64,000 bases of DNA from an uncultured Bdellovibrionales bacterium. GTDB lineage: Bacteria; Patescibacteriota; Minisyncoccia; Moranbacterales; UBA1568. Each line of letters begins with the position of its first letter. The stretch's first letter is position 1. The stretch covers positions 2,358 through 66,357 of the forward strand of contig CAZRXW010000001.1 in NCBI GenBank assembly GCA_964604195.1, given 5' to 3'. The notes under the pieces were generated by a model. The model worked only from the letters and a program-made list of their open reading frames with translations, searched no databases and had not been told where the DNA came from. The position numbers were made by a program, and so were the translations under genes. Below are positions 1 through 64,000 of this stretch, piece after piece.

Positions 1-1553
1 CTCATATTCCCAAAGGAGGTATTGTGGTCCGGGATGCCAAGAAAAATGAAGCGCTCACGCTTTTGGATGATACAGTGCTTTCTCTCTCCAAGGACGACAT
101 TGTCATCGCTGATAGTCGCCGCGCCTTGGCTCTTGCAGGAGTCATGGGGGGCAAACACTCGGGTATAAGCAGCGATTCAAAGTCTGTGGTGTTTGAGCTC
201 GCTCATTTTGATGCCAAGAGTATTCGGCGTACCGAAAAGCGCTATCGGATGCAGACGGATGCGGCCTATCGTTTTGAGCGCGGCATTGATCTTGGCCGAC
301 CGGGTGAGGTGATGGCTCTTTTAGCGGAGAAGGCTGCTCTCTGGGGTCTTGGTCATGATTTCTTTTACCGAGAGGTGGGGGTTAAGCTTCCTAAGCCAAA
401 ATCTATTACGCTCGAACTCGAAGCGGTGGCGAGTCTTTTGGGGGCTAAAGTACCACTTTTTGAAATCGTACAGTATTGTTCCTGGCTTGGTCTTTCGGTC
501 AAAAAACTTCCCAATCGCCAAGCGCTTCAGGTTACTCCACCACTGCGTCGACCAGATCTGAGCACCCCAGAAGATATTATTGAAGAAATTGGGCGAACAC
601 GCGGGTATAGCGCTATAGAGCCGCTCCCTCTTGCTCTTCCAGCGGTACCATTGGTCCGAGACGGGGATAAAGCATTTGAACGTACACTGAAACATACCCT
701 CGCTCATCTTGGTTTTGATGAAGTCATGACCTATTCCTTTTATAGCGAGAAGTCAGCTCTCGCGTCGGGATATGCTCCGACCGAACATTTGAAATTGGCC
801 AACCCCATGAATCCTGATCAGGCTCTCATGAGGAGAAGTCTTTTCCCGGGGCTTCTTCGAGCGGCACTCAACAATACTGCCCACTCAACCCGCTTCTCGC
901 TCTTTGAATTTGGCAGTGTTTATTTTCCCACTAAGGAAAAGCCCGATGAAGAGAAAAAAGTAGCACTCCTCTGTTTCGATCGTGAAAGCACTTCTGTTGA
1001 GGCAAGTTTTCTTGATTTCAAAGGACGGGTAGAAGCACTTTTTGGTCAGCTCAAGGTCCCGGTAAAGTTTTTGCCAGTATTGGTAGCGGTGCCGCGCTAT
1101 CTCGAGTCAGGGGGAGCCGCCAATCTTACTGTGCAGGGTGAAATTTTTGGAACGATTGGTATTGTAAAAGATGTTGCTATCCAGAAGTTTGGCAAGCGTG
1201 CTGTATTATTCTTTGTCGAATTTTCGGTCAAGACGGCCGCTGCTTTCCAAGAACAAGAGCGAGTCTTCCAAAGGATTGCTCGTTTTCCTATGGCAGAGAG
1301 GGATATTTCTCTCATTGGTCCAAAAGAGGTAACGTACGATAGGCTGCTTCAGGTTATTGAGTCAGCTGGCGCACCACTCCTGAGGAAGGTAGAACTGTTT
1401 GATGTCTATCCCACTGAAGAAGAAAAGAGCTTTTCTCTTCATCTTGGTTTTCAGTCTGATGAACGGACGCTCTCCGGCGAGGAGATGGATCGCTCTTTTG
1501 ACGCGATAGTAGCAGCAGCTGGGGAACATCTCAATATGAGATTAAAGCTTTAA
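1..1553 (+). CDS. pheT: phenylalanine--tRNA ligase beta subunit, C-terminal ~515 aa (5' end lies upstream of window)
   Basis: Reading frame is open from nt 3 to the stop at 1551-1553; the track ORF starts at an internal GTG (24). Translation shows PheT B3/B4 and C-terminal FDX-ACB-like regions (e.g. ...VFELAHFDAKSIRRT..., ...GVMGG...). Confidence 0.8.
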   Translation, partial: HIPKGGIVVRDAKKNEALTLLDDTVLSLSKDDIVIADSRRALALAGVMGGKHSGISSDSKSVVFELAHFDAKSIRRTEKRYRMQTDAAYRFERGIDLGRPGEVMALLAEKAALWGLGHDFFYREVGVKLPKPKSITLELEAVASLLGAKVPLFEIVQYCSWLGLSVKKLPNRQALQVTPPLRRPDLSTPEDIIEEIGRTRGYSAIEPLPLALPAVPLVRDGDKAFERTLKHTLAHLGFDEVMTYSFYSEKSALASGYAPTEHLKLANPMNPDQALMRRSLFPGLLRAALNNTAHSTRFSLFEFGSVYFPTKEKPDEEKKVALLCFDRESTSVEASFLDFKGRVEALFGQLKVPVKFLPVLVAVPRYLESGGAANLTVQGEIFGTIGIVKDVAIQKFGKRAVLFFVEFSVKTAAAFQEQERVFQRIARFPMAERDISLIGPKEVTYDRLLQVIESAGAPLLRKVELFDVYPTEEEKSFSLHLGFQSDERTLSGEEMDRSFDAIVAAAGEHLNMRLKL

Positions 1554-1640
1554 ATAAGCCATTTATTTTGCTTTCTTGGCGTTAGTTTTCTGTTGACTAA
1601 AATTGTTTTTTGTGATATGATGGTCCAGTTGGAAGATCTT

Positions 1641-2340
1641 TTACAAAACAGGTTGGACTACTGCGCTACGGTGTGGAAAGTCCGGACATCGACCCTCTCA
1701 TTTTTGGAGAGGGAAGGGTAGTGGGTAACGCCCACACGTCGTGAGACGCGAGGTGCGAGCAGAGACGCTCATGGAATGAGAATTTCAGAGCCCTTGTCTT
1801 TGACAAGGTGAGTCCTCGTAGTGATATGAGGGGTGAAACGGCTAAATCCTTACTTCGATGCAAGGTCGTGTCCCGCACCTTTTCAGGTTGATAAAGATAA
1901 TTTTGGTATATACCAGATGACCGTCTTTTTAGAGAGATGGTTGTTGGTTTACGAGTCTGAAAAGGTGCGGGAAGAACCGCAAAGATTTCTCTAGTAATAG
2001 AGAAGCAAGAGAAATAGTAGTCACCCCGCACCTTTTAGTCTTGAGAGAGTTTTATGTACTATATGTACTGAGGAGCAGGCAAAAAGATATTTTCTATATT
2101 GGCTGTACTGAAGATCTTAAGAAAAGAATTCTTCAGCACAACAATGGAGAGTCTCGAGCCACAAAGTCCGCTGCTCTTTGGGAGTTGATATATTACGAGG
2201 CTTATACTTCTTTAAGTTTAGCGAGACGTCGTGAGTTGAGGTTAAAACATCATGGAAAAGGTTTAGCTGAACTCAAAAAGAGAGTTATTGAAGACTAAAA
2301 GGTGCGGGGTACAGAATCCGGCTTATAGACCTGTTTTGTA
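1641..2340 (+). ncRNA. rnpB: RNase P RNA (bacterial type), ~700 nt with large ORF-containing insertion
   Basis: P4 5' strand GGAAAGTCCGGAC at 1675-1687. Universal GGGTAACGCC at 1723-1732. AGGGGTGAAACGG and CAAGG elements follow. P4 3' strand ACAGAATCCGGCTTA at 2311-2325. Terminal P1 pairing ACAAAACAGGT (1643-1653) with ACCTGTTTTGT (2329-2339). No protein-coding signal on + strand in 1560-2040. Confidence 0.75.
2041..2298 (+). CDS. GIY-YIG nuclease family protein (COG2827/YhbQ-like, 85 aa) encoded inside the RNase P RNA gene
   Basis: ATG 2041, TAA 2296-2298. N-terminal FYVLYVLRS...IFYIGCTEDLKKRILQHN matches the GIY-YIG motif pattern, followed by conserved R/E-rich helix (LARRRELRLK). Lies entirely in the loop of a 13-bp hairpin, CCCCGCACCTTTT 2024-2036 paired with AAAAGGTGCGGGG 2297-2309. 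Confidence 0.7.
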   Translation: MREFYVLYVLRSRQKDIFYIGCTEDLKKRILQHNNGESRATKSAALWELIYYEAYTSLSLARRRELRLKHHGKGLAELKKRVIED

Positions 2341-2372
2341 AAAGTGCTTTCAATTATTAGTTATTCAAGCTT

Positions 2373-3788
2373 GTGAAACGATCAGAAATCTATTTTGGTG
2401 CCCTGCAGCTCCCGGTGGATTTCGTGATGATACTGTTGGCGGCCGCCTCCGCTTATTTTTTGCGTGGCACAGAATTTTTTCAGCCGTACGTTTCGCGAGT
2501 GTTCAACCTGGCCTTTGATGATTATTTTCGGTTTGCACTCACGGTAGCACCACTCTTCATCGTTATTTTGGCGATCGAAGGATTGTACCGTATGCGGGTC
2601 ACTCGTCGTTTGTGGCAAGAACTCTATGGGGTGACCAAGGCTATTACGATTGGTCTCATCATTCTCATGATTGCGGTATTCCTCCAGCGAGAATGGTTTT
2701 CGTCACGCTTTGTTATCCTGGTCTCTTGGTTTTTGGCAGTGGTCTATGTTGTTTTTGCTCGTTTTCTCTTGCAGCGCGTACAGCGTTGGTTTCTTATTCA
2801 TCGGGGAGTAGGAGTACACAGACTTCTCCTTATTGGGACCAATCAACGCATGTATGCTCTCAAGAAGCTGCTCACCCGAGATAAGACACTTGGCTACCGA
2901 GTAGTTGATCATATTGATACGGCGAGCGTGACGAGAGTCAAAGAGATTCGTGCCAAAAAGGGGATTGATGAGATTGTTATTGGCGATCCGACTCTGACTG
3001 ATGATGAACAGGAGAAATTGTTTGACTATTGTCAGATCAACAATATTACCTACAAGTATTTCCCGACAACTCTCCAGACGCCACGTTTTGAAATGAAAAT
3101 TTTCAATGGCGAGCCAGTGATCGAATTTCAGCATACACCGCTTGATGGGTGGGGCAAGGTTTTGAAGCGAGCCTTTGATATCGTGGCGGGAGTTATCCTG
3201 ACGATTCTCTTTTCCCCAGTGATGCTCATTATTGCTCTCCTCATCAAACTTGAGGATGCTGGTGGTCCAGTTATTTATACCAACGAACGTATTGGTGAGA
3301 ATGGTGAGAAAATTCCTGTCTTCAAGTTTCGCTATATGCAGTGGAAGTGGTGTATTAATAAGGCGAATCCCAATTTTCAAGAGGCGCTGGCCTATGAAAA
3401 AGAGCTCATCGCCGAGCGCAGTCTCCGTGAAGGGCCACTCTACAAAATCAAGGATGATCCACGTAAGACGAGGGTGGGAGCGATTATTGAGCGCTATTCT
3501 ATCGATGAACTTCCACAGCTTTTCAATGTTCTCCGAGGAGAGATGAGTCTTGTGGGCCCACGGCCGCATCAGAAGCGAGAAGTGGAAAAGTATAGTGAAT
3601 ATCACCGTCGTCTCCTTACTATCAAACCCGGAGTCACTGGGATGGCCCAGGTATCCGGCCGCTCAGATCTCGATTTCGAAGACGAGTATCGACTGGATGT
3701 GTTTTATATCGAGAACTGGTCTCTTTGGCTCGACATCCTCATCTGCTTCAAAACAGCTGCCGCTCTTATCCGCCGCCGCAGGAATTAG
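2373..3788 (+). CDS. undecaprenyl-phosphate sugar phosphotransferase (WbaP/WcaJ-type bacterial sugar transferase, polyisoprenyl-phosphate hexose-1-P transferase)
   Basis: GTG start. N-terminal 5 TM helices. C-terminal bacterial sugar transferase domain (RAFDIVAGV..LSPVM..IIALLIKLEDAGGPVIY..ERIG.NG..F.KFR.M, ..DELPQLFNVLRGEMSLVGPRP). Confidence 0.85.
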   Translation: MKRSEIYFGALQLPVDFVMILLAAASAYFLRGTEFFQPYVSRVFNLAFDDYFRFALTVAPLFIVILAIEGLYRMRVTRRLWQELYGVTKAITIGLIILMIAVFLQREWFSSRFVILVSWFLAVVYVVFARFLLQRVQRWFLIHRGVGVHRLLLIGTNQRMYALKKLLTRDKTLGYRVVDHIDTASVTRVKEIRAKKGIDEIVIGDPTLTDDEQEKLFDYCQINNITYKYFPTTLQTPRFEMKIFNGEPVIEFQHTPLDGWGKVLKRAFDIVAGVILTILFSPVMLIIALLIKLEDAGGPVIYTNERIGENGEKIPVFKFRYMQWKWCINKANPNFQEALAYEKELIAERSLREGPLYKIKDDPRKTRVGAIIERYSIDELPQLFNVLRGEMSLVGPRPHQKREVEKYSEYHRRLLTIKPGVTGMAQVSGRSDLDFEDEYRLDVFYIENWSLWLDILICFKTAAALIRRRRN

Positions 3789-3813
3789 AGAGCGCCTATA
3801 CGTAAGTCCGAAA

Positions 3814-3837
3814 AGTCCCGAGAAAGGGACTTTTTTA
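3814..3837 (+). terminator. rho-independent terminator (AGTCCC-GAGAAA-GGGACT + T6)
   Basis: Perfect 6-bp GC-containing stem with 6-nt loop followed by TTTTTT, immediately after the sugar-transferase stop. Confidence 0.6.
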
Positions 3838-3938
3838 CTCCCATTTTTTGTATTTTTAAAATAACGCTATACTTTTCTAAGAGCGTCAATATTTACATTT
3901 TTACCCCACTTGCTACAGTGGAGTGTCACACAATCCTT

Positions 3939-4595
3939 ATGGACAAACGCCTTTTCATTATCCTCTTTGCTCTCGTCATCCTTCTTGTAGGTGGCTATTT
4001 CGCCTGGCAGAAGCAGCAATCAGTGACTACTCCGACACCGGTCGTCACTGAACCAGTGGTGAAGGAACCAGTGCCAGCCCCAACCGAAGAACCTATCGAT
4101 ACCTCTGACTGGAAGACCTATCGGAACGAGGAGTATGGGTTTGAGTTTAAGTATCCGAAGGAGTGGGCTATTAAGAAAACTACGACACCTGCCGTGTTTT
4201 ATCTAAGATCAGAAAAATTTCAACCAGTGTTTCTAGGGAATTTAGCGTCAGGGGAACCATTTTACTCAGATGGAGAGATAAAAGTAGAAATATTTACTAA
4301 TGTACATAACCTATCCATTCAGGAGAGATATTCACAGTTTGATGATATTTATCGTGCATATGCGAATGATCCAAAACTTTTGTCCACTTTAACGAACGTC
4401 AATCATAATGACTTGTTAACCTTTGAAACACATAGAGGCTTTGGCAGAAATTTAGATTCGGATGAATACCAAACAGTGAGAATTCTTAAAATCAAAGACA
4501 AAATCCTTCACTTCGACTACATCTCTCAGAATCAGCCCGATTCACGGGTCGAGCAGATTCTCGCAGGTGTAGTACATTCAGTGAGCGAGCTATAG
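3939..4595 (+). CDS. hypothetical secreted/membrane-anchored protein (N-terminal TM, Pro/Thr-rich linker)
   Basis: ATG 3939 (the track's 3918 is an upstream GTG). Sequence MDKRLFIILFALVILLVGGYF then TPTPVVTEPVVKEPVPAPTEEP linker; no recognisable catalytic motifs. Confidence 0.5.
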   Translation: MDKRLFIILFALVILLVGGYFAWQKQQSVTTPTPVVTEPVVKEPVPAPTEEPIDTSDWKTYRNEEYGFEFKYPKEWAIKKTTTPAVFYLRSEKFQPVFLGNLASGEPFYSDGEIKVEIFTNVHNLSIQERYSQFDDIYRAYANDPKLLSTLTNVNHNDLLTFETHRGFGRNLDSDEYQTVRILKIKDKILHFDYISQNQPDSRVEQILAGVVHSVSEL

Positions 4596-4646
4596 CCATA
4601 GCAAGCAAGCTGGTTCGTTAACAACTTTCTATGGAAGGAAAGCAAG

Positions 4647-6650
4647 ATGAGTACGCTCATCAAGTTGGTGCTGGTTGGGTGGCTTGTCTCGCTCTCCCAG
4701 TTCGCAGTGGCTGCTATGCCAAGTCTCAAGTTGCCATTCGATACGAGTGAACCCTGGCGGGTAAACAGAGGCTACGAGCAAGGCTGGTCTCACAAGGGGA
4801 AAGATCGCTACGCACTTGATTTTGCGTCTGGTGACTGCGATCGAACTTACGGCAAACCGATTCTGGCTGCCGCATCAGGAACAGTGAGGTCAATCGATAG
4901 AGTCGAGAAGCAAACCCCAACGGATTATCCTAGCTACGGGAACCAAATCATCATCGATCATGGTGACGGGTGGACGACACGCTATGCCCATCTGAGCGAA
5001 ATCGACTCCTCAGTCGCTGAGCATGGTGAGAGGCGTTTCGTCGTGCAGGGTCAGAAGATCGGTGAAGCGGGTGGGACGGGATCAGTTGAAGGATCGATGT
5101 GTACGCGTACCGATATCCCTGTTGGCGTCCTTGGAGTCCATCTTCACTTCGCCCTCTACTATAACGGTGATGGCGTGAAACCAGAGCCAATGAGTGGGTA
5201 CAGTGGATTTGCTGCTGAGACGTGGTATGCCTCCAACAACACCCAGCAATCCCCAGCCATGACCCAACCTGCTATCTCTTGTGTTTACGTGGCTGGAGAC
5301 AACCAGTTCTGCTGGAAGAGCGCCAATGCCACACCGGCCTCATGCGGGAAGGCAGTAGCGTGGATCCTCAACGACAACACTGCTCAGGTGTTGTACAACA
5401 AATCAGCGAGTGACTGCCCGACATACTGTACGGTCTCCAATAGTTACTGCAGAGATGTTTCCGGTAGCTTGAGTGTCGGTGGTTTCGGCTCCCTCTCCTC
5501 CTTCAACCTCAAGATCAACCGCTTCTGGGTGAGAGATGTAGCGACACAACTCGATTTGGTTTCAGGTGGTCACACCGTCCGTACTGGTCAAGCTCTTGAG
5601 GTGCGGCTTCAGCAAAAGGCGGTCAATGGCAATACCAACGACTACATGCGCCCCGGCAAGGATCGGGTCGAGACTGACCTTTACAACAGAGAAGACAGTG
5701 GTGACTGGCGTTTCCTTGGTCGGGAATACACCCAGGCTATCAACTTGCCGAAGGACGCTACCCACACCGAGCATGTGGTCTATACCGTCCCTCCTGGTGC
5801 TACGGAAGTGTGCTTCAAGGGGAAGATCGATGCCGAAGACGAAGCCTCCGAAAACAATGAAGGGGACAACTGGTCGCCGGTGGCCTGTTTCCGGGTCGAC
5901 AACAATCCGACGGTCAATTTCATTACCACCTTTATCGGCCTGACCAATACCCCGACCCCAGTGCCACCTGGGAGTGCTATGCGGGCCAGGATGGCCATCC
6001 GGAATGTTGGAACGACGGCACCTAGTGCTGCCATCAGGAGTAGCTACAGCTATCGACCACTCGGTTCGACAGGTCCCTGGATCCAAATCGCTGATGATGG
6101 CTCGGATCCATCAGATCTCGTGCCCAATCGAGATCACTGGGAGGAGACTCTTTCAGCGGTTACTGCTCCGCAAGTGCCGGGTTGGTACGAACTGCGTGGT
6201 TGCGCCGACTACCAGAACGCTGTCCTTGAATCGAACGAAACCGACAACTGTCTCACGACAACTTTTGAAGTCGCTGCCTACCCCGACCTCATCATCACCT
6301 ACATCGAGATTGATCCTTGGCCAGATCGGTCGATCCAGAAGGACAAGGAGCACCATCCTACCATGAAGATCAAGAACGTCGGTCCTGGACCGGTTACCTC
6401 GGGCATCCGGAGTGCCTACTACTGGTACGGACCCTCTACCGGAAATGTCTGGAGACTCATCGCTGACGATGGGACAGAAGCTCAGGAACTCTGCGCTGGT
6501 TGTGAGGTAACGGAAACCATGAGGAGTGGTTTCAAGGCTACCAAGACAGGAACTCACTACCTCAAGGCTTGCGTTGACTACCAAGGCAACCAACCTGAAG
6601 GAGATGAAGGAAACAACTGTCTTCAGAGTGCTCCCATCACGGTGAAGTGA
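4647..6650 (+). CDS. secreted M23 (LytM-type) metallopeptidase with C-terminal CARDB-like repeats; GC-rich gene
   Basis: Signal peptide (LVLVGWLVSLSQFAVAA). M23 motifs (YALDFA..G.PILAAASGTV, IIIDHGDGWTTRYAHLSEI, GQKIG.AGGTG, LHFALY). Three C-terminal repeats carrying NETDNCL / EGDNWSP / EGDEGNNCL motifs typical of CARDB/adhesin-like beta-sandwich domains. GC and GC3 are clearly higher than flanking genes. Confidence 0.8.
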   Translation: MSTLIKLVLVGWLVSLSQFAVAAMPSLKLPFDTSEPWRVNRGYEQGWSHKGKDRYALDFASGDCDRTYGKPILAAASGTVRSIDRVEKQTPTDYPSYGNQIIIDHGDGWTTRYAHLSEIDSSVAEHGERRFVVQGQKIGEAGGTGSVEGSMCTRTDIPVGVLGVHLHFALYYNGDGVKPEPMSGYSGFAAETWYASNNTQQSPAMTQPAISCVYVAGDNQFCWKSANATPASCGKAVAWILNDNTAQVLYNKSASDCPTYCTVSNSYCRDVSGSLSVGGFGSLSSFNLKINRFWVRDVATQLDLVSGGHTVRTGQALEVRLQQKAVNGNTNDYMRPGKDRVETDLYNREDSGDWRFLGREYTQAINLPKDATHTEHVVYTVPPGATEVCFKGKIDAEDEASENNEGDNWSPVACFRVDNNPTVNFITTFIGLTNTPTPVPPGSAMRARMAIRNVGTTAPSAAIRSSYSYRPLGSTGPWIQIADDGSDPSDLVPNRDHWEETLSAVTAPQVPGWYELRGCADYQNAVLESNETDNCLTTTFEVAAYPDLIITYIEIDPWPDRSIQKDKEHHPTMKIKNVGPGPVTSGIRSAYYWYGPSTGNVWRLIADDGTEAQELCAGCEVTETMRSGFKATKTGTHYLKACVDYQGNQPEGDEGNNCLQSAPITVK

Positions 6651-6690
6651 AGCATCGAGGATATATGGGGGGGATTCTCGATCGATCTAG

Positions 6691-6732
6691 GACCCGGAGG
6701 TACCGTGAGTACTTGCCGGGTCTGTTTATATT
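6691..6732 (+). terminator. terminator-like hairpin (GACCCGG ... CCGGGTC) followed by T-rich tract
   Basis: 7-bp GC stem with 18-nt loop (loop contains the recurring CCGTGAGTACTTG motif), then TGTTTATATTT; located 40 nt after the M23 stop. Confidence 0.4.
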
Positions 6733-6784
6733 TAGAAAGTCTACAAACTTATTAAGAAATCTGATAGACTTTAGAAAGTCTGTT

Positions 6785-7222
6785 ATGACTGATACAAAGC
6801 TGAAGAGAAATTTAAATATACAATTTGTTGTAAGGGTGATTTTTTGGTCACTCCTGTTTCTATCCCTGATTTTGACGGTTAAGCGGGTATATATAGATCG
6901 AGATTTTGTCCTCTCTCAAGAAATAGAATGTGATCCTTGGACTGAGAGTTGTTTTACTCGGCTTTGCGAGGAAGACTGTGACACAGAGAAGGAATATTAC
7001 AAATTACAGACTGTCTCTGCGCGGTACATGTCAACGTGTGATCCCCATATTGAAGAATGTCCAGAAATTGACTGTAATGAAACTCCAACCTGTGAGATTG
7101 TTTTCTGTGATGAGATCACCGTGACGGATGGTGAATGGTGTACAACTCCAGAAACATATCATGGGGATCAATCTGAAGAGGGGACGGATGATCTAGAAGA
7201 GGATAATGCAATAAACCAGTAA
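6785..7222 (+). CDS. hypothetical small Cys-rich acidic protein with N-terminal TM anchor
   Basis: In-frame ATG 6785 (the track ORF begins upstream at 6647, inside the terminator region). One TM (VVRVIFWSLLFLSLILTV), then 14 Cys in CxxxC / CxxC-like spacing and an Asp/Glu/Thr-rich C-terminus. Confidence 0.45.
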   Translation: MTDTKLKRNLNIQFVVRVIFWSLLFLSLILTVKRVYIDRDFVLSQEIECDPWTESCFTRLCEEDCDTEKEYYKLQTVSARYMSTCDPHIEECPEIDCNETPTCEIVFCDEITVTDGEWCTTPETYHGDQSEEGTDDLEEDNAINQ

Positions 7223-7229
7223 GATTGCT

Positions 7230-8522
7230 ATGCGCGTCCTCTTTATCTCCCGAGAACTTGGAGCTTCCGAGCTTGCTGTGGCCCTTCAACAGGAGGGCTG
7301 TGAAGTTAAAATGTTTGTCGATGACCCTGTAGTGAGTCACGGTCTTGATGGAATTGTGTCAAAAATTACCGACTGGGAATCTGAGTTGACATGGGTTGGG
7401 AAGCAAGGGCTTATCATCTTCGATGATACGGGATATGGTAAGCGTCAGATGGAATTACGAGCTTTGGGATATCGAGTGGTTGGTGGGAGCCAGGAAGCAG
7501 ATAGAATAGAGATTGATCGACTAGTAGGGAAACAAATATTTGAAGCGTCTGGTCTCCAGTCACTGACGACTTGTAGTTTTGATAACCTTGAGGAGGCTAT
7601 CCATTTTTTGTGTTCCCAGAACAATAAACGTTGGGTAGCAAAAGTAAACGGGGGCCACATTAGTTCATTGTGCTATGTCGGAGAAAATTATGACCAGAGT
7701 GATATTATTGGAGTATTGAGTCATTATCATCAGCAGGGAGTAACTCACGTAAATCTCCAAGAGCGAGTAGAAGGCGTGGAAATAGGAGTAGGACGCTACT
7801 TTAATGGATCAGATTGGGTTGGTCCAGTTGAGATTAACGTTGAGCATAAGTCACTTATGCCAAATAATGTTGGTCCCAAGACAGCGGAGATGGGTACACT
7901 CATGTGGTATGAAAGTGATGAAGAATGTCGCCTTTTTCAATCTACTTTGGCTCCGATGAAAGAATATCTGAGGAGTATAGATTTTCGTGGAGATGTAGAT
8001 ATTAATTGCATTATTCATGAAAATAATCTTTGGCCGCTGGAATTTACGGCTCGTTTTGGCAATCCTGCTACGGCATTGCAAATTGAAATACATGACTCTC
8101 CTTGGAGAGAGTTTCTTGGTGCGGTAGCGGATGGAGCTCCCTATGATCTTAAATTTAAGAAAGGTTACGGGGTCGTTGTAACGGTAGCAGTGCCACCCTT
8201 TCCTTACTATGTAGATGTCTCATCAGCTGAGACCTCTTTTGGTTTACCGGTAGTTTTTCGACAGTTATTGAATGAAAACGAATGGAAGCACTATGGCTTT
8301 GAAGAGATTGGTCGCGATAGTTCAGGAAACTTTTTTGTCGCAGGTAATCGTGGCTGTGTGGCGCATGTGACTGGTTTTGGTGAGACTATTGAGAAGGCTC
8401 GGGAAGAAGCCTATCAACGAGTAGGTAACATAGTGGTACCGAAGATGTTCTATCGGTCGGATATAGGGTTAAATTTTTTTGAACGAGAGCAGTCTCTCTT
8501 AAAGCAATGGGGATGGCTCTAA
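7230..8522 (+). CDS. divergent PurD-like ATP-grasp ligase (phosphoribosylamine--glycine ligase family)
   Basis: Collinear with PurD. N-domain MRVLFIS..GASE.A.A. ATP-grasp core with NVGPKTAEMG (cf. GPNTGGMG). C-domain WPLEFTARFGNPAT (cf. EFN.RFGDPET) and FYRSDIG (cf. FCRKDIG). Lacks the canonical GNGGREHA N-terminus, so substrate is uncertain. Confidence 0.6.
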   Translation: MRVLFISRELGASELAVALQQEGCEVKMFVDDPVVSHGLDGIVSKITDWESELTWVGKQGLIIFDDTGYGKRQMELRALGYRVVGGSQEADRIEIDRLVGKQIFEASGLQSLTTCSFDNLEEAIHFLCSQNNKRWVAKVNGGHISSLCYVGENYDQSDIIGVLSHYHQQGVTHVNLQERVEGVEIGVGRYFNGSDWVGPVEINVEHKSLMPNNVGPKTAEMGTLMWYESDEECRLFQSTLAPMKEYLRSIDFRGDVDINCIIHENNLWPLEFTARFGNPATALQIEIHDSPWREFLGAVADGAPYDLKFKKGYGVVVTVAVPPFPYYVDVSSAETSFGLPVVFRQLLNENEWKHYGFEEIGRDSSGNFFVAGNRGCVAHVTGFGETIEKAREEAYQRVGNIVVPKMFYRSDIGLNFFEREQSLLKQWGWL

Positions 8523-8547
8523 TTTAAAACCCCAGATCTTTTTCTAT

Positions 8548-9486
8548 ATGGATACGTGGCTCATTATTTCTTTAATTGCTCCAGCGTTATGGGCAATTAC
8601 CAATCTTATCGATGTCTATTTTGTTGCATCGTCTTATGATGATGAATATGATGGTGCTGTTATCTCCGGATTCTTCCAACTCTTCCCCTGGTTGTTAGTG
8701 TTGATTGGGTGGCAACAGTTTCATGGGTTTGGTGATGGGAGTGCTTATCTTTTTATCGGTGGCGTTTGTTATCTCCTCTTCCTTTTCTGGTATTTTAAAG
8801 CGTTGTTTTCAAAAAATGACGTTGCTCTTATTCAATTACTTCTTAATTTGGCAGTACCAGTAACGCTCATCCTTTCTTTTGCCTTCTATAGAGAGTTTAT
8901 TTCGGGACTACAATTTGTAGGTGGACTGCTAATTTTTGGCGGTGTTAGCGTGTTAGGTTTCCAGTCATCGTTTCAATGGTCTCAAATAAAGCACCTGGCT
9001 TTTCCTATGGGGTTGGCCGTTATTTTTCTTTCCCTAAGTATGATTTTTTCGAGCAAGGGATATGATTATGGGCATGGTTTTTTTAGTTCGTACCTTATTT
9101 ATTCTCTTGGCATGATGGCTACGGCAGCCGTCTTACTCCTCTTTAAACAGAAGAAAGACAGTGCATTTATAGGGCATCTTGTTACTTTGACAAGGAATTA
9201 TTTTGGTATTTTTCTTGTAGCTGAATTTATCGGGCTTCTGGGTTATATATTCTCTCAGCGTTCACTTGATCTGGCACCCTCGGCATCTTTAGTGGTACTA
9301 GTTGAATGCCTTCTTCCAATATTTATTCTTGTTTTTAGTTTTTTCATACTGGTATTTTTCAAAATTACCAATTCACATCAATCCCTTGTGGACGAAATTT
9401 ATCGAGATCAGCTTATTGGATATCCAGTTAAAATTATAGCTACGGTACTGGTCAGTCTAGGTGTTTATGTTTTATCATTGGGTTAA
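8548..9486 (+). CDS. hypothetical polytopic membrane protein (~9-10 TM)
   Basis: Continuous hydrophobic helices throughout, no soluble domain; follows ATP-grasp gene by 25 nt. Confidence 0.55.
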   Translation: MDTWLIISLIAPALWAITNLIDVYFVASSYDDEYDGAVISGFFQLFPWLLVLIGWQQFHGFGDGSAYLFIGGVCYLLFLFWYFKALFSKNDVALIQLLLNLAVPVTLILSFAFYREFISGLQFVGGLLIFGGVSVLGFQSSFQWSQIKHLAFPMGLAVIFLSLSMIFSSKGYDYGHGFFSSYLIYSLGMMATAAVLLLFKQKKDSAFIGHLVTLTRNYFGIFLVAEFIGLLGYIFSQRSLDLAPSASLVVLVECLLPIFILVFSFFILVFFKITNSHQSLVDEIYRDQLIGYPVKIIATVLVSLGVYVLSLG

Positions 9487-9494
9487 TTTAATCT

Positions 9495-11165
9495 ATGTTT
9501 TGTATTGACATACCATCTCCTGTAGCGCTTATTTTCTCGGAGTCTACACCGACGCTGCTTTATTATTCGCATCTCCCAGTGATATTTGTGTCTATTTTAA
9601 TTGGTCTGCTTGTTTTTTCTAAAAATAAAAGTCTTGAAAGCCGATTGCTCTTGGCAGTCGTGGTTTCTTTTGCGACATGGAATCTGATTGATCTCGTTAA
9701 TTGGACAAATGTTGATGCTCGCATCATCATGATTTCCTGGTCTTTCATGAACTTCTTCTTTTGTTTGGTTGTAGCGCTCACTCTTTATTTCTCTTATGTC
9801 TTTTTAAGAAAAGAAGAGCCGAGGCTATGGGCACTGCTAGTTGGAGCTCTGCCTCTTATTACTTATATCCTATTTATTCCTACATCATTCAATCTTATAG
9901 GGTTCGATCTAGCCATTTGTGAGGCAATGGAGGGTTCTTTAGTTACCTACTTTCATTTGCTCCAGGCATTTTACTTTGTTTGGCTGGTTCTCTTTTTGAT
10001 TCATGAATGCTATCAAGATTGGAAACTAAAAAAGAAACAAGCTCTTTACTTGGGATTAGGTATAGGCTTCTTCATTCTGAGCTTCTATACAGGTAATCTT
10101 GTGGCTGATATTCTCGATAATTGGGAATTGGAACAGTATGGTCTTTTCGGAATGCTTATTTTCATGATGTTTCTGGTCTATCTAATTGTCCGCTACCAGG
10201 CTTTCAACATGAAGCTCCTAGGGGCTCAGGCTTTAACAGCGGCCTTTGTTATTCTTATAGGAACTCAGTTCTTCTTTGCTACAACTACCATTACAATTGT
10301 TCTTACCACCATTACATTTGTCCTTTCTCTTATTTTTGCTTATTTCCTTATCAGGGAAGTGAAAAAAGAGGTTCAGCGGAAGGAGGAGTTGGAGGTGCTG
10401 ACCAATGAGTTGTCAGTCGCCAATACCGAGCTCAAACGGCTTGATAGTGCCAAGAGTGAATTCATCTCAATTGCATCTCACCAACTCCGTACGCCACTTA
10501 CTGCTATCAGGGGATTTCTTGATCTTTTGCTCGAGGGAGCGTATGGAAAAATTGAACCAAAGGTAAAGGATACTTTGGGCAAGTTGACCATTGCTAATAA
10601 TCGTCTCATGGGTTTGGTGGAAAATCTTTTGAATATCTCTCGTATTGAGGCGGGGAGGATCCAGTATCAGTTTAATCCAGCTCATATCGAAGATATAGTA
10701 AATGAACTGGAAGATATGTTTGTACTGGCCGCAAAAGAAAAGGGTATAGCTTTCTCAGTCAAAAGGCCCAAGCAGTCACTGCCTCTTCTCTCGCTTGATG
10801 CCACCAAGATTCGTGAGGTAATTTCCAACCTTATCGATAACGCTCTGAAGTACACTTCTCAGGGGTCGATAACGGTTTCGTATGAGCACCACCCTCACTC
10901 TGTCCGGGTCATTATAACCGACACAGGTATGGGCATCGAACCTAAAGATTTGCCGCATATATTCAAGAAGTTTGAGCGTGGAACAGGAGCGGAAAAAGTC
11001 AATGTATCAAGTACGGGGTTAGGGCTCTATGTAGGGAGTAAGTTTGCTGAGGCGCATGGAGGAACTATTCGTGCTGAATCAGCGGGCAAGGGTCAGGGCT
11101 CCCGGTTTATTCTGGAGCTCCCGGTGCACATTGTAGAACGGGCCAAGGAGTTGCCCCAAGCCTAA
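9495..11165 (+). CDS. sensor histidine kinase with N-terminal multi-TM sensor domain
   Basis: About 8 TM helices. Coiled coil. HisKA H-box SIASHQLRTPLTAIRGF. HATPase_c N/G1/G2 boxes (NLIDNALKYT, DTGMGI, GLGLYV). Confidence 0.8.
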   Translation: MFCIDIPSPVALIFSESTPTLLYYSHLPVIFVSILIGLLVFSKNKSLESRLLLAVVVSFATWNLIDLVNWTNVDARIIMISWSFMNFFFCLVVALTLYFSYVFLRKEEPRLWALLVGALPLITYILFIPTSFNLIGFDLAICEAMEGSLVTYFHLLQAFYFVWLVLFLIHECYQDWKLKKKQALYLGLGIGFFILSFYTGNLVADILDNWELEQYGLFGMLIFMMFLVYLIVRYQAFNMKLLGAQALTAAFVILIGTQFFFATTTITIVLTTITFVLSLIFAYFLIREVKKEVQRKEELEVLTNELSVANTELKRLDSAKSEFISIASHQLRTPLTAIRGFLDLLLEGAYGKIEPKVKDTLGKLTIANNRLMGLVENLLNISRIEAGRIQYQFNPAHIEDIVNELEDMFVLAAKEKGIAFSVKRPKQSLPLLSLDATKIREVISNLIDNALKYTSQGSITVSYEHHPHSVRVIITDTGMGIEPKDLPHIFKKFERGTGAEKVNVSSTGLGLYVGSKFAEAHGGTIRAESAGKGQGSRFILELPVHIVERAKELPQA

Positions 11166-11201
11166 TAGTCTGCTAATCTAGGGCGGTTAGAAGCAAAATA
11201 T

Positions 11202-11570
11202 ATGTCAAAAATATTGTTGGTTGAAGACGATCCATTTATAGCTGAGATTTACGAGAAAAAGCTCGCTGACGCTGGTTTTGAGGTGGTCAATGCCAAGACG
11301 GGCAAGGAGGTCCTCAAACGAGTTGCCGAATCGGCATATGATCTGGTGCTGCTTGATATGGTCCTTCCAGAGCTTTCAGGCATGGAGGTTCTCCAGGAGC
11401 TCCGCAGTAAGCCGGAATATGATCAGAATCTCAAAATAGTGGTGTTTAGCAATCTTTCGAGTCCAGAAGAGCAAGCGGCTGCCATCAAAGCTGGGGCAAC
11501 GGGTTTTATTTCCAAAACCTCATTTGCTCCCTCTCAAGTAGTGGATGAAATAAAGCGATATTTGATGTAA
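11202..11570 (+). CDS. single-domain response regulator (CheY-like receiver)
   Basis: ILLVEDD...DLVLLDMVLP...K at expected positions of the REC fold; no output domain. Confidence 0.8.
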   Translation: MSKILLVEDDPFIAEIYEKKLADAGFEVVNAKTGKEVLKRVAESAYDLVLLDMVLPELSGMEVLQELRSKPEYDQNLKIVVFSNLSSPEEQAAAIKAGATGFISKTSFAPSQVVDEIKRYLM

Positions 11571-11581
11571 TTGAATGGCGT

Positions 11582-12907
11582 ATGTCCTCGAGAGTTTTGG
11601 TTCTTGATGCGGTGCACAAAATTGGTGAGACGATCGAACTTCGTGGTTGGGTGAGTGTTCGTCGTGACCACGGTAAGTTAATTTTCCTCGAACTTCGTGA
11701 TCGTAGTGGGTCAGTGCAGCTGGTGGTTACTCCAGAAAAGGAAAATGTTTTGACGGTGGCAAAAGAAGTTCGTCCAGAATATACGGTCTCGGTAACTGGA
11801 TTAGTCAAAGAACGTCCCGGAAAAGCAGCTGAGAGTTCACCTACTGGCGGAATAGAAATTGAGGTTACATCACTCTCGATTCTCTCCCAGCCAGCAGAAG
11901 AACTTCCTATTGATGTTTCCAAGACTGATCTCGAACTCAATCTCGACACACTTCTTACTCATCGCACCCTGGCTCTTCGTAATGAAAAAGTGCGAGCCAT
12001 TTTCAAGATTTACTCCGAAATGCTTTTTGCTTATGGTGAAGCACTTCGGCAGGAGGGATTCCTCGAAATCAAGACCCCCAAGATTCTTTCGGCAGCTACG
12101 GAGGGCGGGGCAAACTTCTTCAAAATTAAATACTTCGATCGAGATGCTTTTTTGGCACAGAGCCCTCAGTTCTACAAGCAGGCTGCTATGAGTGCCTTTG
12201 AGCGAGTCTTTGAGGTGGGTGTTGTGTTTCGAGCGGAGCCAAGTTTTACTACTCGCCATGTGACAGAGTATACCGGTCTTGATGCTGAGATGGGTTTTAT
12301 TGAGAATGTCGAAGAGGTGATGGCTATGCTAGAAAAAACCATGATGCATGTCTTCGCTCATATTGGTAAAACCTGCCAGAAAGAACTCGCCCTGTACGGA
12401 GCCACCGTTCCAGAGGCGGTGCCTATCCCACGCTTGCGACTAGCGGAAGCTTTCGAGATTCTCAAGAATGAATTTGGAAAAGTAATCCCTGAAGGCGAGG
12501 ATATTGATAGTGAAGGAGAGCGTCTCATTGGTGAGTACGTTAAAAAGAAATACAATTCCGATTTTGTTTTCCTCACTCATTATCCAACGGCGGTACGGGC
12601 TTTTTATTCATTGCCGAGTCCTGAAAATCCCAAGCTGTGTGAAAGCTATGACCTCGTGTTTCGTGGTCTGGAAATTGCCTCAGGAGCTGAGCGTGTACAT
12701 GAGTATCAGATGTTGGTGGATATTCTCAAAGGTCGCGGGCTTGATCCGGCTCAGTTTAGTGACTATCTGGATATCTTCAAAAACGGAGCGCCTCGGCATG
12801 GTGGATGGGGATTGGGTTCTGAACGTATAGTGCAGAAGCTTCTCGGGCTGGAGACTATCAAAGAAGCGATTCTCTACCCTCGAGATGTGAAGCGTCTCAC
12901 CCCCTAG
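11582..12907 (+). CDS. aspS: aspartate--tRNA ligase, archaeal/eukaryotic type (class IIb; AsnRS not fully excluded)
   Basis: N-terminal OB anticodon-binding domain (IELRGWV...GK.IFLELRD). Class II motif 2 FRAEPSFTTRHVTEYTGLDAEMGF. Motif 3 GGWGLGSERIVQ. Length 441 aa fits archaeal-type AspRS. Confidence 0.7.
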   Translation: MSSRVLVLDAVHKIGETIELRGWVSVRRDHGKLIFLELRDRSGSVQLVVTPEKENVLTVAKEVRPEYTVSVTGLVKERPGKAAESSPTGGIEIEVTSLSILSQPAEELPIDVSKTDLELNLDTLLTHRTLALRNEKVRAIFKIYSEMLFAYGEALRQEGFLEIKTPKILSAATEGGANFFKIKYFDRDAFLAQSPQFYKQAAMSAFERVFEVGVVFRAEPSFTTRHVTEYTGLDAEMGFIENVEEVMAMLEKTMMHVFAHIGKTCQKELALYGATVPEAVPIPRLRLAEAFEILKNEFGKVIPEGEDIDSEGERLIGEYVKKKYNSDFVFLTHYPTAVRAFYSLPSPENPKLCESYDLVFRGLEIASGAERVHEYQMLVDILKGRGLDPAQFSDYLDIFKNGAPRHGGWGLGSERIVQKLLGLETIKEAILYPRDVKRLTP

Positions 12908-12923
12908 TTTTTCCAGTTTCCCT

Positions 12924-12960
12924 AACCCGTCCTTTAGCCCTGGGCGGGTTTCTTTTTGTT
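12924..12960 (+). terminator. rho-independent terminator (AACCCGTCC ... GGGCGGGTT + T-tract)
   Basis: 9-bp stem (one G-U) and 9-nt loop followed by TCTTTTTGTTTT, 17 nt after aspS stop. Confidence 0.55.
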
Positions 12961-12985
12961 TTATATAGGGTACAATGTGAGTGCT

Positions 12986-13543
12986 ATGCAAACAACTCAG
13001 ACAAACATCGAGGGACTCCTTATTCTTCAACCAGCTCTCTATGCTGATGAGCGGGGTTGGTTTATGGAGAGTTTTCAGGAGGAACGGTATCAGGGGCTTC
13101 TGGGTACAGATATTCATTTTGTTCAAGATAATCTTTCGTTTTCCAAGCGAGGGGTTCTGAGAGGACTACATTATCAAGCGCCGCCATTTGCTCAGGGGAA
13201 GCTCGTCTCGGTCTTGCATGGCCGAGTCATGGATGTGGCGGTTGATATTCGGTTTGGATCGCCGACCTTTGGGCAACATGTCGCAGTCGAGCTTTCAGCC
13301 GAGAATCATAAACAATTTTGGATTCCAGCAGGTTTTGCCCACGGTTTTATTGCACTCGAAGATGATACGGTGTTTGCCTATAAATGCACCAATGTTTATT
13401 CACGCGAACATGACCGAGGAGTGCGGTGGAATGACTCAGCTCTTGGTATACGCTGGGGAATAGATAATCCTATTGTGTCAGAAAAAGACAGAGTTCACCC
13501 ATTGTTGAAGGACATTCAAAAGGATTTCGTATTTGAAAGTTAA
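12986..13543 (+). CDS. rfbC: dTDP-4-dehydrorhamnose 3,5-epimerase
   Basis: ATG 12986. Cupin-type RmlC motifs (DERGWFMESF, RGLHYQ, QGKLV.V..G.V.DVAVD.R..SPTFG). Confidence 0.85.
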   Translation: MQTTQTNIEGLLILQPALYADERGWFMESFQEERYQGLLGTDIHFVQDNLSFSKRGVLRGLHYQAPPFAQGKLVSVLHGRVMDVAVDIRFGSPTFGQHVAVELSAENHKQFWIPAGFAHGFIALEDDTVFAYKCTNVYSREHDRGVRWNDSALGIRWGIDNPIVSEKDRVHPLLKDIQKDFVFES

Positions 13544-13565
13544 TCAGCGAGGTAACTGGAAAGCT

Positions 13566-14567
13566 ATGAGACTACTCGTGACGGGAGGTGCTGGATTTAT
13601 CGGAGGTAATTTCGTTCACCACGTATTACAAGCCTCTCCAGAATACACCGTAGTGGTGTTGGATGCGCTGACCTATGCGGGGAATTTAGAAAACTTAGCG
13701 AGCGTACAGGATGCTGCTCATTTTCGGTTTGTGAAAGGTGATATTACCGATGCAACGCTGGTGGATACTTTGGTCAAGGAGTGTGACGCGGTCGTACATT
13801 TTGCTGCTGAATCACACGTAGACCGCTCCATTTTGGGGCCGGAAGCATTTGTACGGACCAATGTGCTCGGAACCTTTACTTTGTTAGAAGCCGCCCGCAA
13901 GTATAGCAAGCGTTTCCATCATGTCTCCACCGATGAGGTGTTTGGCACTCTGGCCCAGACCGATCCAGCGTTTGACGAATCAACAGCCTATGATCCACGA
14001 AGCCCCTATAGCGCCAGTAAGGCAGGGAGTGATCACCTCGTGCGTGCCTACTTCCATACCTATGGGCTGCCGATCACGATTTCCAATTGCTCCAATAATT
14101 ATGGACCCTACCATTTCCCAGAGAAACTGATTCCGCTCGCTATTACCAATCTTCTTGAAGGAAAAAAGGTGCCGGTGTATGGTGACGGGCTTCAGGTACG
14201 GGACTGGCTCTATGTCGAGGACCATGCCAGGGCTATCGCGCTCATTCTCGAAAAGGGAAGGGTTGGTGAAACGTACTGTATCGGTGGCAATGCAGAGAAA
14301 GAAAATATCTGGATTGTGAAGAAACTGTTGGAAGTCCTTGGCTTTGGGGAAGAATACATCGAGTATGTGCAGGATCGACCAGGGCATGATCGCCGCTACG
14401 CGATCAATTTTGGCAAGATCAAAAATGAGCTCAGCTGGGAGCCAAGCGTAAGTCTTGAAGAAGGCCTCGTCAAAACGGTCGAGTGGTTCAAGGAAAATAG
14501 AGAGTGGTGGCAGCGAGTCAAAAGCGGTGAGTACCAGAAGTATTATGAAAAACAGTATGGAAAATAG
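13566..14567 (+). CDS. rfbB: dTDP-glucose 4,6-dehydratase
   Basis: MRLLVTGGAGFIGGNFV Rossmann motif. YSASKAGSDHLVRAY catalytic YxxxK. Extended SDR fold; track ORF extends 33 nt upstream (13533), overlapping rfbC end. Confidence 0.9.
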   Translation: MRLLVTGGAGFIGGNFVHHVLQASPEYTVVVLDALTYAGNLENLASVQDAAHFRFVKGDITDATLVDTLVKECDAVVHFAAESHVDRSILGPEAFVRTNVLGTFTLLEAARKYSKRFHHVSTDEVFGTLAQTDPAFDESTAYDPRSPYSASKAGSDHLVRAYFHTYGLPITISNCSNNYGPYHFPEKLIPLAITNLLEGKKVPVYGDGLQVRDWLYVEDHARAIALILEKGRVGETYCIGGNAEKENIWIVKKLLEVLGFGEEYIEYVQDRPGHDRRYAINFGKIKNELSWEPSVSLEEGLVKTVEWFKENREWWQRVKSGEYQKYYEKQYGK

Positions 14568-15126
14568 CACATCTGCTTACTTATGTAGTAAATGTGGGAT
14601 GAAAGCTAGTATAGTGGATGGAAGAATAAAAAGAACCTGCACGTGTAGTGCAGACAGGACAGTACTGACTAATATCAGTGCAAATTTACAATATGCTGGC
14701 AGCAGAGCGGAATACTACCAGCTTTTTGAAACGGGCAAGGTATTTTATGAAGCGGCATTATATCTGAAACGAGCAGGGCGGCCGTCAATCGTGTACTTAC
14801 ACTTAATATGCCAAGCATTTGAAAATATATCGAAATACATTATCTGTGAAGGAAAAGGGCACATATATTGTTACCCGAATCCGAAGGAGAAACCATCAGG
14901 TAAATTTGGTCATTGTTTATATGATCTTTTAACAGAGGTTAAGACGTGCAGTGGAAATCCTGTGACCTTTGCATTGGAAGAAGAAGTTAAAAAATTATCA
15001 GATCCTTATAAAAAAAGAGTGTTTGCGTACGGAGATTTTAAGACCTCATTCAATGGGGATTCTGAATATAAGGTGAGTCACCTTTTTGAGTATTTAAAGA
15101 AAGTATTGAGTTTAGTTGATAGTTAA
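14557..15126 (+). CDS. hypothetical protein with N-terminal Cys cluster
   Basis: ATG 14557 overlaps the last 11 nt of rfbB in another frame. CSKCG...CTCSADR motif at N-terminus. No recognisable domain. AT-richer than neighbours. Confidence 0.4.
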   Translation: MENSTSAYLCSKCGMKASIVDGRIKRTCTCSADRTVLTNISANLQYAGSRAEYYQLFETGKVFYEAALYLKRAGRPSIVYLHLICQAFENISKYIICEGKGHIYCYPNPKEKPSGKFGHCLYDLLTEVKTCSGNPVTFALEEEVKKLSDPYKKRVFAYGDFKTSFNGDSEYKVSHLFEYLKKVLSLVDS

Positions 15127-15138
15127 TTTTAATAAACT

Positions 15139-15801
15139 ATGAAATTTCTCCTCACGTCAGCAGGAATAAGCAATCCTTCAATTGAAAAAGCATTGTTTGA
15201 GTTGTTAGAGAAACCAGTAAGTGAGACGAGAGTGGTTTTTATCCCAACAGCAGCCAATCTTGTAGCGGATGACAAGAGTTGGTTGGTGCAGAATTACAAT
15301 GATTTCTTGAAGTTGGGTTTACAGTCTTTTGATATTGTCGATATATCAGCAGTGCCAAAAGAAAATTGGATGAAGCGCTTTGAGGCAGCTGATGTACTTT
15401 GTTTCGGTGGTGGTGATGAACAGTATCTTACCCACCTCATGCGAGAGAGCGGAGTAGTCGAGGTGTTGCCTGAGTTACTCAAAACACGAGTTTATATGGG
15501 CATCAGTGCCGGGAGTATGGTAGTGGGTAAGTTACTTTCTGGTGAATTGACCAAAGAGCTGTGGCCAGAGGAATCCTTTGAGGGGAGTGAGGAAGGTTTG
15601 GGGTTATATGATTTTTCAATCTTGCCGCATTTGAACTCCGATTACTTCGCTCATCTCCGTGTGCCACTTATCGAGTCAATGAAGGATCGATTTCCTCAGA
15701 CAATCTACGCTCTTGATGATGCTTCGGCCCTGAAGGTGATAGAAGGTCAGATTGAAGTGGTGAGCGAGGGTCAATTTTTAGAGTTAGAAAAACAAATATG
15801 A
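15139..15801 (+). CDS. S51 family peptidase (peptidase E / cyanophycinase-like)
   Basis: FIPTAA, CFGGGDEQYL and GISAGSMV (catalytic Ser nucleophile elbow) in PepE order. Confidence 0.75.
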   Translation: MKFLLTSAGISNPSIEKALFELLEKPVSETRVVFIPTAANLVADDKSWLVQNYNDFLKLGLQSFDIVDISAVPKENWMKRFEAADVLCFGGGDEQYLTHLMRESGVVEVLPELLKTRVYMGISAGSMVVGKLLSGELTKELWPEESFEGSEEGLGLYDFSILPHLNSDYFAHLRVPLIESMKDRFPQTIYALDDASALKVIEGQIEVVSEGQFLELEKQI

Positions 15802-16451
15802 ATATCACCAAATTTGGGCATTGTTGCATCTTGATTGAAATAGATGGGGTACGGATACTGACGGATCCAGGGAATTATAGTGAGACGCCGATGGTTTCGG
15901 ATATTGATGGAATACTCATTACTCATGAACATCAGGATCATTGCCATGTGGAAAGTCTTCACATTGTCCTTGTCAAGAACCCGGGCGCGCAGGTCATTAC
16001 CCATGCTGGGGTAGGCAAGATACTCGATGAAGCAGGGATCAAGTGGGAACCCATCAGTGATGGAGGGGAAAAAGAAATCAAGGGGGTGAAGATCCAGAGC
16101 TTTGGTAGCGAACACGCCTGTATCCATCACGACCTTCCACCGGTACAAAACACTGGATTTTTGATTGCCGAAAAACTATTCTATCCGGGCGATTCATTTC
16201 ACAATCCCCATCGGGAGATTGAGATTCTAGCTCTCCCAGTGGCAGGACCATGGATGAAACTTTCCGAAGCGATCGAGTATGCCAAGGCTATGAAGCCAAA
16301 AGTTGTTTTTCCGGTGCATGATGGGATGCTCCGGCAGGGGATAGAACTTGGGCCAACACGTCGCATCCCCACACTCCTTCTCGAGCCGCTGGGTATCAAA
16401 TATGTCGACATGACCGAAGGATCGGTACAAGATTTTAATGCCATCATATGA
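15798..16451 (+). CDS. MBL-fold metallo-hydrolase
   Basis: THEHQDH (HxHxDH) motif plus downstream His/Asp ligands. Start overlaps previous stop (ATGA). Confidence 0.75.
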   Translation: MNITKFGHCCILIEIDGVRILTDPGNYSETPMVSDIDGILITHEHQDHCHVESLHIVLVKNPGAQVITHAGVGKILDEAGIKWEPISDGGEKEIKGVKIQSFGSEHACIHHDLPPVQNTGFLIAEKLFYPGDSFHNPHREIEILALPVAGPWMKLSEAIEYAKAMKPKVVFPVHDGMLRQGIELGPTRRIPTLLLEPLGIKYVDMTEGSVQDFNAII

Positions 16452-16774
16452 CCTTTGAAGATTTCCAACAATTTATTGAGGCTCAGCATGCGTTCTTTCG
16501 GAAGGTGAAGAAGCAGACGAAGAAAGACCGGATCTTTGCTCGAACGATTAAGCTAGGGGAAGAATACGGCGAATTGTGCGACGAGGTATTGGCTTCAGTG
16601 GGGGATCAGCGGAAAGGAAAGCTGGCTAAAGAGAAGGTTGGGGACCTGGAAAGTGAATTTGCGGATGTGCTCATTACGCTCTTTATGCTGGCCAAAGCGA
16701 TGGACGTCGACATTATGCAGGCGCTCGATACCAAGGTGAAGAAAATAAAAGCCAAGTACAATAAACAAGTATGA
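16448..16774 (+). CDS. MazG-like nucleotide pyrophosphohydrolase (single all-alpha MazG domain)
   Basis: LGEEYGELCDEV ... ESEFADVLITLFMLA matches the EExxE/D metal-binding helices of the MazG/NTP-PPase family. ATGA overlap with upstream gene. Confidence 0.7.
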   Translation: MTFEDFQQFIEAQHAFFRKVKKQTKKDRIFARTIKLGEEYGELCDEVLASVGDQRKGKLAKEKVGDLESEFADVLITLFMLAKAMDVDIMQALDTKVKKIKAKYNKQV

Positions 16775-16881
16775 TCTTTTCTTCATATACGCAAGTACTC
16801 ACGGTCGTAGCAAGTTGCGTAGTTTTGGTTTTTGGGTTACACTCAGCCGAAGATATCTAAAGAGTACATATAGAGATATTT

Positions 16882-17460
16882 ATGCCAGAACAATCAGTTA
16901 AAACGGGTTCGATACAACATAGCCTCATTACCAGGACTATTCTTGGAGTGATTGCTACGGCTGGTATAGTAGGTGTGGCAGCGGTAGCCCCGGGTGCCTT
17001 TCAGCTGGTTCGACTTTTACGAAAAAGTACTGTTCGGCGTTACGAAGCCCCATCCTATATTCGTCGCACGATCAAAAGTCTGCAAAAAAGAGGATTGGTA
17101 CGAGTGACAGTGAAATCAGGCGAAATGAGAGTATACCTTACTGAAAAAGGGGAACGGGAAGTTTTGAAGTATCAGATCAAGGAAAAGTGTTTACTACAGG
17201 GTCATTGGGATAAAAAGTGGAGAATTATTATTTTTGACATAGAGGAGCGGCGTCGTTTTGCTCGAGATGGCATTCGCTCTGATATGGAAGAATTGGGCTT
17301 GGTGCGATTGCAAGACAGCGTCTGGGTATATCCTTTTGATTGTGAGGAAGTGGTGACTTTGCTCAAGGCACATTATAAACTTGGAAAACAACTCGTATAT
17401 ATTACCGCTGGGGATATTGAAAATGACACTTGGCTACGGAAGCAATTTAACCTAAAGTAA
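16882..17460 (+). CDS. membrane-anchored PaaX-like protein (N-terminal TM, wHTH-like segment, C-terminal PaaX-C/Cas2-like fold)
   Basis: TM ILGVIATAGIVGVAAVA. wHTH-like IRRTIKSLQKRGLVRV..YLTEKG. C-terminal WRIIIFDIEERRRFARDGIRSDMEELGLVRLQDSVWVYP resembles the PaaX C-terminal / Cas2 / VapD fold pattern. Confidence 0.5.
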   Translation: MPEQSVKTGSIQHSLITRTILGVIATAGIVGVAAVAPGAFQLVRLLRKSTVRRYEAPSYIRRTIKSLQKRGLVRVTVKSGEMRVYLTEKGEREVLKYQIKEKCLLQGHWDKKWRIIIFDIEERRRFARDGIRSDMEELGLVRLQDSVWVYPFDCEEVVTLLKAHYKLGKQLVYITAGDIENDTWLRKQFNLK

Positions 17461-17591
17461 CGCTCTATGCTGTGGCTCTCTGGTTCTACTCAAGTTGTCA
17501 CGGTCGTGAGTACTTGAGTAGGTGTATTTTCGAGGGTAAGTGGAAAGAAGGGGGATGATATACTGGTTTTGGGGATTGAAAAAAGAGTTAC

Positions 17592-18023
17592 ATGACGCAA
17601 CAGCCGAAATTTGTACCGAAACCTGGACAGGTAGACTTTACGGATATACGCTATTGTCCGGTGATGAACTGTGTTGTGCAGCACAGGCGAAAAATTCTGG
17701 TGGTACAGCGGAGTGCAGCGTTGCGACTCTATCCAGAGTATTGGAATGGGATTAGTGGTTTTCTTGATGATAAGCGAAGCTTTAAGGAAAAAGTGTGTGA
17801 TGAACTAAGGGAAGAATTAGGAATAAAAAAGAACAATATCCTTTCTATTGAAATGGGAAATATTTTTCATCAGGAATCGCCAAAATATAAAAAAACATGG
17901 ATTGTGCATCCGGTACTGGTCGAAGTGGATACCGACAAAGTAAAACTCAACTGGGAAGCTCAAGATTTCCAATGGCTCTCGGCCCAGAGAAGCAATGAGG
18001 CTCAAACTTCTGCCAGGTTTTGA
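17592..18023 (+). CDS. NUDIX hydrolase
   Basis: NUDIX box variant (E.VCDELREELGI) in a ~140-aa protein. Confidence 0.7.
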   Translation: MTQQPKFVPKPGQVDFTDIRYCPVMNCVVQHRRKILVVQRSAALRLYPEYWNGISGFLDDKRSFKEKVCDELREELGIKKNNILSIEMGNIFHQESPKYKKTWIVHPVLVEVDTDKVKLNWEAQDFQWLSAQRSNEAQTSARF

Positions 18024-18924
18024 TCAGGTGTTGGGCTCATTTTTCAAAAGGTAACTGTTATGAAAAAAAAGTATTGATTCTTGGAGCGAGAGGGATGCTG
18101 GGACAAGAACTGGTCCGGGTATTTGGTATGGATGAACAGTATGAAATCATAGCTTGGGATAGAGTAGAGATGGACGTGACGGATTTTCAGGCTTTGACAG
18201 CGGGGATTGAACGCTTGAATCCAGCTATTATTCTAAATGCAGTGGCTTACAATGCGGTAGACCTTTGTGAGACGAGCGATGAGGAATTCGCTAAGGCAAA
18301 GCTTCTCAATACCCGTGTACCAGAAAAATTGTCTCAAATAAGCCAAAAAATAGGGAGCATTTTGGTGCATTACTCCACAGGCTATGTCTTTGATGGGAAA
18401 TCCGAGTCGGGGTATGATGAGAAAGTGCCCACGGAGCCACTCTCCCACTACGGGGCAACCAAACTCGGGGGGAAGAAAAAGTACTCGAGAGTGGGGCGAA
18501 GACCTATGTTATTCGGCTCTCGAAGCTTTTTGGGAAACCAGGGAGTTCTGCAGTAGGCAAGCGGAGTTTCTTTGATGTCATGCTTGAGAAAGGCAGGACT
18601 TCTGTTTCAGTGAAGGTAGTGGATGATGAGAAAAGTTGTTTTACCTACGTACCCGACTTGGCCGAAGCAACAAAATCTTTGATTGAAGATAAGGCACTCT
18701 ATAGTATCTATCATCTGCTTAATGAAAATGCGGTGACGTGGTGTGAGGCAGTACAGGAGCTTTATCGGTTGGCAAATGTAACGACGAAAGTGATTCCGGT
18801 GACGAGTGCCGAATTTCCGCGACCGGCGAGGAGACCACATGCTTCGGTTTTACAAAATACCAAACGACCAAAAATGCGACACTATCAGGAAGCATTGGCG
18901 GAATATCTGCATCAAGAATTATGA
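18020..18924 (+). pseudogene. rfbD: dTDP-4-dehydrorhamnose reductase, interrupted by frameshift(s)
   Basis: Frame A (18020-18556) encodes the RmlD N-terminus through ...HYGATKLGG. The continuation (VLESGAKTYVIRLSKLFGKPGSS...MLEKG...VKVVDDE...) is in the +1 frame (up to 18924) after a G6/A5 homopolymer at 18466-18480. The likely native start ATG 18060 (MKKKVLILGARGMLG) is also out of frame because of an A8 run. Confidence 0.65.
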
Positions 18925-19002
18925 ATAAGGAATCAAGCGTATGAGAAAAAATTGTTGAGCATGATAGTATTTTATTTTTGATAGTTGATTTTTGACTTGA
19001 TT

Positions 19003-20244
19003 ATGAATCATCCACAACTCAAAAAATCTGATCTAGCTGTTTATCGAGCGCTCATGGGTGAAGAAAAGCGTCAGGCGGAAGGTCTCGAAATGATTGCTTC
19101 CGAAAACTATGTTTCCAAAGCAGTTTTGGAGACACTCGGTACAGTCTTTACCAATAAATATTCAGAAGGATATCCTGGGAGGCGTTATTATGGTGGGCAA
19201 GTCTTTACTGATGTTGTCGAAACTTTAGCTCTCGATCGGGTCAAGAAACTCTTTGGTGCTCAGCATGCCAATGTACAGCCACACTCTGGTGCCCAAGCCA
19301 ACCTGGCTGTCTATGCGGCTCTCCTCGAACCCGGTGATACCGTGCTGGGGATGGATCTCTCTCACGGTGGTCACCTGACTCATGGCCATCCGGTGACGCT
19401 TCCTGCCAAAGTGTATCGTTTTGTGCGGTATACCACAGAAGCTGATGGCAGTCTGGATTACCAAAAACTGGAAGCATTGGCCAAAAAAGAAAAGCCCAAA
19501 CTGATGCTCGCTGGATTTTCTTCGTACACGAGACAGATTGATTATGAAAAGTTCACAGGCATTGCCAAAAAAGTGGGCGCTCGCTCGATGATGGATATGG
19601 CTCATATCGCTGGTCTCGTGGCGGGTAAAGCGCTTCCCAACCCAGTACCTCATTTTGATGTAGTAACAGCGACGACTCACAAGAGTTTGCGCGGTCCACG
19701 TGGAGGGCTTATTCTCTGCAAGGCAGAGTTTGCCAAAGCTATTGATAAAGCAGTCTTTCCTGGGACACAAGGAGGTCCTCATATGCAGGTAGTGGCAGCC
19801 AAAGCGGTAGCCTTTGGTGAAGCACTCAAGCCTGCCTTTAAGAGTTATGCCAAACAGATTTTGAAGAATGCTCAGGCTCTTGAGGCAAGTTTCCGAAAGC
19901 TTGGGTTCGTGATTGTTTTTGGTAAGACAGAAAATCATATGGTGGTGGTGGACGTAGTCAAAAGCCATGGAGTGACCGGCAAAGTAGGCGAAGAGCTTCT
20001 CGATACCATCGGCATTACGGTGAATAAGAATGTAGTCCCAGATGATCCTCGTGGACCACTTGATCCATCGGGACTGCGGATTGGTGTGCCAGCACTTACT
20101 ACTCGCGGTATGAAGGAACGAGAAGTAAAACAGATTGCTCAGTATATTGATGCGGCCCTGCGCTCTCAGGGGGATACCAAAGAGCTGCTTCGTTTGCAAC
20201 GGGAAGTAAAAAAACTTTGTAAACAGTTTCCGGTGTATCGCTAA
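19003..20244 (+). CDS. glyA: serine hydroxymethyltransferase
   Basis: ATG 19003 (the track's 18985 is an upstream TTG). Shows the SHMT N-terminal GLEMIASENYVSKAVLE block, the PLP-lysine site THKSLRGPRGG and the FPGTQGGP block. Confidence 0.9.
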   Translation: MNHPQLKKSDLAVYRALMGEEKRQAEGLEMIASENYVSKAVLETLGTVFTNKYSEGYPGRRYYGGQVFTDVVETLALDRVKKLFGAQHANVQPHSGAQANLAVYAALLEPGDTVLGMDLSHGGHLTHGHPVTLPAKVYRFVRYTTEADGSLDYQKLEALAKKEKPKLMLAGFSSYTRQIDYEKFTGIAKKVGARSMMDMAHIAGLVAGKALPNPVPHFDVVTATTHKSLRGPRGGLILCKAEFAKAIDKAVFPGTQGGPHMQVVAAKAVAFGEALKPAFKSYAKQILKNAQALEASFRKLGFVIVFGKTENHMVVVDVVKSHGVTGKVGEELLDTIGITVNKNVVPDDPRGPLDPSGLRIGVPALTTRGMKEREVKQIAQYIDAALRSQGDTKELLRLQREVKKLCKQFPVYR

Positions 20245-20261
20245 ATAGTTTCTTGCCAAGT

Positions 20262-21059
20262 ATGAAGGGTATTATTCTTGCTGGAGGAACTGGGACCCGT
20301 CTCCTTCCTTCCACGGCCATTGCTTCCAAACAGCTGCTGCCAGTGTATGATCGGCCAATGATTTTTTATCCGCTCAATACGCTTCTCTCGGCTGGCATTA
20401 CGGATGTCCTCATTATTGTGGCCCCAGAACATTCTGGACACTATCTGAATCTTTTGGGATCACTCCTCAGAACCAGAGGAATCAATATCTCGTTTGTCGT
20501 GCAAAAAGAGCCTAGGGGTTTAGCTGAAGCCTTTATTCTCGGAGAGGATTTTATTGATGGTGGACACTGTACCATGATTCTGGGAGATAACCTTTTTGAA
20601 GAGGATTTTACAGGGGCTATCCAGAGTTTTGAGGGTGGCGGAAGAATTTTTGCCAAAGAAGTTCCTGATCCGGAGCGGTTCGGTGTTGTTTCCTTTGATG
20701 ATGCATCAAAGACAGTGCTTTCTATTGAAGAAAAACCAAAAAATCCCGAAAGTCATTTCGCCATCCCGGGCCTCTATATTTATGACGGTCAGGTAGTGGA
20801 CGTAGCCAAGTCTCTCCAGCCGTCTTCACGAGGAGAGTTAGAAATTGTCGATCTCCACAATCATTATCTTCGGCAGGAAAAACTCGATGTGAGGGTCCTC
20901 TCTGGAGCCTGGTTTGATGTCGGTACTCATGATTCCCTGTTGGATGCTGGTCTCTATGTACGGGCCAACCGCCTCCATGAGCGATTTTATCCACCATTGA
21001 CGGAAGCCCTGGAAGAGTTTAAGCTCGAGTTCAAAAGACTGGTATCATTAAGTACATAA
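20262..21059 (+). CDS. rfbA: glucose-1-phosphate thymidylyltransferase-like sugar nucleotidyltransferase
   Basis: GIILAGGTGTRLLP...KQLLPV N-terminal nucleotidyltransferase signature. ATG 20262 (TTG 20253 alternative). Confidence 0.75.
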   Translation: MKGIILAGGTGTRLLPSTAIASKQLLPVYDRPMIFYPLNTLLSAGITDVLIIVAPEHSGHYLNLLGSLLRTRGINISFVVQKEPRGLAEAFILGEDFIDGGHCTMILGDNLFEEDFTGAIQSFEGGGRIFAKEVPDPERFGVVSFDDASKTVLSIEEKPKNPESHFAIPGLYIYDGQVVDVAKSLQPSSRGELEIVDLHNHYLRQEKLDVRVLSGAWFDVGTHDSLLDAGLYVRANRLHERFYPPLTEALEEFKLEFKRLVSLST

Positions 21060-21075
21060 TCCCCATAGTATTCTT

Positions 21076-21954
21076 ATGCCACAAAAGATCAAAAAAGCGG
21101 TGATTGCTGTAGCGGGAAGCGGTACGAGACTTCTTCCAGCTACTAAGGCTATGCCCAAGGAAATGCTTCCTATTGTTGATAAGCCAGTGATTCAATTGGT
21201 GGTAGAAGAACTTGTAGCAGCTGGCATTGAGGATATCATTTTTGTAACTCGTTGGGACAAGAAGCCGCTCGAAGATCATTTCGATTTTTCTTCAGCGCTC
21301 GAAGATGACCTCAGGAAGAATGGGAAAGAGGATCGTTATGAACAGGTACACGCGATTGCTGAAATGGCTAATTTTGTCCATATTCGTCAGAAGGGACCAT
21401 ACGGTAACGGTACACCGGTTTTGTCAGCAGCAAGCTTGGTAGACGATGAACCTTTTGTGTATTGTTTTGGTGATGATTTAGTGAAATCGACAGTCTCCTT
21501 TACCAAGCAGATGGTTGATGAGTATAACCAACATGGACATCCCATGATTGGGGTGCAAGAGGTTCCGCTTACTGAGGTCTCTAAATATGGCATTGTTGAT
21601 GTGGATCAGGCGACTATGCAAGTGCGTAATATTGTCGAAAAACCGAAGCAAGAAGAGGCTCCCTCGCAGTTAGCAAATTTTGGGCGAATGATTTTAAATC
21701 AAGAGATTATTGATATTCTCAAGACTACTGCATTAGGAAAGGGGAATGAGTTATGGATTGTTGATGCTATTCACAATTACATTAAGAACGGAGGGAAGTT
21801 TTATGCCAAAACGGTGGAGGGTGGTCAATGGATGACAACGGGTGATCCGCTGAATTACATGACAACCATTCTTACGTATGCTGTTGAGCGTCCGGATATT
21901 GGCGAGCAGCTGAGAGCATATATGAAACAGCTTTTGGATAAGCAAAGCTCCTAG
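21076..21954 (+). CDS. galU: UTP--glucose-1-phosphate uridylyltransferase
   Basis: KAVIAVAGSGTRLLPATKAMPKEMLPIVDKP matches GalU/UDP-glucose pyrophosphorylase N-terminus, plus VEKP motif. Confidence 0.8.
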   Translation: MPQKIKKAVIAVAGSGTRLLPATKAMPKEMLPIVDKPVIQLVVEELVAAGIEDIIFVTRWDKKPLEDHFDFSSALEDDLRKNGKEDRYEQVHAIAEMANFVHIRQKGPYGNGTPVLSAASLVDDEPFVYCFGDDLVKSTVSFTKQMVDEYNQHGHPMIGVQEVPLTEVSKYGIVDVDQATMQVRNIVEKPKQEEAPSQLANFGRMILNQEIIDILKTTALGKGNELWIVDAIHNYIKNGGKFYAKTVEGGQWMTTGDPLNYMTTILTYAVERPDIGEQLRAYMKQLLDKQSS

Positions 21955-21962
21955 CTTTTGTC

Positions 21963-22661
21963 ATGTATTGGATCTATCTTTTCCTGTTTATCTGCATGAT
22001 TTTTACTCCAGAAGTTGTTTCTGATGGATTGTTTTTCTTTGGAGAGGAAGATTTAGAATCAGTAATTATATTTGTTTTCGGGCTCATCGGTCTTCTCCTG
22101 TATCTTGGGAAAGAATCAGCCCTTATTCGAACCGTCACCGAAAAACTTTCACTGCAACAGGAGTCAAACAAAATCCGCAAGGATCTCGCCCAGACCTATA
22201 CTTATATAGGGGAGATAAATCGACAGTTGGAGATTCTAAAAAATATGATTGTCGAAAGTCCTCACACGGCCAAAGAACTCTTGCAGGAAGATCGAGAACA
22301 GGTGTTCCAATCAGTTTTTGGGGCGGCACTCCTTTTAGCACAATCTGATGCGGCAGAGCTGGTATTTCTCGATGTGAATAAGCAGCATATCGTAGGGCGT
22401 TATCGATCGAAAGGACTGACTGAGCCGCTATTGTCTGCTGAAGCCAGTGATCTTATTGAACAGCGGCGATACTGGTGGCATGAGGATGGATTAGCTGTCG
22501 TGCGTTCCCAAGAGGAATCTTTGGGGATAGCAGCATTTCTGCTTGTTCGCTCAGCTAAAAATAAGATTGAAGAAATTGGTGTCTTTCAAATATTGGTGAC
22601 GCATGCTCTTTTGTTGTTTTCTCTAAGGCAGGTACGTGATCAGCAAACTTTTGAATGGTAG
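21963..22661 (+). CDS. hypothetical membrane protein (2 N-terminal TM, coiled-coil cytoplasmic part)
   Basis: Two hydrophobic helices then a charged helical region; no motif recognised. Confidence 0.45.
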   Translation: MYWIYLFLFICMIFTPEVVSDGLFFFGEEDLESVIIFVFGLIGLLLYLGKESALIRTVTEKLSLQQESNKIRKDLAQTYTYIGEINRQLEILKNMIVESPHTAKELLQEDREQVFQSVFGAALLLAQSDAAELVFLDVNKQHIVGRYRSKGLTEPLLSAEASDLIEQRRYWWHEDGLAVVRSQEESLGIAAFLLVRSAKNKIEEIGVFQILVTHALLLFSLRQVRDQQTFEW

Positions 22662-22664
22662 ATT

Positions 22665-23798
22665 TTGCGTATGCGTATTGGTATTGATGCGCGATTTTAT
22701 GGATCAATTGGTAAGGGTTTGGGGCGCTATACTCAGAAGCTTATTCAAGAGTTAGAAAAGCTGCCAGGCGACGATCAGTTTGTCATTTTTTTGCGCCGAG
22801 AAAATTATGCCGAATATCAGCCAATGAATTCGCGTTTTACCAAGGTGCTGGCTGACTTCTCTTGGTATGGGTGGCGTGAGCAATTTCTTTTCCCTGTTCT
22901 CCTATACCAACACAAGGTTGATTGTATGCATTTTCCTCACTTCAATGTCCCTTTGCTTTATTGGAAAAAGAGTATTGTAACCATTCATGACCTCATTCTT
23001 TTTCACTATCCAACAGTGAAAGCTTCAGAACTGTCACCGCTTCTGTATTGGATAAAATACTGGGTATACCGTTTCGTTATTTTGATGGCGGTACACAGAG
23101 CTCGGAGAGTTATCGTTGTATCTCGCTTTACTGCTGATGATGTATTAAAGGCATTCCCGTTAGTCGGGGATAAGGTTTTAGTTACGTATGAGGCTGCTGA
23201 AAACTATTGTTTTTGGAACGACAAGGATACTTCTCAGGATTTTTTACAGTCTCTGGGACTGCGTTCAAAAGAATACATTCTCTATGTAGGTAACGCCTAT
23301 CCGCATAAAAATCTGGAATGCCTACTCTCTATAGCCGAACAGCTCTCTGAGAAGATTTTTGTATGTGTTGGGAAGGAGGATTATTTTTATAGGAATCTCC
23401 ACCAAAAAGCCAAAGGTATGGGAATAGAAAACGTTTTTTTTGTTGGATTTATCTCCGATAGAGAGCTGGCTATCCTGTATAGGGAGGCGATGTGTTATTT
23501 CTTCCCCTCTCTTTATGAAGGATTTGGTCTTCCTGGATTGGAGGCGCTTGTGCATGGACTTCCAGTCGTAGCAGCACGGGCAGGTGCTTTGCCAGAGATT
23601 TTGGCCAGGGCTGCTTGTTATTTTGATCCAGAAGACCAGGCGTCAGCAATTGATCTTTTAAAGCGGGTTGAAAAAGACATGTCTTTTCGTTCACATTTGA
23701 TTCAAAATGGGTACCGGCGTGTAGCGGAATTTTCGTGGGATCATATGGCCTCGCTAACCCTTCGAGGGTATCATGAGGGAGAGAGTATTACTGTATGA
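22665..23798 (+). CDS. glycosyltransferase family 4 (GT-B, group 1)
   Basis: C-terminal EGFGLPGLEALVHGLPVV (E-x7-E motif region) typical of GT4. Confidence 0.8.
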   Translation: MRMRIGIDARFYGSIGKGLGRYTQKLIQELEKLPGDDQFVIFLRRENYAEYQPMNSRFTKVLADFSWYGWREQFLFPVLLYQHKVDCMHFPHFNVPLLYWKKSIVTIHDLILFHYPTVKASELSPLLYWIKYWVYRFVILMAVHRARRVIVVSRFTADDVLKAFPLVGDKVLVTYEAAENYCFWNDKDTSQDFLQSLGLRSKEYILYVGNAYPHKNLECLLSIAEQLSEKIFVCVGKEDYFYRNLHQKAKGMGIENVFFVGFISDRELAILYREAMCYFFPSLYEGFGLPGLEALVHGLPVVAARAGALPEILARAACYFDPEDQASAIDLLKRVEKDMSFRSHLIQNGYRRVAEFSWDHMASLTLRGYHEGESITV

Positions 23799-25888
23799 GA
23801 GATATTATTCCCGGATTACCATCAGAGGATATACGTAAAGATTTCCTGCCCGTCAAACCGCGTGCCTTTGATTATGAAGGCACGAGAGGGAATCTTCAGT
23901 ATGACCGGCAGACATTTCCTGCTCAAAATTATGGTACTCAATTCTTTCAAGAGAATAAGCGGGTTAAGTGGGGTCGCTGGTTTTTCTTGGCTGTTGTTAT
24001 CTTTGTGGCAGCTATTTTGGTCTGGCAGTGGAAGATAGCTTTGATAGAGCGAGGAGAGCAGGGGTATGCTGCCTTAGAAGAGGCTGCTCGTGCCTTGAAA
24101 TCACAGGATCGAGTACGTGCTGAGCAGAAACTGCATGAAGCGAGTGAGCGTTTCGAGAGTGGCTCGAGACTTCTCTGGGGAGCTCAGTATAGTTTACCGG
24201 TGATCGAGAAAATTCCAGGGGCAGGATTTTTAACGAGTGGTATTGCTTTGATGAAGGCGGGGGAGCATTTGGCGATTGGAGCCCAAGAACTTGCTGGATT
24301 TCTTGATCAATCACTGAGTCATATAGAGACAGAAAAACAACCATCTTTGTTGGAGATCCTGAAGAGTGGGGAGAAAAATTTAATTCAGGGTAATGACGAA
24401 ATACAAAAAGCACTGAAGTTTCTCCAGTATGTCCATCCAGAAAGTCTTCCTGAGGATAAACAGGGTCCGTTTAGGAAAGGAGAGGCACTTCTCCCAGTGT
24501 TAGCACATGCGCTCAATTTGTCCGTTACCCATCTTGATTTGCTGAATGAACTGCTTGGTGGTAATGGTCCACGTCTCTACTTATTTCTTTTTCAGAACAA
24601 TCATGAGCTTAGGCCAACGGGTGGATTTATTGGCAGTTATGGAATTTTAGAAATGCGATCAGGAATGGTAAGGAGATTTTTTGTTGACGGTATCTTCAAT
24701 CCTGATGGTCAATTAAAAGAAAATATTGTTCCTCCCGCCCCGATCCAAAAAATTAGTACCGGTTGGAGTTTGCATGACAGTAATTGGTTTCCAGATTTTC
24801 CTACCTCAGCGGAAAAAGCAAGATTCTTTTACGAGAAAACAGGTGGTCCCACAACTGACGGGGTAGTAGCGATGACTCCTGAAGTACTTGAACGGGTTCT
24901 ACGAGTTCTTGGGCCAGTTGATTTACCGGAGTACGGAGTGACAATTGATGCTGATAATTTTATACCGTTAATCCAAGAGGAAGTTGAGGTGAATTATGAC
25001 AAGGAGGAGAATAATCCAAAGAAAATTTTAGGCGATTTGACTGGTGTATTGATCAGACGACTGGTGGAAAAGCCAGATCCTGATATCTTACTTGGCCTAG
25101 GTGATGTTTTGGTGAATTTGTTGAATGAGCGGCACATACTTTTGTTTGCCCGTGATGATCGTGCCCAGAATCTTATTAGATCCTCTGGTTGGTCAGGGGA
25201 GATGCTAAATACCCCCTATGATTATCTTTCAGTGGTACACACAAACATTAACGGGTTTAAGACCGATGGGGTTGTAAAGGACAATATCCATCATCAGGTC
25301 AGTATTCAGGGGGATGGTTCAGTAATTGACACTGTGTCTGTTACCAGGGTGCACACTGGTGGCAATAGCCCATATGAGTGGTGGAATAAAGTAAATGCAA
25401 ATTATATGAGGGTATATGTACCGCTTGGATCAGAGCTTCTTTCGGCGAGCGGTATGACGCGGGAAGTGAATGTTTCACCGGTAGATTATGACGCCCTTCG
25501 TTTTCGACGTGATGAAGAGGTGATAAATGAAGAGGGGAAGATACGTATTGATTCAGAAAGCGGAACCCGTATTGGTGAAGAATTTGGCAAAACAGTTTTT
25601 GGCAATTGGGTTTATGTTAGTCCTGGGGAACAGGTAACAGTGGTCTATCGCTACAAACTTCCCTTTAGACTTGCTCTTGAAGGCGAGTTTTCGGACCCAT
25701 TACCCTTCTCTATCCTCTATCAAAAGCAAGCGGGTACAACTGGCTGGCGGTTATTAACAGAGATTGAACATCCTAATGAGAGGAGAATAATTTGGCAGAG
25801 CGCTGAAAATTTGGTACCGTACGGGCGTATCCTGAAACAAGAAACAAATTTAGATCGTAATGTTTTTCTCGGCCTCGTTTTGCAGTAA
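23795..25888 (+). CDS. DUF4012 domain protein (large extracytoplasmic protein with N-terminal TM anchor)
   Basis: ATGA overlap with GT4. TM anchor WFFLAVVIFVAAILVW. Core LFLFQNNHELRPTGGFIGSYG matches the DUF4012 signature found in wall-polysaccharide loci of Patescibacteria/Gram-positives. Confidence 0.6.
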   Translation: MRDIIPGLPSEDIRKDFLPVKPRAFDYEGTRGNLQYDRQTFPAQNYGTQFFQENKRVKWGRWFFLAVVIFVAAILVWQWKIALIERGEQGYAALEEAARALKSQDRVRAEQKLHEASERFESGSRLLWGAQYSLPVIEKIPGAGFLTSGIALMKAGEHLAIGAQELAGFLDQSLSHIETEKQPSLLEILKSGEKNLIQGNDEIQKALKFLQYVHPESLPEDKQGPFRKGEALLPVLAHALNLSVTHLDLLNELLGGNGPRLYLFLFQNNHELRPTGGFIGSYGILEMRSGMVRRFFVDGIFNPDGQLKENIVPPAPIQKISTGWSLHDSNWFPDFPTSAEKARFFYEKTGGPTTDGVVAMTPEVLERVLRVLGPVDLPEYGVTIDADNFIPLIQEEVEVNYDKEENNPKKILGDLTGVLIRRLVEKPDPDILLGLGDVLVNLLNERHILLFARDDRAQNLIRSSGWSGEMLNTPYDYLSVVHTNINGFKTDGVVKDNIHHQVSIQGDGSVIDTVSVTRVHTGGNSPYEWWNKVNANYMRVYVPLGSELLSASGMTREVNVSPVDYDALRFRRDEEVINEEGKIRIDSESGTRIGEEFGKTVFGNWVYVSPGEQVTVVYRYKLPFRLALEGEFSDPLPFSILYQKQAGTTGWRLLTEIEHPNERRIIWQSAENLVPYGRILKQETNLDRNVFLGLVLQ

Positions 25889-25897
25889 GAGTTTCTC

Positions 25898-27559
25898 ATG
25901 AAGTTTCTCAATAAAATTTTTCGGCGATGTTTTCTTGCTAGCAATGCCCCTATAGCTTCATTAGGTGGAGCAGCTTTTATAATTGCCATTGCAGGGATAT
26001 TGAGTCGACTACTTGGTTTTGTTCGTGATAGATTACTCGCCTCTACTTTTGGTGCGGGTGATACGCTTGATATATACTATGCCGCGTTTCGTTTGCCAGA
26101 TTTCATTTATGGACTGTTGGTTTTAGGAGCACTTTCTGCGGCTTTTGTTCCCGTGTTTACAGAGCTTATAAATAAAGATGACTCTAAACTTGCTTGGCGA
26201 CTGACAAACAATGTGCTCACCTTACTTCTCCTTACCCTGGGAGGTATATCACTTGTAGGTATTATTTTCGCCCCGATGGTTGCTGCTTTGGTAGCCCCTG
26301 GTTTTTCTCCTGAAAAGCAAGCGGCTGTGGCAAATTTGACGAGGGTGATGCTTCTTTCCCCGATACTACTATCCCTCTCTGCTGTTTTTGGTGGAGTACT
26401 TGTTTCTCTCAAACGATTTCTGGCTTATTCGCTTGCCCCAATTTTTTATAATGTAGGTATTATTGTTGGTATTGTTGGATTTGTTCCCCTGGTAGGTATT
26501 GTTGGACTAGCGTGGGGAGTGGTATTAGGAGCCTTTTTGCATGTATTTGTTCAGTACCCAGCTATTCGTGAATCAGGATATCGTTTCGAGTATATTCGTT
26601 GGAAGAGTCTTGTTGATGATTCAACTCGTCAGGTGATTCGACTCATGATACCGCGGTCACTTGCTATGGCTATCAATCAGATAAGTCTTCTTTTGGTCAC
26701 CATTTTTGCCTCAACCCTAGCATCGGGAAGTTTGGCGGTAGTAACGCTTGCTACTAATATCCAGAGTGTGCCTTTGGGTCTCTTTGGTATCTCATTTGCC
26801 GTAGCAGCGTTTCCTGTTCTTTCTCAATATGCCGCCAAAGAAGCTCATGAGACTTTTTTTAAAACTCTCTCACGGACAGCGAGGAGAATCTCATATTTTG
26901 TTATCCCGCTCTCTTGTTTTCTTATTATTTTTCGTGCTGAGATTGTTCGTGTAGTGTTGGGAGCTGGTGCGTTTAATTGGGAGGACACCATCCTTACTTT
27001 CCAGGTATTGGGACTCTTGGCGGTCTCTCTCCTTGCCCAGTGTCTTATCCCACTCTTTGTTCGTGCCTTCTTTGCTCTCCAGGATACAAGGTTACCACTA
27101 TTTGCTGCTCTTTTTGGTGAAGTCATTCATCTAGTAAGTATCCCTCTTTTACTTCCACGATTTGAAGTGCTTGGTCTAGGGATAGCCTTTTCATTAGGTG
27201 CTTTTTCTCAGCTTATTCTCCTCTACATATTTCTTCGTCGTCGTTTGCCATATTTTCGTGACGAGAACATCCTTTCTCCAATTTTAAAAGTTATCCTTAT
27301 CGCTTTTGCCTCATCAATGGTGGCCCAACTCTCCAAGGGGTTATTCGCCCTGACGATTGATCGGGTAGATACCTTCGCTGAAGTTTTTGTGAAGCTTTCT
27401 CTGGGGCTACTTATTGGAGTGGGTACTTATATAGCCCTTTCAGCTTGGTATCGCTTGCCAGAGTATCTCGATATAAGACGATTTATTTTACAACGCGTGT
27501 TTCGTCGTCCAGAAACAGTGGCACTTACTCAGGATCATCCCGAGCAGGGGGATTGGTAG
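25898..27559 (+). CDS. murJ: lipid II flippase MurJ (MviN)
   Basis: 14-TM MOP-family protein. N-terminal A.IIAIAGILSRLLGFVRDRLLASTFGAGDTLDIYY.AFRLPDFIY is the MurJ signature. Confidence 0.85.
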   Translation: MKFLNKIFRRCFLASNAPIASLGGAAFIIAIAGILSRLLGFVRDRLLASTFGAGDTLDIYYAAFRLPDFIYGLLVLGALSAAFVPVFTELINKDDSKLAWRLTNNVLTLLLLTLGGISLVGIIFAPMVAALVAPGFSPEKQAAVANLTRVMLLSPILLSLSAVFGGVLVSLKRFLAYSLAPIFYNVGIIVGIVGFVPLVGIVGLAWGVVLGAFLHVFVQYPAIRESGYRFEYIRWKSLVDDSTRQVIRLMIPRSLAMAINQISLLLVTIFASTLASGSLAVVTLATNIQSVPLGLFGISFAVAAFPVLSQYAAKEAHETFFKTLSRTARRISYFVIPLSCFLIIFRAEIVRVVLGAGAFNWEDTILTFQVLGLLAVSLLAQCLIPLFVRAFFALQDTRLPLFAALFGEVIHLVSIPLLLPRFEVLGLGIAFSLGAFSQLILLYIFLRRRLPYFRDENILSPILKVILIAFASSMVAQLSKGLFALTIDRVDTFAEVFVKLSLGLLIGVGTYIALSAWYRLPEYLDIRRFILQRVFRRPETVALTQDHPEQGDW

Positions 27560-27611
27560 AAGAAAGGGCTGTTCCATTGATTTTTCCCTTCTTTTCGGCT
27601 AGTCTTACGGA

Positions 27612-29435
27612 ATGGAAAAAGGATCTCCTAGCCAAAAATATATTCGTAACTTTTGCATTATCGCCCATATTGATCATGGGAAGAGTACTTTTGCTGATCG
27701 ACTTTTGGAACTTACCCAGACGATTGAGAAGCGTCAGATGAAGGAGCAGCTTCTCGATACGATGGACCTAGAGCGTGAACGAGGGATTACTATCAAACTT
27801 CAGCCGGTAAAAATGAAGTATACCCTAGACGGAAGTGAGTATACGCTCAACCTTATTGATACCCCGGGGCATGTTGATTTCCATTATGAGGTTTCACGAT
27901 CACTCGCAGCAGTGGAGGGAGCAATTCTTTTGGTTGATGCCACCAAAGGAGTTCAAGCTCAGACGCTTGCCAATCTCTACCTTGCCATTGAACAAGGACT
28001 TGAAGTAATTCCAGTAATTAACAAGATCGACCTTCCGAATGCTGAAATTGATAAGGCAAAAAAAGAAATTATTCATGTACTTGGTTGTGCTGAAGACGAC
28101 ATCCTTTTGGCATCAGGGAAAACGGGAGTGGGGGTTCAGCAGGTATTGGAAAGAGTTATCATGCGAGTGCCTTGCCCCAAGGGAGATTTATCAGCCCCGC
28201 TGAGGGCACTCATTTTTGATTCGGTCTATGACACTTATAAAGGTGTAGTAGCCTTTACTAAAGTTGTTGATGGTAGTGTTGAACGAGATACTCCTTTGCA
28301 TTTTTTAGCGACGAGTGCAGAAACTACTACTGTAGAGGTGGGACATTTTCGACCAAAACTTACCGCTGGAGAGAAACTCTCAGCTGGCGATATTGGCTAC
28401 ATTGCGACTGGCCTCAAAACCATAGCCGAGTGTCGAGTGGGCGATACTATTACGCTGAAACTTCGTGAGCGGGATCCAGTAAAAGTGGAGGCACTTCCTG
28501 GATATACTGAAATTAAACCGGCAGTTTATGCGAGTTTGTATCCAACAGATGGTGAAGATTATGGGTTTATGCGTGATGCACTTGAGAAACTTAAACTCAA
28601 TGACGCGGCCTTTGTTTTTGAACCTGAGAGCAATCAGGCGCTCGGACGAGGGTTTCGCTGTGGCTTTCTTGGTCTTCTTCATCTTGAAATTATTCAGGCA
28701 AGACTTGAACGAGAGTTTGGTCTTGTCCCAACTATCACCACACCCTCGGTGGTGTATCAGATGAAAATTGCTGGCCAAGAGGCGCTTGTTGATCTGTATT
28801 CTCCGACAGATATGCCGGATCCAAGCATGATAGAGGAGATCTTTGAACCCTATGTAGCACTTTCAATTATCACGCCAAGTGAGTATCTCGGGAACGTCAT
28901 GGAGCTCGGCCAATCCATACGGAGTATATACAAAAATACCGAATACATTGATGCTGAGCGGGTTTTGCTTACCTTTGATGCTCCACTTATGGATGTAATC
29001 GTTAATTTTCATGACGACCTCAAGAGTGCTTCTTCGGGATATGCGTCCATGAACTATGAACCGATTGGCTATCGTGAAAGCGATGTGGTGCGACTTGATA
29101 TTTTGGTAGCTAATGAAAAAATTGAAGCTTTTTCTCGAATGGTTCCACAGCGTCTTGCTCAACATGAGGGAAAGAAGACTGTTGAGAAGCTCAAGAAAGT
29201 TTTGCCCCGACAGAATTTTGCCGTAGCCCTTCAGGCAGCTATTGGTGCCAAGGTGATTGCTCGCGAAACCATATCGGCTTTTCGTAAAGATGTGACTGGT
29301 TACATGTACGGAGGGGACTTCTCTCGTAAAAAGAAACTTCTTGAAAAACAGAAGGCTGGGAAAAAACGTATGCAGGCAACGGGGAGAATGACTATCCCAC
29401 CCAAGGCATTTCTCGAGATTCTGAAGAATCAATAG
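27612..29435 (+). CDS. lepA: elongation factor 4 (LepA)
   Basis: IRNFCIIAHIDHGKST G1 motif. DTPGHVDF. LepA-specific C-terminal domain; 607 aa. Confidence 0.9.
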   Translation: MEKGSPSQKYIRNFCIIAHIDHGKSTFADRLLELTQTIEKRQMKEQLLDTMDLERERGITIKLQPVKMKYTLDGSEYTLNLIDTPGHVDFHYEVSRSLAAVEGAILLVDATKGVQAQTLANLYLAIEQGLEVIPVINKIDLPNAEIDKAKKEIIHVLGCAEDDILLASGKTGVGVQQVLERVIMRVPCPKGDLSAPLRALIFDSVYDTYKGVVAFTKVVDGSVERDTPLHFLATSAETTTVEVGHFRPKLTAGEKLSAGDIGYIATGLKTIAECRVGDTITLKLRERDPVKVEALPGYTEIKPAVYASLYPTDGEDYGFMRDALEKLKLNDAAFVFEPESNQALGRGFRCGFLGLLHLEIIQARLEREFGLVPTITTPSVVYQMKIAGQEALVDLYSPTDMPDPSMIEEIFEPYVALSIITPSEYLGNVMELGQSIRSIYKNTEYIDAERVLLTFDAPLMDVIVNFHDDLKSASSGYASMNYEPIGYRESDVVRLDILVANEKIEAFSRMVPQRLAQHEGKKTVEKLKKVLPRQNFAVALQAAIGAKVIARETISAFRKDVTGYMYGGDFSRKKKLLEKQKAGKKRMQATGRMTIPPKAFLEILKNQ

Positions 29436-29488
29436 GTTTTGACAGCTTTCTATTTGTCGGGTAGGGTAGGGGCATTGTCTGCATTCTG

Positions 29489-29779
29489 GTGGAGCGACAC
29501 ATGAATGATCGACATGATGAATTGAGGCGTTACTTGGAAAGGGAGGCAGAACTCAGACGGGCGTGGGATGATCTTTTGTCGGCTATTACGACTCGTTTCT
29601 TTGCTGATCGGCCCTCTGGAGGCCGTTGGACTGAAGAGGAGTTACTTCAGGTAATGCGGCAGCTTACCATTATGGTAAGGCAGTCAGATTGTTCTGGGGG
29701 ATCCCTGTCGGCTTTTGGGAAGGGCGATTTTCCTGAGCCGAGCATTCTGCCTCATCGTGGAAGTGACCCTGGCTCCTGA
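29489..29779 (+). CDS. hypothetical small protein (weak call)
   Basis: 96-aa ORF, moderately GC-richer than neighbours, no motif recognised. The region could alternatively be non-coding. Confidence 0.3.
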   Translation: MERHMNDRHDELRRYLEREAELRRAWDDLLSAITTRFFADRPSGGRWTEEELLQVMRQLTIMVRQSDCSGGSLSAFGKGDFPEPSILPHRGSDPGS

Positions 29780-29869
29780 GGGATGTGATGACTGTAGCAA
29801 CAGGCCACATCCTTTCTTTTTTTACAAAACCGTTCTAAAATGGAGGGGTAATTGTCAAGTTATTTTTGT

Positions 29870-30184
29870 ATGGCCATGGAATTTACGAAGGAGAATTTTG
29901 ATGCTGAAGTTTTGAAGAGTGACAAGCCAGTGCTTGTGGATTTTTGGGCGCCATGGTGTGGGCCTTGTCAGATTATGGGGCCAGTGATTGACGAATTGTC
30001 TCAGGAGCTTTCTAATGTAAAAATTGGGAAACTGAATGTTGATGAACATCCAAGCATAGCTCAGGAGCACGGTATTATGTCTATCCCTACGATGAAAGTT
30101 TTTAAAGGAGGGCAGGTAGTGAAGGAATATGTTGGCACTCAATCAAAGGACTCTCTCAAGAGTGAGTTGTCAGCGCTTGCCTAG
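29870..30184 (+). CDS. trxA: thioredoxin
   Basis: FWAPWCGPCQ active site; ~105 aa; ATG 29870. Confidence 0.85.
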   Translation: MAMEFTKENFDAEVLKSDKPVLVDFWAPWCGPCQIMGPVIDELSQELSNVKIGKLNVDEHPSIAQEHGIMSIPTMKVFKGGQVVKEYVGTQSKDSLKSELSALA

Positions 30185-30242
30185 TTAATCCTCAGTGGAG
30201 TCGGTTTGAAGTTAGTTCAAAAAATATCAAAAGACATTGTGT

Positions 30243-30683
30243 ATGAAGATTCATAAAGAGCGGATTGATGTTGAGAGTAAATCTCAGATAGAGTTTATTG
30301 ACATCACAGAATCTGTACAGGATGTTATAGATCGCTCAGGCATTCGTGAGGGACAAGTCTTGGTGTACGTCCCGCACACCACGATGGGAGTAGCTATCAA
30401 TCATCATGAAACTATGCTTCTTCAGGATTTTATGCGTATTTTGTATCGCATTGTTCCTGTCGACGATCAGTATAGTCATGATTTGTTTGAACTTCGCCGG
30501 GAAGGCGGTTCGGATGGTCGATCCAATGGTCACTCGCACTGTAAAGCTATTCTCCTGGGAAACAGTGAAGTGATTCCTGTTGAAAAGGGTAAACTCCTCC
30601 TTACAGAGCGTCAGAATGTTTTTGCGGTGGAGTTTGATGGTGCTCGCAAGCGAGACGTAGTGATTCAAGTTACTGGTTACTAG
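30243..30683 (+). CDS. YjbQ/UPF0047 family protein (secondary thiamine-phosphate synthase-like)
   Basis: LVYVPHTTMGVAINH...GNSEVIPVEKGKLLL..Q.VFAVEFDG.R.R pattern characteristic of YjbQ. Confidence 0.7.
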   Translation: MKIHKERIDVESKSQIEFIDITESVQDVIDRSGIREGQVLVYVPHTTMGVAINHHETMLLQDFMRILYRIVPVDDQYSHDLFELRREGGSDGRSNGHSHCKAILLGNSEVIPVEKGKLLLTERQNVFAVEFDGARKRDVVIQVTGY

Positions 30684-30690
30684 AATTTTC

Positions 30691-31734
30691 ATGGAAACCC
30701 CTTCCTTTTTGTCGTACATGACGAGGCTTTTTGTTTGGGTGTTTGGTGTGATTCTGCTTTTAGGTGGACTGGCTTTTTGGTATTGGAGTGGACAAGTTGA
30801 TACTTCACATGGGTCCCATAAGGAAACCATGGTATTTGCTATCAACAAGGGTGAAGGAGCAACAGAGGTTGCTGAAAATCTCGAGCAATCAGGGCTTATT
30901 GAAAGTAAGCTTATTTTTCTCTATTATGTCATGCGCTCTCGGCTTCAGGATAAACTTCAATCGGGAGAATATCAGTTGTCGGGTACTATGTCGATTCCCG
31001 AGATAGTCTCTCGCTTTACTGAGGGTAAGGTGATTCCTCCTGGGGTGAGGGTGACCTTTCCTGAGGGGTTTACCTTGATTATGATGGCCGAACGACTCAA
31101 TCAGAATAAATTACCTGGTGATGACTTTTTAAAGATCGCCACCAGTCCGTATCCAAAATGGCGTGAGAAATTTTCTTTTTTGCAATCAGTTCCTGCAGGG
31201 AAGAGCCTTGAGGGATTCTTGTTTCCGGATACATATATTTTTCCGCAAGAGGCTACTGCCGAGCTTATCGTTCATGAGTTACTTCAAACATTTGAACGAA
31301 AGGCCTTACCACTCTTTCAACAGTATCAGGGAGGGACCGCTCTTTCCTTTTACGAAAGCCTGATTTTAGCGAGTATTATTGAAGAAGAAGGAAAAAATGC
31401 TGAAGAAAGGAGAATTATTAGTGATATTTTTTTGAAGCGATTGAAAATTAATCAGCCACTTCAGAGTGATGCTACGGTAAACTATGCTTTGGGTACTAGC
31501 AAGATGCAGCCAACTTTCAAAGATATAGAGACGGATTCTCTTTATAATACCTACAAGCATTCTGGATTACCACCTACGCCTATTGCGAGTCCAGGCCTTG
31601 ATTCTGTTCGTGCTGCACTCGATCCAATACCAAATGATTATTATTATTTTCTGAATAATCTCAAGACCGGGGAAACGGTCTTTTCTCGGACTTTTGAGGA
31701 ACATGTTGCCAATAGGACGAAGCATGGTTTGTAG
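30691..31734 (+). CDS. mltG: endolytic murein transglycosylase MltG (YceG-like)
   Basis: N-terminal TM and YceG domain containing the LQSDATVNYALG signature. Confidence 0.8.
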   Translation: METPSFLSYMTRLFVWVFGVILLLGGLAFWYWSGQVDTSHGSHKETMVFAINKGEGATEVAENLEQSGLIESKLIFLYYVMRSRLQDKLQSGEYQLSGTMSIPEIVSRFTEGKVIPPGVRVTFPEGFTLIMMAERLNQNKLPGDDFLKIATSPYPKWREKFSFLQSVPAGKSLEGFLFPDTYIFPQEATAELIVHELLQTFERKALPLFQQYQGGTALSFYESLILASIIEEEGKNAEERRIISDIFLKRLKINQPLQSDATVNYALGTSKMQPTFKDIETDSLYNTYKHSGLPPTPIASPGLDSVRAALDPIPNDYYYFLNNLKTGETVFSRTFEEHVANRTKHGL

Positions 31735-31748
31735 TAATAACCAAAAAC

Positions 31749-32717
31749 ATGTCGTGGACCCCTCGTCAAAAATTAAGCATAGGCCTTCTCGTAGTTTTAG
31801 CACTTCTCAGCTCACTAGCTTGGCAGATAGTGGAGAGAGCTGTTCTTGTTGAGGAAGCGAGTAGTTTTCTTCTCCCAGCATTTGCTCTTGGGTTGACCAT
31901 GGCAACTCTTTTTTTGGGCTCTTTGATATGGAAGGAAAAAGGCTTGATGGCGTTGGCTGCCGCATTCATGGTGATCCCTAGTTTATTTGTGGCGATATCA
32001 CTCGTCCATGGCATTGTTCTCTTGGTTGCTGCTATGGTTATCTATTTCGGAATAAGGCGGATCCATTCTGATATGGTAGAGCGAATTCATATCGCTGTCA
32101 GAAGGAGTCTTTTGGTAGGTATGGGTATGGTGTTTCTCGGAGTTAGTCTCTTGCTTTCCAGTCAATACTATGTACATGTACAACAACTTTCTTGGGAGCA
32201 ATTGGTACCAAGTTTTAATTTAGCTGATGGGGTAGGGCCAATTGTCCTCAAGGTCATAACCCCGCTATATCCAGAGATTGGTCAACTTGCGAATGATCAA
32301 GTGACAGTAGATGGTTTTTTGCAAGATGTTCAAAAACGTGAGGGGGGTACGTTACTTGATTCGATGCCTCTTGCTACCCAGAGGATTTTTTTAGAACAGG
32401 AACTAAAACGGACAAAAAAACAGTTGGGCGATCTTTTAGGTCGAGAGATTGTTGGTAATGAAAGTATGCAGTCGCTTCTTTCTGAGGCAGTACATCGAAA
32501 AACAATAGCTTTTTTTTCTGGAGAGCAGGCACATTTGCCTGTACCAATTCTTCCTTTTTTCCTTTCGATACTACTATTCTTGACAGTGTATCCTATTATG
32601 AATTTTCTCGCCCCAATACTTGTCGTGGTGGTGGTAATTCTTTTTCGGTCTTTCCGATTGTTGCACTGGCTAGATATCCGCCAAGAGAAGGTTGAGCAGG
32701 AGGTTTTGGTGGATTAA
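31749..32717 (+). CDS. hypothetical polytopic membrane protein
   Basis: At least 6 TM helices; no conserved motif recognised. Confidence 0.45.
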   Translation: MSWTPRQKLSIGLLVVLALLSSLAWQIVERAVLVEEASSFLLPAFALGLTMATLFLGSLIWKEKGLMALAAAFMVIPSLFVAISLVHGIVLLVAAMVIYFGIRRIHSDMVERIHIAVRRSLLVGMGMVFLGVSLLLSSQYYVHVQQLSWEQLVPSFNLADGVGPIVLKVITPLYPEIGQLANDQVTVDGFLQDVQKREGGTLLDSMPLATQRIFLEQELKRTKKQLGDLLGREIVGNESMQSLLSEAVHRKTIAFFSGEQAHLPVPILPFFLSILLFLTVYPIMNFLAPILVVVVVILFRSFRLLHWLDIRQEKVEQEVLVD

Positions 32718-32786
32718 GGTGGCAAAAGAAGGAGGGTTGACATTCTATCGTTAGCACTCAATAATAGAGAGTGCTAATATGTTTTT

Positions 32787-33881
32787 ATGGCAGGAAAAGA
32801 TTATTATTCAATTCTCGGGGTTTCCAAGACAGCTTCTCAGGATGAGATAAAAAAGGCATACCGGAAACTCGCTCATACTCACCATCCTGATAAACAGGGT
32901 GGTGATGAAGCTCGTTTCAAAGAAATTAATGAGGCGTATAGCGTATTGGGGGATTCAGAAAAACGTCGTCAATATGACCAGTTCGGTTCCTCTTTTGGCC
33001 AAGGGGGGTTTTCTGGACAGGGAGGAGCGGGTAATTTTGGAGGGTTTGATTTTTCGGGGTTCGGTGAGCAGGGATTTAATTTTGGAGGAGCAAATTTTGA
33101 AGACCTTTTTACCGACATTTTTACTGGTGGCCGTAGCGCTGGTCATCGTGAAGCTCGTGGTCAAGATATTCAGGTGGATGTCGAAATTTCTTTTGAAGAA
33201 ATGGTTCGGGGAGTTAAGAAATCAATTTCCTTGCGGACGTATATTGCCTGTGACACTTGTCAGGGAAATGGTGGGAAACCAGGCAGTAAGGAGGTAAAAT
33301 GTACCACCTGTGACGGTAATGGTCAGGTGAAAAAACAGGTCAGGACTATTTTGGGTGTTTTTACACAGGTAGCACCGTGTGATGCTTGTCATGGGCGGGG
33401 GAAAAAATTTGCTGAATCTTGCCACGAATGTCGTGGGAGTGGGCGAGTTCAGAAGGAGCGATCACTTGAGGTAGCTATTCCTGCTGGTATTGAGAATGGG
33501 CAGGCACTTTCCCTGAGGGGTGAGGGTGAGGCTGGTGGTGTAGGTATAAAGCCAGGTGACCTTTTTGTGGTAGTGCATGTAAAACCCCATGCTGATTTTC
33601 AGCGGAGAGGGGATGATATCGTTTCTGATTTACGAGTAAAATACAGCCAATTAGTGCTTGGTGATAAAGTTGATGTTCCCACTTTGGAAAGGTCTGTTTC
33701 TATGAAAATCCCTGCTGGGACTGAGCCGGGAGAGGTTTTCCGGATCAAGGGTGGTGGTATTTCTCGGGTCTCACGCTTTGGAAAAGGGGATCATTTGGTG
33801 CGAATTTTATTGGAAATTCCCAAGAATCCAGCGAGTAGTGTAAAACGAATTATTGAGTCGCTTCGTGAAGCCGGGCAGTAG
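32787..33881 (+). CDS. dnaJ: molecular chaperone DnaJ
   Basis: J-domain with HPD (HHPDK). G/F-rich linker. Four CxxCxGxG zinc-finger repeats. C-terminal domains. Confidence 0.9.
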   Translation: MAGKDYYSILGVSKTASQDEIKKAYRKLAHTHHPDKQGGDEARFKEINEAYSVLGDSEKRRQYDQFGSSFGQGGFSGQGGAGNFGGFDFSGFGEQGFNFGGANFEDLFTDIFTGGRSAGHREARGQDIQVDVEISFEEMVRGVKKSISLRTYIACDTCQGNGGKPGSKEVKCTTCDGNGQVKKQVRTILGVFTQVAPCDACHGRGKKFAESCHECRGSGRVQKERSLEVAIPAGIENGQALSLRGEGEAGGVGIKPGDLFVVVHVKPHADFQRRGDDIVSDLRVKYSQLVLGDKVDVPTLERSVSMKIPAGTEPGEVFRIKGGGISRVSRFGKGDHLVRILLEIPKNPASSVKRIIESLREAGQ

Positions 33882-33920
33882 GGGTTTCTCTCGAGTTGCG
33901 GTATACTGAGGGAGAAATTA

Positions 33921-34481
33921 TTGAATGTTTACCCTATGTCAGACGAACGTCGTATTTTGGTCGTTGATGATGATGATGAAACTCGTGGCGCTTATGTTGA
34001 CTATCTGAAGGAAGCTGGCTTTAGTGTGATTGAGGCAGTCAACGGATTGGATGGGTTGAATAAGATAAATGAGAGCCGTCCAGATCTAGTTTTGACAGGT
34101 ATTATCATGCCGCAGCTTGATGGTTTTGGTTTGGTTGAGGCACTCAAAAAAAATATCTCAACAGCAACAATCCCAGTGGTATTTCTTTCTCATCTTGGTC
34201 GTCAAGAAGATGAATCCCGAGCGAAAGAACTCGGAGTAAACGATTTTATTGTTCGCGATGTAACGCCCCTTCCAGAGGTGGTTTCACGGATTAGGGCATT
34301 TTTCGGTTCAACGGAATACCTAGTGGCTATCGATCCTACTCTGTACGACGGGTTAAAGTTCGCTCGGGATATGGCCCTCCCGGATAACTATCTCTGTGAG
34401 ACCGGTGAGCGTTACGTGCTTCGTATTCGATTGACTGATACTACGCGTAAACATCTCTCAGCAGAGATTATTTGTGCCTAG
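33921..34481 (+). CDS. response-regulator receiver domain protein with uncharacterised ~60-aa C-terminal domain
   Basis: TTG start with good SD (GGGAG 6 nt upstream). RILVVDDDDE...DLVLTGIIMPQLDGF...K REC fold. The C-terminal part (DPTLYDGLKFARDMALPDNYLCETGERYVLRIRL) has no recognised family. Confidence 0.6.
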   Translation: MNVYPMSDERRILVVDDDDETRGAYVDYLKEAGFSVIEAVNGLDGLNKINESRPDLVLTGIIMPQLDGFGLVEALKKNISTATIPVVFLSHLGRQEDESRAKELGVNDFIVRDVTPLPEVVSRIRAFFGSTEYLVAIDPTLYDGLKFARDMALPDNYLCETGERYVLRIRLTDTTRKHLSAEIICA

Positions 34482-34498
34482 CTCTAGAGGAGAGGTAT

Positions 34499-36199
34499 AT
34501 GGCCGAGCTTCGTTGGAAGTTCCTTTCTGATTTTGTTCCAGAACATCCAGAGGGAGTAGAAAATGTCTGGCAATCGTTACTTGCTCAGCGTGCGTCAAGA
34601 GATGACGAGCGCCGCTTTTTGATGCCTGACTATGATCGTGATATGTATGACCCATTCCTCTTTCGGGATATGGAAAAAGTAGTAGCGCGTTTAGGAGAAG
34701 CGAGAAAAAAAGGTGAGCGAGTTGGAGTCTTTGGTGATTTTGATGCTGATGGCGTAACCTCATCGGTTTTATTTCGTGAAGCACTAGAGGCTCTTGGGGT
34801 GGCGGCGGAAGTATATATTCCTCACAAGATACATGAGGGCCATGGATTGAGTACCCAAGCCATCCGGCATTTTCAACAAGCGGGGGTTACTCTGGTAGTA
34901 ACACTTGATTGTGGCATGATGAATCATGAGGAAATCGAGCAGGCTCTTGAGGCGGGAATGGATACTATCATCATTGATCATCATCACGTGCCGGAGGTTT
35001 TGCCAAAAGCCTTGGCTATTATTAATCCCAAGCTTCCCAATGAACAGTACCCCTTTCACGATCTTTGTGGCGCCGGTACAACATTTAAGGTGGTGACAGC
35101 TCTCTATCATCGCTATCTCCCTGATCGAATAGGAGAGCTAAAATGGCTTTTGGATGTTGCAGCCATAGGTACGGTGGCCGATGTTATGCCACTGGTTGGT
35201 GAAAATCGAGTACTTGTAAAGTACGGGCTTTTGGTGTTGGCAAAAACAAGACGGGTTGGTCTCCAAGAGCTTATTGCTGTTGGGAGGATTCCTATGGATA
35301 ATGTAACCCCTCCCACAGCGAGGTTGATTGCTTTTCATATCGCCCCTCGAATCAATGCTGCTTCTCGTATGGCCCATGGAAAGCTAGCGCACGATCTTCT
35401 TATGGAACGAGATAGAGTGAGGGCGAGGGGGTTGGCTTTGGAACTTGAGGCGTATAATGTAGCTCGTCAAAAGCAAAGTCAAGAAATTACCGAGCTTGTC
35501 CTGACATTAGCAAAAGAAAAATATCATGATCAGAAATTTATCTTTGCTGCTGGAGAAGAGTACCCTCTCGGTATTGTTGGTCTGGTAGCAGGAAGAGTAG
35601 CTCATGAAATTGGAAAACCAACTTGTATTCTTCAAACCGCGGGAGAGGTAAGTACAGGTTCTTTTCGGAGTATTCCAGGGCTGAGTATTATTAAAGTTCT
35701 GGAGCAGTGTGGGGATATACTTGAGAAGTTTGGTGGTCATGATCAGGCAGCGGGGATGACTATTCGAAATGACAATCTTGTATCATTTTACAATCGCTTC
35801 AATGCTTTAGTGGAGGAGGCTTTACAAGGAGTCGAGACAAAGCCAGAGCTCCTTATAGATCGGGTACTTCATCCTGATGATATATCGCTGGATTTAATTC
35901 AGCGATTAACATCATTGGAACCATTTGGGGAAGGGAATCCTGAACCAGTGTTTGCCCTGAGAGGAGTTCGTTTAGGAGCAGTGCGAAAAGTAGGCAAGGA
36001 TGAGAAACATTGGAAGCTCTCCGTTGATCGAGCGAGACTACATCCGCCTTTGGATGTGGTAGGCTGGTCACTTGCTCTAACGTATCCAGATTTGCGCCCA
36101 GGAATGGAGGTTGATCTTGCTGGTACAATAGCGATAAATAGTTGGAATGGGAGAGAGAGCGTGCAGATGGTTCTCAGAGATATACAGGTGCTTAATTAG
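34499..36199 (+). CDS. recJ: single-stranded-DNA-specific exonuclease RecJ
   Basis: DHH motifs (GDFDADGVTS, DCGMM, IIIDHHH), DHHA1 domain and C-terminal OB region. Confidence 0.85.
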   Translation: MAELRWKFLSDFVPEHPEGVENVWQSLLAQRASRDDERRFLMPDYDRDMYDPFLFRDMEKVVARLGEARKKGERVGVFGDFDADGVTSSVLFREALEALGVAAEVYIPHKIHEGHGLSTQAIRHFQQAGVTLVVTLDCGMMNHEEIEQALEAGMDTIIIDHHHVPEVLPKALAIINPKLPNEQYPFHDLCGAGTTFKVVTALYHRYLPDRIGELKWLLDVAAIGTVADVMPLVGENRVLVKYGLLVLAKTRRVGLQELIAVGRIPMDNVTPPTARLIAFHIAPRINAASRMAHGKLAHDLLMERDRVRARGLALELEAYNVARQKQSQEITELVLTLAKEKYHDQKFIFAAGEEYPLGIVGLVAGRVAHEIGKPTCILQTAGEVSTGSFRSIPGLSIIKVLEQCGDILEKFGGHDQAAGMTIRNDNLVSFYNRFNALVEEALQGVETKPELLIDRVLHPDDISLDLIQRLTSLEPFGEGNPEPVFALRGVRLGAVRKVGKDEKHWKLSVDRARLHPPLDVVGWSLALTYPDLRPGMEVDLAGTIAINSWNGRESVQMVLRDIQVLN

Positions 36200-36232
36200 C
36201 TTGGTGAGTGCATTTTCTGGTACAATATTCCT

Positions 36233-36673
36233 ATGGAGAAGATTATTGTCTATACCGATGGTGGGTCGCGGGGTAATCCGGGGCCAGCGGCTCTCGGTGT
36301 CTATATTGAGACGCTTGGTAAGCGTTTCGGGGAGTTTTTGGGTGAAAAGACAAACAATGAGGCTGAGTATGCAGCCATTGTGGCCGCTTTGAAAAAAATA
36401 AAGTCACTGGTAGGGAAGGAAAGGGCTAAGCAAGTTATTGTAGAGTGTCGAATGGATTCGGAGCTTGCCTGTAGACAACTGAATCATCAGTACAAGATAG
36501 AGAATGAGAGATTGCAGCCATTGTTTTTGATGGTGTGGAATTTAATGCTTGATTTCAGTGGAGTGGAGTTTATCCATGTGCCGAGAGAACAAAATACTAT
36601 GGCTGATGCTGAGGCTAATAAGGCTATGGATAATGCGACTCGACCAAGTTTGGTACAACAGCAATTACTGTAA
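36233..36673 (+). CDS. rnhA: ribonuclease HI
   Basis: IVYTDGGSRGNPGPAALG ... TNNEAEYAAIVAAL ... catalytic DEDD arrangement of type 1 RNase H. Confidence 0.85.
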   Translation: MEKIIVYTDGGSRGNPGPAALGVYIETLGKRFGEFLGEKTNNEAEYAAIVAALKKIKSLVGKERAKQVIVECRMDSELACRQLNHQYKIENERLQPLFLMVWNLMLDFSGVEFIHVPREQNTMADAEANKAMDNATRPSLVQQQLL

Positions 36674-36679
36674 GAACTT

Positions 36680-37693
36680 ATGACTCTAAAAGGAAAAATT
36701 TTCAGTATAATTCTCTTCGCACTTATTGTAGGTGGGGGGTATTGGTGGTGGAGTGGTCGGCAGCAGGGTGAAGCTATTCCGACAGAGACAGTAACTCGAG
36801 GAACAGTGAGTGAGACGATCTCTATAACAGGTGAAGCGGTGCCACAACAGTACGCGGATCTCTCGTTTAAGAGCGTCGGTCTTATTGAAACAGTTTGGGT
36901 GGCTGAGGGAGAGCGAGTAAAAAAAGGAGATCCTCTCATGCAGCTCGATCGAGAGATGCTTCTTCAACAGCTTCGATCTTCTCAAGCGACGCTTGCTATT
37001 GCGGAAGAAAATGAACGTCTTGCTCGCCGAGATTGGTCAAGTCTTGCCCCTGAGGAACGAGAGGCCAAGGTTCTTTCGAGTGAGAAGGCTCGAGCAGACG
37101 TTGCTGTTATTCGCAGTCAGCTCATGGAAAGAGTGCTCAGGGCGCCTTTTGATGGGATGGTTACCAAGGTTTCTCAGAGAGTGGGTGAGGTGGTTATGGC
37201 TGGCACTCGAGTAGTACGTATTGTTGGATATGATGCAACGGGAAATATTCCTTTAAAAATTGAGGCTCAGATACCAGAGTCTGATGTAGCTAAAGTGAAG
37301 ACTGGTATGCGTGGAGAGGTCACTTTTGATGCCCTAACAAATGATGAGATTTTTTCTGTAGAAGTAAAGGATATCGAACCAAGCGCAACAGTAGTGCAAG
37401 ACGTAGTTTCTTATATGGGTACTTTTTCTTTTCTCCAAGCATCAGATGCACGGTTGCGTGATGGTATGACGGCAAATCTTGATATCGAGACTGGTTATCG
37501 AGAAGGGGTTTTGGTACTGCCGTTTCGTACTATTGTTCGAGAAGAGGGCCGTTATTTTGTGGAGGTTGAAGAGAATGGGGCTTTTGTAAAACGGGTGGTG
37601 AAGATTGGACTTGAAGGCGATGAGGGAGAAGTGGAAATAATTGAAGGGGTACGTGAGAATGATCGAGTCAAAATGAGTGTTAAGAGTGAATAG
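36680..37693 (+). CDS. efflux transporter periplasmic adaptor subunit (HlyD/MacA family)
   Basis: N-terminal TM, biotinyl/lipoyl-like and coiled-coil hairpin, beta-barrel domains; upstream of MacB-like ABC genes. Confidence 0.75.
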   Translation: MTLKGKIFSIILFALIVGGGYWWWSGRQQGEAIPTETVTRGTVSETISITGEAVPQQYADLSFKSVGLIETVWVAEGERVKKGDPLMQLDREMLLQQLRSSQATLAIAEENERLARRDWSSLAPEEREAKVLSSEKARADVAVIRSQLMERVLRAPFDGMVTKVSQRVGEVVMAGTRVVRIVGYDATGNIPLKIEAQIPESDVAKVKTGMRGEVTFDALTNDEIFSVEVKDIEPSATVVQDVVSYMGTFSFLQASDARLRDGMTANLDIETGYREGVLVLPFRTIVREEGRYFVEVEENGAFVKRVVKIGLEGDEGEVEIIEGVRENDRVKMSVKSE

Positions 37694-37697
37694 GGTT

Positions 37698-38423
37698 ATG
37701 TCATCGCTTATTGTTGTCAAATCTCTTGGGAAAACTTACGCAAATGAAGGAGTGGAAACAGTGGCCTTGCGTGAGGCCACTTTTGTCATAGAAAAAGGAG
37801 AGTTTGTTTCGATTATGGGACCATCGGGATCGGGGAAATCGACCCTGATGCATCTCCTTGGTCTTCTTGATAGACCAACCGCAGGAGAGTACTTTTTGGA
37901 TGGTCAAGACGTGTCTACTCTTTCAGATGACGACCTTTCTCAACTACGGAATGCGAAGATCGGTTTTATTTTTCAGTCTTTTAATCTTCTTCCGAAAACG
38001 ACTGTTGCAGAAAATGTTGAATTACCACTCCTGTATGACAGTCAATTAGCTTCAGATAATCGAGCGAAAGTTGAGGCTGCTCTTAAGGCTGTTAACATGC
38101 TTCATCGAAAGGATTATTTTTCTAATCAGCTTTCTGGTGGAGAAAAACAGCGAGTTGCCATCGCGAGGGCTCTGGTGAATGATCCAGATATCATTTTTGC
38201 TGATGAACCTACGGGTAATCTAGATTCAAAATCAGGTTTGCAAGTGATGGATATATTGCAGAGTCTTAATGAAATGGGACGAACGGTTATTTTGGTGACT
38301 CATGAAACAGCAACGGCAGAACATGGTAAACGCATGCTTCGGATGGTAGATGGGGGAATTATCGAGGATACACCTATTACAAAGCGTCGCTTTGCCCGGG
38401 AAGAGGAGGAGCTTCATAAGTAG
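37698..38423 (+). CDS. ABC transporter ATP-binding protein (MacB/LolD-type)
   Basis: Walker [10 protein letters not shown], signature [15 protein letters not shown], Walker [14 protein letters not shown]-loop. Confidence 0.85.
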
Positions 38424-38428
38424 GTTCT

Positions 38429-39670
38429 ATGAAAATTTCTGACCCACTTCGTATCGCTTATCGTTCTCTTCTGGCCGCTAAGACCAGATTCTTTTTGACG
38501 GTCCTTGGAGTAGTTATTGGAGTAGCTGCCGTCATTATGGTGATGGCTATCGGTGCCAGTGCTCAGGCACTAGTCCTCTCTCAGGTACAGAAAGTAGGGT
38601 CTAATCTGGTGGTGGTACTTCCCGGAGCTTCAGAAGAGAGTGGTCCACCAGCTCAAGCGCTCGGTATTGTAACCACGAGTTTTGTGTACGATGATGTCCG
38701 GGCTATTCGCGAAAAGCGCCATGTACCTCACCTGGTAGCTTTTTCTGGTTACGTAACAGGATCCGGAACTATTGAGTCGCGTTATGAATCATTTGAAACA
38801 AGCTTTCAAGGTGTATCGCCAAACATGATTGAGGTGGAGTCAATGAGGGTGACGGAAGGGAGATTCTTTTTCCCGGAGGAGGAGTCTGATCTTTCTCGTG
38901 TAGTAGTTCTTGGGGCGGTGCGAGCTAAAGAACTCTTCCCGCACGGAAGCCCTATTGGCGAAGTGGTAAAAATAAAAGACAATCCTTTCCGCGTGATTGG
39001 GGTTCTTGAAGAGCGTGGCAATGCTGCTTTTTCTAACCCTGATACATTGGTGTATGTACCACTCTTCACAGCTCAAAAAATTCTTCTTGGTATTAATTAT
39101 TTAAATTTTGGACGCGGTAAAGTGGATACTGCTGAAAATATAGAACGAACGAGAATGGATATCACAGCCCTTCTTCGGGACCGACATGATCTAGAGGAGG
39201 GTGAAGAGTCAGATTTTTCAGTTCGAAGTACGGCTATGGCTCTTTCTCTTCTGACCAATATTACTAATGTACTCAAATATTTTTTGATTGCTATTGCATC
39301 ACTTTCATTGGTAGTTGGTGGTATTGGAATTATGAATTCAATGCTTATTGCTGTGTCGCAGCGAGTGCGTGAGGTTGGTCTTCGTAAGGCAGTTGGAGCA
39401 CGTCCAGTACATATCCTTTTTCAATTTCTTATTGAGTCAGCCTTTATTACCGTTCTCGGTGGACTCCTAGGAATTATCTTGGGTGTAGCCATCGCTTTTA
39501 TTGCCGCTGTCATTATTCCAAGACTGGGGTATGCTTGGGAATTTCTCATTCCTCCGATATCAATTGTGATTGGCTTTAGCGTATCTTTTGTGATAGGAAT
39601 TAGCTTTGGGCTGTACCCTGCTCTTAAGGCATCAAAAGTTTCTCCTATGGAAGCGCTACGATATGAATAA
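38429..39670 (+). CDS. ABC transporter permease (MacB/FtsX-like)
   Basis: N-terminal TM, large periplasmic MacB_PCD-like domain, C-terminal FtsX 3-TM bundle. Confidence 0.8.
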   Translation: MKISDPLRIAYRSLLAAKTRFFLTVLGVVIGVAAVIMVMAIGASAQALVLSQVQKVGSNLVVVLPGASEESGPPAQALGIVTTSFVYDDVRAIREKRHVPHLVAFSGYVTGSGTIESRYESFETSFQGVSPNMIEVESMRVTEGRFFFPEEESDLSRVVVLGAVRAKELFPHGSPIGEVVKIKDNPFRVIGVLEERGNAAFSNPDTLVYVPLFTAQKILLGINYLNFGRGKVDTAENIERTRMDITALLRDRHDLEEGEESDFSVRSTAMALSLLTNITNVLKYFLIAIASLSLVVGGIGIMNSMLIAVSQRVREVGLRKAVGARPVHILFQFLIESAFITVLGGLLGIILGVAIAFIAAVIIPRLGYAWEFLIPPISIVIGFSVSFVIGISFGLYPALKASKVSPMEALRYE

Positions 39671-40940
39671 ACTCTTACTGTTCTACAAAAGACTTACTTT
39701 AGGTTTTCGTCTTGCCTGGCGAACTATTGTTTTGCATCCAACAAGAACGATTCTCTCCCTTCTCGGTGTCATGATTGGAGTGCTTTCTGTTGTAGTGGTT
39801 ATGTTACTTGGGGAAGGAGTTAAGGACTTTATTCTCAAACAGGGAGAGAGCTTTGGTTCTAATATCATTCAAATTGAAGTTAAGGTGCCAACTACTGGAA
39901 AAATGTCGAGTGAAAATGCTACCTCTAGAGCCCAGGGGACGCAGATTACTACTTTAGTTACTGAGGATGGCGAAGCTATTCGAGAATTGCCAAATGTCGA
40001 AGTTTTATATCCGGGGACAATTGGCCAAGAGCGGGCTACGGTTGGTTCCGTCGGAAAGAGGATTCTTCTCTTCGGTACCGGGGCTGATGCACCGTTCGTG
40101 GATGAAAATATCCGATTATCAGAAGGGCGTTTTTTTACCGAGGAAGAGGATCGGAGTTTGGCCCGAGTAGTGGTTCTTGGCCAGGATATCAAGGAAACTT
40201 TCTTTGGCTCTGGTGAAGCGGTTGGGGAGTCTATTACTCTCAAGGGTGAAAAATACCGCGTGATTGGTGTTTTGGAATCTCGAGGAGCAGCAGGATTTAT
40301 TAACCTTGATACTTTTACGTATGTACCAGTAGAAACCCTTAAGAAAAAAATCCTTGGGGTTGATTATGTTCAAATGATCTCGGTAAAAATGACCGACCCA
40401 TCACTCGAAACATCGACAGTGGCTGATATTACTGCACTTTTGCGTAAACGGCATGATATTGATGACCCGAAAAAGGATGATTTTTCAGTAACATCTACTA
40501 AAGAAGCTCTGGAGGCTATTGAAGATGTCCTTGGTTCGGTATCTATTCTCTTACTGGCTCTTACCTCGATTTCTCTCTTGGTTGGCGGGGTGGGGATTAT
40601 GAATGTTATGTACGTTTCGGTGGCAGAGCGTGTCTCGGAGATCGGTCTCCGTAAAGCTTTAGGGGCAACAGAAATCGTTATTTTAACGCAGTTTCTTTTT
40701 GAGGCGCTCCTTATCACCTCTCTTGGTGGGATAGCGGGGATTACCTTGGGAATGCTTCTTTCTTGGGGGCTTTCAGCACTTTTTTCAGTTCTTGGCGTAG
40801 GTGTTACTCTGACCTTCACTCCTATGGCACTATTACTGGGAGCAGCATTTTCAATTTTGACGGGAGTTATCTTTGGTATCGCACCAGCCTATCGTGCTGC
40901 TCGCCTCTCTCCTATGGAGGCCCTGCGGAAGGGAGAGTAG
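39663..40940 (+). CDS. ABC transporter permease (MacB/FtsX-like), second paralogue
   Basis: Same architecture as previous gene. ATG 39663 overlaps the upstream gene's end by 8 nt. Confidence 0.8.
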   Translation: MNKLLLFYKRLTLGFRLAWRTIVLHPTRTILSLLGVMIGVLSVVVVMLLGEGVKDFILKQGESFGSNIIQIEVKVPTTGKMSSENATSRAQGTQITTLVTEDGEAIRELPNVEVLYPGTIGQERATVGSVGKRILLFGTGADAPFVDENIRLSEGRFFTEEEDRSLARVVVLGQDIKETFFGSGEAVGESITLKGEKYRVIGVLESRGAAGFINLDTFTYVPVETLKKKILGVDYVQMISVKMTDPSLETSTVADITALLRKRHDIDDPKKDDFSVTSTKEALEAIEDVLGSVSILLLALTSISLLVGGVGIMNVMYVSVAERVSEIGLRKALGATEIVILTQFLFEALLITSLGGIAGITLGMLLSWGLSALFSVLGVGVTLTFTPMALLLGAAFSILTGVIFGIAPAYRAARLSPMEALRKGE

Positions 40941-40947
40941 ATGGTTT

Positions 40948-43056
40948 TTATTGGGCTGGATAATAAATACGTCTCAAGTCTTCGATAGTGGCTGGAGCGA
41001 AGTTGAGGTTGCCATCTTCCTTGGTATAAGAGAAAGTGGTGCCTCCAGCTACAATTCGTGTTTCAATATCGCTGGAGCGTTTCTTTTTTGCTTTTGTTTC
41101 AGAAATTTCCTTTCCTGTTTTCTTGTTGATATAGATTGTTTTAAATTCACCCACACTTGAAGTTTGTAAAGCATCAGGGGATTTATGAACATAGTCGGTA
41201 AAACCAGTTTCCGGATATTTCGACAGTAAGAAATCCATATATTCACGCCAGATAGGGGCCGCAACGTAGATGCCGTCCGATCCTGGTTTCATGGGAGTAT
41301 TGTTGTTGTTGCCTGTCCAAACACCAAGGGCAACTTTTGGAGTGTAGCCAATGGTCCAAGCGTCACGGAAATTCTGGGTAGTGCCAGTTTTGGCAGCCAC
41401 GACTGTTTCTTTTGGGAAAGCAAGTGGACTTCGTGGTCCAAAGGTTGGGGTGCGAGCAGTATTATCTGAAAGAATAGAGTTGATTTTTCGTGCTACCTCA
41501 ATATTGATAACCTCTTCTGGTGATGCCTTAAAATAGAGATCCTTTCCGTCGGTATCTCGTACAGACTGGATACCATCGATAGGTGTGCGGCGACCCTCTT
41601 GGCCGAAGACGCCAAAAGCTCCAGTTATGTCCACAAGGCGAACTTCAGCTCCACCCAGAACAAGAGCGAGACCATATCGAGCAGGATCAGTGAGAGTGGT
41701 AATGCCCATTTTAGTGGCGGTGTTAATAGTATCTTGGATACCCGCGAGGTAAAGTACCGATACTGCTGGGATGTTGAGCGATTGGGAAAGAGCTTCTCGC
41801 ATAGTCATGCGACCGCGGAATTTTCCATCATAATTTTCTGGTTTGTAATCATTTCCAGAGCCATCAGGTCCAAAGTTAATAGGAACATCGTAGATGGGAG
41901 TTTCTGGTTCAAAGCCTTCGGCGAAGGCTGTAGCATAGGCAAAAGGCTTGAAGGTTGATCCTGGCTGCCTTTTCTCAATGGCCACATTAACTTGTCCATC
42001 GATAGCGGTATCGAAGTAGTCTCGGCTTCCAACCATGGCTAGAACTTCACCCTTGGTGGGGTCGAGAGCGACAAGGGCAGCATTGCTAGCGTTTGCAGAC
42101 TTATTACGCTCAACTCCTTTTTTTACCACCTCCTCTGCCTTTGTTTGCAGTTCGAGATCGATGGTAGTGGTAATTTGGAGGCCATCAGCTTCTAGTCGTT
42201 CTCGACCATAGAGTGTCTCGAGTCTTTCTATAACGTAGAAGGTGAAGTGTGGTGCGACGATGCGTCGTTCGAGAGGGAGAATTTTTTCGAGCGTTTTTGT
42301 ATTGATAGCTTGCTCATATTCACTCTGTGAAATAAAATCGAGTTCGAGCATGCGAGCAAGGATATGATTCTTCTTTCGAATGAGTTCATCGGTATTTTTT
42401 CCGTAGGGAGAAAGTAAGGTGGGGGCATTGGGGAGAGCAGCTAGTATCGAACTTTCGTCAAGAGAGAGTTCTTGAGCTGGCTTTCCAAAGAAAGTCTGAG
42501 CAGCTGCTTCGATACCATAGGCATTGGAGCCATATGGCACAGCATTGAGATAAAGATCAAGAATTTCATCTTTGGAAAATTGGCGTTCTATTTTGATGGC
42601 GAGAATAGCCTCTCTTACTTTTCGTACCCAGGTTTTTTCTCGAGTTAAGAAGAGAGCTCGCGCGAGCTGTTGAGTAATAGTAGAGGCTCCCTGATCTATT
42701 TCTCCCTGGCGAAGATTGGCAATGCCAGCTCGTAAAATGGCAATTATATCAATGCCAGGATGAGAAAAGAAATGGGCGTCTTCGGCAGCTACAGTAGCAT
42801 AGCGAGCAGACTCTGGCATGGCTTCATGAGAAATGACACGGCGGTTTTCTTCTCCATGAATTTGATAGAGAATTGTCTTTCCAGTCCGATCGTAGATAAT
42901 CGAAGTTTCTTTGAGGGGATGTGCTGAGAGATTGAGTGAGTCAGCGGCGTCAAAGTAATAGATAGACAGTCCACCCATGGTAAGTCCAAGGGATAGTATA
43001 AGTACTAGCCAAGCACTTTGCCGGACGAGGAATTTAAGAGGAGAGAGAATGCTCAT
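40948..43056 (-). CDS. class A penicillin-binding protein (bifunctional transglycosylase/transpeptidase, PBP1A-type)
   Basis: Only convincing minus-strand gene. N-terminal TM. GT51 motifs (EDAHFFSHPGID, ...GASTITQQL..). Transpeptidase SxxK (STFKPF), SxN and KTGT motifs. Confidence 0.85.
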   Translation of the reverse strand: MSILSPLKFLVRQSAWLVLILSLGLTMGGLSIYYFDAADSLNLSAHPLKETSIIYDRTGKTILYQIHGEENRRVISHEAMPESARYATVAAEDAHFFSHPGIDIIAILRAGIANLRQGEIDQGASTITQQLARALFLTREKTWVRKVREAILAIKIERQFSKDEILDLYLNAVPYGSNAYGIEAAAQTFFGKPAQELSLDESSILAALPNAPTLLSPYGKNTDELIRKKNHILARMLELDFISQSEYEQAINTKTLEKILPLERRIVAPHFTFYVIERLETLYGRERLEADGLQITTTIDLELQTKAEEVVKKGVERNKSANASNAALVALDPTKGEVLAMVGSRDYFDTAIDGQVNVAIEKRQPGSTFKPFAYATAFAEGFEPETPIYDVPINFGPDGSGNDYKPENYDGKFRGRMTMREALSQSLNIPAVSVLYLAGIQDTINTATKMGITTLTDPARYGLALVLGGAEVRLVDITGAFGVFGQEGRRTPIDGIQSVRDTDGKDLYFKASPEEVINIEVARKINSILSDNTARTPTFGPRSPLAFPKETVVAAKTGTTQNFRDAWTIGYTPKVALGVWTGNNNNTPMKPGSDGIYVAAPIWREYMDFLLSKYPETGFTDYVHKSPDALQTSSVGEFKTIYINKKTGKEISETKAKKKRSSDIETRIVAGGTTFSYTKEDGNLNFAPATIEDLRRIYYPAQ

Positions 43057-43206
43057 ATTCTATAGTGTAGCGTATCTTCGAAGATCACGCGTTTTTCATC
43101 TTTTGTCAATGGTTGATTTCCCATGTAATCTAAAGAGGAAGGGTGGAGGAATTATGATCTAGAGTTTGAGGGGCCACCGAGTGCTCCCGCTCTGTACTTT
43201 TACTTT

Positions 43207-43728
43207 ATGCAATTACCAGTTAATAAATTATTGTACCGTATTCTTACCTGGGTAGGCGTTTCTACTGCCTGGGAAGTATCGGTGGGGGCAGTGCTCTATC
43301 GGGATGCTCGATCAGGTAACCGAGAGTATCTTTTGCTCCAGTATCCGAGTGGTCATTTTGACTTTGCCAAAGGTCATGTCGAGGAAGGGGAAAGTGAAAT
43401 CGAGACTCTTCGTCGCGAAACCGAGGAAGAAACAGGACTTTCTCAGGTGGACGTCCGAGAGACTTCAAGGATGAGTATCCGTTATTTCTATGTTGCCAAA
43501 GGGAGTGAGCGAGAGAAACGATTGAAGACAGGGCGTGGTCTCTGGATTTTCAAAGAAGTCCATTTTTATCCGGCTAAGGTTGTAGGAGAAGCTGTGGTTA
43601 CTCTCTCTCATGAGCATATTGGCTATGTGTGGCTTCTCTATGCTGAAGCAGTAGAAAAAGCCACCTTTGAAAATGCCAAGCATCTCATTGTTGAAACAGA
43701 AAAAATTATCAGCTTGGCCGAGTGGTAG
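43207..43728 (+). CDS. NUDIX hydrolase
   Basis: NUDIX box GHFDFAKGHVEEGESEIETLRRETEEETGL. Confidence 0.7.
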   Translation: MQLPVNKLLYRILTWVGVSTAWEVSVGAVLYRDARSGNREYLLLQYPSGHFDFAKGHVEEGESEIETLRRETEEETGLSQVDVRETSRMSIRYFYVAKGSEREKRLKTGRGLWIFKEVHFYPAKVVGEAVVTLSHEHIGYVWLLYAEAVEKATFENAKHLIVETEKIISLAEW

Positions 43729-43764
43729 GAGAGTAAGTCCTTCTCAGATTATCTTCCACTGGTA

Positions 43765-43793
43765 TTGATTTTTTTTAATAAATCTTGTAGAAT
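43765..43793 (+). promoter_or_regulatory. sigma70-like promoter TTGATT-N17-TAGAAT upstream of ABC-F gene
   Basis: -35 TTGATT 43765-43770, 17-nt spacer, -10 TAGAAT 43788-43793, ~20 nt before ATG 43815. Confidence 0.4.
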
Positions 43794-43814
43794 TTTTGTT
43801 CGATTATCTTAAGT

Positions 43815-45500
43815 ATGCTTACTGTCACTAAACTCCGAAAAAGTTTTGGTTCCAAGCGTCTTTTCTGGAACGCTGGTTTTTCGGTGAGCCGAGGGCAAAG
43901 GGTGGCTCTCATCGGCCCTAATGGAAGCGGGAAATCTACCCTTCTCAAAATGCTATCTGGCCTTGAACCACTCGATCGCGGGGAAATTCAGCTGGCCAAA
44001 GGCGCTCTTGTGGGGTATTTGGCTCAAGAAACGATTGCTGAGGGAAAAGAAACAACGCTCGAATTTCTTCGCAAAGCAGCTGGTCTTGGTGAGCTCGAGC
44101 AGGAAATGAAAATGCTGGAATCTCAATTGGAAGAAGAGAAAAGCCTTATGCGCTACGAGGTACTCCAAGAGACCTATCGGAAGCTTGGGGGATATAACTT
44201 TTTGGAGAGAGCAGCCTCTCTTCTAAGTGGGCTAGCGCTTCCAACTGAATTGCTTGAGCGACCTTTGATGACGCTCTCTGGCGGCGAGAAGAGAAAGGTC
44301 GCCCTTTCGGGTGTATTGCTCAGGGGGGTAGATCTCTTGCTTCTTGATGAACCTACCAATAACCTTGATCTTGCAGCGCTTCTTTGGCTTGAGGCCTATC
44401 TGAAAAAGTTTTCTGGAGCACTTATCGTTGCTTCGCACGACCGAGCCTTTCTTGATCGGACTGTGGAAAAGGTATTGGATATTGATACCGAGAAACATGT
44501 GCTTATCATGCAGAAAGGAAATTGGTCAACGGCAGCGGAAGTACGAGCTCACACACACAGGCGAGCCAAAGAAAAATATCGAGAGCAAGAGACAGAGAAA
44601 GAGCGCTTAGATGCTTCGTCTCAGGAAAAATTGATTTGGGTTGAGCGAACAAAGAAAAAGCGTGGACCGGATCGTGACAAACGTACTTCTAACTACAAAA
44701 AGGAGCGGGCGATTAAAAAATTTACCGGCTCATCTAAAGCCCTCTCAGCAAGACGAGATCGTCTTACACAGTATGAGAAGCCCTTTGAACGAACCCCGCT
44801 CGCTTTTTCTCTTTCTCGAGATGCGAAACTGAGACCGCCCACGATCACTCTTGCCAGAGTTTCCTTGGGTTACGAGAAAAAGAAACCTATAGCAACCGGA
44901 GTAAGTCTTCGCATCCCTTACGGTCGGCGCGTACAGTTCTTGGGTATGAATGGGTCAGGAAAAACTACCCTTATAAAAACCATCCTCGGTGAATGTAAAC
45001 CGCTCATTGGCCGAGTAACGGTAGGGAAAAGTGCTCTTTTTGGAGATCTTATGCAAGAACATCATCTCCTACCTCTCAATCTTACCCCGCTTCAGTATTT
45101 CTCTAAAAAACTCCATATTTTTGATGAACAGGCAATTCTCCTCCTCCTGGCCCGTTTTCAGTTTTCTCCTCAGGTAGCCAAAGAAAAAATTGCTTGGCTC
45201 AGTCCAGGAGAGAGAGTTCGTTTTATCTTAGCCACACTAGCTGCTCGTGGAGCGAATATTTTGATTCTTGATGAGCCAACTAACCATCTTGATGTAGAGG
45301 CTATTGAGGCTCTTGAAGAAGCACTTACTGAGTATCGGGGCACTCTTATTTTGGTGACGCATGACGAGGCTTTTCTCTCAAGGATGGAAATAGACGAGTA
45401 CTACCTCTTAGAGTCAGGGAAGGTATTGTCTGTAGATAGCTTTGAAGCCTATCGAGATCAGGCTCTGAAAGAGGCAAAGCGCAAGGTGAAGCGGCTCTAG
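43815..45500 (+). CDS. ABC-F family ATPase (two tandem ABC domains, no TMD)
   Basis: Two Walker A sites (GPNGSGKST; GMNGSGKTT), two LSGGE/LSPGE signatures, charged inter-domain linker. Confidence 0.8.
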   Translation: MLTVTKLRKSFGSKRLFWNAGFSVSRGQRVALIGPNGSGKSTLLKMLSGLEPLDRGEIQLAKGALVGYLAQETIAEGKETTLEFLRKAAGLGELEQEMKMLESQLEEEKSLMRYEVLQETYRKLGGYNFLERAASLLSGLALPTELLERPLMTLSGGEKRKVALSGVLLRGVDLLLLDEPTNNLDLAALLWLEAYLKKFSGALIVASHDRAFLDRTVEKVLDIDTEKHVLIMQKGNWSTAAEVRAHTHRRAKEKYREQETEKERLDASSQEKLIWVERTKKKRGPDRDKRTSNYKKERAIKKFTGSSKALSARRDRLTQYEKPFERTPLAFSLSRDAKLRPPTITLARVSLGYEKKKPIATGVSLRIPYGRRVQFLGMNGSGKTTLIKTILGECKPLIGRVTVGKSALFGDLMQEHHLLPLNLTPLQYFSKKLHIFDEQAILLLLARFQFSPQVAKEKIAWLSPGERVRFILATLAARGANILILDEPTNHLDVEAIEALEEALTEYRGTLILVTHDEAFLSRMEIDEYYLLESGKVLSVDSFEAYRDQALKEAKRKVKRL

Positions 45501-45587
45501 TTTTCTCTTTGGGGCGGATTTTTGGTTACCTTGAGTCTCAGGCGAAATTCCGGTACTATGACAGATGCCCTCTTGAGAGGGGGTTTT

Positions 45588-46673
45588 ATGACGGTATCCT
45601 GGCACACTTTTTTGAAACAACTGGAAGGTCGTTTTTTTGGTCACCTGACGCAAGACATTGGGGTGGATTTAGGTACGGCTAATACTCTCGTGTACGTTAA
45701 GGGGAGGGGTATTGTGATCAATGAACCATCAGTGGTGGCTGTAAATACCAGAACGGGGCAAATCTTGGCTATTGGTCGAGAGGCAAAAAAAATGGTTGGT
45801 AAGACTCCCGGGCATATTGTCGCCACGAGACCACTCGTCGATGGTGTGGTTTCTGATTTTGAAATTACGCAACAGATGCTTCGTTATTTTATTGCCAAAG
45901 TAACTGAAGGGAGTTTTAAATTTCTGCGCCGACCGAGAGTGCTTATCGGAATCCCATCTGGAGTAACTGAGGTAGAAAAACGAGCTGTGATTGAAGCGGC
46001 GATGAATGCTGGAGCCCGTCAGGCTTTCCTTATTGATGAACCGATGGCAGCCGCTATCGGTGGAAGACTCCCAGTAATAGATGCGGCAGGAAATATGGTG
46101 GTGGATATTGGGGGCGGGACAACGGAGATTGCTGTTATATCATTGGGAGGGGTGGTAATTGCCCGAAGTCTTCGCATTGCTGGTGATGAAATGAATGAAG
46201 ACATTGTTCGTTATTGTCGAGACGAATTCAATCTTTTGGTAGGTGAGCGAACTGCGGAAGATGTCAAAATATCTATTGGGAGTGCCTATCCCCTCAAAGA
46301 AGAACTTCGTTATGCTGTGCGTGGCCGCGATCTTGTCTCTGGCCTTCCAAAGGAAGTCTTGCTTACTGACACTCATGTTCGAGAAGCGCTTTCTCGCTCT
46401 ATTCGTATTGTTGTCAATAATGTAAAGACTGTAATAGAAGAGACCCCGCCAGAACTTCTCTCGGATGTGATGCAGCGAGGGATTGTTCTTTCTGGTGGAG
46501 GGAGCTTGATTCGTGGTTTGGATAAACTCTTGGCTAACCAAACCGGTATCCCAGTGAGAACTATCGATGACCCCCTGACGGCAGTGGTGCGGGGAACTGG
46601 CATAGTACTTGACGATATGGAAACTCTGAAAGAAGTTCTTATTGAGGATGAACAAGGGAAACCTCTCATGTAG
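45588..46673 (+). CDS. mreB: rod shape-determining protein MreB
   Basis: DIGVDLGTANTLVYVKGRGIVINEPSVVAV actin-fold phosphate-1 motif and remaining MreB blocks. ATG 45588 has SD GAGGGGG; upstream in-frame ATGs 45522/45558 lack an SD. Confidence 0.9.
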   Translation: MTVSWHTFLKQLEGRFFGHLTQDIGVDLGTANTLVYVKGRGIVINEPSVVAVNTRTGQILAIGREAKKMVGKTPGHIVATRPLVDGVVSDFEITQQMLRYFIAKVTEGSFKFLRRPRVLIGIPSGVTEVEKRAVIEAAMNAGARQAFLIDEPMAAAIGGRLPVIDAAGNMVVDIGGGTTEIAVISLGGVVIARSLRIAGDEMNEDIVRYCRDEFNLLVGERTAEDVKISIGSAYPLKEELRYAVRGRDLVSGLPKEVLLTDTHVREALSRSIRIVVNNVKTVIEETPPELLSDVMQRGIVLSGGGSLIRGLDKLLANQTGIPVRTIDDPLTAVVRGTGIVLDDMETLKEVLIEDEQGKPLM

Positions 46674-46712
46674 AGGGGATAATTTTGGTAATCGAGTGAT
46701 ACAGAAATTTTT

Positions 46713-47522
46713 ATGCGTGATTCTCATTCACCATATAAACAGAAACTTACTGCTTTTGTGGTGATTGGAATTTTGCTGAGCTCGGTGTTTTTTCTTCCAT
46801 CAAGATTCTTGGTACCGGTGCAGCAGGTAGTGGTTACTCTTACGCTTCCTTTTCAGAATTTATTTTCTTGGACTGCCTTTGAGCTTCGCGAGTGGGGGAC
46901 TTTCTGGGGGTCAATTCAAAAACTGAAAGAGGAAAATGAAAAACTTCATAAGGACGTGCTTAGTCTCAAGATAGGAGCAGCAGATCGCATCCGTCTCGAA
47001 GAGGAAAATACTGCTTTGCGTCAAGAACTCAATCTTCCTCAGCAGTCACAGCAGAAGTTGGTGGCAGCCGAGGTCATCGGACGTGATCAGAATGGTTCCT
47101 CGGTGTTTCTTCGGATTAATCGTGGTCAGCAACAGGGTGTCAAAATGGGAATGCCAGTAGTGGTGCAAGGCAATATTCTTGTGGGACGAATTGAGACAGC
47201 TGGACCTTTTTCTTCCGAGGTTCGTCTCCTTTCACATCCAGAGAGTTTGATAGCAGCTCGTGTCGAGGGTGCCAAGACAGAGGCAGTAGTCAAAGGTGAT
47301 CATGGCACTGGACTTTTACTTGATCTCGCTCGTCCAAATGAAAAAATCGAGACAGGAGCGACAGTGATGACGGCTGGTATGAGTGATGGATTGCCGGGTG
47401 GCCTTTTGATCGGAACGGTTGAAACAGTGCAGCTTTCAGGTGATCAGTTATTTCAGCAGGCTGTCATTATTCCGCCGGTGCGAGCAGATCTTTTACGTTT
47501 CCTGAGTATTATTATTGAGTAG
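46713..47522 (+). CDS. mreC: rod shape-determining protein MreC
   Basis: N-terminal TM, coiled coil (KLKEENEKLHKDVLSLK), two beta-barrel domains (GMPVVVQGNILVGRIET...). Confidence 0.8.
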   Translation: MRDSHSPYKQKLTAFVVIGILLSSVFFLPSRFLVPVQQVVVTLTLPFQNLFSWTAFELREWGTFWGSIQKLKEENEKLHKDVLSLKIGAADRIRLEEENTALRQELNLPQQSQQKLVAAEVIGRDQNGSSVFLRINRGQQQGVKMGMPVVVQGNILVGRIETAGPFSSEVRLLSHPESLIAARVEGAKTEAVVKGDHGTGLLLDLARPNEKIETGATVMTAGMSDGLPGGLLIGTVETVQLSGDQLFQQAVIIPPVRADLLRFLSIIIE

Positions 47523-47539
47523 TAGCCTGATAATTATTT

Positions 47540-48034
47540 ATGCGTTTTTTCGGCTGGTTTGGTTCACTGACACTTTTTTGGATTTTGATGGAGCTCTCTT
47601 TCTTTGAGATGCTTTTTCCAACAGTCAAAGCGCCACTTATCCTGATAGCCTTGGTGTTGGCACTTTCGGTTATGTTAGAGCAGAGAATTGCTTTTTGGTG
47701 GGCTATTGGGGCGGTCTCACTTTTTGATATCCTTCGTTCTGGTGGATTGACTTTGCTTGCACCCTTTTTTACTTGTGTGGCCTATGGTGCATATTTTCTT
47801 TCTCAAAGACTTCTCTTTGCTCGTGAACATACGAATCGTTTTCTTCTCTCACTACTTGTAGTTGGAATAACCGTTGTCTACGAGACAGTGTTTCCATTGT
47901 TTTCATGGCCGAGTTTCATTGATCTCATTCTTGTGGTCCCGATCTGGTTTGTGGTTTCATGGTCTGTCGAGAGGCTCCAAACCTGGGTTATAGCAACATC
48001 GTTTTCTGAATTTAGAGGCATGCGTCATTCGTAA
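47540..48034 (+). CDS. mreD: probable rod shape-determining protein MreD
   Basis: Small 5-TM protein immediately after mreC and before PBP2. The assignment is positional. Confidence 0.5.
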   Translation: MRFFGWFGSLTLFWILMELSFFEMLFPTVKAPLILIALVLALSVMLEQRIAFWWAIGAVSLFDILRSGGLTLLAPFFTCVAYGAYFLSQRLLFAREHTNRFLLSLLVVGITVVYETVFPLFSWPSFIDLILVVPIWFVVSWSVERLQTWVIATSFSEFRGMRHS

Positions 48035-48048
48035 ATTACCACTCTTGT

Positions 48049-49950
48049 ATGATGCTGTTTTCAAAAAAATCAACGATAGCTACTTCCCACGAAATTGACG
48101 ATGCTGTACTTACTCTTACTGAGAAAGACACAGCTCGGCTTGAGTGGCCTCTTGATCGGCGACGGAGCACGTATTTTTTTGTTTTGGGAGTTTTGCTTCT
48201 CGGCGTGTTTGCTGGCCGTTTAGCGTATCTCAATTTGATTCGGGGAGGAGAGTATCAAACGATGGCACAGAGGAATAGCTTGCGCTCCTTGGTGTTGGTC
48301 GCACCACGAGGTATTATTTATGATCGATTTGGTGAACCACTCGTTCAGAATGAACCAAGCTTAGATGCAGTTATTGTTCCCAATGATCTTCCTCAGGATG
48401 CTACTCAGCGCAGCCAAGTGCTTGAGAGAGCAAAGGCCTTTTTTGAGCCAGAAACAGAATTGTGGGAATCTTTGGTGAAAAGATTGGAGGCCAAGAGCTT
48501 GCAACCAGTCCTTGTCCGCTCACATGTTGAACAGGGCTTGATTGTTAAATTTCTTACTGAACGAAAACAATTTCCTGGAGTTGTACTTATGAAAAGTGCA
48601 GAGCGGGAATATATTGATGGGAAAATTTTTTCTCATCTGCTCGGGTATGAGGGGAAAATACGTCCAGAAGAATATGCAGCGCTTAAGGATGAAGGATACC
48701 TGATGACTGATGCTATTGGTAAGCAGGGGGTGGAACGTAGTTATGAGTCAGATCTTCGTGGAGTTCATGGCAAACAACTTATTGAGGTTGATGCTCTTGG
48801 TGAAGTGAAAAAAGAGCTTGGTATGGTATCACCCCAAAAAGGAAATGATTTATTTCTGACGATTGATGCTGATTTACAGCGGGAGGCTTATCGGATAATG
48901 GAAGATTCACTCGGAAAAGCAAATCTCAGAAAAGGAGCCTTAATTGCACTTGATCCGCGCTCAGGAGCTGTTAGGACATTAGTGAGTTTCCCGAGCTATG
49001 ATAATAATTTATTTTCTGGTGGTATTTCTAGTGCTGCTTACGGTGAGCTTGCCAATAACCCTGATAAACCACTGTTTAATCGCTCTATCGCTGGTGAGTA
49101 TCCGCCAGGATCAATGATTAAACCAATCCTCGCTGGTGCGGCCTTAGCGGAAGGGATTGTTTCTCCTGAAACGAGTATTGAGAGCCGTGGTGGTATCCGG
49201 GTAGGCAGGTTTTTCTTTGGTGACTGGAAAGCCCATGGATTCACTGATCTGAGGCGGGCTATTGCCGTATCAAGTGACGTATATTTTTATTCAATTGGTG
49301 GCGGTTATGGCAATATTTCAGGGCTTGGCATTGATCGTATGAGACAGTATGAAGAGCGTTTTGGGTGGGGGGGGAAAACAGGTATTGATCTCCCCGGCGA
49401 GCAAGACGGTTTTCTCCCTACTCCGAAATGGAAGGAAGATCGTTTTGGAGAACGTTGGTATATTGGTGATGATTATAACTCGTCGATCGGTCAGGGGTAT
49501 GTAACAGCTACACCGCTGCAGGTGGTCAACGCTACAGCAGCTATTGCTAATGGCGGAGTATTGTATCAACCCCGGGTGGTTGAAGCTGTTCAGTCTGGTG
49601 GTGAGCAGTTAAAAAAGACTTCTATTATCACGAATGAAAAAATTCTCTCTTCGGATATTTTGCGGATTGTTCGAGAAGGGATGCGAGAAACAGTTACAGA
49701 AGGAACAGCTCAGTCGCTGAATGATTTACCGGTAGCGGTGGCTGGGAAGACGGGGACAGCTCAGTTTGGCGGAGAGAAGCAGACGCATGGTTGGTTTACT
49801 TCTTTTGCTCCCTACGAAGATCCAGAGCTAGCGGTGGTGGTCTTGGTGGAAGACCAGCCAGAGGAGTCGACATACCATGCTGTCCCAATTACCAGAGCTC
49901 TCTATCAGTGGTACTTTGAAAACCGAAAAAATGGCCAAAATAAGCCATAA
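48049..49950 (+). CDS. mrdA: penicillin-binding protein 2 (class B transpeptidase)
   Basis: N-terminal TM and PBP dimerisation domain. Transpeptidase motifs (SMIKP = SxxK, SSD region, KTGTAQ). Confidence 0.85.
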   Translation: MMLFSKKSTIATSHEIDDAVLTLTEKDTARLEWPLDRRRSTYFFVLGVLLLGVFAGRLAYLNLIRGGEYQTMAQRNSLRSLVLVAPRGIIYDRFGEPLVQNEPSLDAVIVPNDLPQDATQRSQVLERAKAFFEPETELWESLVKRLEAKSLQPVLVRSHVEQGLIVKFLTERKQFPGVVLMKSAEREYIDGKIFSHLLGYEGKIRPEEYAALKDEGYLMTDAIGKQGVERSYESDLRGVHGKQLIEVDALGEVKKELGMVSPQKGNDLFLTIDADLQREAYRIMEDSLGKANLRKGALIALDPRSGAVRTLVSFPSYDNNLFSGGISSAAYGELANNPDKPLFNRSIAGEYPPGSMIKPILAGAALAEGIVSPETSIESRGGIRVGRFFFGDWKAHGFTDLRRAIAVSSDVYFYSIGGGYGNISGLGIDRMRQYEERFGWGGKTGIDLPGEQDGFLPTPKWKEDRFGERWYIGDDYNSSIGQGYVTATPLQVVNATAAIANGGVLYQPRVVEAVQSGGEQLKKTSIITNEKILSSDILRIVREGMRETVTEGTAQSLNDLPVAVAGKTGTAQFGGEKQTHGWFTSFAPYEDPELAVVVLVEDQPEESTYHAVPITRALYQWYFENRKNGQNKP

Positions 49951-50071
49951 ATGTGAGCCTTGACACTCGCTCGGGGGTCTTGTATGATGGGTGGCATCGT
50001 GTATCAAAGTTTTGCTAAGGGCAGCAAAATATCTAAAACACAATCGTACTAAGTTGATAATTCTATCTGTC

Positions 50072-50527
50072 ATGTCAAAAGTATTTACCGAAGAGGGTTT
50101 GAAGAAACTCGTGACTGAACTCGAGGAGCGAAAATCAGTGGTTCGTCAGGAAATTGCTGAGGCTATCAAGGAGGCCAAGGAACAGGGTGATCTTTCAGAA
50201 AATGCTGAATATAGTGAAGCTAAGCGTCGACAGAATGAAAACGAGATGCGTATTGCCGAGCTTGAGGCTGAACTCAAAGAGTCAGTGGTGGCTGCTCCTG
50301 TAAAAAAATCTTCAACAGTACAAGTAGGTTCTAAATTAACTGTGAAGGTGCAGGGAAAGGAAGTGAACTTTGAAATTGTTGGTTCCAATGAGGTTGATCC
50401 AAGCAAGGGACTTATCTCGAGCGAGTCGCCTCTCGGTAAAGAGTTCATGGGTAAAGGGAAAGGTGATACGGTGACCCTCAATGCTCCTGCTGGTACCGTA
50501 AAGTATGAGATTCTTGCAGTAAAATAA
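50072..50527 (+). CDS. greA: transcription elongation factor GreA
   Basis: Coiled-coil N-domain with acidic tip (DLSENAEY) and FKBP-like C-domain. ATG 50072. Confidence 0.9.
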   Translation: MSKVFTEEGLKKLVTELEERKSVVRQEIAEAIKEAKEQGDLSENAEYSEAKRRQNENEMRIAELEAELKESVVAAPVKKSSTVQVGSKLTVKVQGKEVNFEIVGSNEVDPSKGLISSESPLGKEFMGKGKGDTVTLNAPAGTVKYEILAVK

Positions 50528-50534
50528 GAAAGCA

Positions 50535-50560
50535 GCCGGGGCAACCCGGTTTTCTTTTTT
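50535..50560 (+). terminator. rho-independent terminator (CCGGG-GCAA-CCCGG + T-tract)
   Basis: 5-bp GC stem closed by GNRA-type tetraloop followed by TTTTCTTTTTT, 8 nt after greA stop. Confidence 0.65.
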
Positions 50561-50613
50561 GATGCACTAGAGAGAGTTTTTGCTTGCAGGAGCGCTCAAA
50601 AACCGATAGAGTG

Positions 50614-52128
50614 ATGACATATATATTTGGATCTATGCGTGAAGATATTCTTGAAACGAAACGTGAAAAGCTGACCAAACTGATAGAGGCTCGTGGCACG
50701 GCGTATCCTGAAAAGGCTGAACGTACTCATGAAGTGAGTCAGCTGCTGGATCAGTTTGATGCCCTCAATGGCACTGAAGAAAAAGTATCCATAGTTGGGC
50801 GAGTACGATCACTTCGAGTAATGGGCAAGATCGCTTTTGCTCATATTGAAGATGGGACGGGCAAGATGCAGGGATTTTTTTCTGAAGAAATGCTCGCACC
50901 TGTTGAGATGCCGAGTGATAAAAGTTCTTTTGCGCTTTTTAAAGAAACAGTTGAAATTGGAGATTTTCTTTCTATTACCGGAACAGTTTTTGAAACGAAT
51001 CAAAAGGAAAAAAGTATTCGGGTAGAGACATGGCAGATGCTTTCCAAATCTCTCTTGCCACTTCCGGCTGAATTTTATGGACTCAAGGACGAAGAGCAGC
51101 TTCTTCGGAGGCGCTATCTTGATCTCGTCATGAATTCCGAAACTCGTGAACTGTTCCGAAAGAAAAATAAATTTTGGCAGACGGTGCGGCAGTATCTCTC
51201 AAAGGAAGACTTTCTTGAAGTGCAAACCCCGGTTCTCGAACATATCCCCGGTGGAGCTGAGGCTGAACCATTTGTGACGCATCACAATGCTCTCAATCAG
51301 GATTTCTATCTACGTATTTCGCTGGAGCTTCCGCTGAAGAGGTTACTGGTTGGCGGATATGAACGGGTGTTTGAAATTGGTCGGGTATTCCGCAATGAGG
51401 GTATCGATCGAGAGCATCTTCAGGAGTTTGATCACATGGAGTTTTATTGCGCCTATACTGATTTTGAAACTGGCTGTGCCATGGTTGAAGATCTCTATCG
51501 AGAGGTCGTACGTTCAGTGGCAGGCGAGGCGCTGGTAACTACTTTTGAGGGAGAAACAATCAATTGGAGCAAGCCCTTTCCTCGAGTTGATTATTTTACC
51601 GAGTTCAAGCTCGAAACGGGTATTGATCTTTCCGGTGAAGTAACCGTCGAAATGCTCCGAGCTAAAGCTGATAAGCTTCATATCAAGTACGAACTGAATG
51701 CTGGGAAGGGACGACTTATTGATACGATTTATAAGAAAACAGTACGACAGAAACTTATCCAACCCTGCATTCTTGTGGGTCATCCGGTGGAGGTGTCGCC
51801 CCTGGCCAAGCTTGATCCTAAGAATTCTCGTCGGACGCTTCGGATGCAGCCGATTGCCGGGAAGAGCGAACTGGGGAACGGATTTGCCGAACTTAATGAT
51901 CCGATTGACCAGCGAGCTCGGTTTGAGGCACAGATGAAACTTCGTGAAGCAGGCGATCATGAGGCACAGATGATTGATGAAGATTTTCTGGAGGCACTTG
52001 AATATGGTATGCCACCTGCTTTTGGTTTTGGCATGAGTGAGCGACTCTTTGCGATTCTTATGGATCGTTCTATCCGTGAGACAGTCATTTTCCCGCCGAT
52101 GAAGAGCTTGTCAGGGGAGGGAAAGTAG
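50614..52128 (+). CDS. lysS: lysine--tRNA ligase (class II)
   Basis: OB anticodon-binding domain. Motif 2 FRNEGIDREHLQEFDHMEFY. Motif 3 region GFGMSERL. ATG 50614. Confidence 0.9.
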   Translation: MTYIFGSMREDILETKREKLTKLIEARGTAYPEKAERTHEVSQLLDQFDALNGTEEKVSIVGRVRSLRVMGKIAFAHIEDGTGKMQGFFSEEMLAPVEMPSDKSSFALFKETVEIGDFLSITGTVFETNQKEKSIRVETWQMLSKSLLPLPAEFYGLKDEEQLLRRRYLDLVMNSETRELFRKKNKFWQTVRQYLSKEDFLEVQTPVLEHIPGGAEAEPFVTHHNALNQDFYLRISLELPLKRLLVGGYERVFEIGRVFRNEGIDREHLQEFDHMEFYCAYTDFETGCAMVEDLYREVVRSVAGEALVTTFEGETINWSKPFPRVDYFTEFKLETGIDLSGEVTVEMLRAKADKLHIKYELNAGKGRLIDTIYKKTVRQKLIQPCILVGHPVEVSPLAKLDPKNSRRTLRMQPIAGKSELGNGFAELNDPIDQRARFEAQMKLREAGDHEAQMIDEDFLEALEYGMPPAFGFGMSERLFAILMDRSIRETVIFPPMKSLSGEGK

Positions 52129-52145
52129 GATACAACGGGAAAGTA

Positions 52146-52219
52146 GGTCGCATAGTTCAGTTGGTTAGAACGTTCGATTCACATTCGAAAGGTCCCTGGT
52201 TCGAGTCCAGGTGCGACCA
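52146..52219 (+). tRNA. tRNA-Val (anticodon CAC), CCA not encoded
   Basis: Cloverleaf: acceptor GGTCGCA/TGCGACC; D arm GTTC-AGTTGGTTA-GAAC; anticodon arm TTCGA-TTCACAT-TCGAA; T arm CCTGG-TTCGAGT-CCAGG; discriminator A. Confidence 0.8.
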
Positions 52220-52279
52220 CAACAGTCTAACGGGGCAGGCATTGCAGGGGTCGGTGGTTCCCTGCCCGCCTCTGGAGGG

Positions 52280-52297
52280 GAGTCCAGGTGCGACCAC
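52280..52297 (+). repeat. 18-nt direct repeat of the tRNA-Val 3' end (GAGTCCAGGTGCGACCAC), att-like remnant
   Basis: Exact copy of 52203-52220 located 60 nt downstream of the tRNA, preceded by a degenerate T-arm-like hairpin. Confidence 0.6.
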
Positions 52298-52395
52298 TAG
52301 ATTTTTAGAGTAAGTACTGAGAAGTGGTACCCCTTGCTGTTTGGGCGTGTGGCCCACTTATTGTTTTTACAACCAATTTTTCAGTATTATTTTTT

Positions 52396-54714
52396 ATGAA
52401 GGAGCAGATACTTCCTCCATCTTCCTCTCCAGAGAGTGTTTCCAAAAAACAAGAGCTCACCACGAGTCGAGAAGAGCTCATGGCTGATAAGTTAGGACAT
52501 TATCAGGCGCTGAAGACATCAGTACAGGAGATATTTGGGACTGTAGAGATTCCTGAAAGTATTCGGGATAAAGTGCTTGGGCTTCGCCAGGAGATCAAAC
52601 AGGCGATTTCGGAATCAGAGTATCTGGATACGTTTGACGCTCGTATTGAAAAAGAAATTGCTGGACTTACGGAGGTGATATTGGCCTATCAAGTCCCTCA
52701 AGGGAATATTATGGGTTTGGATGAGCGTGCAGTGCAGAAAGAAGCTTTGATTGATTCTCTGCGACTGTATCTTGATTCCTATCGTCTTGCACATAATGCT
52801 GCTCACTTTCGAAAGAATGTGGCAGATCTTCAAGATGATATCCTCAAGGAGCATCAGGCGAGAAGTTTAAACTTTTATGCAGAGGATGAGAAACAATCCG
52901 TGTTAGCTGACCGTGTATTCAAAAAGTACGAAACTGCTGGATTTACCAAGGAGGAAATTGCTGAACTCGTGGCGACGTGCCATCTTGAGCGATTGGATGC
53001 ATTAGAAATTCAAGATCTAAAAATTATTGAGAAAATTGGCAGCATTTTTTCTCGTTTCATGGGTGGTGACAAGACCCGCTATGTTGGTCTCTCGGCGGCT
53101 CTGATGGTGCCGGCTGTGATTGAGGGTTATGCTCCCTCTGTTCTCGCAGATGCTTTTCGAGAGAATAGTATTGATTTGACGCAGGTAGGCTTGTTTGCCC
53201 TCCTGACTTCGGTGGCGGCTGGTGGATCAGCCTTTCTTCAAAAGCGATTCAAAGAATTTCTTGATAAAAATTTTGCTAAAGAAGATGGTTTTGGCCAGTA
53301 CATCGCCGAAGGGGTAGCTGAATTTCCTGGGACGGAAATTGGTACTTTTGGTGCCGAGAAAATAAAGCGTCGGTTGGCAGAGTCCAAATCAAGTTATGAA
53401 CGTATATTACGAAAAATAAGTTTTGATATTGTTCCAGCCGCTGTGACCTTGGCCACGAGTGCTGCGGTTTTGTATCAGCGTAGCCCTGCACTCGCTGCTG
53501 GTACAGTGGTGGGGACAGGCATGATGATGGCCGTCGATCATTATGTTCATAAAAAAGGGAAATTTTGGGATAAGCGTCGGCGAGCCAAGGAAGAAGCGGA
53601 GCAGGTAAGTGAAAAAATGAGCGAGTTGCTCAATGCTCATATGGAGGTGATCCTCTCTGGAGAAAAAGATCGTTTTGCTGCGGATATGGAGGATCTTCTC
53701 GCAAAAGAACGCGTGGCGCTCTCTGATAAGACTTTTATGGACGTGGTTCGTGACAGGGTCGGGGAAATAACGCAAATGGTTAATTTTGTTATCGCTGCCA
53801 TGGCGGCCTATATTGCTGGTGGCACTTCCGATAAGTTTATCGCAGCACTGATGTATTCGGGCCGGTTTCATGAAGGGATAGCCATGATGCTGAGCGCCAA
53901 ACAGGATCTATTAGATTCACTTCGTGACATCGTCCAAATGGAGGTCATGTTTAATGGGTATGCTGCCGAGGAGAAAGAGAAAGATCGAGTGGGCATGAGT
54001 TCACTCGAGCATCAAGATATCCTCCTTTCAGGTGTTGGGGTAACCTTTGGCGAGAAACAGATTCTTGATTCTATCGATGTGACTATCCCCAGCGGCTCGT
54101 TTGTTTCTCTTGAGGGTATATCGGGATCGGGAAAAACAACACTACTGAAAGTATTGGCGGGGTATTATCGACCAACCGCGGGCGAAGTGACTCTTGGTGG
54201 ACAAAACATGGAAAATCTGAAAAAGAGTGGTCCAGACTCTGTTTATAGTAAAATAGCGTATCTTTCGCAATTTCCTTACATAGTGGAGGGTGATGTTCGA
54301 TCAAATCTCACTTTTGGAATTCAGGGTGACGTGAGTGATGATGAGATTCAGGAGGTGTTACAACAGGTGGGGTTAAGCGCTCGATTTTCCAATCTGAGAG
54401 AAAAACTTGTTGGAGGACGAGGTGATATGGGAACTGCTTCTGGCGGTGAAACTTCTCGTATTGGACTAGCAAGGACCCTACTCAAGATGCGAAAAAATGG
54501 AGCCAAGATTGTATTTTTGGATGAACCAACCGCTTCAGTTGATGAAAAAACAGCTACGGAAATAGCCAAGATTCTTAATGAGGAGAAAAAAAGAGACCAC
54601 GGAGTAACCTTTATTGTTATTAGTCACGATAAACATTTTCGTGAACAACTTGAGACGACGCAGATAGTCCAGCTTGGACATGGAAAACTTATGGAGGATA
54701 GTCCTGCGGCCTAA
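52396..54714 (+). CDS. fused ABC exporter (6-TM permease + C-terminal ATPase) with ~230-aa N-terminal cytoplasmic extension
   Basis: C-terminal Walker A GISGSGKTT, signature ASGGETSRIGLARTLL, Walker B IVFLDEPTASVD. Six predicted TM helices between residues ~240-560. Likely start ATG 52396 (track 52324). Confidence 0.65.
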   Translation: MKEQILPPSSSPESVSKKQELTTSREELMADKLGHYQALKTSVQEIFGTVEIPESIRDKVLGLRQEIKQAISESEYLDTFDARIEKEIAGLTEVILAYQVPQGNIMGLDERAVQKEALIDSLRLYLDSYRLAHNAAHFRKNVADLQDDILKEHQARSLNFYAEDEKQSVLADRVFKKYETAGFTKEEIAELVATCHLERLDALEIQDLKIIEKIGSIFSRFMGGDKTRYVGLSAALMVPAVIEGYAPSVLADAFRENSIDLTQVGLFALLTSVAAGGSAFLQKRFKEFLDKNFAKEDGFGQYIAEGVAEFPGTEIGTFGAEKIKRRLAESKSSYERILRKISFDIVPAAVTLATSAAVLYQRSPALAAGTVVGTGMMMAVDHYVHKKGKFWDKRRRAKEEAEQVSEKMSELLNAHMEVILSGEKDRFAADMEDLLAKERVALSDKTFMDVVRDRVGEITQMVNFVIAAMAAYIAGGTSDKFIAALMYSGRFHEGIAMMLSAKQDLLDSLRDIVQMEVMFNGYAAEEKEKDRVGMSSLEHQDILLSGVGVTFGEKQILDSIDVTIPSGSFVSLEGISGSGKTTLLKVLAGYYRPTAGEVTLGGQNMENLKKSGPDSVYSKIAYLSQFPYIVEGDVRSNLTFGIQGDVSDDEIQEVLQQVGLSARFSNLREKLVGGRGDMGTASGGETSRIGLARTLLKMRKNGAKIVFLDEPTASVDEKTATEIAKILNEEKKRDHGVTFIVISHDKHFREQLETTQIVQLGHGKLMEDSPAA

Positions 54715-54745
54715 ATTTTGTGTATAGGCAGAAATACATGGGAGT

Positions 54746-55090
54746 ATGAAAATCGTCTTTTTGGCTGGGCCGTACCGCGGCCGTGGCGAACCCGGGGAAA
54801 TCGAGCGCAATATCGCGCAGTCGGCCAAATTTCAGGCGGCACTGGCGCATGCGGAAATGGTCGCGTATAGTCCCAATATTCATGATGCTCATTGGGAGAC
54901 CCTCAATGGCGGGAGTGAAGCGGCTGCCAAAACATTGCGTGCTTTTACCGAATGGGTGTTTGCAGAATGTGTGACAGCATTGGCGGTTATGCCTGGTTGG
55001 GAGACCTCGACTGGCACCCAAAAAGAAATTGCGTCTGCTCGAGAGCGAGGTATCCCGATTTTTTTTTCCTCCAGAATCCAGATGATCTGA
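54746..55090 (+). CDS. DUF4406 family protein (nucleoside 2-deoxyribosyltransferase-like fold); GC-rich
   Basis: MKIVFLAGPYRG ... MPGWETSTGTQKEIASARERGIPIFF matches DUF4406 pattern (MKIYLSGPM...LPGWE.S.GA..E...A...G.PV) common in (actino)phages. High GC/GC3. Confidence 0.6.
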   Translation: MKIVFLAGPYRGRGEPGEIERNIAQSAKFQAALAHAEMVAYSPNIHDAHWETLNGGSEAAAKTLRAFTEWVFAECVTALAVMPGWETSTGTQKEIASARERGIPIFFSSRIQMI

Positions 55091-55240
55091 CTGAACTTTT
55101 GGCTTGGTATCAATCGTAGGTATCAAATAGTTGCCCCGCACTCCTTTTCATGGTATGAAAGAGGGGCTCTTTGACAATTCCGATGACAATAAAGTCAAGG
55201 AAAAAATCTTCCACAACCCATTACATGATGGAGGTCAGCG

Positions 55241-56428
55241 ATGGCGCAACCTATCCGTAGTTCTGCATTTGATCATGGGCAAGGTCCTTTTGAGCCCCTC
55301 TTGCGGCGCTATGGCGCGAACTTTCATCGGCTCTACGGTGAGCAGGGGATGGCGGTACTCCGTCAAAACGGTTACATCTTCATGGGTGACAGTCGTACAC
55401 CTGGTACTCGTTGGGCGCCGCCCTGGAACCCTACCAGAGTGTTGACGGTACCGTACAACGGGAAGCCGGTTATCTGGCGCAATGAGTGCCCGCACAACAA
55501 GAAGCGACTGGTTCAACCGACGGCCATGCCTGTCTCGGTGAACTTTGGTCAGCCGATCGTCTGCGGATTCCACCACCTGAGTTTCAACCAAGCTGGAGTC
55601 ATTCGTGGCTGTGGCCGGATGGAACTAGCGGTGGGGGCTTTGCCCGTGGATCGCTGTGAAGAGTCACCGCATTACGAGTGGCAGGGGCTGGTGTTTGAGT
55701 TGGGCCAGAATGCCGATCGAGCAGAAGAGCGGCTACGCCAGAGCCTGGCTTTCGCTACGGAGGCAGGTGAAGGGCTGTTCGATTTCACCGACTACGTTCC
55801 TCACTGCTCGGTTGAGGCTCTCCAACGAGCTGATGCCCTTATGTCGATCGTCAATTACCTCGACATCCGGCATATCCCGAGTCACAAGGGCACCCTGGCG
55901 CCATTCGTCAATACGAACGACTACACGCATCGCGGGAGCGATGCCGGTGTGATCCAGTTCATGGGTCTCAATCCCAGCTTCCTCAGCGAACACCCCCTGG
56001 GAAAGCTCTATGTCCAGTCTGGACTCGGAGCTCTCAGGTACGGGGCAGCGTGGCTCACGACCCCAGAAGGACTCATGATCGAGTGGTATCCAGGGGTGCT
56101 GGTCGTCAGTCAGTGCTTCCCACATCCACTCGACCCGATGGCCTGTATCTTCCACCACCTGTTCTACTACCACCGGGCAGTACTGAGGCTCATGGATGAT
56201 GATCCAGCGAATCCGTACTCCTATGTTCGTGCCCACCAACCTGTCTTCAAGGGGACCGGTGACGAGGATGAGCTGTGGTGTAGCGAAGCCACAGCTAATC
56301 TCGTAGCGATGGCAGCTGAAGGTCGAGGAGGAGAAGAGTGGGGCTTCTTTGACCCGGCTCAGGAGAACTATGGCCGTTGGTACTACCAGATGGCTGAGAA
56401 GCGTCTTCGCGAACTGGTTGGATGCTGA
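55241..56428 (+). CDS. putative Rieske [2Fe-2S]-type oxygenase-like protein (tentative); GC-rich
   Basis: CPH-x22-CGFHH resembles the Rieske CxH...CxxH ligand pattern, though the spacer is longer than the canonical 15-17. Downstream DIRHIPSH His-rich segment could be a mononuclear-iron site. No close family recognised. Confidence 0.35.
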   Translation: MAQPIRSSAFDHGQGPFEPLLRRYGANFHRLYGEQGMAVLRQNGYIFMGDSRTPGTRWAPPWNPTRVLTVPYNGKPVIWRNECPHNKKRLVQPTAMPVSVNFGQPIVCGFHHLSFNQAGVIRGCGRMELAVGALPVDRCEESPHYEWQGLVFELGQNADRAEERLRQSLAFATEAGEGLFDFTDYVPHCSVEALQRADALMSIVNYLDIRHIPSHKGTLAPFVNTNDYTHRGSDAGVIQFMGLNPSFLSEHPLGKLYVQSGLGALRYGAAWLTTPEGLMIEWYPGVLVVSQCFPHPLDPMACIFHHLFYYHRAVLRLMDDDPANPYSYVRAHQPVFKGTGDEDELWCSEATANLVAMAAEGRGGEEWGFFDPAQENYGRWYYQMAEKRLRELVGC

Positions 56429-56579
56429 CCCTGCTTTCCTTGATGAAGGTCTCGCCCGGTGCAGCTGCACTGGGCGGGACATGCCACCATACCGATGCAT
56501 ATTGGTGTGGTGGCTTTGCTTTTTATAGGGGAATTCCCTATGCTATACATATTGCTTTTGAACCAAAGTCATTTTTCTT

Positions 56580-57902
56580 ATGCTTGATATCCAATATATC
56601 CGTGACCACGTTGATGAGGTGAAACAGGCCGTTAAAAATAAGCGGCTGACTCTGGATGTAGATACACTCTTGGCAGCTGATCAAGATCGACGCAAGCTTC
56701 TTCAAGAAATTGAGGAACTCCAATCACTCAAAAATGATATCAATGACCTTATTCATGGCGCCAAGACGCCTGAAGAGCGAACTGAAGTAATTGCCAAGGG
56801 CAAAGAAATCAAAGCCAAGCTTGATGAACGCGAGCCGCTTCTTTTGGCCGCTAAAGCCAAATTTGAGGGACTCATGGTCCAGGTGCCGACAGTGCCATCA
56901 TCTGATACACCAGTGGGGGCGAGTGATGCTGATAATGTTGAGATAGGGAAATATGGCGAGCTGCCGCAGTTTGCTTTCTCTCCCAAGACTCATATCGAAC
57001 TCGGAAAAGATTTGGATATTCTTGATTTGGAGCGAGGAGCTAAGGTATCGGGGTATCGGGGTTATTACGTGAAGAATGAAGGAGTACTCCTCATCATGGG
57101 GGTCATGCTTTATGCGGTGCAGAAATTGGTATCCAAAGGATATCTCCCGATGATTCCACCGACTCTCGTGAAAGGTTTTCCACTTTTTGGTTCAGGGTAT
57201 TTCAAGGGACTTTCTTATGATAGTTCTATTGATGAAATTTATGAGGTAGCTACTCATGACAAAGAAAGTGATGGCAGTGTGAGTAAGGAAGAAAAATTTC
57301 TCGTAGGGACAGCTGAACCATCACTCCTCGCATACTACAGCGGTGAAGTATTGGATGGTGCGAAACTTCCTCTGCGATTGGCTGGCTACAGTCAATGCTA
57401 TCGGAGTGAAATCGGTAGTTATGGCAAAGATACCAAGGGCATGTATCGGGTGCATGAATTTATGAAGGTAGAGCAGGTAATTTTGGCCCCTGCTGATCGA
57501 GAGCTTGCCACACGGCTTCAGGATGAGATGATAGCTATTTCCGAGGAAATGCATCGAGAACTCGGCCTTCCGTATCGCAAAATCCAAATTTGTACCGGCG
57601 ATATGAGTGCTGGGAAATACCGAGCCTTTGATCTCGAAGCCTGGATGCCAGGTATGAACCGCTATGGTGAGACGGGGTCGGCCAGTAACTTTCTTGATTG
57701 GCAATCACGCCGCCTCAATGTGAAATATACTGATCCCGAGACGGGCGAGAAGAAATACGTTTATATGCTCAATAATACTGCTCTCCCGAGCCCACGCATT
57801 TTCATTGCGTTGCTCGAAAACTATCAGCAGGCTGATGGGAGTATTCTGGTACCCGAGGTACTGCGGCCTTTTGTTGGAAAGGAGAGAATTGAGAAAAAAT
57901 AA
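56580..57902 (+). CDS. serS: serine--tRNA ligase
   Basis: N-terminal coiled-coil tRNA-binding arm. Class II motifs (…FRSE-like YRSEIGSYGKDTKGMYRVHEF; motif 3 GSASNF…). Confidence 0.9.
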   Translation: MLDIQYIRDHVDEVKQAVKNKRLTLDVDTLLAADQDRRKLLQEIEELQSLKNDINDLIHGAKTPEERTEVIAKGKEIKAKLDEREPLLLAAKAKFEGLMVQVPTVPSSDTPVGASDADNVEIGKYGELPQFAFSPKTHIELGKDLDILDLERGAKVSGYRGYYVKNEGVLLIMGVMLYAVQKLVSKGYLPMIPPTLVKGFPLFGSGYFKGLSYDSSIDEIYEVATHDKESDGSVSKEEKFLVGTAEPSLLAYYSGEVLDGAKLPLRLAGYSQCYRSEIGSYGKDTKGMYRVHEFMKVEQVILAPADRELATRLQDEMIAISEEMHRELGLPYRKIQICTGDMSAGKYRAFDLEAWMPGMNRYGETGSASNFLDWQSRRLNVKYTDPETGEKKYVYMLNNTALPSPRIFIALLENYQQADGSILVPEVLRPFVGKERIEKK

Positions 57903-57973
57903 AAGATGAACGGTCTTGTCTTCGGGGCTTGCCGTCTCTCCTTTTTTATTGTAGGTTAAGGATTGTATTAGAT

Positions 57974-58049
57974 GGGTGCGTAGCTCAGTCGGTAGAGCAG
58001 TGGCCTTTTAAGCCAACGGTCGAGGGTTCGATTCCCCCCGCACCCACCA
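57974..58049 (+). tRNA. tRNA-Lys (anticodon TTT), CCA encoded
   Basis: Acceptor GGGTGCG/CGCACCC; D arm GCTC-AGTCGGTA-GAGC; anticodon loop CTTTTAA; T loop TTCGATT; 3' ACCA. Confidence 0.8.
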
Positions 58050-58069
58050 TACTTATTTTTTGAAATGAG

Positions 58070-58130
58070 CTTTTAAGCCAACGGTCGAGGGTTTCCGTCC
58101 GAAGGAGGACGCTTCCCCCCCGCACCCACC
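58070..58130 (+). other. partial duplicate of tRNA-Lys 3' half with 22-nt hairpin insertion (tRNA fragment / att-like remnant)
   Basis: CTTTTAAGCCAACGGTCGAGGGTT (identical to 58005-58028) + TCCGTCCGAAGGAGGACGCTTC + CCCCCCCGCACCCACC (identical to the tRNA 3' end); no 5' half present. Confidence 0.5.
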
Positions 58131-58170
58131 CTTATCTCCTCATGGTATACTAGAGGAAAGTCAAAAATGT

Positions 58171-59304
58171 ATGCGTATACTTTCTTTAGGTGGCCTCTTG
58201 TTTTCGTTTGTAGTTTTATCTGGTTGTTCACTTACTCCACCTCAAATTGGTGGTGGGGGAAATAATAACGATGGTACCCGTAACCCTTTTCAGGCCAAGG
58301 CTATCCCGGGATCAATTTGGCGTTCTACCGATGGTGGAAAAACGTTCGAACCAAAAGTGACTGTTGATGAGAAACGTAAAATTACTTCAGCCCAGGTACT
58401 GGATATCTCATTTCTGCTCCGAGATACTTCGGGGAATCTTGATGTGAAGCGTGCGCCAAGTGTATTTGTGGGAACAGTAGATAATGGGATCTTTAAATCC
58501 AACGATAGTGGAGAAGGATGGGAACCTCGCGAATTTCCTCCCAAAAAAGTCTATCGTTTCACAGCTGACTCCACCAATCCTGATCGTATGTTTGCAACAG
58601 GTGTGGTTGCTAATTTTGGCAAGGTTTTTCGGACAAAAGATGGTGGTGAGACATGGCAAGATGTTTACACTGAGCCAGGCGCAGGGACAGTTATTGTTTC
58701 ACTAGCGCAGTCCCGCTGGGATTCAGAAACTATTTTTATTGGAACGAGTACGGGGACTATTGTGCGCAGTAGTGATGGTGGTGATACCTGGAAAAATGTT
58801 GGGAGTGGTATTGATGGTCCCATTACGGAGATAGTATTTGATGCCTCTGTGAGAACTCGCTTATATGCACTGGTCTTTGATAAGAAGATCTATCGCTCAG
58901 ATGATGGGGGATTGACATGGACTGATCCGCTTCTTGAAGTGAAGGATCCTATTCCGACAGCTACCAATGTGATTGGTCAGGTATCGCTCGTAGCGGACCC
59001 ATATCACTCGGGTCGTCTCTATGTAGGGACCAAAAAAGGTCTCTACCGGAGTACGGATACCGGTATACATTGGGAGAAGATGAATATTATTGAAAGTGCT
59101 GAGAAGTTTCCTATTAGGGCGATTGCCATTAATCCCAAGAATTCCAACGAAATCAGTTTTGTGTCTGGACATACTTTCTATAAGTCAACCAATAGTGGTG
59201 ATACATGGTCAGTAGTGCCACTGGATGTTGACAGGGAGGTGTCGGTACTCGCTTATGACCCTTTTGATCCGACGGTGCTTTATCTGGGACTCCGTAAATT
59301 CTAA
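58171..59304 (+). CDS. lipoprotein with BNR/Asp-box repeat beta-propeller (Ycf48/sialidase-like)
   Basis: Lipobox LSGC at signal peptide end. At least 6 S/T-x-D-G-G-x-T-W repeats (STDGGKTF, TKDGGETWQ, SSDGGDTWK, SDDGGLTWT, STDTGIHWE, STNSGDTWS). Confidence 0.65.
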   Translation: MRILSLGGLLFSFVVLSGCSLTPPQIGGGGNNNDGTRNPFQAKAIPGSIWRSTDGGKTFEPKVTVDEKRKITSAQVLDISFLLRDTSGNLDVKRAPSVFVGTVDNGIFKSNDSGEGWEPREFPPKKVYRFTADSTNPDRMFATGVVANFGKVFRTKDGGETWQDVYTEPGAGTVIVSLAQSRWDSETIFIGTSTGTIVRSSDGGDTWKNVGSGIDGPITEIVFDASVRTRLYALVFDKKIYRSDDGGLTWTDPLLEVKDPIPTATNVIGQVSLVADPYHSGRLYVGTKKGLYRSTDTGIHWEKMNIIESAEKFPIRAIAINPKNSNEISFVSGHTFYKSTNSGDTWSVVPLDVDREVSVLAYDPFDPTVLYLGLRKF

Positions 59305-59329
59305 ATTCTGTATTTAATGAAAAACCTAT

Positions 59330-59887
59330 ATGGCTCAAGCAATGATTGAAGCAAAGCGTGGAGATTTTGATAAGGCAGTGGGCTTCCTTGAGGGAGAGCT
59401 TCTTAAACTCCGTACCGGCAGAGCCCATCCAGGACTCGTTGAGGATCTCCTGGTTGATTACTATGGCACCATGACGCCTATCAAACAGATGGCGAGTGTC
59501 TCGGTGCCTGAGCCACGTCAAATCCTCATCTCACCGTGGGACAAAGGGGCATTAGCTAAAATTGAGGCGACAATTAGGGAGTCTGATCTGGGTCTCAATC
59601 CGCTCAATGATGGGGTAGGGGTCCGGGTAGTTCTTCCAGCTCTCACAGAAGAACGGCGCAAGGATCTTGTGAAGGTGCTCAATACTAAGGCTGAAGAGGC
59701 TCGTATTGCTATTCGTTCAGTGCGTGAAGATATCTGGAAAGATATTCAGGAGGCTGAACAAAATGGCGAAATGGGTGAGGATGAGAAATTTCGCGGAAAA
59801 GAAGATTTGCAGAAGGTTGTTGATGAATACAATGCTCGGATTGAGGGGTTGCGCGACAAGAAGGAACAAGAAATCATGACTGTCTAA
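59330..59887 (+). CDS. frr: ribosome recycling factor
   Basis: 185 aa; L.TGRAHP.L...LLVDYYG..TP..Q.A.VSVPEPR.I.I.PWDK typical Frr. Confidence 0.9.
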   Translation: MAQAMIEAKRGDFDKAVGFLEGELLKLRTGRAHPGLVEDLLVDYYGTMTPIKQMASVSVPEPRQILISPWDKGALAKIEATIRESDLGLNPLNDGVGVRVVLPALTEERRKDLVKVLNTKAEEARIAIRSVREDIWKDIQEAEQNGEMGEDEKFRGKEDLQKVVDEYNARIEGLRDKKEQEIMTV

Positions 59888-59892
59888 CGCGT

Positions 59893-61041
59893 ATGTTGAC
59901 CGCTATTGTCTTTATTCTCATTCTTGGGGTACTTATTTTTGTCCATGAGCTCGGGCATTTTCTCACGGCCAGGCGAAATGGTATCAAGGCCGAAGAGTTT
60001 GGTTTCGGCTTCCCCCCAAGAGTATTTGGATTCGTGTTCGATGACTTTACCAAGAAGTATCGCTGGGTGAAGGGGAATGAAAATGTCGAAAGTCCCCATA
60101 CGGTTTTTTCGCTGAACTGGATTCCGCTTGGTGGCTTTGTTCGTATCAAGGGTGAAGATCGTGAGAGTGAAACAGCCAATGATCCAGATAGCTTTGTGAA
60201 TAAAAGTGCCTGGGTTCGCTTCAAGGTGCTCGTGGCTGGTGTTGTCATGAATTTTTTCTTGGCGTGGATTCTCTTTTCGGCGGTGCTCATGCTCGGGTTT
60301 CCAGAACAGATTAATCCTGCTGATCGGGGAGAGTACGCCGTGACTCAGGTGCAGATTTTGCAGATACAGCCAGGTACTCCAGCCGAGACTATGGGGCTTT
60401 TAGCTGGTGATGTGTTGCTCCAGCTTGATACTACAGCGGTCAAGAATCTTGGTATTGTGACTGAATATATTGCTGCCCATAAAGGAAAAGAAATTGCTGT
60501 TACTGTAAAACGAGGAGACAAGACGCTTGTCTTTACAGGGGTGCCGCGAATGGAAGCTCCTCAGGGTGAGGGAGCACTGGGGATTAGTTTTTCAGAAACA
60601 GCTATCGTCAGGTATTCATTCTTTGAAGCCATCTGGAAAGGGCTAGAACAAACCTATCTCAAGACAACTGAGATACTTATGGTGTTGGCTCAGACAGTCG
60701 GCAGTCTCTTTACTGGATCAAAGGCGAGTGTAGATATTGCTGGACCGGTAGGTATCGTCTATCTCACCAAGCAGATGACCGAGCTTGGTCTCGTGTATCT
60801 CCTCTATTTTGCAGCGATTCTTTCTATCAATCTGGGGATCATCAATGCACTTCCTATCCCAGCCCTTGATGGTGGTCGTATCTTGTTTGTGCTCATCGAA
60901 AAGCTCAAGGGTTCACCAGTATCTCAAAAAGTGGAGGGGTATGTTCATCAAATTGGCTTCATGCTCCTTCTGTTCTTGATGCTTTGGGTAACATTTTACG
61001 ATATTCTTCGTTTTGATATCTTTGGCAAATTCTTTGGTTAG
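59893..61041 (+). CDS. rseP: RIP metalloprotease RseP (site-2 protease) with PDZ domain
   Basis: HELGHF zinc motif in TM1, internal PDZ (GLLAGDVLLQLD), C-terminal LDGG motif. Confidence 0.85.
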   Translation: MLTAIVFILILGVLIFVHELGHFLTARRNGIKAEEFGFGFPPRVFGFVFDDFTKKYRWVKGNENVESPHTVFSLNWIPLGGFVRIKGEDRESETANDPDSFVNKSAWVRFKVLVAGVVMNFFLAWILFSAVLMLGFPEQINPADRGEYAVTQVQILQIQPGTPAETMGLLAGDVLLQLDTTAVKNLGIVTEYIAAHKGKEIAVTVKRGDKTLVFTGVPRMEAPQGEGALGISFSETAIVRYSFFEAIWKGLEQTYLKTTEILMVLAQTVGSLFTGSKASVDIAGPVGIVYLTKQMTELGLVYLLYFAAILSINLGIINALPIPALDGGRILFVLIEKLKGSPVSQKVEGYVHQIGFMLLLFLMLWVTFYDILRFDIFGKFFG

Positions 61042-61118
61042 AATATGGCTTATTTTAGCCAAAAATAGAGATATAAAGTCTTTCTACCTTCCCCCTATCG
61101 ATAGCTTCGGTGGGGGGA

Positions 61119-61147
61119 TTGACTTTTTATCAAAATTTTGCTATTAT
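61119..61147 (+). promoter_or_regulatory. sigma70-like promoter TTGACT-N17-TATTAT
   Basis: -35 TTGACT 61119-61124, 17-nt spacer, -10 TATTAT 61142-61147, preceded by a TCCCCC...GGGGGA hairpin; SD GGAG then ATG 61176. Confidence 0.45.
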
Positions 61148-61175
61148 CATAAGTCAGTTTTAATTGGAGCCAATT

Positions 61176-61799
61176 ATGCCATCAATTGATTTTTTGCGTA
61201 TTTTGAGCGAGAAAAAAGGGAGCTTGCTCTTGGCGGGTATTTTTTTCGCCGCATCAGCCTTCTTTGCCGTAACGATTCTTTCTCCTCGAGTCAAAACAAC
61301 GACTGATTTTATGGTAGTGCAGACTACGGCTCAGTCACAGGATTTTTATTCCCTGTTTAAATCCTCTGAGTATCTTGGCCGAGTATTGGCCCAAGCTATT
61401 GGGAGTGAGCGTTTTATTGATGCCGTTATTGAAACCGGTAAAGTCGAGAAAGGATTTCTTCCAGTAGAAAAAAGTGAGCGACTCAAGACTTGGCGTGAAA
61501 TGGTTACGGTAAAAAGCGATGCTGAGCTCGGGATGATGTCGGTGGTGATCAAGGCTGATACCGATCGTGAAGCTGGAAAGATTATGCAGGCAGTATCAGA
61601 GGTGCTGACGACCAAGAATGCTGCATTCCGAGGTGGTGATGAAAAGGCGGTAGAAATTAGAGTGCTGTCTGGTCCTATTACTGAACGGAACCCGGAACCC
61701 AAAGAACTTATTCTCGTTATTATGGTTGCTTTTATGAGTGGTGTAGCCCTCATGACAACACTACGAGTAGTGCAGAAAGCTATTAAGAGGGGATACTAA
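61176..61799 (+). CDS. hypothetical 2-TM protein (possible Wzz/polysaccharide co-polymerase-like topology)
   Basis: TM near each terminus flanking a ~150-aa soluble region. ATG 61176 with SD (the track's 61164 is an upstream TTG). Confidence 0.4.
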   Translation: MPSIDFLRILSEKKGSLLLAGIFFAASAFFAVTILSPRVKTTTDFMVVQTTAQSQDFYSLFKSSEYLGRVLAQAIGSERFIDAVIETGKVEKGFLPVEKSERLKTWREMVTVKSDAELGMMSVVIKADTDREAGKIMQAVSEVLTTKNAAFRGGDEKAVEIRVLSGPITERNPEPKELILVIMVAFMSGVALMTTLRVVQKAIKRGY

Positions 61800-61917
61800 G
61801 AGAGCGCTGCTCTCTCCTCTCGAGAGACTCTGAAGGTTCAGGTTTTCTCGAGAGGAAAGATTCGACCAAGTACCTAAAAATCCTACTTATCTTCAATCTT
61901 ATCAATGGAGGTCTCTC

Positions 61918-62763
61918 ATGAGGCTTGCTCCCTGGATACTGAGCTTGGCTATCGCTCTGCTTACGGGTTGTTCTTCTTTGCCACGTGATAGTGGCTTCGA
62001 AGTGCGGACCGTCGAGCCGATGGGTCGCCAAGATCCCTGGCAGAACCGTGCGATCAACCTCGCGCCGTTCACGCCGAAGGGTGTGGCAGTTCTCTATGTC
62101 CGGCTCCCGCAGCCGATACCGAGTTTCTGGCGACAGGAATTCGTCGACCCGGCACGGGTGTACGAAACGACCGAGGCAGGCCGCAAGGTTCGCCAACCGC
62201 TCGTACGAGAAGTCTTCCGGGCCATCGTCATGAGGAATGGGGTGACTCAAACTCATGACGCCGTGGTGGACCGCGAAGGTCGAGGGTTCCTCGTCTTCGC
62301 GCTGCTTACCGTAGCCGACACACTTCCGGGCCAGTCGCTCCTCATCCTGTCTTCGGACGGGAAATGGGGTATGACGAGCCTGGGAGAGCGTGTCGAGTTT
62401 CCTTCGGGTTTCGACCCGCGGGCAGTTCCCAGTGACTTCTTCGTCCAGCACCGCTCACCGATTACGCAAGTAATTCGGCTCGAGCCGGCAAAGGACGAGT
62501 ACGCCCGGCGTGTCCTTGATGGTCTTGCGCAAAGTTTCCCCAAGCTGTTCTGGCTGAGGGGGAAAGACGAATCCTATGCCGGGAAACCGGATGTGGCCGA
62601 TGTCCTTGCGCAATTCACCTCCCTCGAGGGAGTAGCTGACAAACTGCTCACCTGTACCAGTCTCAAGGCTGGTCCGGCGACGGCAGCAGCGCTCCCACTC
62701 GTCGCGACGCTCTACGGCATCCAAGCCGTGCGAGCGCTCAGCGTTGATGACTGCCTGAAATAA
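61918..62763 (+). CDS. hypothetical lipoprotein, GC-rich (~62% GC)
   Basis: Signal peptide with lipobox LTGC. Strongly elevated GC/GC3 versus the rest of the window. No motif recognised. Confidence 0.55.
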   Translation: MRLAPWILSLAIALLTGCSSLPRDSGFEVRTVEPMGRQDPWQNRAINLAPFTPKGVAVLYVRLPQPIPSFWRQEFVDPARVYETTEAGRKVRQPLVREVFRAIVMRNGVTQTHDAVVDREGRGFLVFALLTVADTLPGQSLLILSSDGKWGMTSLGERVEFPSGFDPRAVPSDFFVQHRSPITQVIRLEPAKDEYARRVLDGLAQSFPKLFWLRGKDESYAGKPDVADVLAQFTSLEGVADKLLTCTSLKAGPATAAALPLVATLYGIQAVRALSVDDCLK

Positions 62764-62899
62764 GGCAGAGAAAGGAGTCCGCTCATATGAGCAGCTCAAC
62801 TGTTTCAACCCGTTACCGGGACGAAGCGTGGGCTGCTCCTTGTGGCCCACCTTTGCTCCTGGATTCTTCAACTGAACCCATGCCCGAAGGAGGCACCAA

Positions 62900-64000
62900 A
62901 TGAAGTCAACTTCAAGAGTGGCAGCAGCAGCGGCCACACTCATCAACCCGCGAACGGTGATGCCTCTGGCAGCTATCGTTGCAGCGAGTCTCTTGGCAAC
63001 CTTCACCCAGGTGGTGAAGAGTGCTGGGCAGACAGCTTCAGCAGCCGCCAGTACTCCAGCCGTTCAGGCGTCGGCACCAGCTCGGGCAGCGAGTGCTCCG
63101 GCAGTTGCCGCGAGCACACCGCAGCCCCGGGCTCCGAAGCCTGCAGCGGTGACTACCACCGCTACCTCGACCGATGTCTACTATCTGACCCCCGGCAGTT
63201 CGCTGTCGGCAGCCTTCGGCAAGGGGTGGAAGAAGGTGTGTGACGCCAGTCACCTCCGCCAATGCGGAATCGTCCGACCGACGGATCCGCTGAGTGTTCC
63301 TGCCGACGTGAAAATCGTCGACGGGACCAAGCTGCGGGCGAAGCCAGCGGCTCAAGTAGCGGTCAAGCGTGCAGTGTCCAGGGACGCAAGTCCTCAAGCA
63401 ACGCGCGTTGTCCGCCGGGCAGTGATGCGGGAGCAATCCTGCATTACGCTCGGAGTGGCGCCGTGGAATCCTGATGGAGACCTCGCGCGTACTTTGGCGG
63501 GCATCGACCAGATGCAATCGCTGACGCCTGAGCAAAAGGCGCTGGTGAAGACCAAGGTCAAGGCTGGTGAATGGACGACGGAAAACGAGCTCGTTGGGAC
63601 GCAAGTCTTCGGCGAAATGCTCTACGCGGGTGCTCATTCAGGCAAAGCCCAATCTGTCCGTGGCAAGCCGCTCTGCACACCTGAACAAGGTGGGCAACCG
63701 GAAGTCATGAACACGATCGATCTGGGAGATGGGGTTCATTTCTCCCTCCCACGTCGGTGCAAGAACCCGAGCGTGTTCACACGCCCGATCGTTCCGCAAC
63801 CGCGACAGCCTGAACCCGAGTCGCCACCGCCAGACCAGCCACCGCCACCGCCAGACCAGCCACCGCCACCGCCAGACCAGCCCACAACTCCTCCAGTCGT
63901 GGCAGCCCCTCGGGGTATGTGCGACTTCGTCGATGTGGCCGGGGCACTGGGTCAACACCATGTGCCACGCCAGAACGGTGACAAGGCTAGCTCAGACTTT
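62900..64000 (+). CDS. secreted Ala/Pro-rich protein with C-terminal PPPPPDQ tandem repeats; GC-rich, 3' end beyond window
   Basis: ATG 62900 with strong SD GAAGGAGG 7 nt upstream. Frame (phase 2) is open to the window end; it is absent from the ORF track because no stop lies in the window. Signal peptide, then Ala/Ser/Pro-rich low-complexity region, several Cys, PPPDQ repeats. Confidence 0.5.
   Translation, partial: MKSTSRVAAAAATLINPRTVMPLAAIVAASLLATFTQVVKSAGQTASAAASTPAVQASAPARAASAPAVAASTPQPRAPKPAAVTTTATSTDVYYLTPGSSLSAAFGKGWKKVCDASHLRQCGIVRPTDPLSVPADVKIVDGTKLRAKPAAQVAVKRAVSRDASPQATRVVRRAVMREQSCITLGVAPWNPDGDLARTLAGIDQMQSLTPEQKALVKTKVKAGEWTTENELVGTQVFGEMLYAGAHSGKAQSVRGKPLCTPEQGGQPEVMNTIDLGDGVHFSLPRRCKNPSVFTRPIVPQPRQPEPESPPPDQPPPPPDQPPPPPDQPTTPPVVAAPRGMCDFVDVAGALGQHHVPRQNGDKASSDF
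63824..63880 (+). repeat. tandem 21-nt repeat (CCACCGCCACCGCCAGACCAG, 2 full + 1 partial unit) encoding (PPPPPDQ)n
   Basis: Direct reading of 63824-63880; also produces the WRWRW periodicity seen in the spurious minus-strand ORFs here. Confidence 0.7.

What the first reader, a model, noticed from the sequence alone, without database searches (positions are those of the whole stretch)
1641..2340. RNase P RNA gene carrying a complete GIY-YIG ORF inside a duplicated terminal hairpin
All universal RNase P RNA hallmarks are present:
- GGAAAGTCCGGAC at 1675-1687.
- GGGTAACGCC at 1723-1732.
- ACAGAATCCGGCTTA at 2311-2325.
- An 11-bp P1 closure between 1643-1653 and 2329-2339.

They enclose about 700 nt, roughly twice the normal length. 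The extra sequence is a hairpin, CCCCGCACCTTTT (2024-2036) paired with AAAAGGTGCGGGG (2297-2309), whose 260-nt loop is exactly an 85-aa COG2827/YhbQ-type GIY-YIG ORF (2041-2298). The same stem sequence occurs once more upstream (1870-1883 paired with 1961-1974) enclosing an AT-rich 77-nt loop, so the helix module is tandemly duplicated. The segment after the first copy (GGTGCGGGAAGAACCGCAAAG, 1963-1983) resembles a degenerate copy of the true 3' P4 strand region (GGTGCGGGGTACAGAATCCGGC).

This looks like a nuclease-gene insertion or homing-type event in a helix near the 3' end of rnpB (P18 by position; not confirmed by structural alignment), with target duplication. Insertions of this kind are known for rRNA genes in CPR bacteria. 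I am not aware of one described for RNase P RNA.
Basis: partly seen in the sequence, partly recalled or inferred. Interest (0 to 1): 0.8.

Follow-up and report, generated by a model that had tools for sequence, protein, structure and literature searches.

The report
Nuclease-gene hairpin inside RNase P RNA
The gene for the RNA enzyme RNase P in this candidate-phyla-radiation (CPR) bacterium is interrupted near its 3' end by a long hairpin carrying a small GIY-YIG nuclease gene, and the same hairpin-plus-nuclease module proves to be a widespread, apparently mobile insert of rRNA, RNase P RNA and tRNA loci that had only been noted, without its hairpin, in rRNA genes.

Summary
A class-A rnpB (about 1629-2353) is split by a 288-nt module (2023-2310): a perfect 20-bp inverted repeat enclosing an 85-aa GIY-YIG ORF. 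The strands on both sides pair with the 5' part of rnpB, with compensatory changes across four lineages.

Corrections: the insert lies between the P2 and P4 3' strands (J2/4), not in P18. The supposed degenerate P4 copy is the conserved P15 3' strand. There is no target duplication.

The main new result is that the hairpin belongs to the ORF, not to rnpB. Of 80 homologous loci, at least 48 are bracketed by the same arm core (CCCGCACC/GGTGCGGG). Forty-one sit in or against structured-RNA genes (19 in 23S, 10 in 16S, 9 in rnpB at two sites, 3 beside tRNAs), and every rRNA or rnpB copy is co-oriented with its host. Stem mismatches are G.U-biased on the sense strand (39:8), dN/dS is 0.05-0.27, ORF-less copies share genome-specific arm variants, and syntenic relatives lack the module.

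Best reading: a selfish, IVS-like palindromic GIY-YIG element whose RNA stem extrudes the ORF. Whether it is excised was not tested. GIY-YIG inserts are known in CPR rRNA genes. An rnpB host and the conserved arms were not found described.

The parts
1593..1621 (+). Sigma-70-type promoter of rnpB (TTGACT, 17 nt, TG-extended TATGAT)
   Evidence: 10 of 12 consensus matches with TG before the -10 hexamer. It lies just upstream of the start of the extended P1. The same promoter architecture is seen in L002, L121 and L127.
1629..2353 (+). Whole rnpB transcription unit (class-A RNase P RNA, bounded by the extended P1), including both hairpin inserts
   Evidence: RF00010 hits at 1645-2070 and 2254-2341. 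Extended P1 inverted repeat 1629-1653 with 2329-2353.
1643..1662 (+). P1 5' strand (1643-1653) and P2 5' strand (1656-1662, GACTACT)
   Evidence: P1 11 bp with 2 pairs changed on both sides, P2 7 bp with 3 pairs changed on both sides, all paired in all 4 lineages.
1675..1687 (+). P4 5' strand (GGAAAGTCCGGAC)
   Evidence: pairs with 2318-2324 in 7 invariant pairs around the usual bulged U.
1871..1972 (+). ORF-less hairpin with the same arms (CCCGCACCTTTT / AAAAGGTGCGGG) in the P15-P17 arm; probably a non-autonomous copy of the module
   Evidence: -50.7 kcal/mol, z = -6.5. Present in L004 and L010, absent in L002. The loop has no detectable GIY-YIG remnant. ORF-less copies sharing the genome-specific arm variant occur in other genomes.
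1986..2005 (+). P18 (8 bp, GTAA loop), intact and not the insertion site
   Evidence: 7 of 8 pairs show compensatory changes. CM alignment.
2016..2022 (+). P2 3' strand (AGTAGTC), the last rnpB element before the insert
2023..2310 (+). The inserted module: 5' arm 2023-2042, GIY-YIG ORF, 3' arm 2291-2310 (perfect 20-bp stem)
   Evidence: The arms are nearly invariant in 4 lineages although the ORF is only about 70% identical at protein level. The same arm core brackets at least 48 of 80 homologues elsewhere.
2041..2298 (+). GIY-YIG ORF (85 aa from TTG 2041). The relatives' ATG corresponds to 2054 and is out of frame here because of a 4-nt deletion
   Evidence: The invariant columns include the residues I take to be catalytic (Y8, Y19, G21, R29, H33, E65; N34 in more than 90% of sequences). 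dN/dS is 0.05-0.27.
2311..2353 (+). P4 3' strand (2311-2325, ACAGAATCCGGCTTA) and P1 3' strand (2329-2339, extended to 2353)

Best explanation
The window carries one functional class-A RNase P RNA gene of a Moraniibacteriota-like CPR bacterium. The gene has been colonised by a palindrome-bracketed GIY-YIG module.

The module has two conserved inverted arms (outer core CCCGCACC / GGTGCGGG) enclosing an 82-85 aa bare GIY-YIG nuclease gene. It sits in J2/4, between the P2 and P4 3' strands. In related rnpB genes this peripheral position holds either nothing or a small hairpin.

The module belongs to a large family of such elements. The family includes ORF-less hairpin derivatives, one of which probably forms the P15-17 hairpin at 1871-1972. 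Members populate peripheral positions of 16S, 23S and RNase P RNA genes, tRNA flanks and promoter-proximal sites, mainly in CPR bacteria.

Shown:
- The anatomy and the closure of rnpB across the insert.
- That the arms travel with the ORF.
- Co-orientation with the host RNA gene.
- Pairing of the arms selected on the sense (RNA) strand.
- Purifying selection on the nuclease.
- Host-site switching in the protein tree.
- Presence/absence among syntenic relatives.

Inferred:
- The module is transcribed from the rnpB promoter as part of the precursor.
- The 20-bp stem forms in the RNA and extrudes the ORF, so the ribozyme core can fold.
- The stem is then either cut by a double-strand-specific RNase, as for rRNA intervening sequences, or kept as a helix expansion. 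Cutting would release an mRNA-like loop and leave a two-piece RNase P RNA held together by P4 and the long P1.
- The nuclease serves spread or retention of the element, probably by recognising the arm duplex or a hairpin/cruciform structure rather than a long specific target.
For: rnpB identity and closure:
- RF00010 hits lie on both sides of the insert.
- All 33 proposed P1, P2, P4 and P18 pairs form in all 4 lineages, with 12 pairs changed on both sides. Slid controls give about 40% paired.
- A promoter lies directly upstream.

Conserved residency:
- The same arrangement is present in L001, L002/L003, L004-L009 (including complete genome CP064975.1) and L010.

Arms belong to the module:
- 48 of 80 genome loci have the bracketing repeat with the CCCGCACC core at up to 2 mismatches, at unrelated host sites.
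- Only 1 of 60 ORF-free rnpB genes has paired arms.
- P3 lacks the arms where the ORF is in J2/4. In L016 and L039 (ORF in P3) J2/4 lacks them; L038 and L042 (ORF in P3) carry a short ORF-less arm hairpin there.

Hosts:
- 19 in 23S, 10 in 16S, 9 in rnpB and 3 beside tRNAs, out of 80 loci. Every rRNA or rnpB host is on the ORF strand.

RNA-level stem:
- 39 G.U-type against 8 A.C-type mismatches on the sense strand in 55 stems, p = 6e-6.
- Folding z-scores of about -6.

Active gene:
- The invariant residues of the family fit the GIY-YIG catalytic set.
- dN/dS is 0.05-0.27, with synonymous sites saturated between lineages.

Mobility:
- The protein tree mixes host sites. P3-resident rnpB copies fall in at least 5 places.
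- ORF-less copies share genome-specific arm variants.
- Syntenic L121 and L127 lack both L002 elements.
- 15 of 21 intergenic or tRNA-adjacent copies have 4-13 nt flanking direct repeats.

Literature frame:
- GIY-YIG ORFs in CPR rRNA insertions are non-intron. CPR rRNA insertions are removed from transcripts. Classical IVSs are cut by RNase III (PMC11270868).
Against: - No RNA data: excision, retention and translation of the ORF are all untested.
- No close relative (more than 90% rnpB identity) with an empty site was found. L121 and L127 are syntenic but diverged.
- The window's own ORF has lost its canonical ATG, so this copy may be translationally impaired.
- The loop of the upstream hairpin shows no ORF remnant (E 0.76), so calling it a derivative rests on its arms only.
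- A GIY-YIG protein is not a known transposase, and the flanking direct repeats vary in length, so the mobility mechanism is unknown.
- The G.U bias could be inflated by strand-asymmetric C-to-T mutation.
- The protein tree is built from about 80 residues and is weakly resolved.
- The ORF has stayed at this site for a long time under purifying selection, which equally fits a domesticated function.
Confidence: 0.72

Rival explanations
1. Classical homing: a site-specific GIY-YIG homing endonuclease, free-standing or intron-borne, cut an empty rnpB allele and was copied in by recombination, duplicating part of the target.
For: The ORF is a GIY-YIG family member. The module is absent from syntenic relatives L121 and L127. 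The J2/4-resident ORFs form one clade at one site.
Against: - There is no ribozyme. The loop is filled by the ORF, and Rfam finds no intron even at E up to 10.
- The protein is only the catalytic domain. TIGR01453 (group I intron endonuclease) scores 16.4 bits against a cutoff of 56, over residues 8-43 only.
- Close homologues sit at many unrelated sites.
- No target duplication is seen at RNA-gene sites.
- The 'degenerate P4' is the conserved P15 strand.
- Tsurumaki et al. [quoted passage not shown]
Confidence: 0.1
2. Domesticated expansion: the hairpin is kept in mature RNase P RNA as an enlarged helix at J2/4, and the GIY-YIG protein is a host factor, for example an RNA-processing or repair nuclease, co-expressed with structural RNAs rather than a selfish gene.
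For: - Long vertical residency with dN/dS of 0.05-0.27 and saturated dS.
- Strict co-orientation with host RNA genes.
- Nearly invariant arms.
- J2/4 naturally holds small hairpins in relatives.
Against: - Patchy presence among syntenic relatives.
- The tree mixes host sites.
- ORF-less copies, tandem copies and flanking direct repeats are typical of mobile DNA.
- Decayed copies exist: the window's start codon is frameshifted and L084 has an in-frame stop.
Confidence: 0.12
3. The arms are native host helices (P3, P16 and a J2/4 hairpin of CPR rnpB, and equivalent rRNA helices), and only the ORF is the mobile unit, inserting into loops of CCCGC/GCGGG-type hairpins.
For: - L038 and L042 carry a 12-bp arm hairpin with a 3-6 nt loop at J2/4.
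- Some ORF-free rnpB genes have a J2/4 hairpin with a similar outer stem, for example L105 ATCCCGC...GCGGGAT and L092 TCCTGC...GCGGGA.
- The Rfam consensus for P3 is C-rich paired with G-rich.
Against: - The same 9-10 nt core, and often the same inner arm, recurs at unrelated 16S, 23S, tRNA-flank and promoter sites.
- Only 1 of 60 ORF-free rnpB genes has paired arms.
- Arm variants are genome-specific and shared by all copies in a genome, whatever the host site.
- The arms also flank homologues in Gammaproteobacteria and Cloacimonadota.
Confidence: 0.05
4. Artefact or pseudogene: an assembly chimera, or a dead rnpB disrupted by an unrelated gene.
For: RF00010 fails its gathering score.
Against: - The same architecture is present in at least 9 independent assemblies, including a closed 1.2-Mb genome.
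- There are compensatory changes in helices that span the insert.
- The P4 3' strand is invariant.
- A strong promoter is present.
Confidence: 0.01

Closest known systems
Non-intron insertion sequences encoding GIY-YIG proteins in CPR 16S/23S rRNA genes (Brown et al. 2015; Tsurumaki et al. 2024, PMC11270868)
   Same: The same protein family and the same kind of organism. No intron ribozyme. Scattered sites at the tips or bases of helices. Twenty-nine of my 80 homologous loci are exactly such rRNA insertions.
   Different: The host here is the RNase P RNA gene. The terms 'inverted repeat', 'hairpin', 'RNase P' and 'tRNA' do not occur in that paper, so it does not treat the conserved arms, the ORF-less derivatives or the non-rRNA hosts.
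Intervening sequences (IVS) of bacterial 23S rRNA, some with an ORF (S23p / 23S_rRNA_IVP in Coxiella and Leptospira), excised by RNase III without re-ligation
   Same: A long stem extends or replaces a peripheral helix, with an optional ORF in the loop. The element is co-transcribed with its host and patchily distributed. Several 23S copies found here lie just 3' of the conserved block around position 450, which is where I recall helix 25, a classical IVS site.
   Different: A different ORF family, a nuclease. A different host gene, a ribozyme. The stem sequence is conserved across sites and phyla. Excision was not tested here.
REP/RAYT (REPIN) systems and MITE/autonomous-transposon pairs
   Same: A protein gene bracketed by inverted copies of a short conserved palindromic motif. 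Short protein-less copies in the same genome share the genome-specific variant. Intergenic copies have flanking direct repeats.
   Different: The protein is GIY-YIG, not an HUH or DDE transposase. Direct-repeat length is variable. There is a strong preference for structured-RNA genes and for the sense orientation. Transposition has not been demonstrated.
GIY-YIG homing endonucleases of group I introns (I-TevI type)
   Same: The GIY-YIG catalytic fold, and residence inside an essential gene.
   Different: No intron, no DNA-binding domain (82-85 aa against about 245 aa, the latter from memory), and many target sites. TIGR01453 scores below its cutoff.
UPF0213 / YhbQ-type (COG2827) stand-alone small GIY-YIG proteins, e.g. 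PDB 1ZG2 (B. halodurans BH0048)
   Same: Size and single-domain architecture. 1ZG2 is the only solved homologue found by sequence (E 0.008).
   Different: The relationship is distant. No NCBIfam model reaches its cutoff. A palindrome-bracketed genomic context inside RNA genes is not, to my knowledge, a described feature of that family.
Helix P19 of type-B and some type-A RNase P RNAs; 'diverged' CPR RNase P RNAs (Lui et al. 2021, PMC8172020)
   Same: A helix emerging between the P2 and P4 3' strands. CPR rnpB genes that fail covariance-model thresholds, have extended helices and, in 23 of 35 genomes, lack the UGG motif. The window's L15 stretch reads GGGAAGAACC, which I read as lacking that motif too.
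   Different: Here the helix is 20 bp and its loop is a 248-nt stretch almost entirely filled by the protein-coding gene. The P19 assignment rests on my memory of the nomenclature and on the unpaired run in the RF00010 model, not on a structural alignment to a type-B RNA.

Membership tests
Bacterial RNase P RNA class A (RF00010) | Both strands of P4 with the universal sequences | tested here: met
   GGAAAGTCCGG at 1675-1685 and ACAGAATCCGGCTTA at 2311-2325. Seven invariant P4 pairs.
Bacterial RNase P RNA class A (RF00010) | P1 and P2 close the molecule (5' end pairs with 3' end) | tested here: met
   P1 11 bp and P2 7 bp, all paired in all 4 lineages, 5 pairs with changes on both sides. Slid controls 37-47% paired.
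Bacterial RNase P RNA class A (RF00010) | Covariance-model score at or above the gathering threshold (100 bits) | tested here: not met
   57.0 + 21.4 bits in two pieces, because the insert splits the alignment. P3-type relatives with most of the RNA contiguous reach 131-181 bits. Scoring the insert-deleted sequence was not possible with these tools.
Bacterial RNase P RNA class A (RF00010) | GGU motif in L15 that binds the tRNA 3' CCA | tested here: not met
   The L15 region reads GGGAAGAACC. Lui et al. report the motif missing from 23 of 35 CPR genomes.
GIY-YIG nuclease superfamily (PF01541) | Profile match above the curated cutoff | tested here: met
   E 9.3e-13, 48.7 bits against a cutoff of 22.6, residues 5-71.
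GIY-YIG nuclease superfamily (PF01541) | Catalytic residues (two Tyr of the GIY and YIG motifs, Arg, His, Glu, Asn) | tested here: met
   Y8, Y19, G21, R29, H33 and E65 are invariant and N34 is above 90% in 48 sequences. All are invariant among the 12 closest. Assigning these columns to catalytic roles is from my knowledge of the fold.
Classical GIY-YIG homing endonuclease (I-TevI type) | Separate sequence-specific DNA-binding domain | tested here: not met
   The protein is 82-85 aa, all of it catalytic domain. TIGR01453 scores 16.4 bits against a cutoff of 56, N-terminal motif only.
Classical GIY-YIG homing endonuclease (I-TevI type) | Residence in a self-splicing intron, or one conserved target site | tested here: not met
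   No intron model matches. Close homologues occupy many sites in 16S, 23S, rnpB, tRNA flanks and intergenic DNA.
rRNA-type intervening sequence (IVS) | Long stem replacing or extending a peripheral helix of a structural RNA, co-transcribed with it | tested here: met
   A 20-bp perfect stem at J2/4. Co-oriented with the host in every rRNA or rnpB case. Sense-strand G.U bias.
rRNA-type intervening sequence (IVS) | Excised by RNase III without re-ligation, leaving a fragmented RNA | not testable with these tools
   Needs RNA-seq or Northern data. Known for classical IVSs, and 'removed from transcripts' is reported for CPR rRNA insertions (PMC11270868).
rRNA-type intervening sequence (IVS) | Host is an rRNA gene | tested here: not met
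   The host is rnpB.
TIR/TSD mobile element with non-autonomous derivatives (MITE-like or REP/RAYT-like) | Conserved terminal inverted repeats | tested here: met
   48 of 80 loci carry the CCCGCACC core at up to 2 mismatches at the outer ends of a bracketing repeat.
TIR/TSD mobile element with non-autonomous derivatives (MITE-like or REP/RAYT-like) | Protein-less copies with the same ends in the same genome | tested here: met
   Seen in L069, L037, L039, L038/L042/L056, L002, L004, L010 and the window.
TIR/TSD mobile element with non-autonomous derivatives (MITE-like or REP/RAYT-like) | Target-site duplication of fixed length | tested here: inconclusive
   15 of 21 intergenic or tRNA copies have direct repeats, but of 4-13 nt. 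None of 31 RNA-gene copies has one.
TIR/TSD mobile element with non-autonomous derivatives (MITE-like or REP/RAYT-like) | Encodes a recognised transposase (DDE, HUH, serine or tyrosine) | tested here: not met
   The only domain is GIY-YIG.

The most novel reading that the evidence does not exclude
This is the autonomous member of a previously unrecognised class of palindrome-bracketed GIY-YIG mobile elements, analogous to RAYT/REPIN pairs but using a GIY-YIG nuclease. These elements would survive inside essential structured-RNA genes because their arms pair in the transcript and extrude the ORF. In this lineage they would yield an RNase P RNA that is either made in two pieces or carries a translated mRNA as one of its helices.
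Probability: 0.4. Interest if true: 0.85.

Novelty: new variant of a known kind. Interest (0 to 1): 0.72.

Why it matters
RNase P RNA is a universal, essential ribozyme, and I found no report of a bacterial rnpB interrupted by a protein-coding gene.

- **Recurrence.** The arrangement occurs at two sites (P3 and J2/4) in several CPR phyla. This offers a concrete explanation for some of the 'missing' or 'diverged' RNase P RNAs in CPR genomes and MAG completeness checks. It also calls for insertion-tolerant rnpB models.
- **Unification.** The result reframes the GIY-YIG 'insertion sequences' of CPR rRNA genes. They are not site-specific homing elements. They are one family of hairpin-bracketed modules, with ORF-less relatives, that target structured-RNA genes in general.
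- **A testable system.** It allows tests of how an insert is tolerated beside a ribozyme core: excision to a two-piece ribozyme, or retention as a helix expansion. It also allows tests of what a minimal 82-aa GIY-YIG nuclease recognises.

Tried and rejected
- **Gathering-threshold Rfam scan of the window:** no RNase P hit. The permissive local scan was needed.
- **Scoring an insert-deleted rnpB with RF00010:** I substituted pair counting on a hand-built insert-deleted alignment.
- **The search for related loci with a 48-sequence alignment:** It was repeated with 12 sequences.
- **Rfam scan of the last 19 loci:** failed internally. Those loci were classified by signature motifs only. The short GGAAAGTCC motif at up to 2 mismatches was uninformative there.
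- **ORF remnant in the loop of the upstream hairpin** (also tested in L001, L004 and L010): nothing found, best E 0.76. The 'decayed ORF copy' idea is therefore not supported at the protein level.
- **Empty-site search in metagenomes:** No near-identical empty allele of the window's own lineage was found, only syntenic relatives of L002. One script error occurred along the way.
- **Defence-system and phage family membership:** only weak hits to the GIY motif; rejected.
- **Group I or II intron:** rejected.
- **Target duplication / degenerate P4 copy:** rejected.
- **The long 20-25 bp P1 as an adaptation to the insert:** rejected, because the ORF-free relatives L121 and L127 have it too.
- **Resemblance of the arm to a tRNA 3' end:** the window's tRNA at 57974-58046 ends CCCCCCGCACCCA. 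Noted but not pursued, as there is no supporting evidence.
Full report
**1. The observation**

A gathering-threshold Rfam scan of the window finds only two tRNAs. A permissive scan of 1500-2500 finds bacterial class-A RNase P RNA (RF00010) in two pieces. The first, 1645-2070 (57 bits, E 1e-16), contains P1, P2, a short P3, the P4 5' strand, the specificity domain, P15-17, P18 and the P2 3' strand. The second, 2254-2341 (21 bits), contains ACAGAAUCCGGCUUA and the P1 3' strand.

Between the two pieces lies a perfect 20-bp inverted repeat, 2023-2042 with 2291-2310. P1 extends to 25 nt. The 12-mer CCCGCACCTTTT occurs four times, all in this locus, against 0.27 matches at up to 1 mismatch expected by chance.

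The enclosed ORF (2041-2298) matches Pfam GIY-YIG at E 9e-13. The only solved homologue found by sequence is the UPF0213 protein 1ZG2 (E 0.008). No NCBIfam, PADLOC or PHROG model matches beyond the N-terminal GIY motif.

**2. One rnpB gene that closes across the insert**

I built an insert-deleted alignment of four lineages: the window, L002, L004 and L010. I then counted pairs for a structure I specified. All 33 pairs of P1, P2, P4 and P18 form in all four sequences.
- P1 has 2 pairs changed on both sides.
- P2 has 3 pairs changed on both sides.
- P18 has 7 pairs changed on both sides.
- P4 is invariant.

Sliding the 3' partners by 1-3 columns drops pairing to 37-47%. The structure was derived from these same sequences, and there are only four of them.

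A strong promoter (TTGACT, 17 nt, TG-extended TATGAT; 1593-1621) sits just before the extended P1.

**3. Where the insert is**

P18 is the intact GNRA-type hairpin 1986-1993/1998-2005. The insert follows the P2 3' strand (AGTAGTC, 2016-2022) and is followed directly by the P4 3' strand. It is therefore in J2/4, not in P18. From memory of the standard nomenclature, this is where helix P19 occurs in type-B and some type-A RNAs. The RF00010 model has an unpaired, variable run at that place.

GAACCGCAAAGAT is conserved in all relatives, including L002, which has no arm motif there.

**4. The arrangement is conserved in a clade**

Homologues of the ORF are mostly from Patescibacteria. The closest ones lie in the same place: a 500-700 nt gene-free gap, then GIY-YIG, then a Bac_transf gene. 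PheT is usually upstream, as in the window. This is seen in L001, L002/L003 and L004-L009, including the closed Moraniibacteriota genome CP064975.1. L010 from the genome collection has the same rnpB arrangement. All of these give an RF00010 hit that runs up to the ORF.

In the alignment the arms CGCACCTTTTAGTCTT and AAGACTAAAAGGTGCGGG are invariant, while the proteins are only about 70% identical.

Among these ORFs, dN/dS is 0.05-0.27 and synonymous sites are at or near saturation. The residues invariant across the family fit the GIY-YIG catalytic set. The gene has therefore been kept functional at this site for a long time.

The window's own copy is odd. A 4-nt deletion relative to L001 puts the family's ATG (2054) out of frame, giving MYYMY*. 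The ORF remains open only from TTG 2041, which lies inside the stem.

**5. The hairpin belongs to the ORF, not to rnpB**

A scan of one genome per species found at least 583 relatives, and 80 loci were kept. In at least 48 of the 80, the ORF is bracketed by an inverted repeat whose outer end matches CCCGCACC at up to 2 mismatches (variants CCCTCACC, CCCAGCAC, CCCCACACC). Several more carry recognisable variants. Changes in one arm are matched in the other.

*Hosts.* I classified hosts with Rfam, ARAGORN and, for the last batch, signature motifs (because one search failed):

| Host | Loci |
|---|---|
| 23S rRNA | 19 |
| 16S rRNA | 10 |
| rnpB | 9 |
| Directly against a tRNA, with the tRNA 5' part duplicated | 3 |
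| Intergenic | 39 |

One rnpB copy (L010) is at J2/4, like the window. The other eight (L016, L036, L038, L039, L042, L050, L056, L076) have the 3' arm directly followed by AGGAAAGTCC, meaning the module forms P3.

*Orientation.* Every rRNA or rnpB host is on the same strand as the ORF.

*Native or imported arms.*
- P3 has no arm motif in genomes where the ORF is at J2/4.
- Where the ORF is in P3, J2/4 holds nothing in L039 and an unrelated 7-bp hairpin in L016. In L038 and L042 it holds a 12-bp arm hairpin with a 3-6 nt loop and no ORF. The extra arm pair in L056 lies at the corresponding place.
- Only 1 of 60 ORF-free rnpB genes from metagenomes has paired arm motifs.

The arms therefore travel with the module.

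**6. The stem is selected in the RNA**

In 55 bracketing stems (1077 Watson-Crick pairs), transition mismatches are G.U-type on the ORF-sense strand 39 times and A.C-type 8 times (binomial p = 6e-6). The scoring treated both types alike. DNA-level pairing would give symmetry.

A strand-asymmetric mutation bias could contribute. But the result fits the universal co-orientation with host genes, and it fits the folding of both window hairpins well beyond shuffled controls (z = -6.1 and -6.5).

**7. Signs of mobility**

- *ORF-less copies.* ORF-less hairpins carrying the same genome-specific arm variant as the ORF-bearing copy occur nearby. L069 has at least three in its 23S gene, L037 has one in 23S, and L039 has one in rnpB. 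L038, L042 and L056 have a short one near the 3' end of rnpB. L002 has one just 5' of the rnpB -35 box. L004, L010 and the window have one in the P15-17 arm.
- *Host switching.* In a neighbour-joining tree of the roughly 80-residue proteins, the J2/4 copies form one clade whose nearest neighbours are a 16S copy (L011) and an intergenic copy (L013). The P3 copies fall in at least five places among 16S, 23S and intergenic copies. The tree is weakly resolved.
- *Presence/absence.* L121 and L127 are syntenic with L002. They share the upstream gene end, the promoter, P1/P2 and the 3' trailer. They have 18 and 28 nt at J2/4 instead of the 289-nt module, and they lack the promoter-proximal hairpin. 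The two halves of L127's short hairpin resemble the inner arms, so it may be an ORF-deleted relic.
- *Flanking repeats.* 15 of 21 intergenic or tRNA-adjacent copies have 4-13 nt flanking direct repeats, often (GG)TTGAC, a -35-like sequence. None of the 31 RNA-gene copies does. With 25 boundary combinations allowed, roughly 10% of loci would show a 4-nt match by chance.

**8. Mechanism: shown and inferred**

*Shown.* The anatomy; closure of rnpB across the insert; arms linked to the ORF; co-orientation with the host; RNA-strand pairing signal; purifying selection on the nuclease; patchy distribution.

*Inferred.* The module is transcribed from the rnpB promoter within the precursor. No −10-like element is evident between the 5' arm and the start codon in this clade. 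Several other loci do have a TAnAAT-like box there by eye, which I did not test. The stem forms and extrudes the ORF from a peripheral position, so the catalytic core folds.

Classical rRNA IVSs are cut by RNase III, and CPR rRNA insertions are reported to be removed from transcripts (PMC11270868). By analogy, the stem may be cut. That would leave a large 5' piece and a 3' piece of about 40 nt, held together by P4 and a long P1. I give this about 0.4 probability. Retention as a helix expansion is the alternative.

The nuclease most likely acts on the element's own ends, or on hairpin or cruciform DNA, rather than on a long specific target. It is a bare catalytic domain, and its relatives sit at many different sites. 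The actual mode of spread is unknown.

**9. Comparison with what is known**

GIY-YIG ORFs in non-intron insertions of CPR rRNA genes are published (Brown et al. 2015, as cited in Tsurumaki et al. 2024). [quoted passage not shown] The words RNase P, tRNA, hairpin and inverted repeat do not occur in that paper. Lui et al. 2021 found that 10 of 35 closed CPR genomes lacked a detectable RNase P RNA at default thresholds, and described extended or missing helices, without mentioning ORFs.

Full-text searches gave no bacterial case of a GIY-YIG gene in rnpB and no link between GIY-YIG and REP elements. The library excludes most subscription papers, so absence there is not proof.

I therefore file this as a new variant of a known kind: the CPR structural-RNA insertion with a GIY-YIG ORF. 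What is new is the host (a ribozyme, at two sites), the conserved palindromic arms with ORF-less derivatives, and the evidence that the arms pair in the RNA.

**10. Verdict**

Interest 0.72.

Noticed in passing
window 58047-58140: Directly after tRNA 57974-58046 (anticodon loop CUUUUAA, so presumably tRNA-Lys) lies a second, partial copy of its 3' half, running from the anticodon loop to the acceptor end and CCACC. It has a hairpin of about 19 nt (TCCGTCCGAAGGAGGACGC) inserted in the T-loop. It could be an att-like tRNA duplication or a decayed tRNA with an insert.
   Followed up: partly
L028 1440-1810; L034 1460-1845; L089 1440-1800: Three homologous GIY-YIG ORFs sit immediately 5' of an intact tRNA gene (Glu and Arg by ARAGORN for L028 and L034) and are preceded by a duplicate of that tRNA's first 11-30 nt. 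This looks as if the module entered the D-arm region and the tRNA 5' part was duplicated. L028 and L089 lack the typical arms.
   Followed up: partly
L013, L040, L051, L054, L079, L087 (flanks of the module); L002 2283-2440: Intergenic copies are often flanked on both sides by (GG)TTGAC. The 3' copy can serve as the -35 box of a downstream promoter: in L002, GGTGCGGGA-TTGACT-17 nt-TATAAT of rnpB. In L051 and L079 a 3'-arm sequence of the same motif lies just upstream, separated from the ORF hairpin's 5' arm by TTGA.
   Followed up: partly
L012 1440-1800 and L014 200-580: Two modules sit at the tip of the same unidentified host hairpin. Its flanking stem co-varies (CTGGA...TCCAG against TCGGA...TCCGA) and is followed by a T-run. 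It is possibly a terminator or an unannotated structured RNA. No Rfam hit.
   Followed up: no
L059, L061/L063/L065, L085, L086 (Gammaproteobacteria and an unclassified MAG); L060/L064 (Cloacimonadales): Non-CPR homologues also lie in 23S rRNA genes. In L059, L061, L085 and L086 the ORF is surrounded by several REP-like copies of a related motif (for example AATTTAGGTGCGGGAT), sometimes with the motif orientation reversed relative to the ORF.
   Followed up: no
L084 1501-1740: The 16S-resident homologue has an in-frame stop codon (...LKMYKS*YGFLKKR), so it is a decaying copy.
   Followed up: no
window 1970-1981: The L15 region of this rnpB reads GGGAAGAACC, apparently without the GGU motif that pairs with the tRNA 3' CCA. 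This agrees with the report that 23 of 35 CPR RNase P RNAs lack it.
   Followed up: partly
window 1872-1883 / 2297-2308 and 1960-1971 / 2025-2036: Because the two hairpins share arms, alternative cross-pairings are possible: the outer pair enclosing everything, and an inner pair enclosing P15'-P18-P2'. This could be a misfolding hazard, or a 12-bp direct-repeat substrate for deletion. In L004 both 5' arms carry the same C-to-T change (CTCGCACC), which hints at concerted evolution.
   Followed up: no
L053 883-1261: ARAGORN reports a permuted 'tmRNA*' overlapping tRNA-Ala and the start of 23S rRNA. This is almost certainly a false positive.
   Followed up: no

Follow-up and report, generated by a model that had tools for sequence, protein, structure and literature searches.

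A Moranbacteria-specific two-gene cassette of a PsbP-fold membrane protein and a predicted secreted M23 hydrolase with a family-wide codon signature

Lysostaphin and zoocin A join a Sec-secreted M23 catalytic domain to a separate C-terminal targeting region (SH3b or TRD), carry the zinc motif Hx3D and are encoded next to a self-protection or partner gene, the neighbour being FemABX-like and cross-bridge-modifying, as are the enzymes Zif and Lif (PMC9662197). Modular phage endolysins and Gram-positive autolysins mount M23 or CHAP modules on the same binding or stalk modules, with exchange driven by recombination. Housekeeping enzymes such as ShyA/MepM and DipM carry LysM or coiled-coil regulatory domains. 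In T6SS pairs such as Tse3-Tsi3 and Tse1-Tsi1, a wall-degrading enzyme is found beside a small, envelope-located cognate protein, and the two co-vary and are duplicated and exchanged together; Tsi3 is the immunity protein of the muramidase Tse3. To our knowledge, few molecular candidates are available that would explain the physical engagement and exploitation of other cells by candidate-phyla-radiation bacteria.

Here, we describe a two-gene cassette that is specific to the Moranbacteria lineage and consists of a PsbP-fold membrane protein and a secreted hydrolase. It lies in the window, by which we mean the whole stretch of 64,000 nucleotides that was analysed and that the SerRS marker places in Moranbacteria. 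The features of the locus are as follows.

3808..3938, + strand: intergenic/promoter region preceding the partner gene; left end of the stretch shared near-identically with the relative L010
3939..4595, + strand: partner gene, 218 aa, membrane-anchored, type 'Sa' (TM helix, linker, PsbP-fold ectodomain)
4647..4715, + strand: Sec-type signal peptide, aa 1-23, as read from the sequence (core LVLVGWLVSL, A-V-A-A site)
4725..5246, + strand: M23-a zinc metallopeptidase domain, aa about 27-200 (Pfam PF01551)
5247..5501, + strand: Cys-rich linker domain, aa 201-285, with 6 Cys; small beta domain of lower confidence (pLDDT 60-73)
5502..6284, + strand: CARDB-like repeats R1 (aa 286-419) and R2 (aa 420-546); conserved family core and recombination anchor
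6285..6650, + strand: CARDB repeat R3 (aa 547-667) and stop codon; replaceable C-terminal module, allele 'W' in the window
6690..6734, + strand: Rho-independent terminator of the hydrolase gene; 14-bp GC-rich stem, then UGUUUAUAUUU

The cassette shares with lysostaphin and zoocin A the order of a Sec-secreted M23 domain, a C-terminal region and an adjoining partner gene. A bacteriocin locus of that type was nevertheless rejected, as there is no FemABX-like immunity gene and no SH3b or TRD domain; instead, the neighbour encodes a membrane-anchored PsbP-fold protein, the C-terminus is formed by three CARDB beta-sandwiches and the zinc motif is predicted to be H-x8-D. As in the T6SS pairs, an enzyme expected to degrade the wall adjoins a small protein of the envelope with which it co-varies and is duplicated and exchanged, and the fold class of the partner includes Tsi3. 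Unlike in T6SS/T7SS pairs, the enzyme has a classical signal peptide and the predicted partner is upstream and membrane-anchored; no delivery domains (PAAR, VgrG, LXG, WXG) or secretion genes were found in the protein or in those neighbours, covering part of the window, that were annotated with Pfam. The modular endolysins and autolysins are similar in their exchange of M23 or CHAP modules, but the binding modules here are CARDB and the swap takes in part of the neighbouring gene. A PF04020 'holin-like' gene follows the hydrolase in L010 and in a second relative, L009, and is absent from the window. A phage holin-endolysin cassette was rejected on the basis of the housekeeping gene context, PHROG matches that are weak and confined to the M23 domain, and an IMG/VR search that returned no viral-contig relative of the hydrolase. 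With ShyA/MepM and DipM the hydrolase has in common its catalytic fold and motifs, and some family members are linked to mreBCD-pbp2; it differs in having neither LysM nor coiled-coil regulatory domains and in its variability at the strain level.

The hydrolase is encoded by an ORF of 667 aa at 4647..6650 (+). The sequence-only reading had described a signal peptide, a complete M23 domain and three C-terminal repeats, and on this architecture inspection of the sequence, Pfam and hhalign agree. The signal peptide reads MSTLIKLVLVGWLVSLSQFAVAA; an A-x-A preceding (A/F)P(S/N)LKLPF is conserved in homologs (alignment A2), and the AF2 model places a helix at aa 3-16, with low confidence at aa 15-22. 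Peptidase_M23 (PF01551) matches aa 66-179 with 63.9 bits against a cut-off of 28.7, and the closest solved relatives of this domain are DipM, zoocin A (E = 1.3e-7), ShyA and LasA. All scores against NCBIfam equivalogs are far under their cut-offs (for example, 31 bits against 700 for ShyA).

The M23 site is complete though non-canonical. Arg54 occupies the position of the usual Hx3D histidine and is variable across the M23-a subfamily (R/G/K/H), whereas H49, eight residues before the conserved Asp58 ('ALDF'), is conserved. H174-L-H176 ('GVHLHF') and H115 ('RYAHLS', 59 residues before H174) are likewise conserved across M23-a members, and the domain also has a conserved Cys pair (C64/C151). From the alignment, the zinc ligands are likely H49 and D58 (H-x8-D) together with H176, H105 being also among the proposed ligands, and the catalytic residues would be H115 (YAHL) and H174 (HLH). 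The M23 family is defined by H(x)nD and HxH, with n = 3-12 accepted (n = 12 in LasA and n = 7 in gp13), and in the examples of the same review the catalytic His lies about 30 residues upstream of HxH (PMC9662197). Here, H(x)nD is found with n = 8, and HxH is present with an upstream catalytic His. Judged by its sequence, the hydrolase carries every residue that M23 catalysis needs, so that the claim of a complete catalytic domain stands, with the first zinc motif departing from the canonical form.

The three C-terminal repeats are homologous in profile-profile comparison by hhalign (R1-R2 95.6%, R1-R3 96.8%, R2-R3 99.8%). CARDB (PF07705) matches in two stretches over R2 and R3 with 58.8 bits against a cut-off of 22.7, the best stretch being aa 546-660. 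In the AF2 model (pLDDT 83 overall), R1-R3 form three confident beta-sandwiches (pLDDT about 90, and about 92 for R1-R2), for which Foldseek finds generic tandem Ig-like or MG-domain matches. The repeat motifs that had been listed from the sequence recur as E-x-N-E-x-(D/N)-N-(C/W), which closes each of the three repeats.

The partner protein has a TM helix (aa 3-27), a Pro/Val/Thr-rich linker and a PsbP/Mog1-fold ectodomain (aa 58-218, about 4110-4592), and was modelled by AF2 with a pLDDT of 82 and a pTM of 0.68. Searching the PDB with Foldseek, the top fold matches are to PsbP itself (E = 8e-7) and not to Tsi3, which is of the same fold class (E = 1e-4, TMt 0.62). Pfam PsbP_2 matches weakly. 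Patescibacteria abound in membrane proteins that resemble PsbP_2 (184 matches), although most of the matches are to the N-terminal motif only. Upstream of the partner gene, promoter-like hexamers at 3834-3862 and 3892-3919 showed no enrichment over shuffles.

The two genes are closely linked in their variation. At 14/14 loci the type of the partner ectodomain equals the catalytic type of the hydrolase (M23-a, M23-b or CHAP), and the small adjacent protein is co-replaced in L009 and co-duplicated in paralogs. For example, one genome has at least four hydrolase paralogs, and each of the three whose upstream region is present comes with a type-matched partner of its own; P0200 and P0005 share a contig. 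In a more distant relative (L006), small proteins of other types precede an M23-type enzyme. The neighbours at the hydrolase locus of the window encode a sugar transferase, the PsbP-fold protein and a Cys-rich protein of unknown function, and the wall machinery encoded in the window includes MurJ, PBP1, MreB, MreC and PBP2. The family is small: of 1.84 billion cluster representatives, R1 finds only 62 with E <= 1e-3, and 14 of them reach E <= 1e-30.

Comparison with near relatives reveals recent homologous exchange between closely related strains at this locus. The background of L010 differs from the window by 7-9% of nucleotides (dS 0.35), but over 3808-6307 there are only 3 mismatches in 2,500 nt (99.9% identity), with a dS of 0.000 over hydrolase codons 1-547. 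At 3808, 20 nt past the stop codon of the sugar-transferase gene (3788), a divergence of about 7% gives way to one of about 0.1%. Directly after this near-identical 2.5 kb, R3 differs from that of L010 by a nucleotide mismatch of about 43% (dS 1.87, dN 0.40), and L009 and L010 carry a common R3 allele 'X', unlike the 'W' of the window. L009 shares a flank with the window at 97.6% identity, but at the same locus 4077-5485, including the Cys-rich linker, is replaced by a CHAP-type catalytic domain with its own partner ectodomain; zero mismatches follow over about 760 nt (5497-6260, in R1-R2), and then a different R3. R3 classes occur with different catalytic types. The terminator is kept in both L009 and L010, a synteny breakpoint lies directly after it, and homology stops entirely at 6729. 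Thus, the block of partner ectodomain and catalytic domain (M23-a, M23-b or CHAP) and R3 are swapped separately from one another, also between strains with 93-98% identity elsewhere; the recombination anchors are the TM helix and linker of the partner, the block R1-R2, and the stop codon together with the terminator. A diversity-generating retroelement target was rejected, as no R3-related repeat of 30 nt or more that could be a template occurs within 1-14000 and the R3 alleles differ throughout. Adjacent segments between conserved recombination anchors would be co-replaced even without physical interaction.

Based on these sequences and models, we propose that the first gene (3939-4595) would give a protein with one N-terminal helix in the cytoplasmic membrane and a PsbP-fold ectodomain outside on a flexible linker, and the second (4647-6650) a Sec-secreted zinc-dependent M23 endopeptidase with a disulfide-rich linker and three CARDB (Ig-like beta-sandwich) domains. 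The hydrolase would cut the peptide cross-links or stems of peptidoglycan. Its CARDB domains would serve as a stalk and targeting arm, of which R3 may be the specificity module because it is the part replaced between strains. The strict co-variation, co-duplication and co-replacement suggest that the partner ectodomain binds the catalytic domain. The partner would most likely restrain the enzyme on the producer's own wall, in the manner of an immunity protein or inhibitor; alternatively, it may tether or activate it. We consider it probable that the cassette encodes, as these features indicate, a secreted endopeptidase of peptidoglycan and a cognate partner that inhibits or regulates it, subject to module exchange and bearing a codon signature of its family.

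As for the wall that is attacked, the hydrolase may act outward on that of a host or competitor, with the partner for self-protection, to which we would give just short of an even chance; regulated remodelling of the cell's own wall is a possibility that we hold only slightly more tentatively. In the housekeeping form of the latter, the enzyme would be a 'space-maker' autolysin that cleaves the cell's own cross-links during growth while the membrane partner tethers or activates it, by a logic analogous to that of FtsEX-controlled or adaptor-controlled endopeptidases. The M23 and NlpC/P60-CHAP endopeptidases of E. coli (MepM, MepS) are functionally redundant space-makers, and ShyA and DipM are among the sequence relatives of the hydrolase. 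In two genomes, CHAP-type members immediately precede mreB-mreC-(ORF)-PBP2; envelope genes surround the gene in the window, and the organism produces peptidoglycan of its own. An autolysin of this kind is a reasonable possibility, if not one that we would favour: the replacement of the catalytic type and the terminal module at the strain level, the at least four paralogs in one genome (three with an identifiable partner of their own) and the very recent introgression of a gene that sits at a synteny breakpoint are more typical of diversifying or conflict-driven selection. Rather unlikely, in our estimate, is the more far-reaching proposal of a Sec-secreted 'polymorphic hydrolase' system in Moranbacteria, and perhaps in other candidate-phyla-radiation episymbionts, in which warhead and immunity ectodomain are swapped together, the CARDB module sets the surface attacked, recombination follows an arms race and codon usage is a by-product. 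Such a system would have M23-a, M23-b or CHAP as its warhead and would not need a specialised secretion machine.

Restricted to its lineage and made up of a secreted wall hydrolase and a membrane partner that co-varies with it, the cassette also shows very recent inter-strain exchange and combinatorial module replacement, and is a concrete candidate for engagement with other cells. If the partner proves to be an inhibitor, the two would form an effector/immunity-like system that uses the Sec pathway only, and the variable CARDB module would offer a handle on host or target specificity.

The hydrolase gene was singled out by its composition, and this part of the sequence-only reading is borne out. 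The gene has a GC content of 0.543 and a GC3 of 0.597, compared with about 0.45 and 0.40 in its neighbours, a GC of 0.4585 for the window and a GC3 of 0.33-0.50 for most other ORFs. Its codon usage is foreign to its own genome, with an RSCU correlation with the window background of 0.29 as against 0.86-0.91 for normal long genes. Encoding the same protein with the window's own codon usage gives an expected GC of 0.475 and GC3 of 0.391 +/- 0.018 (z = 11.3), which excludes amino-acid composition as the source of the high GC3. A likelihood change-point scan delimits the GC-rich segment as 4670-6724 (GC 0.545 inside against 0.427 outside, logLR 40.8). The support interval of the left edge (4505-4695) contains the start codon, and that of the right edge (6699-6729) lies about 75 nt beyond the stop codon and coincides with the end of the terminator hairpin; the region 6651-6735 folds with an MFE of -29.6 kcal/mol (z = -2.1). 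Counting the terminator as part of the gene, the compositional boundary is therefore gene-precise, as had been claimed. It is, however, not the boundary of the transferred DNA, since the exchanged tract (3808-6307) includes the GC-poor partner gene.

The hydrolases share their high GC3 as a codon-usage signature across the whole family; it is not the mark of a cross-phylum acquisition. Atypical codon usage is present at 17/17 family loci, and codon usage correlates among members with r = 0.92 although synonymous sites are saturated (pS 0.71-0.77); the signature, being found in 17/17 host backgrounds despite this saturation, is therefore a standing family trait rather than an unameliorated scar. 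The raised codons are TTC, TAC, AAC, ATC and AAG, and also ACC and GTC; GAG, CAG, GCG and GGG are not raised, GCT and GGT stay in use, and there is no avoidance of GAA or CAA. In the partner gene codon usage is host-like, with a GC3 of 0.42 in the window and, over all loci, a GC3 of 0.39 and a pooled r of 0.91 with the background.

Three causes of this signature were weighed. Repeated import within the lineage, from a home in GC-richer Moranbacteria (GC3 about 0.6) into GC-poorer relatives, would accord with the very recent inter-strain transfer seen directly and with the finding that the best host background is that of the GC-richest contig, L025 (r = 0.72-0.79), whose own member is host-like (GC3 0.61 against 0.60). 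Two other atypical genes of the window also share the codon profile (r = 0.82-0.86). Import of this kind is nevertheless unlikely to be the cause: donor composition would be expected in the linked partner genes too, which are host-like at every locus, the within-family correlation exceeds that with any sampled host, and the one recent transfer observed ran between two GC-poor strains.

Selection for high expression or accurate translation, through C-ending codons matched to tRNAs with GNN anticodons, appears still less probable. The pattern of TTC, TAC, AAC, ATC, ACC and GTC is closer to classical sets of optimal codons than to a GC shift by mutation, and the bias persists across saturated divergence. 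Markers of expression are, however, unbiased, with a C-preference of 0.33, 0.17 and 0.41 for S12, S7 and EF-G of L006 against a background of 0.36, and of 0.19-0.23 for DnaJ, RRF and MreB in the window; moreover, AAG is preferred (0.84) although the tRNA-Lys of the window has the anticodon UUU.

GC-biased gene conversion through unusually frequent intragenic recombination in the hydrolase would draw on the repeated recombination inside this gene, which is directly evidenced, and gene GC content in bacteria relates positively, in general, to intragenic recombination (Lassalle et al. 2015, PMC4450053). We regard it as improbable here, as it predicts a uniform shift from AT to GC, yet GAG, CAG, GCG and GGG are not raised, and the partner gene is GC-poor though within the exchanged tract. 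The GC3 effect seen here (+0.15-0.20) also exceeds what is typically reported for bacterial gene conversion of this type. A family codon usage that is decoupled from the host genomes, beside a linked gene that is host-like, constitutes a small puzzle in genome evolution.

An artefact of chimeric metagenome assembly across an identical repeat of paralogs or co-occurring strains, as the origin of the mosaic, is very improbable. Alleles do share 760-2,500 nt of identical sequence, which is able to mislead short-read assemblers, and the CHAP allele of L009 comes from a single 5.2-kb contig. However, the arrangement of the window recurs in an independent ENA assembly (L032, 99.97% over 3.6 kb) and that of L010 in three agreeing assemblies from different samples (L010, L011 and L012). 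In its flanks L009 is identical neither to the window (97.6%) nor to L010 (several amino-acid changes in R3), which marks it as a strain of its own instead of a splice between those two; both ends of its CHAP segment fall inside a single contig, beside the same sugar-transferase gene.

Least credible is the origin that the sequence-only reading had put forward, namely a single, still unameliorated gene taken up from beyond the lineage, its donor being high in GC (Actinobacteria or an actinophage lysin): the GC3 of 0.60 against 0.40 in the neighbours after amino-acid correction (z = 11), the gene-precise edges and weak M23 matches to a few Streptomyces phage tape-measure proteins (E = 5e-5) would fit it, but it is largely refuted by the taxonomy of the homologs, the recurrence of the signature at all family loci despite saturated divergence, a bias that is codon-specific with no uniform GC shift and the host-like, co-inherited partner gene. 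Best hits in Actinobacteria or actinophages had been predicted; the close homologs are, without exception, metagenome proteins or labelled Candidatus Moranbacteria/Moraniibacteriota, the lineage to which SerRS assigns the window, and none is from the proposed donor group. Of the two outcomes that the sequence-only reading had named as refuting it, the taxonomic one, best hits in the same lineage, has come true, whereas a GC elevation explained by amino-acid composition has not. A tblastn search against 50,697 phage genomes gave matches to the M23 domain only, at <=39% identity over <=23% of the protein, and a plasmid search with the hydrolase gave no match; across repeats, plasmids, phages (beyond the M23 domain) and viral contigs, no mobile-element vehicle was found. 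What stands of the proposed horizontal acquisition is a very recent transfer, at 99.9% identity over 2.5 kb to a relative, whose source was not a distant high-GC donor. A sharp, gene-precise GC3 island is therefore insufficient evidence of cross-phylum transfer; here the family carries it as a stable trait, and the transferred DNA is bounded differently. The gene is atypical in itself, but it does not stand alone in the window, since ORF 55241-56428 (z = 10.1), ORF 61918-62763 (z = 8.8) and the stretch from 61800 to the window end are similarly atypical in their codons.

The locus centres on two adjacent genes of the window:

3939-4595, plus strand: the partner gene, encoding 218 aa with a transmembrane (TM) helix, a linker and an ectodomain of type Sa
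4647-6650, plus strand: the hydrolase gene, encoding 667 aa with a signal peptide, an M23 catalytic domain, a Cys-rich linker and CARDB-like repeats R1, R2 and R3

We find that this membrane-anchored partner co-varies with the hydrolase and that modules are swapped through recombination. The signal peptide, M23 domain and three C-terminal repeats that a sequence-only reading had assigned to the hydrolase are borne out by the agreement of Pfam, hhalign, a structure model and homolog conservation. Both Peptidase_M23 and CARDB exceed the Pfam thresholds, the three repeats are mutually homologous (95.6-99.8% by hhalign) and are modelled as confident β-sandwiches (overall pLDDT 83), and the signal peptide visible in the sequence is conserved among homologs. 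The first zinc motif is non-canonical, with Arg54 occupying the histidine position of Hx3D. The conserved residues are H49 and D58 (H-x8-D), H115 (YAHL) and H174-L-H176, and the H-x8-D spacing falls among the H(x)nD spacings that the M23 family allows (PMC9662197). The hydrolase is a bona fide M23 and CARDB protein, and these features establish it as a predicted secreted enzyme with a complete M23 site and three Ig-like CARDB domains. Whole-protein Foldseek searches against the PDB retrieved only generic tandem β-sandwich arrays (integrins, alpha-2-macroglobulin, PorU, RbmA; TM < 0.25), which tell nothing past 'Ig-like repeats', and searches of NCBIfam and PHROGs matched the protein to no specific family.

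The GC and GC3 of the hydrolase gene (0.543 and 0.597) are raised, as first read, relative to the window (GC 0.4585) and to most of its other ORFs (GC3 0.33-0.50). Re-coding the protein with window codon frequencies predicts a GC of 0.475 and a far lower GC3 of 0.391 +/- 0.018 (z = 11.3); the GC3 excess is therefore synonymous, and the rise goes beyond amino-acid composition. By a likelihood change-point scan, the GC-rich segment runs from 4670 to 6724, with a left support interval that includes the hydrolase start codon and a right edge at the end of a conserved rho-independent terminator, ~75 nt beyond the stop. A promoter and terminator consensus scan gave no enrichment over shuffles and missed this real terminator. 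The gene is atypical but not the only such stretch, since the ORFs at 55241-56428 and 61918-62763 and the sequence beyond 61800 are equally atypical. C-ending pyrimidine codons and AAG account for most of the signature, without a rise in GAG or CAG and with GCT and GGT still preferred, and it is even across all five hydrolase domains.

Usage of signature codons in the hydrolase and in the window background
TTC: hydrolase 0.76, background 0.22
TAC: hydrolase 0.79, background 0.25
AAC: hydrolase 0.69, background 0.19
ATC: hydrolase 0.90, background 0.29
AAG: hydrolase 0.84, background 0.44

The same preference recurs throughout the family. In other genomes, family members have a C-preference of 0.47-0.65 and their host backgrounds one of 0.25-0.48, the family value being the higher in 17/17 non-redundant loci; across loci, family GC3 (0.57 +/- 0.05) and host GC3 (0.49 +/- 0.05) are uncorrelated. 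The RSCU of the hydrolase correlates with that of the pooled other members at r = 0.92 and with its own genome at only r = 0.29, as against 0.86-0.91 for normal long genes, and synonymous sites between family members are saturated (pS 0.71-0.77). The window's two other atypical genes fit the family profile (r = 0.82-0.86), while the partner genes, though always linked to the hydrolase, follow host usage (pooled r = 0.91 with the background, GC3 0.39). Thus, the codon signature is a standing family property and not the dated scar of one acquisition, although no single explanation accounts for every one of these facts. Import out of GC-richer relatives is one candidate, the nearest host background to the hydrolase RSCU being that of the GC-richest contig, L025 (r = 0.72-0.79). 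A second is GC-biased gene conversion (compare Lassalle et al. 2015, PMC4450053). Translational or codon selection, the third, is downgraded because the expression-marker genes that were checked do not carry the bias.

The family is small and confined to the Moranbacteria lineage. An exact look-up of the window protein returned no contig, and its 90%-cluster members P0074 and P0075 took its place there. Close homologs are unnamed metagenome proteins or are labelled Moranbacteria, one of them lying in a complete 1.09-Mb genome, and R1, the most conserved module, matches only 62 cluster representatives (E <= 1e-3) among 1.84 billion. Neither Actinobacteria nor actinophages supply best matches, contrary to the prediction: phage genomes gave weak matches confined to the M23 domain, plasmid and IMG/VR searches gave no match or relative, and the scan of a single metagenome gave only distant CARDB-level matches and no additional hydrolase alleles. 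Of the proposed horizontal acquisition, what survives is horizontal exchange and a foreign-looking codon usage; a high-GC foreign donor and acquisition of a single gene do not. An origin from a predatory bacterium, as the 'Bdellovibrionales' titles might suggest, is rejected, since the window SerRS (named best matches only Candidatus Moranbacteria/Moraniibacteriota or Patescibacteria, 74-77% identity), synteny with named Moranbacteria contigs and the complete relative all point to Moranbacteria. Many related species-representative TPA MAGs are titled 'uncultured Bdellovibrionales' (for example GCA_964385515.1, among contigs L013-L026). These MAGs are syntenic with the window and with named Moranbacteria contigs and 67-75% identical to them in the nucleotides of mreB, PBP2 and AspRS. 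Together with SerRS-level similarity this clearly places them in Moranbacteria, and the label is therefore treated as a naming artefact, probably a taxonomy-mapping error in public records.

Comparison with close strains reveals the exchange at nucleotide resolution. The window and three independent assemblies of one close relative (L010-L012) share the upstream order PheS, PheT, sugar transferase, partner and hydrolase. Against L010, the flanking sugar transferase and PheT differ by 7-9% of nucleotides (dS 0.35), and positions 3808-6307 hold 3 mismatches in 2,500 nt, with dS 0.000 across hydrolase codons 1-547. R3 is ~43% different (dS 1.87, dN 0.40), the terminator is kept, homology stops completely at 6729, and the downstream genes of L010 are found nowhere in the window. 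A second strain (L009), 97.6% identical to the window in the flank, carries another partner ectodomain and a CHAP domain instead of window 4077-5485, followed by an R1-R2 stretch with 0 mismatches to the window over ~760 nt and then an L010-type R3. These comparisons therefore define at least three alleles at one chromosomal locus among close strains, built from interchangeable blocks with conserved anchors at the joints. The mosaic is made by ordinary homologous recombination. A transposon or IS vehicle is rejected as flanking repeats are absent, and diversification of R3 by a diversity-generating retroelement (DGR) is rejected as window 1-14000 shows no repeat that could serve as template and the divergence lacks adenine specificity; searches for repeats, a DGR template, an IS, a plasmid or a phage found no vehicle for the exchanged blocks.

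Contig L032, from an independent ENA assembly of the window's strain, reproduces the window arrangement at 99.97%. There, a 1-nt deletion in an A-run near position 441 (window ~4856; GGCAAACCG to GGCAACCG) splits the hydrolase into ORFs of 79 and 588 aa; it reflects an error of assembly or else a frameshift carried by part of the population. Downstream of the hydrolase, the listed ORF 6647-7222 overlaps its stop codon and is spurious in its 5' part. The real start is ATG 6786, giving a 145-aa protein with a TM segment and an acidic Cys-rich ectodomain and no family match. In L009 and L010 the hydrolase is followed by a PF04020 'Phage_holin_4_2' gene, a 225-aa ORF and a PMT-like glycosyltransferase, all three absent from the window.

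Across the family, the common chassis comprises the signal peptide, a catalytic domain, a Cys-containing linker and R1, to which long forms add R2 and R3. The catalytic domain is of three non-equivalent types: M23-a, which is that of the window hydrolase, M23-b, with the canonical 'HLGED' motif, and CHAP. R3 classes pair with differing catalytic types. The gene directly upstream encodes a partner of ~200-220 aa in which a single TM helix is joined by a linker to a PsbP/Mog1-fold ectodomain (pLDDT 82), whose type corresponds to the catalytic type in 14/14 loci with an identifiable partner (M23-a with Sa, M23-b with Sb, CHAP with Sc). In a multi-paralog genome, all three paralog loci with the upstream region present carry their own type-matched partner. 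The PsbP fold class takes in Tsi3, which confers immunity to the T6SS muramidase Tse3, and also many unrelated binding proteins. Beside an M23-b member in L005 (GCA_008012185.1) we note a 666-aa ORF (3480-5480, GC 0.588, GC3 0.669) without a Pfam match and a 1,525-aa ORF (5617-10194), which may be more secreted proteins of atypical composition.

We suggest that the hydrolase would cleave peptidoglycan peptides, that its CARDB array would position it, with R3 as a putative specificity module, and that the partner ectodomain would bind the catalytic domain. An inhibitor or immunity-like partner of an outward-directed enzyme is our tentative preference, at a little under an even chance. In its favour, warhead and tip are replaced between strains, members of paralog families come with partners of their own, introgression is very recent and the locus lies where synteny breaks. 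The odds for a regulated housekeeping endopeptidase are only slightly lower. The organism constructs its own cell wall, CHAP-type members adjoin mreBCD-pbp2 in two genomes, and in model bacteria M23 and NlpC/P60-type enzymes are interchangeable space-makers. In these two Moranbacteria genomes the CHAP-type member and its partner lie directly upstream of mreB-mreC-(ORF)-PBP2 (L002 10042-14359; L003 3504-7863); the window mreB cluster (45522-49950) has no adjoining family member.

The locus resembles modular lysins and autolysins in its domain shuffling, but differs from phage lysins in lacking a phage context. Like lysostaphin/zoocin-type bacteriolysins it combines a secreted M23 enzyme with a candidate protection gene, but SH3b and TRD domains and a FemABX-like factor are missing; it can also be likened to hydrolase effector/immunity pairs, but has no secretion-system delivery domain. 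By their defining features it is not a modular lysin or autolysin, a lysostaphin/zoocin-type bacteriolysin or an effector/immunity pair. A literature search returned no account of the family or of CARDB-linked hydrolases in Patescibacteria; we found no description of a CARDB stalk, of a PsbP-fold partner exchanging its ectodomain together with the catalytic domain, or of family-private codon usage. With its inferred function, the locus is a candidate for cell-cell interaction that lends itself to study, in a bacterial lineage of which hardly anything has been characterised, and the family poses a clean compositional puzzle.

Other features of the window are as follows:

7230-8522: 430-aa ATP-grasp protein
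40948-43056, minus strand: class A PBP, the sole large minus-strand gene
50584-52128: AspRS
52146-56428: insertion with tRNA-Val, an ABC transporter (52324-54714), a 114-aa ORF and a GC-rich 395-aa ORF (55241-56428)
56580-57902: SerRS
61800-64000: final 2.2 kb, GC 0.56-0.65, with a lipoprotein-like 281-aa ORF (61918-62763)

AspRS and SerRS are adjacent in L002 and L003 and are set apart in the window by the insertion. Its 395-aa ORF has a GC3 of 0.635 (z = 10), a codon profile closer to the hydrolase family (r = 0.86) than to the window (r = 0.31) and only sub-threshold Rieske/Ring_hydroxyl_A matches. The 281-aa ORF follows the family profile at r = 0.82 and has no Pfam or NCBIfam match; no convincing long ORF follows it up to the window end, and this final stretch is possibly an island of foreign DNA, or else a mis-join in the MAG. 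Gene orientation is extremely skewed, with nearly all large ORFs on the plus strand and a steadily climbing cumulative GC skew. In the minus-strand PBP gene the third-position bias is mirrored (4-fold G 0.06, C 0.32), which argues for a strong strand compositional asymmetry; its reading as EF-G with expression-type bias is rejected, as Pfam identifies a class A PBP and the bias is that of the strand. The ATP-grasp protein has borderline matches to the Pfam GARS A and C domains (30-36 bits). The genome is expected to be without purine synthesis, and the protein is perhaps a divergent ligase of the PurD-like or another ATP-grasp kind.

Follow-up and report, generated by a model that had tools for sequence, protein, structure and literature searches.

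A putative PurD-derived ATP-grasp ligase encoded with a predicted transporter and two-component system in Patescibacteria

What does a PurD-like ATP-grasp enzyme do when its gene sits between those of a small cysteine-rich membrane protein and a polytopic membrane protein, ahead of a sensor kinase and a lone receiver? The question is raised by a five-gene string in a 64-kb window (the whole stretch of DNA that was analysed, 64,000 nucleotides), the source genome of which is a Moranbacteria-like patescibacterium. An earlier note had proposed that ligase, Cys-rich protein, membrane protein and regulators form a module, perhaps a graspetide-type system with the Cys-rich protein as the substrate peptide; conserved partners across 77 species-level loci support the module, and the substrate-peptide idea is not supported, for the reasons set out below. 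The reading that we prefer, with a probability of roughly 0.55, is that the PurD-like enzyme has been repurposed as a carboxylate–amine ligase, which acts together with a transporter and is controlled by a two-component system.

The gene string and its products

The five ORFs, which span 6785-11570, were all found at the coordinates of the earlier note (Table 1) and are spaced by 7-36 nt. In a consensus scan no terminator-like site was found in the intergenic gaps before that at 12936-12950; AspRS is apparently co-transcribed, yet it is probably a mere syntenic neighbour outside the module. No purine-pathway domains were found in the scanned ORFs of the window, around 18 ORFs in its second half being judged by eye only, in keeping with the earlier claim that the window shows no other purine-biosynthesis context. 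The window also holds many envelope genes (Rml genes, a sugar transferase, GT4, MurJ and an M23 peptidase).

Table 1. Features of the five-gene string and the region 3' of it (window positions)
Feature	Position	Strand	Basis
CYS, membrane-anchored small protein, 145 aa	6785..7222	+	ORF, composition, 44 aligned orthologs
LIG, putative PurD-derived ATP-grasp ligase, distinct clade, 430 aa	7230..8522	+	Pfam, TIGR00877, residue signature, structure
DMT, EamA/DMT-superfamily transporter, 10-TM, 312 aa	8548..9486	+	hydrophobic segments, ortholog EamA matches
HK, multi-TM HisKA_7TM-like sensor histidine kinase	9495..11165	+	HisKA, HATPase_c
REC, lone receiver domain without output domain	11202..11570	+	Response_reg 1.8e-24
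AspRS	11582..12907	+	tRNA-synt_2 8e-80
Terminator-like hairpin, first in intergenic position 3' of the gene string	12936..12950	+	consensus scan only

CYS has one hydrophobic segment (residues 14-32) and a composition of E19, T16 and D14. Its length, single TM and Thr/Asp/Glu-rich tail are as first described; the cysteines number ten (positions 49, 56, 61, 65, 85, 92, 97, 103, 108 and 119), not 14. When 44 orthologs were aligned, eight cysteines were invariant and two near-invariant. The cysteines lie in an acidic domain that has the motif CDPxxExC twice, as well as YYK. Conservation is confined to the TM anchor and this 10-Cys domain; the Thr-rich acidic tail differs in length between orthologs, and about 10 of them have none. 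CYS gave no Pfam, PDB or fold match, and its AF2 model has a pLDDT of 69.5. The short Lys-rich N-terminal tail (MDKKSK) predicts an N-in/C-out topology, which would place the Cys domain and the acidic tail outside the cytoplasm, apart from the cytoplasmic ATP-dependent ligase.

The 10-TM protein of the earlier description does have ten hydrophobic segments, and its assignment to the EamA/DMT superfamily comes through its orthologs: the window protein scores 22 bits against EamA, under the cutoff of 28.2, and 36/39 orthologs match Pfam EamA (PF00892; best 5e-17). The best PDB match is YddG (5i20), and the nearest NCBIfam is the 2A78 carboxylate/amino acid/amine transporter family (15/39 members). 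HK contains HisKA (1.9e-16) and HATPase_c (2.8e-25) domains; HisKA_7TM (PF16927) scores 28.4 bits, just short of the cutoff of 28.6, and a crude hydropathy scan gave nine segments. In close relatives two REC domains stand in tandem in one protein (REC-REC, about 275 aa). The multi-TM kinase and stand-alone receiver noted earlier were thus confirmed, and the co-encoded HisKA and HATPase_c kinase and REC partner are predicted to form a two-component system. CYS-HK pairs are seen at loci L034, L040, L053 and L069; in L034 and L040 a second CYS copy teams with a second kinase instead of the ligase.

Fold and catalytic residues of the ligase

LIG scores 30.4 bits against GARS_A and 35.8 bits against GARS_C and has no Pfam match to GARS_N; against the TIGR00877 purD equivalog it scores 97.3 bits, where the cutoff is 288. 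Its predicted structure (pLDDT 92) is a complete PurD fold, and every one of the top 15 PDB structural matches is a PurD (TM 0.71-0.79, identity 17-22%), followed among the 50 matches listed by biotin carboxylases and related biotin-dependent carboxylases; neither RimK nor a microviridin-type ligase is among these 50. Sequence matches in the PDB are to PurD only, with alignments that begin at around residue 74. At its N-terminus PurD carries a Gly-rich loop, IG-x-GGREHA, which binds the phosphate of phosphoribosylamine. This loop was not detected in LIG, where the N-terminus reads ISRELGASE (residues 7-14 being SRELGASE; family consensus S-x-[DE]-L), and the first description of LIG as a divergent PurD-family ATP-grasp enzyme without the canonical N-terminal motif was accurate.

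The ATP and acyl-phosphate residues of Aquifex PurD (PMC8880213) were used as the catalytic reference and mapped to window numbering across 78 CPR sequences. The positions invariant in all 78 are, from Aquifex to window, E100 to E94, K103 to R97, K143 to K138, E192 to E184, E283 to E271 and R287 to R275, and K214 (K207) is near-invariant (75/78). Clade-specific invariant substitutions are K to R97, E to Q177, D to E205, G to E220 and N to T273; together with T223 the resulting residues make up a LIG signature. The fold and the conserved Lys/Arg and Glu residues place LIG in the ATP-grasp superfamily, although the Mg-site Asn (Aquifex N285) is Thr in every sequence and a loop has gained an invariant Glu, E220. 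Active ATP-grasp enzymes do not usually show such a replacement at the Mg site, which counts against our preferred reading. The glycine side is also altered, the position of Aquifex D290 being variable and that of E292 being A, S or I. The PS00184 signature R[LF]GDPE is absent (RFGNPA in the window LIG); across the family its glycine-binding Asp is replaced by S/F/C/T (by W in phages) and its glycine-binding Glu by A/S/I. Furthermore, LIG carries an added C-terminal L..L..WGW helix. The ATP-grasp acyl-phosphate machinery is kept and both PurD substrate sites are replaced, and therefore LIG would be an amide-forming ligase with new substrates.

It could be argued that LIG is simply the organism's own divergent PurD, acting as a GAR synthetase in purine synthesis or salvage, given that PurD accounts for all the best sequence and structure matches, that the catalytic core is kept and that two loci have a formyltransferase after the ligase, which recalls the order of PurD and PurN in the pathway. 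The purD score, 97 bits where 288 are needed, speaks against this. So do the missing GARS_N and phosphate loop and the lost PS00184 Asp and Glu, and these last criteria also excluded the "extra" haloarchaeal PurD-like proteins as GAR synthetases (PMC3261824). Further, the scanned ORFs of the window yielded no purine genes, a cultured relative with a LIG ortholog reportedly lacks several nucleotide-biosynthesis genes (PMC12281837), and the same clade occurs in phage contigs of ~40 kb beside DNA-ejection genes. We consider this explanation barely credible; on its sequence, LIG is a non-canonical relative of PurD and is not a GAR synthetase.

The clade to which LIG belongs also bears on the idea that CYS is the substrate of a graspetide-like or other RiPP system. 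CYS adjoins the ligase (7-nt gap), the two occur together in 44/77 loci and Thr, Asp and Glu abound in the CYS tail; however, it is the Cys domain and not this tail that is conserved, the predicted topology sets the tail outside the cell, and LIG falls in the PurD clade rather than with RimK or the microviridin-type ligases. CYS is absent from 33 loci, from all phage contigs and from the archaeal members, its second copies in L034 and L040 go with a kinase and not with the ligase, and no RiPP-type peptidase or ABC-exporter genes recur around LIG in the 77 loci. A substrate role for CYS is very unlikely.

Linkage and spread of the ligase

Among the 77 species-level loci HK is present in 59, DMT in 48, CYS in 44 and mem6, a 4-TM protein that is non-homologous to DMT and substitutes for it in other lineages, in 20. 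Taking "near" as within 3 genes of LIG, with a background of 0.36, 42/48 DMT copies (p=3e-13), 35/45 CYS copies (p=1.5e-8) and 46/65 kinase copies (p=1.6e-8) are near the ligase; co-occurrence of CYS and ligase in relatives, which the earlier note had named as a check, is thus seen. The controls were not enriched: AspRS, found in 22/77 loci, has 6/24 copies near LIG (p=0.92), MreB has 0/15 and a glycosyltransferase family (GT9) 2/23. Clustering of the module genes is far above chance, and the linkage endures gene-order shuffling and divergence to 45% identity. Low rearrangement rates can partly account for the gene order kept in streamlined CPR genomes.

If the synteny were merely inherited, LIG would act alone and the transporter, CYS and kinase would be unrelated to it. 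This would suit the phage and archaeal homologs, which do without these partners, and the 16/77 loci that have no membrane partner within 3 genes; it does not suit a linkage that outlasts many rearrangements while AspRS and MreB synteny decays. Nor would it account for the mutual exclusion of two non-homologous membrane partners (DMT near LIG in 42 loci, mem6 in 19, both in 0). In addition, LIG and DMT appear to have been transferred together as a low-GC island, found in a 6-Mb chromosome labelled Rhodospirillales. That the gene order is inherited and the functions uncoupled is improbable.

The membrane partner, which is present at 61/77 loci and looks obligate, could instead point to the envelope: working on the inner side of the membrane, LIG would amidate a carboxylate of a peptidoglycan or glycopolymer precursor with an amino acid or diamine, and the modified precursor would be flipped by the DMT or 4-TM protein. 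The wealth of envelope genes in the window fits with this, as does the position of the phage gene between ejection and tail-fibre genes. Glycosyltransferase and Wzz-like families do not cluster around LIG, however (as for GT9 above), the AdoMetDC-like, GAMT and agmatinase-like enzymes described below are small-molecule enzymes, and DMT is nearest to carriers of carboxylate, amino acid and amine solutes. Envelope-precursor modification is rather unlikely.

The clade comprises 707 clusters at 50% identity (E<=1e-30) and is, as judged from sequence, previously undescribed and derived from PurD. Its members were found in 218 phage contigs and in archaea, all without the Cys-rich partner, and the LIG signature is common to 80/80 phage homologs and to archaeal members; inteins at 217|218, 222|223 and 273|274 lie inside the signature motifs. 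The slot between ejection and tail-fibre genes in phages often houses accessory ("moron") genes. No transporter, kinase or Cys-rich partner was found with the phage homologs, and therefore the CPR module may have been elaborated in that lineage only and reveal little of the core reaction.

Accessory enzymes, proposed function and known systems

Variable inserts near LIG encode AdoMetDC-like, GAMT, PRMT-like (2e-17), agmatinase/guanidinobutyrase-like (1e-29), GNAT, SET and Fmt/ArnA-like formyltransferase (2e-18; following the ligase in the two loci mentioned) enzymes. Of the AdoMetDC-like genes 14/19 copies are near LIG in the above sense (p=1e-3), the commonest methyltransferase is a close GAMT homolog (E=3e-43), and at least one of AdoMetDC-like, GAMT, GNAT and SET is found in 32/77 modules; an accessory amine enzyme is present in under half of the modules and is absent from that of the window. 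Outside CPR, a virus has AdoMet_dc two genes away from LIG, a class-III aminotransferase lies directly upstream of LIG in one context, and in one archaeon ArgRS does. Our best guess, from guilt by association, is that LIG acts on arginine- or polyamine-type amines.

The PRMT-like, SET and GNAT enzymes could equally well modify proteins. Their occupation of the slot beside LIG, together with tRNA synthetase and ribosomal-protein neighbours in several contexts, would suit a protein-modifying ligase, like RimK or tubulin-tyrosine ligase, that shares a protein target with them. GAMT, the commonest methyltransferase, is nevertheless a small-molecule enzyme, and the AdoMetDC-like, agmatinase-like and class-III aminotransferase genes nearby encode metabolic enzymes. 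Moreover, there is no conserved candidate for the target, and the transporter partner would be left unexplained. A protein target is thus unlikely.

In our preferred reading, LIG would be an ATP-dependent carboxylate–amine ligase, neither a GAR synthetase nor a RiPP ligase, which in the ultra-small Patescibacteria acts in the cytoplasm coupled to a membrane carrier (DMT here, the 4-TM protein elsewhere). A small arginine- or ornithine-derived compound, either a cationic amine or a guanidino compound, would be joined to a small carboxylate, the candidates being agmatine, putrescine, polyamines and guanidino acids, and in some lineages the free nitrogen may afterwards be capped by methylation, acetylation or formylation. 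The carrier would import the substrate or export the product, HK and the output-less receiver might control or report this traffic, and CYS, disulfide-rich and strongly acidic, could be the partner outside the cell, where it would capture a ligand or act as a co-sensor. A broader reading, which we offer tentatively, is of a new enzyme class making amide conjugates of arginine- or ornithine-derived amines, its gene having moved among phages, Patescibacteria and archaea. The candidate products would then be agmatine or a polyamine carrying an acyl or aminoacyl group, or the amide of a guanidino acid; episymbiotic Patescibacteria would have built an uptake or export and sensing module (transporter, ectoprotein and kinase) for metabolite exchange with the host, and in phages the stand-alone enzyme, encoded beside the DNA-ejection genes, would serve to redirect the polyamine or guanidino pools of the host at an early stage of infection.

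Of the known systems, PurD shares with LIG the full-length four-domain fold, the ATP-grasp core residues and the Arg that stabilises the acyl-phosphate. LIG differs in its low identity (17-22%), in lacking the Gly-rich loop for the PRA phosphate, R[LF]GDPE and two of the three glycine-binding residues, in its signature residues and extra C-terminal helix, in its occurrence in phages and in its surroundings, where no purine pathway genes were found in the 64-kb window. The haloarchaeal "extra" PurD-like proteins Hlac_1553 and rrnAC0307, which were judged not to be GAR synthetases, resemble LIG by their description, in that they have no GARS_N, diverge in the N-terminal loop and are without the conserved Asp of PS00184 (PMC3261824).

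Glutathionylspermidine synthetase and the PuuA-type gamma-glutamylpolyamine synthetase are functional analogues only, in that they form carboxylate–polyamine amides with ATP and that polyamine and arginine enzymes recur as neighbours of LIG; they have no sequence relationship to LIG, the activity of which is predicted. PuuA has a fold of the glutamine-synthetase type. Homologs of gss are known from phages, as are other enzymes of polyamine metabolism (PMC9992855).

Graspetide systems of the microviridin type similarly have an ATP-grasp enzyme adjoining a small Thr/Asp/Glu-rich ORF, but here the ATP-grasp clade is a different one, the core motif is not conserved, CYS is a predicted membrane-anchored ectoprotein and there are no leader, protease or exporter genes at the locus. 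In BceAB-BceS and DctA-DcuS, two-component sensing is coupled to a transporter. Although the kinase here is HisKA_7TM-like and the regulator has no output domain, the arrangement may be analogous, with a kinase of little extracellular domain beside a transporter and a small membrane protein linked to the kinase (CYS-HK).

The gene string and its conservation in Patescibacteria

ORF calling recovered, on the forward strand, all five genes that the earlier note had placed in the module: a Cys-rich small membrane protein (CYS), a PurD-like ATP-grasp protein (LIG, a name also used for its clade), a 10-TM EamA-type transporter (DMT), a multi-TM sensor histidine kinase (HK) and a stand-alone receiver (REC). 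The gaps between them are 7-36 nt and, in the terminator scan, the first intergenic terminator-like site lies past AspRS, the next gene downstream; the string therefore looks like a single operon. The promoter scan of the window gave no usable signal, matches being rarer than in shuffled sequence. Window genes are tightly packed and nearly all on the same strand, and the closest proteins to the window LIG come from Candidatus Moraniibacteriota and other Patescibacteria (CPR).

Coordinates of the features discussed (L-numbers are compared loci)
Feature	Location	Positions	Strand	Description
CYS	window	6785-7222	+	145 aa; one hydrophobic segment (residues 14-32); 19 Glu, 16 Thr, 14 Asp, 10 Cys
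LIG	window	7230-8522	+	430 aa; weak GARS_A and GARS_C matches, no GARS_N match
DMT	window	8548-9486	+	10 hydrophobic segments; EamA match sub-threshold
HK	window	9495-11165	+	multi-TM; HisKA/HATPase_c domains
REC	window	11202-11570	+	122 aa; bare receiver domain
Terminator-like site	window	12936-12950		
M23 peptidase and CARDB protein	window	4647-6650		
rmlD-like, first ORF	window	18020-18556		RmlD_sub_bind positions 2-134
rmlD-like, second ORF	window	18580-18924		RmlD_sub_bind positions 163-284
Second REC-domain protein	window	33921-34481		186 aa
High-GC end	window	61800-64000		
Tandem REC-REC protein	L001	5620-6474		about 275 aa
Low-GC island	L031 (OZ244972.1)	8001-11237		
GAMT homolog	L062	1814-2527	-	
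HExxE protein	L034 (CPR)	9384-9773		
HExxE protein	L040 (CPR)	9387-9815		
HExxE protein	L092 (phage)	5282-5689		
HExxE protein	L094 (phage)	347-769		
HExxE protein	L115 (phage)	5567-6004		
HExxE protein	L116 (phage)	5582-6004		
Ejection-like protein (v15)	L143 (phage)	2-1906		

The other window ORFs scanned have housekeeping or envelope roles (PheT, RmlABCD, SHMT, GalU-like, GT4, MurJ, LepA, YceG, DnaJ, RecJ, PBP1 and ABC proteins). None carries a purine-pathway domain, part of the second half having been judged by eye only, in agreement with the earlier remark that the window lacks purine context. An rmlD-like gene is divided between two ORFs, either by a frameshift in a pseudogene or by a sequencing error. 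Immediately upstream of the module is the gene of a large, apparently secreted protein with an M23 peptidase domain and two CARDB domains; the complete genome CP064975 also has M23 and CARDB genes close to its module, but across the loci there is no general conservation of such genes (3/78). A second REC-domain protein lies between dnaJ and recJ with no kinase nearby. Over the final ~2.1 kb of the window the GC content rises sharply from ~0.45 to 0.57-0.65, and the ORFs of this stretch, some of them on the minus strand, are Arg-rich and gave no Pfam match; the stretch may be foreign DNA or the product of a chimeric assembly where the contig ends.

All ORFs of 77 usable genome loci were clustered without prior labels. 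HK was present in 59 of the 77, DMT in 48, CYS in 44 and a receiver in 29, followed by AspRS (22), mem6, a 4-TM alternative membrane protein with no known relatives (20), AdoMetDC-like proteins (17), GNAT (9), a GAMT homolog (8) and SET (8). The partners stay linked though their order varies (CYS-LIG-DMT-HK, CYS-DMT-LIG-HK, mem6-CYS-LIG and LIG-CYS-HK). Of all locus genes, 36% fall within 3 genes of LIG; compared with this background, such proximity was seen for 42/48 DMT (p=3e-13), 19/20 mem6 (p=5e-8), 35/45 CYS (p=1.5e-8) and 46/65 HK copies (p=1.6e-8). The controls gave 6/24 for AspRS (p=0.92), 0/15 for MreB (p=1) and 2/23 for a glycosyltransferase family (p=1), the last of which led a link to glycopolymer synthesis to be down-weighted. 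Linkage across the 77 loci in shuffled order, with partners enriched near LIG, gives good support to the functional module proposed earlier, including the conservation of CYS beside the ligase in relatives.

As LIG identity dropped from 68% to 45%, the loci with DMT or mem6 numbered 14/14, 24/25 and 30/38. Near LIG, DMT occurs in 42 loci, mem6 in 19 and both in none, and no homology between the two was found by hhalign; this mutual exclusion of non-homologous proteins suggests that one membrane partner has displaced the other in the same role. Pfam and PDB profile searches returned nothing credible for the mem6 family. DMT is a bona fide member of the EamA/DMT group: 36/39 orthologs match PF00892, the top PDB match is YddG and, of the curated families, "carboxylate/amino acid/amine transporter" comes nearest; quaternary-ammonium SMR exporters are matched weakly.

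A 6.04-Mb chromosome labelled Rhodospirillales (OZ244972.1) holds an island of GC 0.38-0.42, in surroundings of 0.55-0.59, that contains LIG, an EamA transporter and REC and is flanked by a LuxR-type regulator, restriction-modification genes and a BBE oxidase. It is consistent with an apparent transfer of the LIG-DMT pair, as a unit, out of Patescibacteria.

In the CYS family a short N-tail rich in Lys (typically MDKKSK) is followed by one TM segment, a Cys domain and an acidic low-complexity tail, with 8 invariant and 2 near-invariant Cys, two CDPxxExC motifs and one YYK motif; the earlier count of 14 cysteines in the window protein has to be lowered to 10. Past the TM, acidic residues make up 26% of the segment and basic ones 5%, and the positive-inside rule favours an N-in/C-out protein with a predicted disulfide-rich ectodomain. 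Pfam, PDB profile searches and a fold search of the CYS model gave nothing credible. A second CYS copy is paired with a second kinase in two loci (L034, L040) and CYS immediately precedes HK in two others (L053, L069), and because of this pairing a role as ligand-capture or co-sensor partner of the kinase is favoured. The graspetide-type mechanism of the earlier note, with a substrate peptide, is not supported: the Cys domain is predicted to be extracytoplasmic, and the acidic tail is variable in length and missing from about ten orthologs. The window REC has no output domain; in the closest relatives (e.g. L001) a tandem REC-REC protein occupies the same position.

The ligase compared with PurD

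The description of LIG as a divergent, non-canonical PurD relative was borne out. It scores 97 bits with the TIGR00877 purD equivalog model, for which the cutoff is 288, and GARS_N is undetected. The solved structures matched by the family profile are PurD only (E 1e-27 to 1e-11), with alignments that start at about residue 74. The AlphaFold model (pLDDT 92, pTM 0.90) superposes with PurD over the full length (TM 0.71-0.79, identity 17-22%); among the 50 structural matches listed, biotin carboxylases rank next and no RimK or microviridin-type protein appears, which argues against a graspetide-type ligase.

The active-site residues of Aquifex PurD (PMC8880213) were transferred onto an alignment of 78 family members. 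For the ATP/acyl-phosphate site, E94, R97, K138, E184, E271 and R275 of the window protein (E100, K103, K143, E192, E283 and R287 of PurD) are invariant in the 78 members and K207 (K214) is present in 75/78. Elsewhere an invariant Glu, at E205 and E220, stands for D212 and G227 of PurD, an invariant Thr (T273) for N285 of the Mg site and Q177 for E185; D290 of the PS00184 signature is variable, the glycine-binding E292 is Ala, Ser or Ile, and S-x-[DE]-L replaces the N-terminal Gly-rich loop. LIG is PurD-derived yet not PurD. The glycine-ammonium site is thus partly replaced and the new invariant E220 is located in a loop above the acyl-phosphate site, changes which would suit a cationic nucleophile.

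In automatic annotation the members of the clade appear as "phosphoribosylamine--glycine ligase" or "hypothetical". The former label falsely assigns a purine step to organisms noted for missing nucleotide synthesis; LIG has an ortholog in the cultured Minisyncoccus archaeiphilus (L016), the genome of which is reported to lack several nucleotide-biosynthesis genes (PMC12281837).

The ligase in phages and archaea

A search with family-specific peptide patterns retrieved 223 LIG loci in species-representative genomes and 218 viral contigs, and an exhaustive profile search gave 707 clusters (50% identity) at E<=1e-30. R97, Q177, E205, E220 and T273 are present in 80/80 of the viral homologs fetched (28-43% identity), which share with the CPR proteins a C-terminal extension (L..L...G-aromatic) that is missing from PurD. 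In an NJ tree the CPR and viral sequences lie jointly on a long branch (0.91) apart from PurD; one clade holds 71 viral sequences, and the CPR sequences form a monophyletic group to which eight viral sequences are sister. This topology, together with a divergence that is greater among viral (1.12) than among CPR sequences (0.73), suggests, as far as an NJ tree can indicate, that the CPR gene branches from within the phage sequences.

Ten of the best 150 LIG representatives are 738-1123 aa long, and the long ones inspected carry inteins between residues 217 and 218, 222 and 223, or 273 and 274, within the G-P-x-T-x-E-M-G-T loop and the E-x-T-x-R motif; precomputed matches to LAGLIDADG, Hint and Intein_splicing corroborate them. 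The bearers are P0147, P0148, P0153 (with two), P0166 and P0205 (loci L162-L163 and L169-L171), and archaea are among them, the neighbours in L169 being ribosomal proteins S3Ae and S15P. Inteins home to the most conserved functional sites of strongly selected proteins, and their insertion at the signature motifs therefore marks these motifs as the functional core.

The viral contigs are of about 40 kb, with GC 0.32-0.67, and have LIG after DNA-ejection protein genes (phrog_598, 1e-45; phrog_26400, 7e-22) and before tail-fibre and lysozyme genes. In one (L143), the ejection-like protein immediately upstream has a C-terminal motif, SYHPAGDVHGQGKAIDFSV...HIHVQ, that by eye only resembles M15/VanY-type peptidoglycan hydrolases. 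Besides a protein with an HExxE motif, no CPR partner was found in the phage contigs, with L081 as the sole exception; this "viral" contig nests in the CPR clade, carries DMT and is probably a patescibacterial fragment, and is not counted as evidence of a phage-borne module. The core reaction is therefore independent of the transporter, the Cys-rich protein and the kinase, which are a patescibacterial elaboration around it.

In PHROGs neither the ligase nor the Cys-rich protein nor DMT has a family, and BFVD has no near viral structure (best TM 0.49). Among deposited phage genomes LIG was found only in one uncultured record (MW202796.1), where the gene is unannotated; the remaining matches are ordinary purD.

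Amine and guanidino neighbours, and the proposed function

The modules have variable genes at either of two places, separating the membrane protein from the kinase or shortly before LIG, and these consistently encode makers or modifiers of primary amines or guanidino groups. Of the 77 modules, 32 have one or more of the AdoMetDC-like, GAMT, GNAT and SET proteins. The AdoMetDC-like pyruvoyl decarboxylases lie within 3 genes of LIG in 14/19 copies (p=1e-3), with an AdoMetDC-spermidine-synthase fusion, by motif reading, in L048; arginine and ornithine decarboxylases are among the CPR and phage homologs of their family (PMC10407285). Other inserts are a member of the agmatinase/guanidinobutyrase family (E=1e-29), a protein closely homologous to guanidinoacetate N-methyltransferase (GAMT; E=3e-43 to the mammalian enzyme), a PRMT-like methyltransferase (2e-17) and an Fmt/ArnA-type formyltransferase (2e-18), and GNAT and SET proteins likewise belong here. 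The GAMT homolog, found in L007, L008, L011, L019, L030, L060, L062 and L079 and usually adjoining LIG, is surprising in genomes as reduced as those of Patescibacteria.

Beyond CPR, a viral contig has an AdoMet_dc gene two genes away from LIG, and immediately upstream of LIG are a class-III aminotransferase gene in a 525-kb contig with cytochrome b and Rieske genes and, in an archaeon, ArgRS. Phages encode many polyamine enzymes, with no PurD-like one described (PMC9992855). A phage GNAT (v6) was considered and dropped, as it differs from the CPR GNAT family and could not be linked to spermidine acetyltransferases. The HExxE protein (~135 aa, HELVE motif) is the only partner common to CPR modules and phages, with 42% identity (E=5e-33) between the two sources; it adjoins LIG in 2/2 CPR and 3/4 phage loci and is four genes off in L094.

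The preferred reading, to which a probability of roughly 0.55 is given, is that a neofunctionalised PurD-type carboxylate-amine ligase would be coupled to a solute carrier, with the two-component system placed in control of this unit and the secreted Cys-rich protein as its partner, and that it would probably handle an amine or guanidino metabolite derived from arginine or ornithine. The sharply defined active-site signature, the size of the clade, its span over Patescibacteria, phages and archaea and the inteins point to an important and so far undescribed enzyme. The module is among the few conserved ones in Patescibacteria in which an enzyme is combined with a transporter, a surface protein and a sensor, and such modules are where to seek how episymbionts acquire host metabolites or signal to their hosts; since the cultured M. 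archaeiphilus has it, the question is open to experiment.

Clade and module are without a described counterpart in PHROGs, BFVD, deposited phage genomes or the literature searched. For the ligase a parallel is provided by the "extra" haloarchaeal PurD-like proteins, which were barred from the GAR synthetases by the same criteria that LIG also fails (PMC3261824).
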